DNA of 63,984 bases, filler included, from Octopus bimaculoides (taxonomy: Eukaryota): assembly GCF_001194135.2 (NCBI RefSeq). It is 7 parts of 7 records of this genome, joined end to end, with 100 filler letters (N's around TTAATTAATTAA, not from the genome) between each part and the next. Parts side by side here need not be neighbours in the genome. Positions count along the whole stretch, not along the records: positions 1 to 14,692 come from NC_068982.1; positions 14,793 to 18,465 come from NC_068997.1; positions 18,566 to 22,438 come from NC_068984.1; positions 22,539 to 53,745 come from NC_068981.1; 3 more parts are not named here. One strand, 5' to 3'. The position numbers and the translations under genes were made by a program. This document shows positions 1 through 63,984 of the stretch, piece by piece. Numbering within the stretch: the stretch's first letter is position 1; each line of letters starts with the position of its first letter. The notes beneath the pieces were generated by a model. It was not told the DNA's origin. It saw only the letters and a program-made list of their open reading frames with translations, and did not search any database.

Positions 1-220
1 TTTGGACACATATATATGCGTATACGAGTTTACATGGTGCTGGCATGTGCCTGTTTGGACACATATATATGCGTATGTGTATGTGGGTGTATGCGCGTGT
101 GTATGTATCCGTGTGTGTATGTGTATCCGCGTGTGTATATATGCCTGTGTGTGCGTGAGTGTGTGCGTGTATGTGTGTGTGTATGTGTGTGTATGTGTAT
201 GTATGTGTGTGTGTGTGTGT
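1..220. repeat. Degenerate (GT)/(AT) dinucleotide microsatellite
   Basis: Runs of gtgtgt/gtat; explains the CV/HT-rich spurious ORFs. Confidence 0.95.
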
Positions 221-747
221 AAAACGAAGTTAAATAGTACTTACCTACACTGGCAGAGTTTGAACGATGGTCATTTCTGTTGTTTTCGTTCGTTGACTCA
301 ATGACGCAACTGGGTTGCTGGGTTATTTTCTTCATCTGTAAATTGTGGCAGAGGGTGCAATTCATAAAAATAGTTTTGCTTGTTGTTGTACTTGTTGCTG
401 TTGTTTATCTTGCGCCTTTCTTGCGGAATTCCTGTTGATTTTACTGTCATAACCCTTTTTGATTTTAAGCTTTTAATATTTTGTTTGATTTCTCTTTTGT
501 TGGTTATGTTGCTGATGTATTGTTTGTTTCCTTGTTGTTTTAGATATTTTTCTGTTTTTGTCTCTTAGTTTATTTTACAGTACTTTTTCAGTGTACTCTT
601 TTTAGTTTTTGAAATATTAAATTTGTTCTTGTTATGCTCTACTTGTTATAATTGTCGTTTTTGTTTTTGTTCTGTTCGTAGCATTTGATTAAAATGTTGT
701 ATATGCTAACAAAAATACTTTGCACTAAACCATTATTAAAATACTTT

Positions 748-781
<34 letters not shown>

Positions 782-782
782 T

Positions 783-1005
783 ATAGGGGCAAGGTCAGAT
801 ACTTTTGAAGTGTAGTAGTGAATGATGTTAGTCACTATCATCAAACCCAGTACTTGACTGGTACTTTATTTTATCGAATCCCAAAACGAATAAAAGGCAA
901 GGTCGACCTCGGCGGTATTTGAACGCAGAACGTAACGAGCCGAAAGTGATACCAGTAAGGTATTTTTGCCCGACGCACTAACGGTTCGCCCAGCGGTCGC
1001 CGGCT
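783..1005 (-). mobile_element. tRNA-derived SINE, family A (TAA-microsatellite associated)
   Basis: Reverse strand has the B-box-like GTTCAAATACC and the same body as copies at 16881 and 32903. Flanked by (AAT)n at 749-780 and (CTA)n(AAT)n at 1009-1101. Confidence 0.8.
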
Positions 1006-1010
1006 AACTG

Positions 1011-1105
<95 letters not shown>

Positions 1106-1164
1106 AAAATAAAGAAGAAGAACAATAATTTTGCATGAAATCAATATTAATGGATGCTGATAAC

Positions 1165-1893
1165 GTTGTTGTTGTTGTTGTTGTTGTTGTTGTTGCTTTT
1201 GTTATTCTTGTTAGAGTAAGTTTTTTTTTTTGTTTTCCTTAGAATAACTGACAGTTATTATAACGCTTCCTGTGATTGTTATTTTTGGAGCTTGTATTGT
1301 TTCTCTTGTTTAGCCCCTCAGTCAGTTCTTGACGAACAGTCCTTTGGCATGCAGATGTTTATGCTTGATGAAATTATAGCAATGTTTCTTTTTTTTCTGT
1401 TATTATTATTTTATTTTTTTGCTTGCAACTGTTGTTCAATTTTTGCTTGGTGTGTATTTGCTATAATTATTTTTTTTTTTAAAAAGATGTTTTTGTTTCG
1501 TAAAAAAAAAAAAAAAAAAAGGGGGTGCCGTTTTCTAATGTACCCGTTGTTGTTATGCTGTTTGTCGCTTTGCTGATTTTCCTAGCGCTGTTTGTTGTTA
1601 CTGTTGTTGCTGCTGCTGCTGCTGCTGCTGTTGTTGCTGCCGTTACTATTGCTATTGCCCCAACTGCTGCTGCTGCTGCTACTGCTGTCACTGTTGCTGC
1701 CAATGCCGGTCGCCCGATGCTACCGTTATTGACGCCTGTTTATATGACAGTTCTTCATATATACACATCATGGCGGTCTGTAAGAGGATGGAGACAGTAG
1801 ATTAGTGATTGAGTGAGCGGCTGAATAAGGGAGAAAGAGTGGGAGAGAAAGGTAAAGAGAAAGAGAGAGAGAGATAGAGATAAAGAGAGAGAT

Positions 1894-1924
<31 letters not shown>

Positions 1925-2760
1925 AAGAAAAAGAAAAAGCATACAACAGACAGAAAGATAATTAGAGGGAGAGCTAGAAATATTTCTTGTTTACAGCAAT
2001 TAACTTCTTTATAATCATGATCACAATCATCATTATAATTACCACCACCGGTATCATTATTATCGTTGTCACCGTCATCGTGTTCATCATAATCGTCTTC
2101 GTCATCATCGTTGTCATCGTCATTATTGTCATCATTATCATCATCACCATCATCATCCCAGTCATTATCAGGGCTATCTGGATCATGACCAACATTATCA
2201 TTATCATTACCCTCATTATTATTACCACTATTGTCATTGTCTTCTTCGTCTCTCTCTCTCCTTGATGGACATCGACATTATCAGCACCATCAACATCTTC
2301 AATGCGTGCTAATAGGGGAGTCTCTACGATGTCCCTTGCTCAGCTAGAAATAACAGCCAAATCACCTCGACGTTTTATAAAAGACAAATTAGATAATGTA
2401 GCCCTACATTCTCCCAAAAGACGAGGTGGTTACATCTGGAGTCCCTTCAAACGTAGATTTATACGAAGTTGGTTGAAATGGGGCTAAACAACAACATTCA
2501 TATTTTAATTTACACCACCATCATCGTCATCATAAACAACATCAACAACAACACCACACAACTTTGTCTAATGGTGATATTAACCATCAGAACCTCATTG
2601 ATCCACAACGATACGTTCAGCGGTAAAAACAACGGCGGTAACAACTAGCTAACGTAAGAACAATCTTGATAAATGTAGCGTTTACTATGACGCAAATGAT
2701 GACGATGATGGTGATGATGATGATTATGATGTAACGATGACGACGACGACGAGAACAACT
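1165..2760. repeat. Cluster of simple repeats: (GTT)n, (GCT)n, (GA)/(GACA)n, (ATC)n, (GAT/GAC)n
   Basis: Directly visible trinucleotide and dinucleotide tracts; source of the poly-A/V/I ORFs. Confidence 0.9.
2300..2495 (-). repeat. Degenerate interspersed repeat
   Basis: The motif (c)tagaaata(g/a)cagccaaat recurs at ~4905 and ~26715. The gttgtttagcccc end resembles ~5322 and ~5455. Confidence 0.4.
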
Positions 2761-3487
2761 CGAAAGAAGAAGACCATGCTCGTATCTACGTGAGTCGTTC
2801 CTGATTTCCGAACAGCATTGTGGCATAGAGCGATGCTATACCAAATGCTTGTTGTTTTCGAAGGCACCGAATCGAGTCATAAACATAAAGTAATGAACAT
2901 TCTAAAATAACTCTGATTGAAAATGCTTGCTAATGTAATTAGTCAGAACATTTTAATAATTAACCAATGAAATGGTTTCATTCGTGCCCGGTGATCTGAT
3001 AAGTACTTCCAAGTCCAAGCCCTATATTGGACGAAGAACGCAAAGAATGGTTGCTTCATTTATCCATCATGACATTTCCGTGCCCTCTGAATGACCTGTG
3101 AGTTCCTGTAACTGTTGTAAGTGTAACTCATGTCAGCGTAGATCAGTTCAAGCCAGACTATATCGTATCGTGTAAACGCATTGTCTTAAAAGCATTCTAA
3201 CCGTAACATTGCAGCGTAATCTAGGATTGCATTATCCGACAAGTAATATTTTTTAAAAACAAAATCACGTTACGTGAGGAAGGTTTGGCTGCAATTTCCC
3301 GCAAGTGAGCAGTTTTGTAGAAGCTGCTCTGCTTGCTCGTTCCTGTCTTATTTTCGACTATGGCAAAGCATGCTGGGAGATGTGCAACAACCAGTTCGTA
3401 GTGCAGCAAACTCATCATGCAAGTGCATATATCATTCACAAAATGGATATCTTAAGTACAAGGTATTAGATTCCCGTATTATCTTAA

Positions 3488-3889
3488 GTCTGTCTATCTC
3501 TCTGTGTCTCTGTCTGTCTGTCTCTGTCTCTCTGTCTGTCTGTCTCTGTCTTTCTGTCTCACTCTCTCCTCTTGCTTGCTCGTTCATCAATAACCATTTA
3601 TATAGCGTTTTTAAGCAGATTCAGAGACTTGTTTTCCCAAGTAGCTCCTCAACAATCCCTCATATTTAAGAATTCTAAAGCCGTCGAACATGTTTGGCAT
3701 GAAACCTGTTCTGCCAAATTCCTAACATATAACTGACGCCTGTCATTTTCTGGATACGATCTTTCATTCAAGACTACCAATGCAACATGTAATAACGGAG
3801 CTCTTTCCGCCTAACGCTTCATTAAATCTACTGCAGATCAGTAATGTCTTCCAGACTCGTCCCGCCATAAATTAATGACATGTCACCCG

Positions 3890-3960
<71 letters not shown>

Positions 3961-4440
3961 AGTATACACATGAAGCTGTGCCTTACTCCTTAATATTTCT
4001 CATACATGAAATTTAAAGNNNNNNNNNNNNNNNNNNNNNNNNNNNNNNNNNNNNNNNNNNNNNNNNNNNNNNNNNNNNNNNNNNNNNNNNNNNNNNNNNN
4101 NNNNNNNNNNNNNNNNNNNNNNNNNNNNNNNNNNNNNNNNNNNNNNNNNNNNNNNNNNNNNNNNNNNNNNNNNNNNNNNNNNNATACCGATATCTATTTG
4201 ATATGTTACAAATACTCTATAATTTATAGGAAGAGATGCCGTGATGCTTATTACTTTCTTCTAAAAATGATATTTTATTATTAATATAGTATTGATTTCT
4301 TGAGCTATAAAGATGTTCATGGCTATTCCAAGAAATATCTACTACTTATTTTCGACTTCCGGAAACATTTCAACTCTACTCAGGACAATAAAGCCTCATA
4401 TTTCAGAGAAGGAAAAGAAAGGAAAGCAAAAGAGGAAGGG

Positions 4441-4526
<86 letters not shown>

Positions 4527-4810
4527 TGCAACAATAATAATGATAATAATAATAATAATAATAATAAGTAGAGAAAATAAGGAAAGAAGCATGAAATTAA
4601 AATAAAAAGAAAAGGTAGAAAGGAAATAAGAGGATAAGAAGAAAGGAAGTAAGAAAATGAAGAAGCAAAGAGTAGTAAAAGTAGAACAACTTCAAGAAAT
4701 CCAAGAAGAACAAAGACAAGTTACGGCACGAAGAAGAGAGTGAAAAGAAAAAGAAGGAAAGCAAGTAGAAACGGAAGTAGGTAAAGAATCTGAACGGAGA
4801 AGGATTAGAT
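3488..4810. repeat. (CT/CTGT)n, (CA)n, (ATA)n and a purine-rich low-complexity tract around an N gap
   Basis: Visible at 3488-3572, 3892-3957, 4441-4566 and 4570-4810. Confidence 0.9.
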
Positions 4811-7800
4811 GAAAATGTTTAAGTAAATAAACAAAGCTTGCAATGATCAATATTACTGATCCTATGTTTAACAAAAAAGCGAGTCACCATGTGGTCGTCG
4901 AATCTGTTAGAAACAGCAACCAAATCTAACTCAAATAACAATCTATTGCCTTTAAAAGGCAAAAGAATGACATACAGGATCATGTGGTCCTATATGCATT
5001 TTTCAGAAAATTCGACAGATTTTAGGTCTGCTCAACAAAAAACTTGCATTCGGTTTAGTAAGAACAACAATAGAACAACGTCCAGTTGCAGTGGTGGAAT
5101 AATACACTTGAATTCATATATACGATTAGAACAGGGTTTGAAACAAGGAAGACAGGTGATGAAAAATCAGATTTCTAACTCCAGATCAACCCTGGATTAA
5201 GAGACCTAGAATCAAAGAGTTCTAGAGGAAATCATCGTTTCTGTTTTCAGAAATGATGTATCTAAGACTATACAATTAATACGCCCTTCCTTTCCCTAAG
5301 ATGATGAACTGTAATTTAATGTTGTTGTTCAACCCTTGGTGGCTCATAACTATGACCAAAGGTACAGGTATAACCAAGCGATATTATTTTTCAGATGTGG
5401 TGTATCTAGAGCTTTATCAAGAGGGCAGGGTTGGGTTGATGTTGATAATGTCAATTGGTCCCAGGTCAGTCCCGATCCTGCAAAGTTATGATCACATACT
5501 TTACAGCTGATACGATCCCATCTTCTTTACACAACTTTGTAGGTTGTGGTATGTGGTAGTATAATACTATCTGACCGACTGACCTCTTAAAGGCTACTGT
5601 AGGCAGGAGATTTACTGGTAAATTAAAGGACTAATCAATTTCACGCGCTCCTCAAATTCTGCAACGGTGACCTTAATTATTCAATACAAATATTTAACCA
5701 GAGCTGTTTAGATTATGAGGCCTTACCATTCATGTTGCTGGAAGCAATAAATATTTCAACTCATAAATGTGGTAGTGTAACTAAGATATACAACTGTTTT
5801 CTCGTATCAAATGCGTTTTAGTAAGGGTAAATAATAATTAGTGGTAGAAAATTAACAAGATCAATATGAGATAAGTCTAAAGTAACAGATAAAATCACGA
5901 TATTGAATACAACGTAACTACGTACCATAGAAACACAACCGAAGTTACATAAAAAATTCCTTAAACACAAAATGTAAAACAATGAATTATGAGTAGAATA
6001 TAATAAACTGTACGAAGTAGCAAAAATACAGAACATAGTATTTTGAAAGTCTACAACACAATATGTAAAATTCTAAACTTGCTATGCATGATTACACGAC
6101 AATAGAGTAAACATTTAAAGACAATAGAAATATAATCACAACATGACACACCATAATACCACAGATAACACCGAACAATACCAAACACACTGATAAACAT
6201 AACACTGCAATTTATAATAAAAAGTACTTTTAAACACATTACATAATTAACATACAATAAAGGTCAACAGAAAGCAATGCATTTACGATATATTTTGCAA
6301 ATATATCTCATTATAACACATTGTAATATGCCATAAGACAAATAAATGAAACCGTTTTAAAAAATGCTCTAGTTCTTGTATTAACCCTACCAGAGCACGT
6401 ACTGATATGCAAATGAGTAAAATCAACACCTGTTATTCATAGTATCTTTATGAGGATGGAGCTATAAGCGACTTCCACTTCCCTCTCTAGGACGTGTAAA
6501 AATACATAATGAAACAAAGAGAGAAAGAGAAATAAGAGACAGAAAGATAGATAGATAGTTAGCTAGCTAGCTAAATAGATAGATAGAGAGCGATCCTCGT
6601 AGCTTAGTTCAAGTGTCAATTTAAAGGGTGGAGATGTAAGGGAATTAACTTCATAAGAATTCAAAACAGCTTTAAAGTTAGAATGCTTATGTGAGGTTGC
6701 TGAATATAACTGAAAAACAAACCCACCTAAGTTTAGTTATATATAAGGGTGGAGAAAGATGAAAGCCGATTTCATAGCGTGTAGCTTTCATGTCTTGGTA
6801 ATAAGTTTGTAATTTGGAAAAAGAAAACGAAAGACATGCAAAACTATAAATGTAATAAAATTAAATGGGTACACAACATTTCAATGTGATGTAATGAAAA
6901 TCTATTCAAGAAACGAAAATAAGAGAAATACAACACACACACACTTCCACACACGCACATATGTGCACACACACTCAAATACACAAATCTGGAAATTAAC
7001 AAAGATATTTCTAAATTAAGTTAATGTGGAATATATATCATATTAGGAAGTAAGGAGGTAGAATAAAAGCCGCAGTGAAAATAAAAAGTTGGGATTACTT
7101 CATAAAGAATTGAAGACTTAAGAAAACATTTATCAAAGATGAATTAAAGTTTATTTCTTGAAGTTTTCAAACTCATAGGTGCGTGGCTTACTCTATGTGT
7201 ATTTTGAAGAAACAAGGAGATTATTCTATAAGAATTGTATGAGAAGATCAAAAAGCTGAACTCTCTCTTTTTCTCTGCCTCTCTCTTTCCTATAATTAAG
7301 TTTTTATAATTATATACTTCAGAATTTAATTTTACCGATATGGTCGTTTTTTTTTTATACGCTACCTACTAATATAATCATTTTAATGATTATATCCTCA
7401 ATTTATAAGTATAAATAATTTTTGAGTTCTCTAGTCATTATATTATGCTGTGGTATAATATTTACCCCGTATGATTTCTGACATTAACTGCATGGCCGAG
7501 ATGGGCGATTAGATGTAATGTATACTCGGGAAATGCATGTATATATTGGTATCTGTACGCAAAAATTTATTGGTATGTATATATATTTTTTCTCTTATAT
7601 ATTGTTGGTATATCTCTACTGAGGAGTGTAAAGTGATCGTTATTACAGAGCACGAAATACAGGATATAGGATTATCCAAAATTTTGTAAATTTTCTTGCT
7701 CATTGCATCGCATTCGACCTTGGATTATAAATGGAGCACAAATTTAGAGTGGATTGTAGGTATTTGACATCAGCTTCTAGCGTATAGGCACTGGAATTCT

Positions 7801-8499
7801 AGCGCCCTCAATTGTAATCAGATTTTTATAATTGTTTACTTGGTTCAGACGTGTTTTCCTGATCTCCTGAAAACCCGTAAAAATATTTCAAAGCAAAGAG
7901 CATACTGATCAGGAAAATATACCAATATACAATATATCTATAAAATTACGATATATTTAAAATCACCTACATAAATATACTGAGCAGAAAGAATCTTCGA
8001 CAAAACACGAAGTCAAAACATCGCTGTTTCTCCAATCAAGAAATTCCTCCTCGTGCTTACGGGAACTTCCTCCGCGTGCTTGCGGGAAAGTAGAGAAAAT
8101 TCTTGAGATCCACCATAACTTCAAAAAAAAAAAAAACTTGAGATAAGATAAGATAAGTATACGTGCATTTTCTATAATTAAATTAACGAAAGGTCCCGAA
8201 AAAGTAAAAAAAAAGTTATAAGTTATCGATCCTCCTTTTCTGTATTTTGTTCATTTTGTTTACACGACGACGTTTTATTTTCTTTCCTCCTCTTCTCTTC
8301 TTTGTTTACATATTTTTCTTTCTAACGAGGTCTGATAGATACTGGCTTTCTATTTCTTCTAACCCATTCGTTTATTTTGGTTATAAGTTAGGAAAGCGTT
8401 TATTCTCTATTCGAATAATTATTCACTTTTCTTTCAGGAGCTTGCAAAACAAAACCAAACCAGGCTGGAATATATATATCTCATGTAACTTCCACTTTC

Positions 8500-8925
8500 T
8501 TTTCTCTCCATCACTTTGCTTTTTTTTTTTTACAAATATATATACTCCTCTCACTTCACTTTACTTTTCTCACTTACAAACGATACATCCCCCTACTCTC
8601 TCTTTATACAAAAATCAATGTGTATGTAGTCTCTTTCTCTATCCTTCTCTCTCACTTTCTCCAAATATATTTACTGACTTACTCTCTCACTCAAACCCTA
8701 GCGATACATACTCCTCTCTCTGTCCTAGAATCAACGTGTATCTAGTCTCTCTCTCTCCTCGTCTCTGTCACTTTCTCCAAATAAATATCCTTTTTCCTCT
8801 CTTTTTTCTCTCCATCACTTTGCTCTTTTTTCAAAGACTTTTACATCTCACTCAGACCTTAGCGATACATCCTCCTCCTCCTCTCTCTGTACTAAAGTAA
8901 ATTTGTATCCAGTCTCTCTTTCGCC
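8500..8925. repeat. Diverged pyrimidine-rich tandem repeat, ~120-160 bp unit, 3 copies
   Basis: The unit cgatacat...ctctct...gtat(c/g)tagtctct recurs at ~8581, ~8702 and ~8862. Confidence 0.7.
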
Positions 8926-8989
8926 TTCTCTTTCTCAATCCCACTTACTCCCCTCCCCTATTTTCATCTACTCACACCTACAACCCAAT

Positions 8990-9480
8990 CCCCCACCGTT
9001 ACTATATTCCTGACGGGTGACTTCAACTTCCCCAACATCAGGGGGCTTGAGGGCAATTTTACCCCAGGAATGACGCACAAAGAACGAAATCAAGCAGAAT
9101 CTCTACTTGATCTTACGAAAATGCTCTTCATAAAGCAGATCATACTCTTTTCAACCAGGCACAAAAATATCTTTACCTCTGTTTTATAAACAATGTGGAA
9201 CTTAGCCACAACGTTAATATATCACCGACAATTTTCTCAGACCATAACATGATACAACTGACAATGTATGGCTCGGAATTAACTAAAGATAAACTCATCA
9301 CAGATGGCGCTCAAACCCTATCCAGCCTAAATTTCTATAAAGCTGACAGGAAGTCACTTGAAAAACAGATAATTCAGCAGGACGGGCCTAAAAGTCTCTC
9401 TATGCAAGTCATACATATGAAACTCAATAAATTCATGTCAATAAAGCGAGCTATATGCATTAAATATGTCCCAGAGTAGG
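8990..9480 (+). mobile_element. CR1/Jockey-group LINE ORF2 fragment, APE endonuclease C-terminal part
   Basis: Translation gives IFLTGDFNFPNI and SPTIFSDHNMI (GDFN and SDH motifs), then LNFYKAD; interrupted by frameshifts. Confidence 0.85.
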
Positions 9481-9789
9481 GAACCAATACAGACAAAATT
9501 GTAATTGTTTGGCTATTTTTAGAAATGTTGTAAACATTTCCCAGGGAATTTTACATTTTAGTAATCATAACCATTATCATCATCTTTATCATTGTTGTCG
9601 TTGCTGGTGGTGGTGGTAGGAGTGGCTGTGGTAATAGAAATTTAAACCCCAAATAAAATTATTTTTACCTACTTTTCTCATGACTTAGCTAGTATTTTCC
9701 TGTTATCGTCATCATGAGAACCGTTAATATTGTTGTTGTTATTAGTGGTAGTGGTCGTAGCAATAGAAATAGTACCTCTAAGAATTATT

Positions 9790-10850
9790 ATTATGGTTTA
9801 TTTAGCTTGGGTTGAAATTTATTATTAATAAAGTTCTTTTCCCTGATTTCTCTCTCGATTTCACTTGGACTGTGTAGTTTGTGTAATGGAAGTATAAATA
9901 TTTTCCGACCTCATGTTGCAAGATGGTTACTAAAAGGTATCTGACGGACATCTGGGTCTCTAATTTGCTGTGGATCCACACGTAAACGTTCTGATAGTCC
10001 ATTTCCAGTCTGACCCACATATTGTTCTTCACAATTCGGGCGTTTGATACAGCAAATTAAATTTCTGCTTTTGCAGTTCATATTTGCGTTTGTGAATATT
10101 TTTCCGGTTTTTGTGGCCATATATTGGCCGGTATGTATGAATTGGCATGTGCCACATCGGCTATCATTACATTTAGATACAGTGAATGATTGGTTTTTGT
10201 TGCTAAGGTCAAACTTTGCTTTGTTAAAAAATTTTTCAAGTTTTTAGGCTGGCTTTTACTATCTGCGATTATATCTTTTAACTCATTACTTTGGGCAATC
10301 ATTGCTAGGTTTACTTTGGCTATGTTGAAGATATTCTGGTGACATGGGTTGTGTCTCACTATAAATGGTATGACTTGTTCTTGTTTTCCTCTTCTTTGGG
10401 TTGTCCTCAGTTGTTGTATGGGTATTTTTATAGACAGTTGTATGCCGTTTTCTATAAGTAGAGATGGGTATTTTTGTTCGAGCAAAAATTCTCTTAGTTC
10501 TGTTTAGGCGTTTGTTCCTGATATTCGCATCTTCTACAATGATACAAATTCTTCCGGCTAGGCAATATGGGATGTTGCGTTTTGTATGTGGTGGATGGCA
10601 TGACTTAAAATTCAATGGCAGCTGTGCGAGATTGTGTGTCTGTGTTTATAGTATATATCTGTGGTAATGGTGGTGTCCTTTTTTATTACCATTATATCTA
10701 GGAATGATAATTTGATACTCCTCATCTCCTTTGTAAATAGGAGAAATGGGTGTATGTTGTTCAGGAGGATATTGAACTCTTCCAGAGTATTTAGAGATTC
10801 TCTCCAGATTATGAAGCAATCGTCAAGGTATCTCTTCCATGCCTATTCAA
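9790..10850 (-). mobile_element. Penelope-like retroelement 3' fragment: RT, C-terminal domain and GIY-YIG endonuclease (pseudogenised)
   Basis: WKRYLDDCFIIW...FLDIMV...TDIYYKHTD (RT). KSCHPPHTKRNIPY..A.RIC (thumb/CTD). NLICCIKRPNCEEQYVGQTG..L.ER (GIY-YIG), ending KFQPKLN. Confidence 0.9.
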
Positions 10851-10861
10851 TATATAGTTAT

Positions 10862-11003
10862 TTACTTTATTTACATTTGACGGATATTTGTCCTCATCTT
10901 GTTTGTTGTTAACACAACATTTCGGCTGACATACCCTCCAGCCTTCATCAGGTGCGTTGGGGAAATTTCGAATCTGGGTTCTCATTCCTAAGGTATTTTT
11001 CGA

Positions 11004-11059
<56 letters not shown>

Positions 11060-11126
11060 TCTCAGCCTGGAATTGAACTCGGAATCTTGGGGTTAGTAGC
11101 CCTCGCTCTTAACCACTACGCCATAT
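10862..11126 (-). mobile_element. tRNA-derived SINE with a hammerhead-bearing 3' region
   Basis: A-box TGGCGTAGTGG (11113-11123), B-box GAGTTCAATTCC (11069-11080), internal (AAT)n, then a CTGATGA...GAAA core. The 5' start runs into the gap. Confidence 0.85.
10911..10955 (-). ncRNA. Minimal type I hammerhead ribozyme
   Basis: GCAC-CUGAUGA-A-GGCUG-(GAGGGUAUGU)-CAGCC-GAAA-UG-U-U-GUGU. Stem I GCAC/GUGU, stem II GGCUG/CAGCC, conserved core intact, stem III minimal. Confidence 0.75.
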
Positions 11127-12029
11127 NNNNNNNNNNNNNNNNNNNNNNNNNNNNNNNNNNNNNNNNNNNNNNNNNNNNNNNNNNNNNNNNNNNNNNNNNN
11201 NNNNNNNNNNNNNNNNNNNNNNNNNNNNNNNNNNNNNNNNNNNNNNNNNNNNNNNNNNNNNNNNNNNNNNNNNNNNNNNNNNNNNNNNNNNNNNNNNNNN
11301 NNNNNNNNNNNNNNNNNNNNNNNNNNNNNNNNNNNNNNNNNNNNNNNNNNNNNNNNNNNNNNNNNNNNNNNNNNNNNNNNNNNNNNNNNNNNNNNNNNNN
11401 NNNNNNNNNNNNNNNNNNNNNNNNNNNNNNNNNNNNNNNNNNNNNNNNNNNNNNNNNNNNNNNNNNNNNNNNNNNNNNNNNNNNNNNNNNNNNNNNNNNN
11501 NNNNNNNNNNNNNNNNNNNNNNNNNNNNNNNNNNNNNNNNNNNNNNNNNNNNNNNNNNNNNNNNNNNNNNNNNNNNNNNNNNNNNNNNNNNNNNNNNNNN
11601 NNNNNNNNNNNNNNNNNNNNNNNNNNNNNNNNNNNNNNNNNNNNNNNNNNNNNNNNNNNNNNNNNNNNNNNNNNNNNNNNNNNNNNNNNNNNNNNNNNNN
11701 NNNNNNNNNNNNNNNNNNNNNNNNNNNNNNNNNNNNNNNNNNNNNNNNNNNNNNNNNNNNNNNNNNNNNNNNNNNNNNNNNNNNNNNNNNNNNNNNNNNN
11801 NNNNNNNNNNNNNNNNNNNNNNNNNNNNNNNNNNNNNNNNNNNNNNNNATATATATATTTATATATATATATATATATATGATTGTAGCTTCTCGTAGTC
11901 CGAGAAAGACGGTTCTGCAATCTCTTGTTCATGGTGATCAAATATATGTGCTATGTATTAGCATACTCTCTCCCTCAAAATCAACGTTGCCTGAATAGCT
12001 ACACGTGAGATGCCGAAGTGATTGGAGAT

Positions 12030-12145
12030 CTACATCAGATGAGGTGTTTTGCTCAAAAACACAACGCACCAAGAATTGAAACCCAGGAATTGAAACTACG
12101 TTCTCGCCATCATGATGGAACACCCTAAACGCTAGGCTATGTACA
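12030..12145 (-). mobile_element. Degenerate tRNA-derived SINE head
   Basis: Reverse strand: tagcctagcgtttagggtg...gtttcaattcc...gcgttgtgtttttgagcaa; similar to the copy at 26918. Confidence 0.55.
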
Positions 12146-12210
12146 CTCCGCTGTATTTAATATGAACATCTCACTCATTTTACATATAAAAATATAATGA
12201 CTATATGTAA

Positions 12211-12246
<36 letters not shown>

Positions 12247-12299
12247 ACATGTACAACATGCATAAAAAATATGATATAACCATCATGTTAGGATTAGTT

Positions 12300-12620
12300 G
12301 TTCACATTTGGATAATGTCACTTCCAGCATCGTGCACCATAAGAGAAACAAAGACGAATCCACTCAAAATCCACCCCAAACTTATACCTCCAACTGATGA
12401 AATCCTACTAGGTATCCATTGGGAGGATTCCGCCTCACGAGATCCTTGGACTATAGAGCCCTCCGATGGTATCACGACACATTACATCCATAACAGCTAA
12501 TACCTTCAAGGCAAGATACTCACAGCATATGCACTTCTTCAGATATAGTGGAATAGAGATCTGATTTCCTTGTTTTTCTTCATATAGAGATTCCGTAAGT
12601 ACAGTGACATTTCACCCCAG
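12300..12620 (+). mobile_element. Possible degenerate Penelope-like GIY-YIG fragment
   Basis: HYI followed by a frameshift into ITANTFKARYSQHMHFFR resembles the YIG.T..TFK.RY..H..SF pattern of PLE endonucleases. Confidence 0.35.
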
Positions 12621-12934
12621 TATCATATGGAACATATCTGATAGGGCTTCACTTTACTCAGCCGGGGCTCATAATTGCTGACTCTATATCTGAGAAAAAC
12701 TGAACGCACTTCAACAGTCTGTTGTGTTCACTAATAAAAAGACAGTTATTTCATACTGTAATACGCTCTTTTGATGTATAGAATGTCGTTGCACCCATCT
12801 CTCCGATAACCCAAATATACCACCAACGACCGGGCTTATACTATGCATGCTGCTTGCACAGAGATTATCGTTCTCCATTTTTACATTTCAATGAGCCAGC
12901 AGATACATTAGGCACGTGTACGTCAAACGTCCTC

Positions 12935-13215
12935 CGATGACTAAGTGACATTAATATTATGCCTTCTTAAATACGTGGAGGGTTTTCATTCACCATATAA
13001 TATAGTCGCTGAATTATCAGTATATCCACATGACCGTATATGATAAACGAATGTCAGCCGTTCTCTCTCTGTAAGTCACTGATGTCGCTACGTATTACAT
13101 ATAACGCATCGATGACTAAGTTACATTATTCCGCCTGCTTTAACACGTGGAGTATTTAGACCTAATATCTGCTGTCGCTGGGTTATCACTGCACCAACGT
13201 GGTACCAACTGATCA
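12935..13215. repeat. Diverged tandem repeat, 175 bp period, 2 copies
   Basis: cgatgactaagt(g/t)acatta...acgtggag...gtcgctg..ttatca...aacgaa starts at 12935 and 13110. Confidence 0.75.
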
Positions 13216-13407
13216 AACGAAGGAATTTTATTTTCTCTCTTCTTATTTTCTCTTCCGAATGTCTGAGGAGGTAAACGATCTTTTATTAATACGTCTACAA
13301 AAAAATTAAGTAATATGGCAGGTTAAGTCAATATCTCACTCAATATATACAACTCCTACGATTTGTTGGGTGCTATTTCCACTCGTCTGTGTTCACCATT
13401 TCACTAG

Positions 13408-13535
13408 TGTATGTGTGTGTGCGTGTGTGTGTGTGTATGTGAGTGTGTGTGTGTGTGTATGCCCGGAACACAAATATATACGTATATAGATATACGCAAA
13501 TATACGTATATAAAAATATGTATATAACACACACA

Positions 13536-13590
<55 letters not shown>
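13408..13590. repeat. (GT)n/(CA)n microsatellites
   Basis: Directly visible. Confidence 0.95.
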
Positions 13591-13593
<3 letters not shown>

Positions 13594-13799
13594 AAGAAAT
13601 TATTGATAGTGCCTCTGATATTTCGCGGTTGTGATTTCATAAGACTAAAAGCATTTTTACTCTTTATTCTTTTACTATATTTTGTGTGTTCTAATATGTT
13701 TGCAAGTCAGGTACGGTTTAGTAGTGTATTTTCTTTAAGTGGCATAAAAGAATCCCTTTGTAAGAAATTTGATTAGATGAGTAGAAATAAGGAATTAAA

Positions 13800-13845
<46 letters not shown>

Positions 13846-13846
13846 T

Positions 13847-14013
13847 ACGACGGGCTTCTTTCAGTTTCCGTCTACCAAATCCACTCACAAGGTTTTGGTC
13901 GGCCCGAGGCTATAGTAGAAGACACTTGCCCAAGATGCCACGCAGTGGGACTGAACCCGGAACCATGTGGTTGGTAAGCAAGCTACTTACCACACAGCCA
14001 CTCCTACGCCTAT
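13847..14013 (-). mobile_element. Bipartite tRNA-derived SINE, 5' head half
   Basis: Reverse strand: taggcgtaggagtggctgtgtggtaagtagcttgc...gggttcagtccc...gaaactgaaagaagcccgtcg; same as the copy at 63426. Confidence 0.9.
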
Positions 14014-14014
14014 G

Positions 14015-14588
14015 GTAATATAATAAATTTAAAATTTAAAATATACGAAATATAAATATAAATATATATAAAAATGTAGATAAAGATACATGTGAATATA
14101 AATGCATATAAAAATTTATGCGTAATTAAGCATGAATATTATAAAGTCTAGAATTTTAAAAAATTAAACATCTGACGATCGTTTCGCGATGTTATTGTAA
14201 TCACAATGTAATCAAATTAATTTTACAATTTATTTAAAGGACAGTATACACTTTAATAGTTTTAATTTTTTTAATATTTTTGATATTTTTTAATATTTTA
14301 ATTAATATTTCATATACCATTCGTTCTTAATACATAGATTATAAATCCATTCATCTCCGAAGAGCGGAATTATTGATAGTATGCTGATCTTTTGATTACA
14401 TTGTGATTATAATAATATCCGCGAAACGATCGTCAGATGTTTAATTTTTTTAAATTTTAGATTTTTTAAAATTACGCATAAATTTTTATATGCATTTATA
14501 TTCACATGTATCTTTATCTACATCCATATTTTTATATATATTTATATTTATATTTCGTATATTTTAAATTTTAAATTTATTATATTAC
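14015..14588. repeat. Fold-back element: ~200 bp imperfect inverted arms (14015-14216 / 14391-14588), likely an inverted Penelope-type pseudo-LTR
   Basis: gtaatataataaattt...ctgacgatcgtttcgcg...gtaatcaaa pairs with tttgattac...cgcgaaacgatcgtcag...aaatttattatattac. TATG lies on both sides. Confidence 0.9.
14352..14439 (+). ncRNA. Type I hammerhead ribozyme with U4C core variant and long stem II
   Basis: CAUCU-CCGAAGA-GCGGA...UCCGC-GAAA-C-GAUC-G-UC-AGAUG. All three stems pair, stem III is palindromic (ACGAUCGU) and the triplet is GUC. Confidence 0.75.
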
Positions 14589-14792
14589 TATGTCATATTG
14601 GATATATATTTTTCGAAATAATAAATATTGATTTCCTGCGAATATTATTGATAATTTTATGAATTTATTAATAATATAAAAACACACACACANNNNNNNN
14701 NNNNNNNNNNNNNNNNNNNNNNNNNNNNNNNNNNNNTTAATTAATTAANNNNNNNNNNNNNNNNNNNNNNNNNNNNNNNNNNNNNNNNNNNN

Positions 14793-14899
14793 AGACCGAT
14801 AGAATAAGTACTAGGCTTACAAAGAATAAGTCCCGGAGTCGATTTGCTCGACTAAAGGCAGTGCTCCAGCATGGTCACAGTCAAATGACTGAAACAAGT
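14793..14899 (+). mobile_element. Bipartite SINE, 3' half (5' part in gap)
   Basis: agaccgatagaataagtactaggcttac...ccagcatgg..cagtcaaatgactgaaacaagt; reverse complement of 57055-57165. Confidence 0.85.
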
Positions 14900-14967
14900 T
14901 TATATGCATATATTTAAAGATTTTTGTGTGTGTGTATGTATACACACACATATGTATGCATATATAG

Positions 14968-14998
<31 letters not shown>

Positions 14999-15133
14999 CA
15001 CACATACATTGCAAGGTAACTTATGGATGTCAATGTATGAATATATGTCCATCTGTTCTCCGTGTATGGACGTGAATGTGTTCATACATTTGCATACGTG
15101 TATATGTGCATCTACGTGTGTGCATATGTGAGT

Positions 15134-15171
<38 letters not shown>

Positions 15172-15380
15172 GTGGGTGTGAGTGTATGTGCGTGAGTGCA
15201 CGTTAGGGTTTATGTGAAATTGCACGAATCTTACTTTCATTTGAGGTCTATAATCTCAGTGTGAACATCTGAAAAGGAGATAGAGAGAGGGAGAGAGAGA
15301 GACAGAGAGACAGAGAGAGAGAGAGAGAAAGAGAAAGAGAGAAAGCAGGAAGAGGAAAAGTGAGAAACAGACAGACAGGC

Positions 15381-15419
<39 letters not shown>

Positions 15420-15809
15420 GTATATAAGGGTGGTGGAGATGTAGCTTTCTACTTGAACCAATAGACAACTGCCAAAATGACGCGGTTGACACTTCTGTCA
15501 GAAGCTGAAAGGGATCCATACCCAACCAATTGAAACGCCGTGGGGAGCGAACCGGTAAAGAAACTTTCAGAACAAAGCGAGATTCACATGTAACAATTGA
15601 GTCAAGTGCCTCAATTGTGTAATTCAATCCTGAGTAGTTTCTAGTGGTTTCTATATGTATGGGCCATGAGTAGAGTAATCCACGTGGGCGACGGTGGGGC
15701 GGTAGTTACATGTGGTAGTGGAAAATAAAAGATGGTGTTTAAAAGGACAGAATCGTGATGTAGAAAATAAGGTCTTACCCTTGATGTTGTGGAGAGTAAT
15801 TGGCATGGT

Positions 15810-15900
15810 GGAGTGGTTAACATGCCCGTTTCTTTTTTGCAATCACATAGGTTCAGGTTCGCGTTCAGGCTCAGTCTCACTGCGGGGCACTTTGAGCAGA
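15810..15900 (+). mobile_element. Degenerate SINE head
   Basis: gtggagtggttaa...caatcacat...ggctcagtctcactgcggggcactttgagcag resembles the bipartite SINE head. Confidence 0.5.
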
Positions 15901-16022
15901 TAAGCTATTTTTTTACTTGGGGGAAAAAAGTGGGAAAGAAATAAGGGATAGCGCCATAAATGGCAAACCAGGAAGAAAGAACTCTATAACAAAAGAAAGA
16001 AGAATAAAAATGGATATATATA

Positions 16023-16305
16023 TTCTTTTATTCTCTTATTTGTTTTAATCATTTGACTGCGGCCATGCTATAGCACTGCCTTTAGTCGAACAAATCGACC
16101 CCGGGACTTATTCCTTGTAAGCTTAGTACGTATTCTATCGATCTTTTTTGCCGAACCGCTTATTACGGGGACGTAAACACAACATCAATTGGCAAGTGAT
16201 GGTGGAGGGACAAATACAGACACACAAACATCCCCTCCACACACACACACATATGTATAAAACAGGCTTCTTTCGGTTTCCGTCTACCACATCCACTCAC
16301 AAGGC
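16023..16305 (-). mobile_element. Bipartite SINE, 5'-truncated (tail, internal CA repeat and end of head half)
   Basis: catttgactgcggccatg...gccgaaccgct...acacac...ggcttctttcggtttccgtctac; collinear with 57035-57400. Confidence 0.85.
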
Positions 16306-16352
16306 TGCGTTCATTTTATGAACGAATGTATGTGTGTAGATCTGTTGTTACA

Positions 16353-16357
<5 letters not shown>

Positions 16358-16390
<33 letters not shown>

Positions 16391-16417
16391 CATGTTTGCT
16401 TGTGCGTATGTTTATTG

Positions 16418-16456
<39 letters not shown>

Positions 16457-16500
16457 CATGTGTGCTTGTGCGTATGTTTATTGGTATATGTGTGTGTGTG
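16358..16500. repeat. ~65 bp tandem duplication built on (GT)n
   Basis: ttcatg(t)gcttgtgcgtatgtttattggtata occurs twice between GT tracts. Confidence 0.85.
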
Positions 16501-16880
16501 TTAGTGTTTACACCCTTGCTATTTTTTGATGTTGTCACATAAACAATTCCCTAAACTCACAATTATTCCATTTTCAATTGAATCGTGACACCACTGAAAT
16601 TTTCCGTTTCAATACAGCCGATCAATCCGTGACCAAAGGATCAACAAATTAATTATACAGAACGAAATTAGTAGAGTTACTGGAGTATGACCTTTTGTAA
16701 ATTACTGGTAGACTTTTGATAAACCACTTTATCAAATATGCGACTAGGTTTCGATTCCACTTCTGAGAGTACATACATTTTATGGCGTCTTTTGATTATA
16801 TCTTCTGAAATCAATATCCCCGTACAACTCCATAGATGAATTAACGTACCAAATAATAATAATTATTATTATTATTATTA

Positions 16881-17095
16881 TCCTTTCTACTATAGGCACA
16901 AGGCCTGAAACTTTTGTGGGAAGGGGACTAGTCGATTACATCGACCCCAGTGTTTCGCTGGTACTTACTTCATCGATCTCGAAAGGATTAACGACAAATT
17001 CGATCTCGGCGGAATTTCAACTCAGAACGTAAAGTCGGACGATATGCCGCTAAGCATCTTGCTCGGCGCGCTAATGATTTTGGTAGCTCACTGCC

Positions 17096-17098
<3 letters not shown>
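16881..17098 (-). mobile_element. tRNA-derived SINE, family A
   Basis: ggcggaatttcaactcagaacgt B-box region; body matches 32903-33117 reversed; (TAT)n/(AAT)n on both sides. Confidence 0.9.
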
Positions 17099-17157
<59 letters not shown>

Positions 17158-18430
17158 TTTTTTTTTTTTCTTTATCACCTGCAGCTTACGGTACCATGCT
17201 AGTCGTTATTTTCGGTTATCCAATACTTCCCTGAGTATTTTGGCTGTGCAAGAATTATTATTATCATTATTATTATTATTNNNNNNNNNNNNNNNNNNNN
17301 NNNNNNNNNNNNNNNNNNNNNNNNNNNNNNNNNNNNNNNNNNNNNNNNNNNNNNNNNNNNNNNNNNNNNNNNNNNNNNNNNNNNNNNNNNNNNNNNNNNN
17401 NNNNNNNNNNNNNNNNNNNNNNNNNNNNNNNNNNNNNNNNNNNNNNNNNNNNNNNNNNNNNNNNNNNNNNNNNNNNNNNNNNNNNNNNNNNNNNNNNNNN
17501 NNNNNNNNNNNNNNNNNNNNNNNNNNNNNNNNNNNNNNNNNNNNNNNNNNNNNNNNNNNNNNNNNNNNNNNNNNNNNNNNNNNNNNNNNNNNNNNNNNNN
17601 NNNNNNNNNNNNNNNNNNNNNNNNNNNNNNNNNNNNNNNNNNNNNNNNNNNNNNNNNNNNNNNNNNNNNNNNNNNNNNNNNNNNNNNNNNNNNNNNNNNN
17701 NNNNNNNNNNNNNNNNNNNNNNNNNNNNNNNNNNNNNNNNNNNNNNNNNNNNNNNNNNNNNNTTTTTTTTTTTTTTTTGAAAGAAGTTCCTCCGAACGAA
17801 ATATGGTTTCACTAGACATTTCGAAGAATGAACTTCAAATAGACTTCAAATATTGGTACACGGCCACAGGAACCAAGTAATATTGTAAATCACACAATTG
17901 CACCTATGTAGTATGAAGTATTTCCAACTGAAGTTTCATCAAGATTGGTCCATGTAAAACAGAAAGATTGAGCGAGAATGTTTAGTCTCTGGTTTATCGA
18001 GTGGGACACAGACAGGCTTACAAGAAGATATGTGAAACGTGGAAGCATACAGCTTTTGTGCTCAACTCTAAGTTTTTATAACAAGAGATTAGAATAGAAA
18101 CCTTGAAATGCCAGAGTTTTCTGCGGAAGATCAAAGCAATTGGATTATCTAAATCCCAACCAGTACTGATTGTGTAAAGATTTCTAAAGCATTTCGAAAT
18201 TTCTCCATTTGTGTCTACTGTAATGAGAAAACGCATACATAAATACATGCATACATTCATCCATACACGCATACAGACATACATATAGAAATAAATACCA
18301 ATATATTTACACACACATACGCACATACATATATATATATACACACCCACACAGACACACACGTACATACATGCAAATGATTACATTATACTTATACACA
18401 TAAACAAATAGTTATACAATTATACATACG

Positions 18431-18465
<35 letters not shown>

Positions 18466-18889
18466 NNNNNNNNNNNNNNNNNNNNNNNNNNNNNNNNNNN
18501 NNNNNNNNNTTAATTAATTAANNNNNNNNNNNNNNNNNNNNNNNNNNNNNNNNNNNNNNNNNNNNTATACATCATTAGATGTATACCTGACTTTCCTATA
18601 TAAAATTAGAAATTAACGGAACGCTGAACTCCAGACTATCAACTTAAACAACATTTATTCAGGTGGTAAATATGTACATCTTTAGCTCTTGTTTGTTGTT
18701 ACAGCTTCTGTGTGTGTGAGCATGGTTGTTGGGACGTTGGTATGTATATGTGAGCGAGCTGTCTAGCGTAAGTTCGAAAGATGGAGAGAGACAGCTAAAC
18801 ACGTCCATGCTCAATCGCTGGCCAGCAAGAAAGAGGCAGAATGAAGCGGGAAAACTTGGTTGTTGAATTCCACGCATGCGCACGGCGTT

Positions 18890-20260
18890 ACTACAACATC
18901 CTTGACCACCCACTGCACAAGATTGTCTAGTCTCAAGAAGGCTCTCTGCATGATTTGCTTGTCTGTCAACAGAAGTGTCACATCATCCATGAAGGCCTTC
19001 ATAGGTAATTATACATGGGCAATTTGTTCTGAAAAGTGCACTGCTTTCAAAATTATCTCCATGATTAGGAGAAACCACGTGACAGATATTGTGTAGCCAG
19101 CAGCAATGCCAATCTGTTGTAAAATTTCTGGCTGTAAACCTCATCTTGAAACTGTCATAATATACCCTCATTAATCTTGCTACTTTCTCTGGAATGTGGA
19201 AGTGGTCCATGGCTCTCGTCAGTAATTTATGTGACACTGAGCCATATGCATTAGCTAGATCAAGCCATACCATGTTCAGATTTATCATGTTCTGTTTGGC
19301 ATCCTGGATCAATTTCCAAATAGAAAAACAATGCTCAATGCATCCAGGGATTCCTGTCTTTTGAACAGATTCATCAACATATTCATTACTCTGTTCTCCT
19401 TGAGAGAATTCCCATAAAGATCTTGCCTTCCACTTTCAATAAGGATATCGGCCTAACTTGTTTTATAGTCTTGCATTGGCCTCCTTCAGCAGGTATACGC
19501 CTTCTGCCTTACACTAATCTTCTACTAAAGTTTCTTCATACCACAGCTGCTGGAGCAGGACAAAGAGCTTGTTTCATAGACAATTGCAATATTTATATAC
19601 TTTATACGAAATGCCATCACCTCCTGAGGCACTCTTTACTCTAGCTTTTCTCACAAAATCATTTACCTCTTTCTCCCTGATGTCCCCAGTTTGAAATTCG
19701 ATATCAGGTTCTAAGAGATGCTTTAGCCCATTTATAGGTGGCAGTTGTTGGTTACAGTTTGGATCACTGTAGGTTTCTTTGATATGAGCATTCAATTTTA
19801 TTTTCGTGCACGATAAAGTGCCACTCTTCGGTTCAGTGAACAGCTTCTTAACAACCCCATACAGGTTCTTCAGAAACTGTTCATGAGTCCTTTTGCATTC
19901 TTTTCTTTGCTCATATTGGCAGATATGCCATTGCACATAATGGCATTTCTTTTTTAAACTTTCGTACAGCTGCGTGAGGCCAAGTTTTTCGTCTTCCTCT
20001 GCACTTGATCCACATATCCCTTTCACTAATCGGGTCCCATATTTCACTCCAAATAATTCCTTTCCTGTAGGAAAGAAATTATTTGGAGTGAAATTGAAAC
20101 TTTCCCAGTTTCTCCACTGTAGATCCTGTCATTTTATAAAGAACTTGACATACCTTGTTCTCAAACTCTTTATATCTTCCTTTCTCATTAGCAGCAGGCC
20201 ACAAAACCTTCAGTTCCCTTTGAATGCTATCTGATGTACCAGTCTCACAACCTGCAGTTT
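18890..20260 (-). mobile_element. R2/NeSL-type (RLE-class) non-LTR retrotransposon RT fragment, pseudogenised
   Basis: RKARVKSASGGDGISYKVYK, KTGIPGCIEHC, WLDLANAYGSVSH and KAFMDDVTLL motifs across frameshifts. Confidence 0.85.
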
Positions 20261-20373
20261 CCTGTCAGGAAGATGTCTTTGCTGTAGTATTTATCGATTC
20301 ACTAAATCAAATGTCTTTGTCAAGTCATACTAAATTGTTTGCTTCTTCATTTCGTTTTTAATCTATTTATATA

Positions 20374-21237
20374 CAGGGTGTGATGGGTAAATTGTCACCA
20401 TTTTATATTATTAATTTCACACATGCATATTGTTTGTATTTGATTTTGTTGACTACTCAATATAGTAGGGTCAGTCTATGAGAAAAACAGCACCATGACA
20501 CAATTCTGCCATAAATTTGGAAACGACGGGTTGTACTGCTTGCCATTCATGCAGGAAGCTCCAATACGAAGAGATGATGAACACACAGAACAACTGTTGG
20601 CTTGCCGTATCACCAAAACACGTACTGAGAGTGATAAAAATTAAACATCCAGTCAACATCATGGTGTTTGGAATGATCACTAGTGATGGTGATGTTATGC
20701 CTCCATTCATCTTTCCATACGGTCTCAGACTCAATGTGGAGGCCTACATTAAGTGCCTAGAGGAGGTAGTGCTACCTTGGGTCAAGAGGGTGGCTGCTGG
20801 AAGATCCTATGTCTGACAACAGGACTATGCACTATGCCACACAAGCAGGAAAACCTAGTCAAGGCTGTCAAACAATTTCTGCAACCACACCACCCCTAAC
20901 ATCTAGCCACCTAACTCCTTAGACTGCAACCCCCTTGATTATTTTGTATAGGGTGCAGTTGAGTGAGAGACCAACAAAACTCCTTGTAACACCAAAGATG
21001 AACCTAAGGCAAGGATTATGGCAGCATTCACCAACTTAAACAAGGAGACCATCCAGAAGAGTTGCAGGAGATTCCAAAGTCATTTGGAGGCCGTGGTTGA
21101 AGCCAATGGCGATTTTATTGAATAAATTTATTCTTTAGTATTTCAAGATATCTTTATGTAATTTTGCTAAATATATGCTAAAATGAGATGTCAGTGTCAT
21201 TTTCAGTTTTGCATAATTTAGACAACAATATATTCAC

Positions 21238-21242
<5 letters not shown>
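20374..21242 (+). mobile_element. Internally deleted Tc1/mariner element, DD37D (maT-like) transposase C-terminus
   Basis: TA|CAGGGTG start. IMVFGMITSDG...QQD-x37-D(Y) with the *PPNSLDCNPLDY motif (spacing counted by hand across in-frame stops). Degenerate 3' TIR ends cacctgtg|TA. Confidence 0.88.
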
Positions 21243-21285
<43 letters not shown>

Positions 21286-21306
21286 TCCTGGTGAAGGCTG
21301 GTTTAT

Positions 21307-21367
21307 GGGATTACCCTGGGTTTCCTGTCCATAAAGGGTTTAATTTTATGGTGTATCATCAGACCCC
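21307..21367 (-). ncRNA. Type I hammerhead ribozyme candidate with an internal loop in stem II
   Basis: GGGGU-CUGAUGA-UACA-CCAUAAA-(9 nt)-UUUAUGG-ACAG-GAAA-CCC-A-GGG-U-A-AUCCC. Stems I and III pair, triplet GUA. Confidence 0.65.
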
Positions 21368-21693
21368 AAGACCTGTTGGCCTAAGACTTCTTTAGAATAT
21401 GGAGGGGAGAAGTCTCGGTAGAAAGGCAGTTATAAACAAGAGGTGTTATGTCCCTTTGCTAACGACTATCGACTTCCAGCCGTAGTGCCATCATTTAGCT
21501 ATGAGGGTAAACAATAAGGGATTATGTCCCTCTCCTCTTAGCTATAAGCTTACAGCTGTGCCACCATTTTGCGGTTCCCAAAATGCCAGCAGAAATTTCC
21601 TAAAATGCAAACATGGCCTGAAAATCTCTGTTCTGGAGTTAAATATAGCCCATGATTCGAATGAGTCTTTTACGATTCTCGTGCATTCGGCTA

Positions 21694-21783
21694 TGCATAG
21701 CTTGCTGCGTTTCATCCCGTTGATGTAGGGGCCTGGATTTTCGAGCCCCTACATCAACGGGACGAAATGTTGCAAGCTATGCA
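21694..21783. repeat. Long hairpin: 39-bp arms, 12-nt loop
   Basis: tgcatagcttgc....tttc.tcccgttgatgtaggggc / gcccctacatcaacggga.gaaa....gcaagctatgca. Confidence 0.9.
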
Positions 21784-21797
21784 CATAGCTTGCAACA

Positions 21798-21843
<46 letters not shown>

Positions 21844-22127
21844 TAAAGTTCTGTATGAATTATGTTGTTTTTTACTGTATGCTAAATTACAGCTCAAATC
21901 CTAGGAAATTACCTTTTCCTATTCTCTCATTCCTGTTTGTGAAACAAGCAGACAGCCAGCTAGTAACTTGTACCAGTCAAGCAGCCAACATATAACCACA
22001 TATTCAGCATGAACAACTCAACACAGTAGAAGTCGTGGAATCTAAACAGACACAACTGAATGACCAATGCACACACAGACACAAAACATGCCTGGTTCTA
22101 CCTCATCAAATTGACACAGTATTTCCC

Positions 22128-22438
22128 CTAAGAGAAATACCTAGCCAAGGATAAACCTCTGTACCTGGCTTTCGTTGACATGGAGAAAGCCTTTGACAGG
22201 GTCCCCCGATCCCTTATCTGGTGGTCAATGAGGAAACTTGGGATAGAAGAATGGCTAGTGAGAGCTGTGCGAGCCATGTACAGAGATGCGGCCAGTAAGG
22301 TGAGGGTTGGAAATGAGTACAGCAATGAATTCCGGGTAGAGGTAGGGGTCCACCAAGGTTCCGTCCTCAGCCCCCTATTATTTACCATAGTCCTCCAGGC
22401 AATCACAGAGGAGTTCAAGACAGGTTGCCCCTGGGAGC
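22128..22438 (+). mobile_element. RTE-clade LINE reverse transcriptase fragment
   Basis: EKYLAKDKPLYLAFVDMEKAFDRVPR...GVHQGSVLSPLLF; open up to the gap. Confidence 0.92.
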
Positions 22439-22538
22439 NNNNNNNNNNNNNNNNNNNNNNNNNNNNNNNNNNNNNNNNNNNNTTAATTAATTAANNNNNN
22501 NNNNNNNNNNNNNNNNNNNNNNNNNNNNNNNNNNNNNN

Positions 22539-22761
22539 TTCCCTTGCTTCTGGAGTAGGTATTTTTGCAGTCCTATGGTGGTTATTTTATAATAGTTTTC
22601 TAGCTGTATAAGACCCCTGCCACCTTCTGTGCGTTGTATATATAGCCTTTCTATGTCAGATTTTGGGTGGTGCATCCTATATCCTGTCATTATTTTTCTT
22701 GTTTTCCTGTCTATTTTACATAGTTCGTTTAGTGTCCAGTTAAGGATGTTGTAGCTGTAGC

Positions 22762-22765
<4 letters not shown>
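22539..22765 (-). mobile_element. R4/Dong-like retrotransposon RT C-terminal fragment
   Basis: LNELCKIDRKTRKIMTGYRMHHPKSDIERLYIQRTEGGRGL; the upstream end abuts (TAT)n. Confidence 0.85.
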
Positions 22766-22826
<61 letters not shown>

Positions 22827-22838
22827 CACACATATATA

Positions 22839-23415
22839 TTGGGTCATCCTATAAATAAAGCAGTTTTTCAAAGGCATGGATTAAAAGTCGGAGGGGGGCG
22901 GGATAAACTACCTGCATCAACTTGCTATAAAAGCAGGTAGTAGTTTTATCTTGTGCTTATTCTTAGTGCCAGTTTTGAAGAGTGTACAATTCAATTTTGA
23001 CAGTTATTTTTCAAAGATATAATGGAAGTCACAAAGAAACATATTCGGCTTGTATCGCTTTATGAGTTCAATAAAAGCAACAACGCAACCGGGATAAATA
23101 TTAATGCAGTATATGGAGATTGGACAATTAGCGTAGGCCATTGTCAACGGTGGTTCCAGAACTCCCGAGCCAGAAACTACAGCCTAGAAGATGAGCCTCG
23201 TCTAGGAAGATATTTAGAACTCAACGAGGACATCATGCAAACCCTCGCGGAGCAAACCCCCTTCGTTACTGTTGAGAAACCTGCGGAGAAGTTTGGATTT
23301 AGGTATTCAATTATTCATCGATACATGAGGGCCATCGGAAACGTCAGCAAATTAGGTCAATGGGTTCCTTACAAAGTTTTGGATTCTAATCGCGCGCAGA
23401 GAGCCAGCGCTAGTG
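22839..23415 (+). mobile_element. Mariner transposon 5' fragment (TIR + N-terminal HTH region)
   Basis: ORF 23022-23426 with QRWFQ...SLEDEPR.GR and the GQWVPYKV (WVPHEL-like) motif; starts after TA with ttgggtcatcc. Confidence 0.88.
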
Positions 23416-23967
23416 GTTATCTGTAGCATGAAATCATCTACTAGCATGAAATCATCTACTATGCACCCACTAAACCCCTTCGACATACATACACTCACTA
23501 TACAGACTAGTATATATGTCTACTTTAATACATCCACTTATTGTGTTTGCTCAACACGAAAGTATATTATTCCTATTCAACTCGCATTCATTCTCCATTC
23601 AAAACTATAAATTGCACTATTCCTTGCCATTCTCATTTGAAACTGCTGACGGACCTTACTTATAGCTTTATTTGATCATAGAATTGCGTAGCGCATACTT
23701 ATTTTTCTATGATCATTACTCCATTTTTGACAATCTGGAATATACTAATACACACGGTTAGAAATATTTCTTCATTTTACATCTCTCTAGCCACTCCGTC
23801 TCTGAATACGGTATACTCAGATTATTGAATACTCATTCTGCATCATGATCTAATTGCTAAGCTAGTCAGGAAACAGCTCTAAGATACACTATTTGCTTGT
23901 ATTATTCTCAATCTAAATAAAATGATTTTTATCGAGTGATGAGAAATATTTTGCTATAACATTTTAA

Positions 23968-24239
23968 GAGTGGCTGTGTGGTAACAAGCTTGGGTATCAG
24001 TACGACTGCGTGGCACCTTTAGCTAATGCCTTCAACTATAATCTCGGGCCTACCAAACCCTTATGAATGGATTTGGTTGACGGAAACTGAAAGAAGCCTG
24101 TTATATATANNNNNNNNNNNNNNNNNNNNNNNNNNNNNNNNNNNNNNNNNNNNNNNNNNNNNNNNNNNNNNNNNNNNNNNNNNNNNNNNNNNNNNNNNNN
24201 NNNNNNNNNNNNNNNNNNNNNNNNNNNNNNNNNNNNNNN

Positions 24240-24272
<33 letters not shown>

Positions 24273-24335
24273 TAGTTTGTATTTGTGTGTCTGTGTTTGT
24301 TGGCCCACCGACAATAGAATAAGTACTAGGCTTAC
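23968..24335 (+). mobile_element. Bipartite SINE, degenerate, spanning a gap
   Basis: Head gagtggctgtgtggta...gacggaaactgaaagaagcc, (TA)n gap, then ctgtgtttgt...atagaataagtactaggcttac. Confidence 0.8.
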
Positions 24336-25096
24336 ATACGTCACTCTCCCATTTGCAAACGTTGTCACACTACTGAGTCTACTGCAGTTGATTGTGTAGA
24401 ATTTTAAAAGACTGAAAATTCAGAGGAATTTTACTGAGTATATGAAATTGTTTCTTTGAGTTTCTAAAACTGAGGTGAATCTTTATGCGACAAATGGTTT
24501 TAGCCAAAACGTCAATTTCTTTTTCTCTGAGGAAAATAATTTATTCTCTCTGAAATGAGTTTCTACTTAATATAAACTAATGCAGTTCGTTGCTAGCTTC
24601 TTTCGAATATGCTCGTCTAAATGGAAACAGTCTAATTTTTAGAAATTTGAAATATAAATTATCTTTTTCAAGTACTTTACTTCTATTTCTCTGTTTCTGC
24701 GACATAATGCATAAACATTTCCTTGATTGCCGCCTGAAAAATTCTGAAAAAGTTCAATTCTTTAGTGTTGTTTAAAGTTTGATGAATTTACTAGAATGAC
24801 TTTCAGAAAAGAAATACGCCACATAAAATGAGCATGGGTAAATATTCTGGGATTTTCTTAAATATCTCTATAATATTCGAAAGTGAGACCAATATATATG
24901 CTATGCCAGGGATACGGTTACGTATGCAACAGTCTTTCTAATTAAAAATTTAATGTCAAAATAAATTGAATGTATATTTATGTAGCGAAATGAATAAAAT
25001 AATTTATCTAAAATATTTTAATGAAATTTTTCCGGCTATACGTACATAGGTTCATGCTAACATATACCACACTCATAAATCTGACAGATTTTGTGC

Positions 25097-25147
<51 letters not shown>

Positions 25148-26917
25148 AGTTGAAAATTATCCCTTCTTAAATTGCTGTCTTTGATCCCAACTCTCAGTAC
25201 TTTCTGCTACAGAATTTAAGTCATTGCAGAAAGTCCATTAAGAGAGTAATTTATAAGTAGCGAGTGAAATGTATATCTAGGAAATAAACTGGAGATAGTA
25301 GATAGTGCACGGCCCAAGATACCCTAAACGTTAGACTTTGAAATAAATCCAGTCCAATAACAATCATCATAGACATTCAATATTAAATTCCTCACAAAAA
25401 AATGTTTTGCTTGAGTCTTTGACCAGATGAGAAACGAGATAAATAAAGCGTAATATAATAACGTTTGTATAAAACCAGTCCCGATAAGACAGGTCATGAC
25501 CTGCTTACGATTAATGTTCTCGTTGTATAGTTGGAATTTAGAACATTTCGAAGAATTTTTTCCACTTAATGTTTCATTTTAAGAATAAATGAATAATGAT
25601 TTTTCTGGTTAAATTAGAACAGATGTAGCTGATTCTAAGATTGATAAAAATAAATAAAAATATTTTAAGAATTTAAAAGGTCAATGTTGAAAGATTTGAA
25701 AGCGGTGACTTGGAATCATTCATCAATAGAGAAATGAAAGCATTTATTAGTGGTTGGCAGAATACTGTTGACAACTGACTGGAAGAGAGTTTAAATGATG
25801 AGAGAGGTCAGTGAATTTTACTGGCATAGGGGAGGGAACACTAAAATGTATGCCGTTAGTTATAACGACAGCAGTAAAAGAGTTCATGCGTTTTAGCTGG
25901 ATTTTCAAAATATTTAATTATTCACTTTATTATCCAATATAAGGGAAGATCTCAACAGATACCCTTCAGGCCACTTGAGAATTAAGAGAGAATCTGCGAT
26001 TATAAAGTTAAAACTCACCGTCTTGATTGCTAGTGTTATTTTGTTCAGGATTCTCGCAACTGGAATTTTGTTGTGATACTAGTGATCCGGTCTCTCAAAT
26101 TTTCAGTAACTCCCGATGACGACATTCGATATTAACAGTCATGACACACATATACATGCAGGTTTCATTCATTGTAGAAGGTATATACATATTTGATATT
26201 TCTCTTCTATTTCCCAAATAGGATTCGAATAAATATTCCAAAATATTTTACCAAAGAGCGAAAACTGTATCAGCATTATATTATTGATCTGTGAAACATT
26301 TGTTATCTAATTTTCAATAATCTGTTCTAAGTTAGAATTATGTGCTGAAATCGATGTGGAGTAACTAGTGATAATGTTTACTTCTACAATTGGTTGTATT
26401 GTGAGAAAGAACAAACAGTCCGGAAGGATGACAAAGATACCATCACATAGAAAAGAAAACAACGCTAGAATAAATAGCATTGGTTATCATTAATTTACAT
26501 CGAAAATCAGAAAGAGTTAGAACAGAATATTTCGAATCTCTTCATAAATCAACTGAAGAAATTCTTTCCACAACAGCATTATTGCAGCTGTAGAAAGAAC
26601 CAAAGCAACACTGACATTTTTCTTTAAAGAATGACAGACACAGTAAAAAAAAAAAGCTAAAATATATGCACACCGTATCTGCATGCATAGGAAGTCACTA
26701 TAGTTTCGTTCGGCCACCTAGAAATAGTAGCCAAATTATTTTCAAACTTATCTTGTACTGAACATTTGGAATGGAGTTGGAGTGATAGAGGGCTTACAGG
26801 CAGTGAGTTAAGTTAATTTTATTATCATGTAGTAGACTGAAAACTTTTCGTGAAAGACGCATCACGCTGCCTAGTCAAGAAATCGAACACCCGTCTTTAC
26901 AACCCAACAACAAGGCT

Positions 26918-27030
26918 AAGTTCCTGGTGATAGCTCTGTTGTCAAGTTGTTTAGATATTAAGGAGTTGTGCTCACGACTATAAGGTCGTTGGTTAGATTC
27001 GTGGACCGGTTGGCATGTTTTGTCCTTCAG
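26918..27030 (+). mobile_element. Degenerate tRNA-derived SINE head
   Basis: ctcacgactataaggtcgttggttagattcgtggaccgg...gtccttcagcaa, with a B-box-like ggttagattc. Confidence 0.5.
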
Positions 27031-27284
27031 CAATAATTTGATGTTGTTGAAGTCTAATCAACTAAAAGTAAAGCATTCACTTGCCACAACGCGCTATTCG
27101 GCCGGACAAGGCTAGAAAATCTGAAAATCGAAGAAGGTTTTTATTCTTGCCGGTGAATAAATCGGAACTTAAAACAGTAAGCAAAAGCATGATACGAGCT
27201 ACCAGGTCATACTCGTTGGCAAGCGATGCTTTGTTTAACCTATGTATGTGCATACTGAAATGCTATACACATATATGCATACAG

Positions 27285-27620
27285 TAGAGGCGCAATGACC
27301 CAGCGGTTAGGGCAGCGGACTTGCGGTCATAGGATCGCGGTTTCGATTCTCAAACCGAGTGTTGTGAATGTTTATTCAGCGAAAATACCTAAAGCACCAC
27401 GAGGTTCCGGTAGGGGGTGGTGGTGATCCCTGCTGTATTCTTTCTCCCTCTCTTTCTTCCTGTTTCTGTTGTCACACGCTGTGTCACGCTGAATCTCCCC
27501 GAGAACTACGTTAAGGGTACGCGTGTCTGTGGAGTGCTCAAACATTTGCTCGTTAATTTCACAAGCAGGTTGTTCCGGTGATGGGTTCAACTGGAACCCT
27601 CTTCGTCGAAACCGACTGAA
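27285..27620 (+). mobile_element. tRNA-derived SINE (third family)
   Basis: gaggcgcaatgacccagcggttagggcagcggact...ggtttcgattctc (A and B boxes), followed by a ~260 bp non-tRNA body. Confidence 0.75.
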
Positions 27621-29803
27621 TGCTACGATACGCATACATATATACATATATACACATGCACTCACACTCTCACACAAACATGTGTGTGTGTGTGTGTGTA
27701 ATTAGAGGAAAGCATATATATATTTGTAGTGAAACTATACAATATTACCCCTCTGAAAATAGGTGCTGAACTTAAGCCATTTGACTCTCAGCAGATTGGA
27801 GTGAAGAATCGGGTAATTTTATCATTCACTAGTTTAGTTTTGATTCACAAGTTTACCAGCAGTGTTTTAATGATTTTTTCCATATTGCAAGCGAAGTGTT
27901 TCACCCGCAACTTTTACTTTTTAAATGACAGAGGTTTCACTCCCTTACGGATTGTGGTGTGTAAGACAGTCGAAAAAATTACAAATGTGTCGTTAAAAAT
28001 CAGTGGTTAGTTCGTTTTGTCATCACTCGGAACCGCTGAGAGATCCGATGATTACCAAACCGATTATTTACAGAGTGATCCTCAAACATATGTTTATTTG
28101 AACGATTGGGCATCTCCAATCAAATTTGAGGGTATATTAATTGTTTAGTTAATACACCTGCGTTTACTATACGTCACGTTCAAACTGATTTTGAAAAAGC
28201 TAAGGTCATTGGTTGATGCATGAAATCGGTATATCTTGACTCTCTAACACATATCGTTATTTCTCTTCCTCCCAAGACGACTTAAAGAAAAAAATAAACG
28301 ATGATTTTGAGTAATTGTTAGACAGATAGATAAAAGGTTCTTGAAAGTTATTGTCTGTAATGATAAGCTGAATATTATCATTTATATTACCAACTTAATA
28401 TGTAAACTAGGCCAGCTTTAGCGGAATGGCTGAATCAGGAGCAGAACTGCCTCAGTAGAATTGCATTCCTTTGTTATTCTGAAGAGGGCTGCTGTTATCA
28501 ATCAGTAGATTGATGGGTGTAACAATAGCTCAGTGCATGTTTGGGACAATATGTGGAAAACCTTTTATGCTGTGTTTAATTTTCTTAATGATCAAATCTT
28601 TTTTCTACAACCTTTTGATGTTTTTCGTACAAATTATCATGCTACTCTCAAGACGACATTTCTCTCATCTACGTCATTCAATTCTGTATGTTGTTCATGT
28701 TAGCATTCGAGTTTATTAATTTTCATATTATTTTCTGATTTTTTTCAAGATACAAATATTTTCCCATTGGGAGCTTCTGTCTTTGAACTCGAGTTTTGTT
28801 GAGATTTCTTTTGAACATGTGCTGGTGATTATAACCTCAAACAACTGCCGATTCCCTTTGAAGCCAAATGATAAGTGTATAAAAGATCAAACACCGAACT
28901 ATTGATCATATATTAATTACCCGTTCACTATTTGCAGGCGTTTATTCTCAAACTGGTGAGCTGTGGTGAATATGGTAGGTTAGCTTTTGGAATATTGTGC
29001 GCAAAGTTTACAATTGGAGAGAAGGGTTTATTCAAATGAGATGGTAGGGACAGCGCAAGATTTGTAAGTTATATTAGGGATATCGTGGGTGCAATTGCGA
29101 TTACAAGGGAAAATATCATACATAAATTAAACTGCAACGCTACTCTCACTGTTTTTTTCTAGGGTTCGAATGTAACTATTTTGTTTCAGAAAATGTGTTC
29201 GTATACATTTAAGTATGAAGTATTTGCATAGTCCATCTATTCTCAGAAACTCTATACAAACGCAGGAGGAGGCATTTAGCGAGTAATTATACTTAAGCCT
29301 TTAACTTTAATTCATACAGTAACTGTTGGCAAATATCTCAAAAATATATCATTTGTATTCAACGAATCACGTTTAAAATTGTGGTATACACCATTCCATT
29401 GGCCAGTACGATTTAGACGAACGATGATAACATTCTTAGCTTTCACCTCATCGTCCCAGTAGAAGCTCTTTTAAAAACAAGGTCAGTTAAAAATAAAGGG
29501 GAAGGTGAGGATTTATGTGTTCAGTGATCCAGCATTTTATGAAAGGAATTGAGGGAATGGAGCGTTTACAAACAGTATTTTAGATTGTTTGTTTGTCTTT
29601 GTCATTGCTTGGACCTTGAACTACGCATCCTGTTGTTAAGTGACAGTATTAGGGATAGCATGTGTGCTGTTTTAGTATTCGATACATCTGCATTCTCAGA
29701 GTCGTGAGATGGCTGCTCTTACACTGTTGCATTTGGAAGCTTAGGACAGATTTAACGGTATATATGTATGTTTCTGCTGAATAGAAGTAAAAACAAAATT
29801 GTA

Positions 29804-29880
<77 letters not shown>

Positions 29881-29986
29881 GTGTGTGTTTATGTGAATGT
29901 TTGCGTGTGTCTGTGTTTGTGTTAAGGTTTGTTTATTTTTTAATAGAAACAGTTTTATATTACATTAAGGGAGTACACAATATGTT

Positions 29987-30128
29987 TGATAGAGTATAAA
30001 TCCCTTAAACAAGAATAGTATTGAGAGTGACCTCGAAGTTTCGGTTAGCTAAGCCATTATCTGAGTGTTCAGTTGGCCGAAACTTCGAAATCACTATTAA
30101 CGCTATTTAAGTTTAAGAATTATATACG
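29987..30128. repeat. Imperfect inverted repeat (~55 bp arms) made of hammerhead-like 3' halves
   Basis: tcgaagtttcgg (30033-30044) / ccgaaacttcga (30077-30088), with looser pairing further out. Confidence 0.7.
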
Positions 30129-30566
30129 GACATATATATAAATATATATACATATGTGAGTGTGAGTATGTATATATGTATGCGTGTGTGTGAAAGAGAG
30201 AGGGGGAAGGAGAGATTATTTATGTGTGCGTGTATTTTACATCAGACCTATTTCACGGATAGATTAATATTTTTCCTATTTACATAATACATTATTTTCT
30301 TCATATAACCATGAGAGTTAAATGTTCAAATTCTTATCATGACTAAATAATTCATATTATGAAAGTTTGAAAATTTTAATCTTTTGCACATTATCGTTCT
30401 CTCTTTTTCTTCCTTTCCACCCTAACCACCCCCATTCTCGCTTTCTGTCTTGGTTGAAATGGAAATTGCAAACAAATTTTTTGTTATTTTATTACTGAAC
30501 TTTGAATTCGTAATATCAAAACACTCAAGCAGACTTACAAAAAAAAAAAATGTATGTAAACACTTC

Positions 30567-30870
30567 AATTTACTTTTCTGATCAATATTAATAAGTTGAG
30601 TAAGTTGGTGAAGTAGTAGATACAATTATCATGGAGTCATATGGTATTTCGTTCATTTATCTGTGAGGTCGTCTTTGCCATTCGTGATACGTGGTTGATT
30701 GTTTAAAGTACAAGACATTATTCCTACGAGAAAGTATTATAAATATATATCACGAATGGCAAAGACGACCTCACAGATAAATGAACGAAATACCATATGA
30801 CTCCATGATAATTGTATCTACTACTTCACCAACTTACTCAACTTATTAATATTGATCAGAAAAGTAAATT
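30567..30870. repeat. Perfect 123-bp inverted repeat with a 58-bp spacer
   Basis: 30567-30689 is the exact reverse complement of 30748-30870 (checked base by base). Confidence 0.97.
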
Positions 30871-31226
30871 CAGCCTGTCAAAATTGCTAGACTTGAGCAT
30901 AATTATGAAAGATTTACTAATTAAAACGATGGAATGGCAGATTTGTTAAAGCACGGATGAAAATGGCATGTGATGTTTGATCGTCATATTTAATCCGCTA
31001 CTTCGAATCCAGGTGAGGTGAGACTTACTATTCATTTTCCAGGTCCACTGAAATAGTAGATCACATATTCACATGGGCTGATACTATCAAGCTTTACGTC
31101 TCCCTCAAAATTATGCATTTGTGCAATATAAGAAATATTATTTTATATTAATATTAGTGTTGCAAATTTATTAGAGACTTGGACAAGGGGCTTTTTTTTA
31201 GTATATTGTTGTGTGTCATGGTGTGA

Positions 31227-31347
31227 GTCCAAATTCCACTACGGGTAACTTTGGCTTCATTCCTTCTTTGATCGATAAAATTAAGATCAAGTGACTGACT
31301 GGTGTCGATTTAATCGACTAACTCGTCCCCTAAATCGATGGCCTTGA
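31227..31347 (+). mobile_element. SINE family A, degenerate 3' part
   Basis: tccaaattccac...tttcattcc...gatcgataaaattaag...ggtgtcgatttaatcgact. Confidence 0.6.
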
Positions 31348-31366
31348 TCTGAGTAAGACATTTTTA

Positions 31367-31450
31367 CGAGGGGTGTATGAAAAGTTTTGAGTCTTGAAGT
31401 CTTGTACCATGTTATTTTTTTTAGGCTCAAGACTTTTCATACACCCCTCG
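31367..31450. mobile_element. 84-bp Tc1/mariner-type MITE with TA target-site duplication
   Basis: TA|CGAGGGGTGTATGAAAAGT...ACTTTTCATACACCCCTCG|TA; 28-bp TIRs with 2 mismatches. Confidence 0.92.
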
Positions 31451-32815
31451 TACATCGAATTTGGTTTAGCTGAATTCATAGAGCTTTATAGTATTTACGT
31501 GAGACCATTTGAGATTTGAGTTCACAGCCACTTAATTTAACTTTCTACTTAATCTTCGGGATTCGATAAAACGAAGTAAATGTGAAGCATTGGATTAGAT
31601 ATAATTAAATATATTCGTTCTTCAAAAATGTGTCGCTTTCTGCCTGTGTTAGAAATCCTAGTTTTTCGAATCATGTACTATATATTTCGAGATTTGTCTC
31701 CTCTATTTCTTCTCTGTTTTGGCGAATAAAACCGTCACCGGCTGATTGTGGATGCATACGCAAGTAATGCATGACTTATGGTGTTAGTTTTCAAAGCCGT
31801 GTGCATTATATTACTTACTAATATAAACAGGCATTTTATATTAGGGTTAGGGGAACTGTGCAGGATAGAAAGACCACATGCGATGTGGCCCGTACGTATA
31901 TATCAACAGCTTTTGTTAACGAAACTATGTTCTGTTTAGAAAGCTGACCTTAGGCTTCAATATATCAGAATTAGAAGCAATTTCATTTAGAGAAACCCAT
32001 TAAGTAGTTATGCCTGAAAGATTGAACACACGGAGCTAGAATCTACTCCACTTCAACGATGATCACACACTGACACTATGTAGCATACACATATATCTGG
32101 TCCACGATGGTGTAAACGTGTAGTTGTTGCCTCTAAGACAAATCTATTCGCACAGCTGAAGTTTTTATATAAGTTTGAGATCAGAAAATGTTGTTATCTG
32201 AAATGCAGCAAGTCAGTATAGAGGGATACTGGATGGTAGGTGTGAAACGGATTGGGAACCGTTGTGGCTGATGCTAAGTACAATTTCTGTAGTCATTTCT
32301 GGGGACATCTAAGATCCAGAATTTTCAATAAATTTCAAAAGTCGTTCAACTAACAATGCTAGAAGATTTTAAAACCATTTTACATTCTGGTTTCCATTAC
32401 AACAGATTTTGAAACTGCATTTCAGCTTTGCCTTCACGGCCCGTCAAAACAGTGTAGCAGTCAAGTACTAATGTCGGTTTGAAACGCAGTATTAACTGGT
32501 TGGCGTAGTGCCAATACTAATAATCAATGTGAAATATCAATGAGTTAGTGGAGCATCAAGAACTCTTAGAGTGCTAAACTAAGTGCCTGCTAATATTTAC
32601 TTACTCTCAGTTTACGATGTGAGTGCACAGATTCAGAGGTTTACTAAATATATACAATTCTCAGGTGTCAGTACATGAAGTGCTAGTAATAAACTGTCAT
32701 GTATTCATTCGTCTATATATATTACCTGCAGATTTTCTCTTTTGTCAGGGTAGGATAATATTTTTTTCTCCTCTCTTTTTTCTTTCTTTCTTTCTTTTCT
32801 TCTTCTTCTTCTTGA

Positions 32816-32881
<66 letters not shown>

Positions 32882-32902
32882 TATTATTATTATTATTATT
32901 AC

Positions 32903-33117
32903 TAAGGCGGTGAGCTGTCAGAATCGTTAGTATGCCGGGCGAAATGCTTAGCAGCGTTTCCTCCGTCTTTACGTTCTGGGTTCAAATTCCACCGCTTGTC
33001 GAGTTTGTGTTTCATCCTTTCAGGGTCGTTAAAATAAGTACCAGTTGTTTACTGTGTTCGATGTAAACGACTATCCCCCTCCAAATTTCAGGTCTTGTGC
33101 CCTTTAGTACAGAGGAT
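32903..33117 (+). mobile_element. tRNA-derived SINE, family A
   Basis: taaggcggtgagctg...gggttcaaattcc...aagtaccag...ggtcttgtgcc; between (TAT)n tracts. Confidence 0.9.
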
Positions 33118-33129
33118 TACTATTATTAT

Positions 33130-33620
33130 TTCTTTTTATCACAGGTTTTTGGAGTCTTACATCCGCAGCATGCTTGCTATCTGAAGCCTACGGTGTCATG
33201 CTATCCGTTTTTTGAGCTATCTACTTCTTTCCTGATTATCCTGGCTGTGTCAAGGAGGCAAACATTTTCTACTGGACGTCATATTCCAATTACATTTATA
33301 TTCCATTTGATGCCGTCTAATACTGTTCCCAAGGATCCATCAACAATTGGCACTCTCTCTACCTTCTTCATCCTCCATAGCCAGGCTTGTTCGTATTTAA
33401 TAGGGTTGTATCTCTATAATTCCCGCCTTCCTTCTTGACTATGCGTTGGTGATAGTGGCATGCAATTCCAACTGTGTGGTGCATCTTGTCGACGACAAGT
33501 AGATCCGGTCTGTTATGCACTAGCACCTCATTTGGTCGGATTGGGGAATCCCAGAGGATTTTGCATGTCTCCGACTTCACCACTCTCTGCGATTTACGTC
33601 TTGTCTGTCTCTAGCCCCCA
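33130..33620 (-). mobile_element. R4/Dong-like retrotransposon 3' end with restriction-like endonuclease
   Basis: KILWDSPIRPNEVLVHNRPDLLVVDK...WRMKKVERVPIVDGSLG (PD..D-type RLE), ending in a (TAA)-rich tail. Confidence 0.85.
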
Positions 33621-33649
33621 CATTTCGCACACTTTACAATGTAGCACTT

Positions 33650-35692
33650 TCCCGAACTGATTATGGTAGAGGAACTTAGAAGAGTCAATGGTGATTCTGA
33701 AACAGTGAGCCTTGGTAGGCAGGTCTCTAGGAGAAGGAACACTCTGATTTAAAGCTGGGGTACATAGGACTCCTGTCTTTATCCAACAGTTCCATGCCTG
33801 AGACGAAGGCGAATGAACCGGGAATCGGGACTTAACTCCGGAGCTATATTTAGACGAAAGTACAGGACTAACTGACATTCTCCTATGTTTTAGTGAGAGT
33901 GACAATCATGGTCCTCAACACACAGAAATGCGATGGGAAAAGGCCCAACTGATGGATAGAAAGAGCTCTGCAGTCTTGGCTGACAATCTTACTTGAGAGG
34001 GTGTCTTGATGGTGGCTAACCTGAAAACACACACCTCAATGCTATTTGAAAATGTCTAATACAAATGTATCAAATAATGTTGTTAATGAGGCCGGAACTA
34101 AAGGTGAACGTTTTTTGCCCGGCAGGTACTCTGTGGTTGAGCAGCGCAGGGGCGGCCGACATCCACAGACTGCATATACACAGAGATCGAGAAGAAGGTG
34201 GGAGAAGGAGGCAAACCGAACGGTAATTGAATGCTGGATCAAGAGGGAATGCAGTGGAAGGGGGTTCTGACAATGCATGCAAGCAAAGTGGAATGAAATA
34301 GGACTCTTAGAAATGCGTGAGCAACAGCTTGCCGACCAGGCAAAAGCAATAAGAGAAAAATTGTGGTTAACAGACATGGAAATTAAAGAGATTAAAAAGA
34401 AAGTAGGAAATAGAAATAATGTTTCACCAACAGATAACGTGCCCAGTGAGGACAGAAAAAGGAATGGTAGTTGTGGAGACGTAGAGCAAAGTATAAATGT
34501 AAATTCATTCTCAGGAAATGAAGCAGAAGTAACGGAAAGAGCTATATTACAAGAATATGATTATGACCAACAAGATATAGTGAGGATGTTGTGCCAATAT
34601 ATTAGCGAAGACCAGGATCAAGCACTCCTCAGTCTGAGGTACAGTGATCGACACAAGTGGAAACCTAAAAGATAGATTCGGTTCTTGGGTTATTCCAGAC
34701 GAGAAATATAACTGAAACTAACAAGATTAGTTGGGCTGCAGCTTTCGTTGCTGCAGATAGAGTTGGATACAAACAGAACCTAAAGAACCATCTTGGCGTA
34801 GACGAATTTATGAGAAGTTAAAAAGACATTTAGGAGAAACTGATAGAGTGTGTAGAGGAGAAATTGCGTAATGAAAGGATAAATATAATACTGGAAAGAA
34901 CATATATAAGAGATAAAAGTTGTGATATGATATTGGTAGAGTTGAAACAAAGAGTAGAAGCAATCAAAGAAAAACTGGAAAGATATGACAATAAAACAAA
35001 ACAAACCAGGCAAAACATATTGATTGAAGCAAATCAGAAGAAACTGTTTCAGGAACCTGATGGTCAAATTTACGTAATAATGATACAAGATGCAGAGGAA
35101 AGCGAGGCATTCTGGAGAAGGATCTGAAACCAACCTGTAGAGCATAAAGATGAAGCGGAGTGGCTGCATGAAATCCAAGTTAAGTTGAGATATATAGAAG
35201 GCGAAGAAGACGTAAAAATAACTTCAAAATGATAAAAAATCAGTTAAGAAAATACCCAAATTGGAAGAGTCCAGGAGCGAATGAGGTCCTTCGTTATTGG
35301 CTGAAGAAACTGGGAGGGCTCAACGAAACGATAGTGAAACAGTTAGATGAATGCTTGTAGGAAGGCGCAGTACCCAGCTGGATGGCAAAGGTGGAAACAT
35401 TGTTATGTGCTAACGATCCTGAAATGGGAAATGTTGCTTCCAACTTTCTACCAGTAACGTGTTTTCCACTAATGTCGAAACTAATGCCAAGTGCTTTGGC
35501 CGGTGAACACTATAGATATTCAGACAGAAGTAGGCTGCTATCAAATAAAACAAAGGGTGCCGAAAGAGGAGCAGGGAAACGAAGGATCAGCTCTTAATCG
35601 ATAATCTAATTTTTAGAAACTGCAAGAGAATACACGGAAGCCTATGCATGGCATGCGTTGACTACCGAAAAGCATACGATACGATACCACAT
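33650..35692 (+). mobile_element. R4/Dong-like retrotransposon 5' UTR, N-terminus and first half of RT, degenerate
   Basis: RRRWEKEANRTVIECW, EQQLADQAKAIR, NWKSPG...[32 protein letters not shown] across frameshifts. Confidence 0.85.
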
Positions 35693-36004
35693 TTTGAATA
35701 AGGTTGAATAAGGTTTGTTTAAGGATGTTGAGCAAAACACCCATGTTTCCAAAGGTGAATTATTCAAACCCCAAAGAATTCCCCTCAACATATGGCTCTG
35801 ATGCTCCCCCACTACTTCTGCTCATGATCAGAGATGCATATATCGTTAGCAACCAAGGGACATGCTCAACTGGTTAAGGTGAAACAACTGACAAGCAAAT
35901 CTGTGGTATTAAGCAGAATATTTGCTGTAGTCCATCTTTTATACCAAGACAAAACAATGTACATGATGACACTTCCAATCAATTGCAAATTATTAACAGC
36001 GCAT

Positions 36005-36101
36005 TGAACTTCGTCGGAATTCGAACTCAGAATGTAAATAAGAACAAATGCCGCTAAGCATTTTGCTGGACTTGCTAAATAATCTGACAGTTCTCCGCCT
36101 A
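36005..36101 (-). mobile_element. SINE family A, head only
   Basis: cggaattcgaactcagaatgtaa...ccgctaagcatttt...ttctccgccta, followed by (ATT)n. Confidence 0.75.
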
Positions 36102-36879
36102 AAGCATTATCATTATTATTATTATTATTAACAGCAAATGCCATGATGTTATCTATTCACAACAGCGATTTTATCGAAATAAACCAGGATTAAACTTGCT
36201 AGATTCACTTCCTCTTCAGGGAGCCTTCATTCCTAAAAAAATGGAAGAAAATCACTATGCAAAATTGCAAATAGGAAATAAATATCCTTCTTAATTTAGA
36301 GAAAGACAAATGCAGGGTTCCAAATTCAAGAAGAAAAAAAAAACAATAACTAAATTGGAAGCACAATATCAGAACAGAAAATACCCTGGAAGCAGCATGA
36401 GTGCTTAAGTTTATCAGCTCAGCAAATGCATGCAGGCTAAACATCTTCGAAAAATGTGAGCCTTTCTTCCAGAAAAAGAGAAACGTTGTATATTTGTGCA
36501 GAATATATACTTTGCAATATTGAAAAGAACACAAATAATAATAATACCTTACTTAATGTATTAAGGAACAGAACCAGCATGAAAGGTATAATATTAATAA
36601 AAATTTAAAACCTCTTGAAACAGAAGGAAACTTTAAGTTTATCAGTAAAAGTATGCAGGATAAAATGTTTAGAAAAATGCAAGCGAGTTTTCCACAAGAA
36701 AAAAAGGTATTTGAATTTTATAAAATAATAGCGTTTCGCAAATACGAAAACAATATAAAGTTAAAATATAACACGAAAGACCTTGAGACATCAGCAGAAA
36801 TTCAAACATAGTTGGATAGAATATGGAATAATAAAGAAAAAATTAACATTCAACTCAAGCAATATACAAACTGGCTCTG

Positions 36880-37950
36880 TGTGACAAACGAAGGAAGAAA
36901 TATCGAACATAATACACCCTACATCCGTTATTGTATATCTTGCCTCAAATATAGTTGAACTATAATTTTAGTCTGCATCTTAGGATTTACAGCAAGAACA
37001 CTTAATGAAGAAGAAACTAGACAAGAATAGGCATCATATTGGTAGTTACAGACGAAATCAACGTTAATTTCTTAGGACACTCAGAATTGCAGCGACATAA
37101 AGCGCTTGATAGCAGCAGACAAGTATCTAAGGTGTCAAGTGTACAATGGCTGTAAAGATCAGCGAATGGCGAACAAGATTATGGAAGACATTAATCAGAG
37201 GAAAGTAAATCTTAGCATGGTGCTGCATTGATTAATAAAACACAGAAGGTACTGGACACTCTTCACATAAAAAAACTCAAAAAATCATAAATCATTCAAA
37301 TGGAGACAACAGCGATATTACTGTACTTCAAACAGGTAGCAAAAACTAGTAACCAGTCCATAAAAAGGACTCTTTCAAGGAGACATATTTTGCATGCTGC
37401 TGTTCTGTATAAAGCTCAATGAAATCACTAATTGACAGAGACACTTCATGTAAATGGGAAAAATTATTTATAGGGACTGTTTGGAAAACCAACCAAAACA
37501 TTTGGCATAAATCAAACCGAAACGTAAATTGAGTGGGCGATTAGACGAAAGTACGAAAGCTATCATAGAATGTAATGAGTTCATTAAAACTGAATTTCAA
37601 ATTAGAAAGAAAAACTGAAATTAAAAAATCGTTACGATCGCCATTGCAATTATTTAGCATTAGATGAAGCTAGCAGAATATAGGACAGAATACTAAAGGA
37701 GTAAATTAGAAAAGAACTGTTTAGAAAATGAGAGGGTAAATTAGAATAAATTAGACAAAAAGGAAATAGTTAGTTGGAAAAGAGCTATGGGAAGCGTCTG
37801 TTAAAACGAAATTAAGTGCTAAAATTACGAAAAATAAAAAAATTCTGACTTAAAGAGTTTGAAGAAACATAAAAACAATACAGAAAAGGAAAAGAAAAGA
37901 AACATCCAATAACAGCACCTGAAAGATAGTATAATGTCTATGGTGCTAAA
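36880..37950 (+). mobile_element. Very old R4/Dong-like RT relic
   Basis: GCKDQRMANKIMEDINQRKVNLSM and GLFQGDIFCMLLFCI remnants. A ~90 bp piece (36880-36965) recurs at ~41040-41135. Confidence 0.6.
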
Positions 37951-40900
37951 GCAAATATTAACCAACTTCAAAGGAACACATGTGTGTCTAAATACATACA
38001 TACATACATAGACATAAAGATGACAATTTTGAAAACATACAGAAAGTGACGGTTATCTGTCTAAATATGTAAATAACAAAACACAAGGTAGATGCTAGCT
38101 ACACTGGTGTAATGATTTAGATAAGGAGAAAACAACATTGATATTCAGGAAAAAAATTGAAAACGGAAACATCAATTATCTTAAAGAGGGGTGGGGAGAA
38201 AATTACTTCACTTCCAACAATACTTGAGAGCAATTATGTGACGATCATTTTTTAAAAAACCCGCGCTAAATTTAGAAAATTTCCGATTTTACCTGCCCGG
38301 TATCAATGTCTAACCACAAGTAACTGCATGGATACAATCATAAAACGGAAGATGCTAATCTCACGCGTAGACAATGGTATCAGCATAAAGAGAGAATGAA
38401 ACTATTGACTACAACATCTTTGGCTGCCAAAGCCTAACAGGTTCAATTCGGCAGCTATGTCCACCAGGAATCGGCAGCTATGTTCCATTTTGAATGATAA
38501 GAATGATAAAACAAAAATGCTATAAACATCTACTTTACACAGTATAAAACAACAATTTGACAAAAAGCTGCAGCAATATATCTGTCAAGCCTATTGAAAC
38601 ACATTAGAATATCAAGGTGAACAGATGAGATATAATTACTGATTTACAAGAAAAAGAATCTCTGTATTCTGATAGATAAATCGATGTTTTCTCAAAATAA
38701 CATCGCTGCAAAAAAATGGGGAAAATGTAACCAAATTGGGAGGGTACTTAAATTAAGATAATCCCAATGTGGTGTTCGAAACTGAAATTGACAATGATAA
38801 TATTTTGAGCCCTAGGTTTGCATATTAAGATGAAACCAAACTAAGGTATAAAAATCATAGCAAGATTTGGCTCTATATATTTCGAAAATATACATTTTTG
38901 CTTTATTCATGTCTCATAAAAGGCAATTCTTATCCAAAGCACTTTGTCAGTGTAGTGTACTACCGGGAACCGTTCATTCACTGAACCTCAGGCGTAACAT
39001 ATACCCTTTATTGCCCAAGAAAATGGAATATTTCGCACAACGAATGTGAAACAGAAAATGACGCATCTCACATATATATAAATATATATATATATATTAT
39101 TTTCAAAAATATCAAAAATATCAAAAATATCAAAAAACACATTAAAGCAAAACCGATGTTGAATACAAGCATAATTGTACACTCCCATTTAAAGGGAAAA
39201 TGTCCCATTCCTTTCAGGCACAGAGAGATGTACCTGATGACACAATATTATCTCATATAAAACTATTGAAAATAAGATAAGGTTAAAATTACTTGAATAT
39301 TAATATTTCTTTACGCATTTATTTATTTATTCATTTATTTATTTATTTATTTATTTATTTATGATACTGCTGCAAATATTGTAGGTAGCTTGTTAAGGCC
39401 TAATCAAATTGCTTTGAACAAGAACACATTTGACCCGATTAACGCTTCTGATTATTCCTTTCTTGTGAAATGGACACAATGAGCTTGTTAGAAGTTCAAT
39501 TGTATACCAACATACTCTCTGTATTATGAAGGGTTCGAGGCGATATGATTGGAGACTGATGAAGCCGAAGCATGCGCTGAATCTATGGCATTTTACATTC
39601 TGAATAGTGATGATGTGTCGTCGTCGTTTGACCTTTTGTTAATAATTTGTTTCGATATCTCTTTACTTTGATTGAGTTACTGTATTTAACTACGAATAGA
39701 AAAAAATAGTGTATTTGCTTAGCCTTTCGATTATTGCCAGACACATATCTTTGACAAATAAACAAATCAACCCCCTGAAACTCAGACGTTTTATACTATA
39801 AATGTTACAGGAAAGGCATAATCTACAACGTACTATGTGATAGTCTGGGTATCATTGAGGATTATGTAAGCTTTAATTTGCGGAGTAGACTAAAGTCTGG
39901 GTGTTGCAGTCAGTTATTAAAATTGATGGCAAGCATGCCATGGTAAGTTGCCTCTCGGAGATATTTACTACTGTACAATAGTGTCGTCGACCACAAGTGT
40001 CAGTATTGCAATAAGTATCCCAATAAATATAAAAGCTGATACGTATATATATGCAGAACAAAACGTGGTCAGCGGATTTTTTTTCTTTTTTGCCAAAGGA
40101 GAGTAAACGATTTTTATCTGGATTTATCTGCGGTGGAACAGGAAATGTGATGGACACGAATAAAATGGCCGTTTTAGACTTTTCTTTCTCGGCCTGATAA
40201 ATTTTGAAGTGAAAGGTGTTGGTGGCGAAGTGAAAAGTTCAAGTGAATTTGCTGGAAATTGAGTAAAACTGCTATATCATGTTTGGCAGAACGTATATTT
40301 TCTAACTGTACGATTTGTTAGTTCAGTGAGAAAAGCTCGAAGCAAGCACTACGTAGTCGGGCCAACTCCCAGTAATTATGGATATCATTGATTGGCTCCA
40401 TGTAACTGACTTCTCTTTATCTGCTTCATTCACATACACGAACACATATGTATGTATGCATGTTTTGTATGTATGTATGTATGTATGTATGTACGTATGT
40501 ATGTATGTGTACACATACATACATAATGTATGCATGCTTGTACGTTCGTATTTTAGTCATTTTATATATTGATATTATTTCTTCATTCGATATATCACTT
40601 CCCCAGTTTTTGGCTTTAATATCCTCCACCTCGTTTATTTTACGGCAAATAAAGACATCATTATTAGAATTGTTATTGTTACTATCTAAGTAAATACGGG
40701 ATGGTTTAGTTTAATCATTCAAATCAGTAATACACTGTAAGCGAACGAAATTCTCATTAAATATACAATACTTACAGTGTTACGTAGACTGACCACCATC
40801 TACTCCAACCCACCATCGCTACTAATTTACAGCAAACTATGACGTAAATATCCAGGTCTTTGAAATAGTACGGTACCATTTATCACCATCTGAAATGCTG

Positions 40901-41399
40901 ATATTTTCACCAGTCATCAGACAGTTTAATTGCTCTGAATACTGTGACTCCCAGCTAATAGTTTGAAGGAAACGGAACAAAACTTGAAGAACGGAAGAAG
41001 TATAAGAAAAATTAAGAATTATAGAAAAATCTGACGTAAACAGAAACGAATATACAAACAAAGGAAGTAATATCCAAATAATATATTCTACATCCGTTAT
41101 TGTATAACTTGATTCAAATATAGTTCCATTGAACTTTACGAAATTTCTTACCAACTGTCTTCATCTCATCATGTTATGGAGAAAGTACGTCTGCTTTTAC
41201 ATCCGGGTAAACAGCGTAACAGGAAATGTCGTCTATGTTTACAAATATTGTTACACAAGTTGAATTTTATTCGGCGAAATGCAGGAAAACCAGACATTAC
41301 TCGAAACAATTTTGGTTAGGTTAAACCTTTTTTTTTTTACATTGGGACTTCGAAGTTATTCAGTAGTGGAGGTATTTATATAATAAATATTTCTTGATG

Positions 41400-42400
41400 T
41401 AGGTATAACACCAGAAATTTGGTAGGATATAGTAGAATACATCATATCACAAGTAAATTAACTTTAGTAAATTTCTTCGATCTGGGAGTGTTATATCATT
41501 GAGTGTTTCATTTTTTACCTCATTAGCGGATTTCCTACCTCAACAATTTGATGTAAAACAATTAGAATCAGAATTTCTCATTCTCCTTTTAGTCCAGGTT
41601 TTTCTCATTGCACTATTGGCGCTTTACAGCCATATATTTTTCACCAGCCTTTTAGTTCCTCTAAGAATACTATTATCTAACTGAATAACCCTCCAGTCTT
41701 AGGGTAATATGATAAAATTTATGCATCACGATGGGTGAGCATGTTATAAGTTAATATTTTTGTGGGAAGGAAATAATGGTATTGGGTTTTCCTATGCCAG
41801 AAGCAAATCATATCTTCATTGTAACCTGTTTACCGCTTCATCAAATGCTGCTTCTGTACAACCATGACTATGAGCCGGGTGTTACAGTCAGAAATTGAAA
41901 CTTTTACCAACCCAATGTACTTTCCTATTGCTAGCAATTCTGAACATATTGATCAGCACGTTACAAGTCATTATGTACCATACTCGAGGTGCTCTATTCT
42001 TTTTACATAGTGTATTCTACTACACAGTACATTTTTATTCTGCATATTAGAACTGATCCGTGGTTAGCATTCAGATTTATATTGTTGATACACCTTGCAG
42101 TTTTAAAAGACATAGCCGGTGTTTGTAGAATCTGTCAATATTTTGTGGAAATGCTTTATTGAATTAAATGTTTTTACGCATTTTTAATTACCTTATATTG
42201 TCTACTTAAGCGAGGTTTTGTTAATTTCTTTTCGCATCCAACGTAACTTTTATTCTTGCTTGATATTGTAAAACATTTTCAGGAGCCTTTTACATGTTAT
42301 TTATCCTTTTTCAGGGACTAACCTATGTGCCTTTCTGTATACTTTAGAGTTGCTCATAAACCATTGCATCACTGGGGCTGCTCTTTGTATTTGTTTCTAT
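41400..42400 (-). mobile_element. Possible highly degenerate Penelope-like RT relic
   Basis: Faint remnants ARCINNI (RYIDDI-like), RK-TQYHYF...LTHR and LRLEGYS; many stops. Confidence 0.3.
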
Positions 42401-42741
42401 TTTTTCGCTGAACCAATAATTTTATACTATTCAGTAGTGGAGGTATTTATATAATAAATTTGTTTCTTTTCGTTGAACCAATCATTTTATACTCGTCGTG
42501 TAGTTTACAATATGCGTATAGTTTCCTATATTTTGATATATAAAGCCATAATGCTCTCGATGGTCCAAAGGTTTGATTCAAATAACAGTTATGTTTCAGC
42601 AACAGCCTTAGATCTTCAATTTGCCTTCTAACATTATACACAAACATATGTGTGTGTGAGTGTTTCTGTCTGTGTGTCTGTGTGAATGTCAGTGCGTGTG
42701 TGCGCGTGTGAGTGTGTGCGTGTATGTTTGTGTTTGCGTGC

Positions 42742-42791
<50 letters not shown>

Positions 42792-43325
42792 NNNNNNNNN
42801 NNNNNNNNNNNNNNNNNNNNNNNNNNNNNNNNNNNNNNNNNNNNNNNNNNNNNNNNNNNNNNNNNNNNNNNNNNNNNNNNNNNNNNNNNNNNNNNNNNNN
42901 NNNNNNNNNNNNNNNNNNNNNNNNNNNNNNNNNNNNNNNNNNNNNNNNNNNNNNNNNNNNNNNNNNNNNNNNNNNNNNNNNNNNNNNNNNNNNNNNNNNN
43001 NNNNNNNNNNNNNNNNNNNNNNNNNNNNNNNNNNNNNNNNNNNNNNNNNNNNNNNNNNNNNNNNNNNNNNNNNNNNNNNNNNNNNNNNNNNNNNNNNNNN
43101 NNNNNNNNNNNNNNNNNNNNNNNNNNNNNNNNNNNNNNNNNNNNNNNNNNNNNNNNNNNNNNNNNNNNNNNNNNNNNNNNNNNNNNNNNNNNNNNNTATA
43201 CATACACATGCATACACATTCATATTTACGTAAACACACACACACATATATGCATACATACATTTATGTTCGTATATGGATATATGTATATACGTGTTTG
43301 CATGAATGCTTTTAAAAGCCTCGTG

Positions 43326-43368
<43 letters not shown>

Positions 43369-43935
43369 GTATGTAATTGCTCACAAACTTGCACACAGTC
43401 ATGCATACATTTACATTCATATATGATAGCAATTACAATAGACTGAATCCAACAAATAAGTTTTTATTCCCATTATGACTGTTTACCAATTAGCTTCCAT
43501 TTTTACAAAATAAAATTTGAAAATAATTATAATAATAATAATAATAATAATAATAGCAACAACAACACCAATAATAATAGCTATAATTGGAATCATTATG
43601 ACAAAGGAATACTAAACAAAAAATTGAAAATCTCACAAGAAGTAAATTTTCTAAAAATGTTGCCGGTTTCTCTCTATGTTTAATACGTTCAGATTATAAT
43701 TTAATTTCTGATAAAATCCATTCAATTTCTGAATTATTTCAGAAGTTAAAGATTAATGTCCATTTATATATAACCTTGGTCATTTTACTCTTTTGATTTG
43801 AATACACAAATAAATACACATATATACAAACACATACACACAGTCATACACTCACGTATCACACACACATATATGTTTGCCTTTATACAGTGACACATAG
43901 ATAGATACATCCATATATCTGTGTGTGTGTGTATA

Positions 43936-43974
<39 letters not shown>

Positions 43975-44287
43975 GTGTGCTGTGTGTCTGTGTACATACC
44001 TCCATTTCTGTGTGTGCTTGATTTTATATGGCAATAAATGTATGCATATGAACACATATTTTTTTTTATCTGAAATATATTAAGTTACTCGTTATCGACA
44101 AAGTTCAGTATGGAATTACTTACGATCTCATGCATTCGTACATACGCATACTCTCATACAGATAGTCATAAGCACAGAAAAACCTAATTATTCATAGTTA
44201 GATTTCAAGTGCTCACTATATTAAATATATTCACATTAACGTGATAGACGTGTTTATGTAGATACATAAATACATACATACATACAT

Positions 44288-44346
<59 letters not shown>

Positions 44347-44675
44347 NNNNNNNNNNNNNNNNNNNNNNNNNNNNNNNNNNNNNNNNNNNNNNNNNNNNNN
44401 NNNNNNNNNNNNNNNNNNNNNNNNNNNNNNNNNNNNNNNNNNNNNNNNNNNNNNNNNNNNNNNNNNNNNNNNNNNNNNNNNNNNNNNNNNNNNNNNNNNN
44501 NNNNNNNNNNNNNNNNNNNNNNNNNNNNNNNNNNNNNNNNNNNNNNNNNNNNNNNNNNNNNNNNNNNNNNNNNNNNNNNNNNNNNNNNNNNNNNNNNNNN
44601 NNNNNNNNNNNNNNNNNNNNNNNNNNNNNNNNNNNNNNNNNNNNNNNNNNNNNNNNNNNNNNNNNNNNNNNNNNN

Positions 44676-44710
<35 letters not shown>

Positions 44711-45224
44711 TATATGTACATACCTATGTACATGCATACATACGTTCGTACGTAAATGTCAGCGTATATGTATGTGTGCATACATAGAGTTTTAGTGAAA
44801 CAATTATAAGAAACAAAAATCAATACAATTGATAACCTACCAGATATGTTAATGGGGCTTTGGTTTCATGCTGTTTAACTCATTCAATAAGATCAAAGTA
44901 TTTTATTGTCTTTCAGACGGTATTAGATTATGTCTCCGGAAGACATCTAATGTGGCATAGTGACCAGGTCGAATGTAGTTCCCAGGTCAGCTGTAGTTAC
45001 CAACATATTCTACACAGCCTTGAGCAACACTAATTGCGTTTTGCATAAATTCCAATATAATTTGGTGCTCATTAGACACCTAGTTGGCGTACTATCGAAG
45101 TAAACGAGAAAGCACCTTCGTCATAGCTTGCATTTTTGGATCCATAGAATAGAATGCTTATGTACATGGCTCAATGATTGCCGGTTCCGTTGATTTTCGA
45201 ACATACGATTATACTATTGTAGAA

Positions 45225-45286
45225 GTCTTAATGGTCTTAAGGTAGGAACTATAGAGTCTTAATGGTCTTAAGGTAGGAACTATAGA
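45225..45286. repeat. Perfect 31-bp tandem duplication
   Basis: gtcttaatggtcttaaggtaggaactataga x2. Confidence 0.95.
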
Positions 45287-46883
45287 ATCGCACATCTCTT
45301 TCAACAAAACATAAATGTCAACGTGCACCACATAAAGGAGATGATCCTGTACAACATGAGAGCTACTGCTAAAAAGCGTGTGAAAATTCATCTATATTTT
45401 AGGCACTACAACAGGAGGTTCTGTTGGAAGTGCAAAAACACCAAGCTAGATCTACTAAAATACTGAACGAAAACTTGATTCTTTTACAGCAGCGTTTGTT
45501 GAAGCGTGTAATACAGTAATAGAAGCGCTCAAGATAAAATAACTGTCAAAATACATACGCTATAGTAAACAGCTCTCTACTAATGCACAAACAAGCTAGT
45601 ATTGTAAGGAAATGCAGTTCACTGACAATTTCTGGTTTCTTTACTTCAAAATGCATTTTGGTAACATAGCTACGTAACATCGAGCTTCGGAACAAACCCT
45701 TATTCAACCATGATGCAACAGATAGACTGTAGCATCAAATCGGATCATTTACGAAGGATGAGGCGACAGGTGTCCTAACAATTACTATTTAAAATGCAAG
45801 CGGTCCCTTCACGATATTGACATTTATTCCACTACCAATGAAAAATGATATCCACCTGTAGTAGAACGTCATAAGAAAAGTGCCTTTCACATCTTTCCTA
45901 CAATGAGCTACTACAAATAGGAGATTTTTAATAAAATTGTGTCTCGTAGCGATCACATTCTAGTACAGAAACAAGGCGGCTGACACAAAGGTAAAATACG
46001 TATGTATGAATATATGAAGCTATATAGGTATGTATGTATGTATATATGTATGTATACATTTTTGTGACCGTGTGTGCCTATGGATGTATAACTGAATGGA
46101 AGTAATAAAGACTACACTGTGTGATGTTTAAATTCCTATGAATATTCCTTGTTTCTAGAAACAACGTTTCTATCCATCTGAGGAGAGATTCAGAAAATAG
46201 AAATCAGTGCAAACATGCATACGTGCACTTACACACACAGATAGAAACATACGTATGTATATATATATATATATATATGCATATCTGCGCGTGTATGTAT
46301 GAATGTACGTATGCACTCTACAGCTTTGTCTTTCGTTTCGAAGGCAAATGCACAATAGAAGATAATGTATACACACAAAAATGCATACAAAAGAGAATTA
46401 TGTAGAGCCCTAACCATACTTATGATTATATACGCATGTACAGACATCCCTATATGTAGGAATACATGCATANNNNNNNNNNNNNNNNNNNNNNNNNNNN
46501 NNNNNNNNNNNNNNNNNNNNNNNNNNNNNNNNNNNNNNNNNNNNNNNNNNNNNNNNNNNNNNNNNNNNNNNNNNNNNNNNNNNNNNNNNNNNNNNNNNNN
46601 NNNNNNNNNNNNNNNNNNNNNNNNNNNNNNNNNNNNNNNNNNNNNNNNNNNNNNNNNNNNNNNNNNNNNNNNNNNNNNNNNNNNNNNNNNNNNNNNNNNN
46701 NNNNNNNNNNNNNNNNNNNNNNNNNNNNNNNNNNNNNNNNNNNNNNNNNNNNNNNNNNNNNNNNNNNNNNNNNNNNNNNNNNNNNNNNNNNNNNNNNNNN
46801 NNNNNNNNNNNNNNNNNNNNNNATATATATATATATATATTCATTCATACATACATACATACATACATGCATACATACATACA

Positions 46884-46914
<31 letters not shown>

Positions 46915-47634
46915 CTGAGTGCAGAGATGATACTTATATTTTGCTCTTCTGCTAGTTGTAGAAGATTTTCTATTTTCTATTTTGAGTTTACGCGCTTGTT
47001 TTCCTGTACGCCAACCAGTGAATACATATATGTATACATTTTAGTTATTTATATATTTTTGAGAAAAACAAAAAATGCAAGAACTGGGATTAGGATAAAG
47101 TACTAAAAATATTGCATTTTTGAAAGTTCATTTCAGGATTATCAAAAGGTTCCCAAACAGCTACATACGTGTTTATGGATTTCACCTTTATCTCTAGAGC
47201 TTCACAAATTTTTCATAATTTCTCTAATATAATTATTTTATGTACACAGCAAGGCTTTTCTTTCTTATACTAACATCTCTGATCGAATTTTTGTTCGCAG
47301 CAAGGAAGCTTTAATGTCCGACGTCATTACAATTGAACTGGTTTCATACTCGTAAATATTGGATGGAACAATGAGAGAGCATTGTTCTGTCGAGTATTTA
47401 CTGGCATCAACTATATATGTTGTTGACTTAAAGGCGTTAGTTAATTCTTAAATAAACTTTGAATAAAAACAACATATTTTCCCATACACGATACATATAA
47501 ACGTAATTAAAATATGTTTTTTCTGCAACTCGAAGAAAAGCAAACTGATGCGCATACATGAGTGTATCTCCAAAAACGTATATACGCACTTTCACAAGTG
47601 TTATGCTTATATATGTGTATGTGTGTGTAGAGGG

Positions 47635-47639
47635 AGAGG

Positions 47640-47691
<52 letters not shown>

Positions 47692-47814
47692 TACGGGCAG
47701 GCAGATAGATAGATAGGTAGATCGATAGACAGACATACAGACAGACAGACAGACAGACAGATAGATAGACTGATAGATAGCTAGATACATAGATAGATAG
47801 AAAGATAGATAGAC

Positions 47815-47873
<59 letters not shown>

Positions 47874-47874
47874 C

Positions 47875-47932
<58 letters not shown>

Positions 47933-47960
47933 ACAGACAAATAAATAGACTGGAAGATGG
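47635..47960. repeat. Compound (GA)/(GACA)/(GATA) microsatellite
   Basis: Directly visible; source of the IYLS ORFs. Confidence 0.95.
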
Positions 47961-50900
47961 NNNNNNNNNNNNNNNNNNNNNNNNNNNNNNNNNNNNNNNN
48001 NNNNNNNNNNNNNNNNNNNNNNNNNNNNNNNNNNNNNNNNNNNNNNNNNNNNNNNNNNNNNNNNNNNNNNNNNNNNNNNNNNNNNNNNNNNNNNNNNNNN
48101 NNNNNNNNNNNNNNNNNNNNNNNNNNNNNNNNNNNNNNNNNNNNNNNNNNNNNNNNNNNNNNNNNNNNNNNNNNNNNNNNNNNNNNNNNNNNNNNNNNNN
48201 NNNNNNNNNNNNNNNNNNNNNNNNNNNNNNNNNNNNNNNNNNNNNNNNNNNNNNNNNNNNNNNNNNNNNNNNNNNNNNNNNNNNNNNNNNNNNNNNNNNN
48301 NNNNNNNNNNNNNNNNNNNNNNNNNNNNNNNNNNNNNNNNNNNNNNNNNNNNNNNNNNNNNNNNNNNNNNNNNNNNNNNNNNNNNNNNNNNNNNNNNNNN
48401 NNNNNNNNNNNNNNNNNNNNNNNNNNNNNNNNNNNNNNNNNNNNNNNNNNNNNNNNNNNNNNNNNNNNNNNNNNNNNNNNNNNNNNNNNNNNNNNNNNNN
48501 NNNNNNNNNNNNNNNNNNNNNNNNNNNNNNNNNNNNNNNNNNNNNNNNNNNNNNNNNNNNNNNNNNNNNNNNNNNNNNNNNNNNNNNNNNNNNNNNNNNN
48601 NNNNNNNNNNNNNNNNNNNNNNNNNNNNNNNNNNNNNNNNNNNNNNNNNNNNNNNNNNNNNNNNNNNNNNNNNNNNNNNNNNNNNNNNNNNNNNNNNNNN
48701 NNNNNNNNNNNNNNNNNNNNNNNNNNNNNNNNNNNNNNNNNNNNNNNNNNNNNNNNNNNNNNNNNNNNNNNNNNNNNNNNNNNNNNTATATATATATATG
48801 TATGTGTGTGTGTATGTGTGTGTGTGTATAAATAAACCTACATGTGAGTGTGTGCGCGCATGCATGCGTCAGTGTGTGCTTGTATGTGTGTGTGTGGGTG
48901 TTAAGGTGTATGTGTATGTTCGTGCGTTTCTCTGTGATCCTAGTTTACATCAGGTAACCGTTCAGTGGACTCAGGGTTATGAGGTAATATTAAAACCCCC
49001 AAAACCTAAACACATCAGTTATATTTTTTTAAGTGTTCAATATATACTATATAGCTTATGCGCCTAAAATACACAACATCTTTGTACCATTCCATAATCA
49101 TTTATCTTTACTACGGGGAAACATTTGCGGGCGTCAACCTTCAAATTTTTCTTAACACACTATTGCTATATATTAAACCACACGTGATGTACATATACAA
49201 ATTGAAATGAGATTTACAACAGTTGTTGACAAAAAGAAAAATCTTTGTGGGAAAATACACTCAACGAATACTATTTGTTCAATTGTTAGAATGTCGTGAG
49301 ACAACCTGCAGGTCGTATTAGATGAAGGTTAAATTCATCAAATGCGCCTCGTACCAAATTAGCATTATGTACTGACACATCTATTCAAGACGAATAATAC
49401 CGTGTTAATGAATATCTATCATGGAATAATGCTTCACTAAAAGGATGTCGAAATTTTCTCGCTCATTACAGCATATTACTGACACTGTAGAAGACAAGCA
49501 GTAAAGAAAATTCATACATCTTGCCTAACGATGATAAAATAACTAAGTTGTAAAGTGCCTGATGAAATTTAGATCTATATCAAATCATGCATTTGATATA
49601 CAGCTTAAGATGGAGATTGTACTGTATAATCCTTTTATTTTTCATGTAGTAATCTCTTCGAAAATATCATAGTTTAAAACATAACCAAATGGTAGCGTAT
49701 TAGGATTCAAAAATAGATGGTCTAGGAAATCACATGATCTAACAGAAATGTGAACCAAATTTCCTAGGAATTACATCTTCTGTGATATGGATTGGTAGGT
49801 CACGACTCGAAAGACTACGACCATTGGTAGTCGATCAAAGCCGACTCGTAGCAAAACAAGAAAAGACAATGAAACATATGGATTATTACTGAGATGGAAT
49901 AAAGATTTCTAAAACATTTTCAGCCAGTTAACCAATGTATATTCTTGTCGAAGTTTATAGGCGTGTGAATTTGCTTTAATTTTATAGAATTTGAGGTCAG
50001 GAATTATTAATTTGATATTGGTAGGATGTGAACGCGGGGCATAGAGAGATGAAACGAGATGTTGCATTACATTTGGTCAATATTCTAAATCTGTCTGCCA
50101 CTACTGAATTTGAGTTTAACTGAAGCAAGAAACATAATTTATGAAAATAATCGTCTCACAGACTAAATTTAGAGTGGAATTGACCATTATTCGTAGCATA
50201 TGTATATGGGAGTAGAAGACATCTTACTCCATATTTCTTTCTTTCAAATTACATAGTATTTTCTTAGCCCTTCCCCCAAACTATATTTATCCTAAACTTA
50301 CTTGCACTCCAGCCAACATGTTTTGAAGATATCCTAAAAGAAATGGCATAAGAATCAAATTACGGTTACTTATCATCAAAGGCAGACATTTGAAACGTCC
50401 TTATCTTCGGAATGGCGAACAGAGTAGTGTGTGCTATAAAAGATTTCTGCCATATGCCTTGGGAAGATACCTACTCAATAAAAACCTCTTAAACATTTGA
50501 AATGTTTGCTGCTTCAAATGTGGTCAGAAATGTCAGTTCTCTAACTTTAGTATCGCTCGCAGACATAACCTAAACAGAAAATAAAACTTCATGTCCAACC
50601 GAATGTCTGGTTTTGACAATTAAGAGTTCTATCTTATACATATTGAGGTGATAAATTATCGGCAAAACTCTGATAGAGCATCGGTTATCTCATTGCAGCT
50701 TTCTCACTTACTAAATAATTCGTCCATACTATTGAACATCGCCATGTATTTAAAGTCAAAATGAATGAGCTTTTGTGATGTTCATACTTTTCTAACTGCC
50801 ACTTATCGTGAACAAAGGTAATTGACTATAAATCGGAAATGTAACAAGTTTCCATTCCCCGCGCATAACAAAACTATAACTCCATGTACGATGCACTTCA

Positions 50901-51777
50901 ATCATTTATTAAAATTAACAAATAACCATAATGTCATAATTATAATCCCTCATCTTCCATGACTTGTAGCGTCACCTATAGATTTCTCTTATTGTTTTTC
51001 GCATAATTTATTTTAACAATTTGAATTGTTTCTTTTAAAGTAATTTTCATTTGTGACACCTCTATATACAATGACGGTGAAATGAAAAGGAGATGATGAT
51101 CGTGCGAAGCTTCTAATGATGCATTGTATTTCTTGGTTAAATCAAATTGTTTTATATGATTCATATTGTTAGGCATTTAAAAAAAAAACATAGATGGATG
51201 TTAGAAATTTATACCAACGTGTATGTTTTCATATAACCTCCAAATGATATGTACGAGTTCCTACTCAAAATGCAAGCATATTATTGGATGTAGGTAAATA
51301 ATAAGGACTTTTCCAAATGTATGACAAAGTATATCTGTTAGCGTATAAAAATTACAGCTTATACACATTTCTGTATAAGTTGAAGTCCATTGTGGGAAAT
51401 GTTTTATTAATTTCTTCAAGAATACGTAGATACGTAATAGCCCATATGTCAACAATGTTACAAGGAGCTATGGCGATGTAGAATAAACCTGTTTATTAGA
51501 ATCTTTACCAGTATCAGTTTGTCTCATGTGCACAAGTTATATATTAAGGTGTTCTAGAGAACTAATGAGAATAGATTTAATCCATATAAATAAGCGTGAA
51601 CGATATTATAATATCAGCTACTGTGTGTGAAACTATTTTTCCATTATGTAAAGTTCGTGTTTTTCCTAGTATTAGTGTTAATTTTGTTTCAAATAAACAA
51701 TGTGCTTTCCTGAACTGTTTTAACATTTTCAAGAGTGACATTTATTTATTTCAAAGTAATACAAAGCTATAATCCTT

Positions 51778-52005
51778 TTCAATACACTTGTTGTAGCTGT
51801 CCAGCCACATCCTGAAAGACAAAATGGGGGCCCATTAAACCGATGATGCCCAGGACCCTTTTCACAACCTCCTTCAGCTTCTCAGTGTCTTCAAGATGAG
51901 TGCCCTGTTGTACTACTTTAATTTGAGAAATAAATTAATGTTACAGGGAACAAGAACGAGACGGTAGGGAAGGTGAAGGGAAATTCTGATGCCCATGTTT
52001 GTGAA
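51778..52005 (-). mobile_element. Mariner transposase C-terminal relic
   Basis: HLPYRLVLVPCNINLFLKLK (HPPYSPDLAPCDF.LF.KLK-like)...EDTEKLKEVV...WLDSYNKCIE. Confidence 0.75.

Positions 52006-63984: not shown

Follow-up and report, generated by a model that had tools for sequence, protein, structure and literature searches.

Results

The window analysed here, 63,984 nucleotides in all, consists of seven parts of the Octopus bimaculoides genome joined by filler letters. It holds three type I hammerhead folds, site 1 (10912..10955, minus strand), site 2 (14352..14439, plus strand) and site 3 (21307..21367, minus strand), together with an inverted pair of hammerhead-like halves, site 4 (29994..30127), and a further type I fold at 7615..7670 (plus strand). 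A sequence-only reading of this DNA had listed the three folds, at 10911, 14352 and 21307. All of them are present and none is intact, with a U15.2 at site 1, a U4C change at site 2 and a decayed helix II base at site 3. The hammerhead-shaped motifs are real, yet every copy on that earlier list is damaged.

The same reading had proposed a genome-wide hammerhead descriptor search; we ran a descriptor on the window. A perfect-core descriptor gave two matches, site 1 and 7615-7670, against none in 25 of 25 block-wise dinucleotide shuffles, and with one core mismatch there were again two matches (sites 1 and 2) against a shuffle mean of 0.12. The search recovered sites 1 and 2 as well as the new fold at 7615; sites 3 and 4 were missed in all four settings. 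Rfam returned 134 matches in the whole window at E<=5, none of them a hammerhead. Targeted at site 2 it gave Hammerhead_1 at 15.2 bits and E 0.38, below the gathering threshold of 34, and targeted at sites 1 and 3 it gave no match. The whole-motif folding energies of the four full motifs did not go beyond those of shuffles (z from -1.5 to +0.25). The CUGAUGA at 39.2 kb was rejected as a hammerhead, as it has no stems.

The core boxes CUGANGA and GAAA are perfect at sites 1, 3 and 7615, site 2 carries U4C, and site 4 is missing the 5' box. At sites 1, 2 and 7615 helix II abuts the core without a gap, the closing pair typically being G10.1-C11.1; in the window copy of site 3 it does not. Stem III, which had been described as palindromic or near-palindromic in two of the three folds, is palindromic or nearly so at all of sites 1, 2 and 3. 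Its predicted self-duplex reaches -10.0 kcal/mol at site 2 and -11.6 at site 3, and is unstable at sites 1 and 7615. Among the 15 pairs formed by six segments, none scored above its own maximum of 100 shuffles (13 fell below it; sites 1 and 3 equalled it). Sequence comparison thus confirms the earlier remark that the stems differ, and that the sites are mutually unrelated. When the window was compared with itself, none of the sites recurred in direct orientation, and neither a head-to-tail copy nor a tandem hammerhead array was found in it, which goes against a tandem organisation of retrozyme type.

Site 1 is a minimal hammerhead, found by descriptor and by reading the sequence. It has a stem I of 4 bp, CUGAUGA, one extra base, a helix II of 6 bp with G10.1-C11.1, and GAAA; loop III is absent, U stands in place of C15.2, and the cleavage triplet is of the GUU type (UGU-U). 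Around it we read a pLTR-like unit at 10862..11004 (minus strand), with 49 nt upstream and a tail of about 50 nt, joined to a truncated ORF. That PLE ORF (9797..10863, minus strand) is 5'-truncated and frameshifted, and runs from the RT motif YLDD through the thumb and a Cx4CxxC linker to a GIY-YIG nuclease of Neptune/Nematis type. Against a profile built from 120 RT+GIY-YIG proteins it scores E 3e-48 and 8e-39. The order of RT then GIY-YIG nuclease in one ORF, as in EN+ PLEs, is thus present beside site 1 in broken and 5'-truncated form, and the fold lies at most about 50 nt from the start of the ORF. Site 1 is tied to this ORF through adjacency only. Pfam found nothing relevant on six window fragments of the ORF, the PDB gave no match for its protein, and no hammerhead or pLTR copy lies behind its stop within the window.

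Upstream of the hammerhead unit, an (AAT)17 tract (11005..11055, minus strand) separates it from a tRNA-type pol III head (11056..11126, minus strand), identified by motif search, with the A box and B box at 11070-11123. The head is on the same strand as site 1 and 96 nt upstream of it, its boxes stand at tRNA spacing, and it is the sole A/B-box match in the window, against none in 100 shuffles. Neither ARAGORN nor Rfam found a tRNA there. An assembly gap cuts the head on its upstream side, and from head to tail the sequence reads without a TTTT terminator.

Site 2, supported by descriptor and folding, has a stem I of 5 bp, the core CCGAAGA (U4C), a long helix II, the palindromic stem III ACGAUCGU and C17. 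The 59-nt helix II domain has z -2.8, equally stable structures occurring in 2 of 200 shuffles. Self-comparison showed an inverted partial copy of 14391-14590 at 14015..14216 (minus strand), 88.5% identical over 209 columns, whose start falls within the helix II apical tetraloop (14390-14393). A metagenome scan with the site 2 motif gave ten matches, all at GC 53-66% and none with a hammerhead 5' box upstream; on both counts we took them as chance. A 13-nt match to site 2 at 13.6 kb scores below shuffles and was set aside.

At site 4, self-blastn and folding reveal two head-to-head, hammerhead-like 3' halves, with a hairpin that resembles helix II between them (30043-30078). The inverted pair that had been noted at 30.0 kb is confirmed (51 nt, self-blastn E 3e-7), as two 3' halves with no core. 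Each arm consists of GAAA, a near-palindrome and C; the halves face outward without the catalytic 5' half and are flanked by (TA)-rich microsatellites. No CUGANGA leads into a helix, the best candidates having two mismatches on the plus strand and, without a stem, one on the minus strand. Site 4 may not be hammerhead-derived at all.

The descriptor fold at 7615 has a perfect core with G10.1-C11.1, and its stem III is one change from a Hydra-type palindrome. It is cleaner than the three folds listed before and lay outside the range that they came from. A GIY-YIG-like stretch at 6962-7270 was dropped for want of profile support. Searches with Pfam and with profiles for Neptune-like proteins and for the Hydra nuclease, a set without Penelope or Poseidon, detected no PLE protein remnant next to sites 2, 4 or 7615.

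Site 3 is, judged by its sequence, the 3' end of a 5'-truncated Hydra-clade PLE. The element (21288..21745, minus strand) comprises an ORF end, a 3' UTR of about 180 nt, the hammerhead and a tail of about 20 nt beside (TA)20; a canonical hammerhead close to the 3' terminus and a (TA)n target are both Hydra-clade traits. The fold, identified from sequence, contigs and file S2 of PMC8557442, has a stem I of 5 bp, CUGAUGA, GAAA, ACCCAGGGU and A17, and is of Hydra type, with a 4-bp palindrome around one base and cleavage after A. In the window copy the base of helix II has decayed, with four bases unpaired to either side. The 67 C-terminal codons (21545..21745, minus strand) encode the end of a Hydra-type GIY-YIG nuclease, CxxC and CxH around the conserved E and N. 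The first Cys is changed here, and the majority letter of contigs at 21706 restores its codon. A short inverted copy of the ORF end lies at the 5' junction (21745..21789, plus strand), making a hairpin centred in coding sequence; the idea that this 21.7-kb hairpin is an inverted pair of hammerhead halves was rejected accordingly, as was a Poseidon-like reading of another frame there.

Searched against 1.84 billion representatives, the 67 codons gave 10 matches at E<=0.001, of which seven are nuclease C-termini and the other three, being repeats, were dropped. Four homologues at <=45% identity each recover 21745-21570 with E from 1e-9 to 1e-11. The Hydra-defining CxCX5C linker is present in two of the seven homologues; the linker region, like the DKT and RWK motifs of the clade, is missing from the truncated window copy. 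Aligned by hand, 29 of 56 residues are identical to Hydra-1_Obim. A word-indexed search with the peptide gave three candidates, none relevant.

Divergent contigs span 21288-21511, 21327-21618 and 21451-21736 of the element and so bridge it, which places hammerhead and ORF end in one family. Summed contig depth on the hammerhead is 36,000-118,000 in three organisms against about 40 for the contigs of the locus itself in X1; summed depth is not copy number, and the majority letters of contigs are not phased. The family is high-copy in the three organisms and apparently an undescribed one of the Hydra clade. With four majority letters put into the fold, two of which undo CpG decay, helix II grows from 7 bp to 10 bp and the energy falls from -4.8 to -10.0 kcal/mol. 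The majority fold is still without G10.1-C11.1, with two bases on the 5' side and one on the 3' side, at best U.G; Hydra folds with T.T at the 10.1/11.1 position are listed in PMC8557442 file S2. The 40 variant rows listed (of 198, unphased) leave the core, GAAA and stem III untouched; a consensus of loose ends shows variation at position 7, which is free to vary.

The middle of the site 3 element is at least 10-fold shallower in contig depth than the ORF-end block, and 10 of the 15 joints listed (of 93) pass over it, which shows that the family includes non-coding derivatives with internal deletions. None of the same 15 joints runs backward (head-to-tail); the kind of one further table row is unlisted. 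Cleavage-aligned read ends or circular RNAs had been named as a sign to look for. In one cDNA run, of which about 6% was read, site 3 showed no end pile-up and no joint, in a library that may lose small circles; the run held 199 reads of the element in both orientations, 173 of them less than 90% alike.

Beyond the window, pattern scans gave no match for three hammerhead motifs in viral contigs and none in prokaryote genomes, and scans for related loci found no PLE relative.

Discussion

Probably, all of these motifs are the hammerhead-bearing 3' ends (pseudo-LTRs) of several PLE families, from copies that were truncated and then decayed. Coding remnants of two different PLEs adjoin sites 1 and 3, which bears out the Penelope-type context seen earlier. 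The further proposal, of several non-coding families mobilised by PLEs, fares less well: a PLE coding end runs on into site 3, both here and in further copies of the family, a PLE ORF directly adjoins site 1, and sites 2, 4 and 7615 are explained equally by ordinary 5' truncation. Going by published PLE work, the element's GIY-YIG nuclease would nick AT-rich or (TA)n DNA, and its RT would start shortly behind the hammerhead and usually stop early, so that far more copies would be made of the hammerhead end than of the ORF. A shorter inverted copy, placed head-to-head, would often arise through self-priming or a template switch. If the parent were intact, two hammerheads in one tandem transcript could pair through the palindromic stem III and cleave as a dimer, at a weak rate and possibly only when the protein of the element is present; the window copies, being single and mutated, would be inactive or nearly so.

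Much of this layout is in print. Head-to-head inversions with junction palindromes are described in PLEs (PMC3846280, PMC8557442), as found at sites 2 and 4. Minimal hammerheads in PLE termini were reported by Cervera and de la Pena 2014 (PMC4209133), and the portion of that paper available to us describes metazoan pseudo-LTR hammerheads much like site 1, with an extra base after A9, G10.1-C11.1, a longer helix II, a 4-bp helix I, palindromic 15.2/16.2 and no loop III. It also describes solo and opposite-strand copies from truncated elements, and many unrelated families per genome. The window copies differ in carrying inactivating or weakening changes, and site 1 in its upstream pol III-type head, which that portion does not mention. 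For site 3, the relevant precedent is Hydra-1_Obim, a hammerhead-bearing Hydra PLE from Octopus bimaculoides itself (Craig et al. 2021, PMC8557442 files S1, S2). The order of stop, about 200 nt, hammerhead, short tail and (TA)n is that of Hydra-1_Amil and entries in file S2, and the CxxC/E/N/CxH nuclease end, short UTR, hammerhead with a 4-bp palindromic stem III, and 5' inversion are shared with the clade. In comparison with Hydra-1_Obim, the window copy is without RT and linker, and its hammerhead and UTR differ, with a longer and bulged helix II, pointing to a different family. The ORF at 9797-10863 resembles Neptune/Nematis PLEs in its RT thumb, Cx4CxxC linker and C-terminal GIY-YIG; it differs in being truncated at YLDD, frameshifted and without a 3' pLTR, and its clade is a tentative one.

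It is possible, if rather doubtful, that site 1 belongs to a composite SINE of about 265 nt, in which a pol III head of tRNA origin is followed by an (AAT)n linker and the hammerhead tail of a Neptune-type PLE, mobilised in trans by PLE RT/EN and joined here to a truncated PLE body, or else that the pLTR of that PLE has captured the head as an internal promoter. The earlier reading had raised a SINE system without citing the pol III head, and it is this head, unique in the window and on the same strand, that keeps the idea alive. The unbroken run from head to tail without a terminator suits it too, as does the missing pLTR behind the stop of the ORF. We take a head-linker-hammerhead order like that of site 1 to occur in octopus sequence. 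The schistosome Sm-alpha elements, SINE-like, tRNA-related and pol III-transcribed, offer a precedent in their order of promoter then hammerhead, provided that head and fold are one unit; they carry a canonical hammerhead and are often tandem, whereas the linkage at site 1 is seen in a single copy. Scans of viral contigs and prokaryote genomes found no second one. The upstream flank is an assembly gap, tRNA models do not match, and an unrelated SINE may simply have received a PLE end in its microsatellite tail, in keeping with the targeting of AT-rich repeats by PLEs.

That sites 2, 4 and 7615 are monomers of non-LTR retrozymes, non-coding tandem units spreading as circular RNA by way of PLE proteins, seems unlikely to us. 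Retrozymes as PLE derivatives are in print (PMC7229834; bioRxiv 10.64898/2026.07.22.740005), and they share type I hammerheads, the PLE association and units of a few hundred bases with the window motifs; the latter source describes dispersed monomers. No ORF was detected beside these sites, and 7615 has a perfect core. However, no site has a direct second copy in the window, sites 2 and 4 carry inversions of PLE type, and the sole family checked with contigs, site 3, turned out to be coding. Retrozymes have canonical folds, tandem arrays and plentiful RNA of 170-400 nt in linear and circular form, whereas the window has minimal or variant folds, no arrays, coding remnants at two sites and, for the site 3 family in one run, no abundant RNA. 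We rate it about as unlikely, or slightly more so, that site 4 (and 7615, perhaps) arose by chance folding or as a common inverted repeat of AT-rich DNA. Rfam gives no support, whole-motif energies equal those of shuffles, site 4 is without a core, and GAAAC easily misleads, as it did with the coding hairpin at 21.7 kb. Chance sits poorly with the perfect-core descriptor matches, absent from every shuffle, and with the arms of site 4, where a single change separates each from a 10-nt palindrome with C behind it, as in the stems III of file S2.

Read as decayed PLE ends, the motifs are ordinary repeat debris, and illustrate how PLEs, by being truncated, leave unrelated hammerheads strewn across the genome of an invertebrate. 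Were the pol III head linked to the site 1 hammerhead, a mollusc-like genome would have a SINE whose PLE partner can be named, and trans-mobilisation would have a testable route. A smaller possibility is that helix II might seed the head-to-head inversions of PLEs, a role in copying apart from cleavage. Inversions starting at helix II would bear on the role of PLE hammerheads, whose cleavage was not needed for PLE insertion in vitro (PMC11167929). The positions are suggestive, as the inverted arm of site 2 starts in the helix II apical loop and site 4 is centred on a helix-II-like hairpin. Among the five inverted joints listed for the site 3 family, two break in the helix II loop and another one in the 5' arm of that helix.

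Hammerhead folds in the window

The hammerhead sites in this AT-rich window (GC 35%, with many gaps and abundant microsatellites) are probably further members of the already known hammerhead type of Penelope-like elements (PLEs). All four hammerhead-like places claimed by the sequence-only reading are present, and a further fold lies outside its range at 7615-7670 (+). The type I hammerhead at site 1 (10912-10955, minus strand) is of the minimal form and shows the traits that the available part of PMC4209133 sets out, except for a U at 15.2. At site 2 (14352-14439, plus strand) the helix II domain spans 59 nt, stem III is an 8-nt palindrome and the core is CCGAAGA; this change, U4C, reportedly lowers activity considerably in vitro, with viroid infectivity still possible (PMC3088659, in part). 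The core boxes of site 3 (21307-21367, minus strand) are perfect and the base of its helix II is unpaired, while site 4 (29994-30127) consists of two 3' halves, head-to-head, with the 5' core box absent. We infer that the copies in the window are inactive or nearly so.

A strict descriptor setting gave two matches in the window against none in 25 of 25 shuffles, and a one-mismatch setting two against a shuffled mean of 0.12. Sites 1 and 2 and the 7615 fold stood above the shuffled controls; sites 3 and 4 were missed at all four settings. Rfam, run on the window and on targeted sites, returned a single, sub-threshold hammerhead match at site 2. The sites are unrelated in sequence, as had been proposed: none of 15 segment pairs exceeded its own shuffled maximum, therefore the sites belong to different families. 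A 20-kb stretch with several unrelated folds would be nothing unusual, given that PLEs of 190 families account for 6.8% of the genome of Octopus vulgaris (PMC13282606 supplement, in part) and that a count in giant squid gave 235 Hammerhead_1 loci, according to the source text available. Text searches of PMC13282606 and its supplement turned up neither "ribozyme" nor "hammerhead".

A Hydra-type family at site 3

The region 21285-21795 was compared with three DNA contig sets, each from a different organism, and with a single RNA run, together 4 of the 24 runs listed. Summed depth, which is not copy number, peaked on the hammerhead (58,000, 36,000 and 118,000 in the three sets), fell to about 65-1,060 in 21411-21554 and rose again to 3,000-9,000 in 21570-21745, with the locus's own contigs in one set, X1, at about 40; the family is plainly abundant. 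Divergent contigs bridge the hammerhead and upstream blocks. The latter holds 67 open codons, whose peptide has 10 matches at E<=0.001, seven of them to a GIY-YIG nuclease end; the other three, unrelated repeats, were dropped. The nuclease-end matches show the CxxC, E, N, CxH pattern and, in two, the CxCX5C linker, features given for the Hydra clade in the consulted part of PMC8557442. Compared by hand with the supplement text, the peptide is identical to Hydra-1_Obim, a Hydra-clade PLE from Octopus bimaculoides, at 29 of 56 positions. The order is that of the published Hydra layout (PMC8557442): a stop, some 180 nt further on the hammerhead, then a short tail and (TA)n. Stem III, a 4-bp palindrome around one base, agrees with file S2 of that paper.

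Four majority letters, unphased and among the 40 of 198 variant rows listed, would bring helix II of the fold to 10 bp. The middle of the element is skipped in 10 of the 15 joints listed, so internally deleted derivatives exist. In copies from at least two organisms the ORF end is joined to the hammerhead block, skipping 150-240 nt (joints at 21555-21605 and 21381-21415).

A PLE remnant and a pol III-type head at site 1

A broken ORF (10863 to 9797) on the strand of site 1 begins directly behind the 50-nt tail of the hammerhead. The ORF sets in at the YLDD motif, and its linker, Cx4CxxC, is of Neptune/Nematis type (PMC8557442, part consulted). One of its fragments (1 of 15 candidates) matched the RT + GIY-YIG protein P0001, and a profile built from the best 120 of 877 relatives was significant in the window only here (E 3e-48 and 8e-39). 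A pseudo-LTR (pLTR) that precedes a truncated body, as here, is the partial-tandem arrangement of PLEs, and TAA repeats contain the stop of the ORF as well as the start of the pLTR. No hammerhead lies behind the ORF stop, which counts against a simple PLE reading.

An A-box/B-box head, which also counts against a simple PLE reading, stands upstream of the (AAT)17 tract; the window has no other, none arose in any of 100 shuffles, and tRNA searches did not recognise it as a tRNA. In a limited literature search, based on partial texts, schistosome Sm-alpha was the sole counterpart found for this candidate head and hammerhead unit. The head is the one lead worth a genome-wide count.

Inversions, retrozymes and mechanism

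The proposed Penelope context thus holds for sites 1 and 3, with their ORF remnants; profile and protein searches of the window detected no adjoining PLE protein remnant at sites 2, 4 and 7615. At site 2 an inverted 200-nt copy begins in the helix II apical loop, and the centre of site 4 is a helix-II-like hairpin. For PLEs, the parts of the sources available describe inverted copies with 5' truncation and palindromes at the junctions, ascribed to self-priming (PMC8557442; PMC3846280), and hammerhead pairs on opposite strands, 100-700 bp apart (PMC4209133). Inversion junctions may favour helix II, on few cases, and a literature search found no paper on such a preference. The 21.7-kb inversion, where the hairpin 21690-21789 represents coding sequence inverted at the 5' end, is a counter-example, and two of the five inverted joints listed break outside helix II.

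A retrozyme-type system had also been suggested. Retrozymes are by definition tandem, non-coding units producing circRNA (PMC7229834, in part), whereas no tandem arrangement of the hammerhead sites was found in the window. The RNA run gave 199 reads on the site-3 region, in both orientations and mostly <90% alike; they showed neither a pile-up of ends nor any joint. A PLE origin of retrozymes is argued in a 2026 preprint (bioRxiv 10.64898/2026.07.22.740005), with no cephalopod sampled in the text available.

The folds and their damage, the two ORF remnants and the family structure at site 3 are observed directly; a mechanism may be sketched from the literature. PLE machinery would nick AT-rich DNA and the RT would start a short distance behind the hammerhead, whose cleavage would be protein-assisted yet dispensable for insertion (PMC11167929, in part); the hammerheads would cleave weakly as dimers (PMC4209133, in part). 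Sites 2, 4 and 7615 may have arisen in the same way as the PLE-end sites.

Other features of the window

A second, older Hydra-type nuclease remnant lies at 12484-12759 (+; profile E 2e-5), with no hammerhead found behind it. Just downstream lie two decayed units in tandem, of about 165 nt (12914-13071 and 13090-13241; score 97 against a shuffled maximum of 50), each opened by a CGATGA stretch; no hammerhead fold was found in them. By eye, LINE-type retrotransposon-like fragments occur at 18650-20250 (-), 22128-22438 (+), 33100-35700, 36200-38800 and 54000-55700, and Tc1/mariner or pogo transposase-like remnants at 20360-21240, 22840-23430 and 61760-62410. Interspersed multi-copy short repeats (13823-14021, 57320-57485 and 63417-63615; also 17007-17157 and 32844-32994) are likely SINE families, and one copy adjoins the left arm of site 2. 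A 12-nt word containing TTAATTAA, found between paired N runs at 14737-14748 and in seven other gaps, is assembly filler that inflates repeat-finder output. The perfect 123-nt inverted repeat at 30567-30870 (spacer 58 nt) is either a recent fold-back or an assembly artefact.
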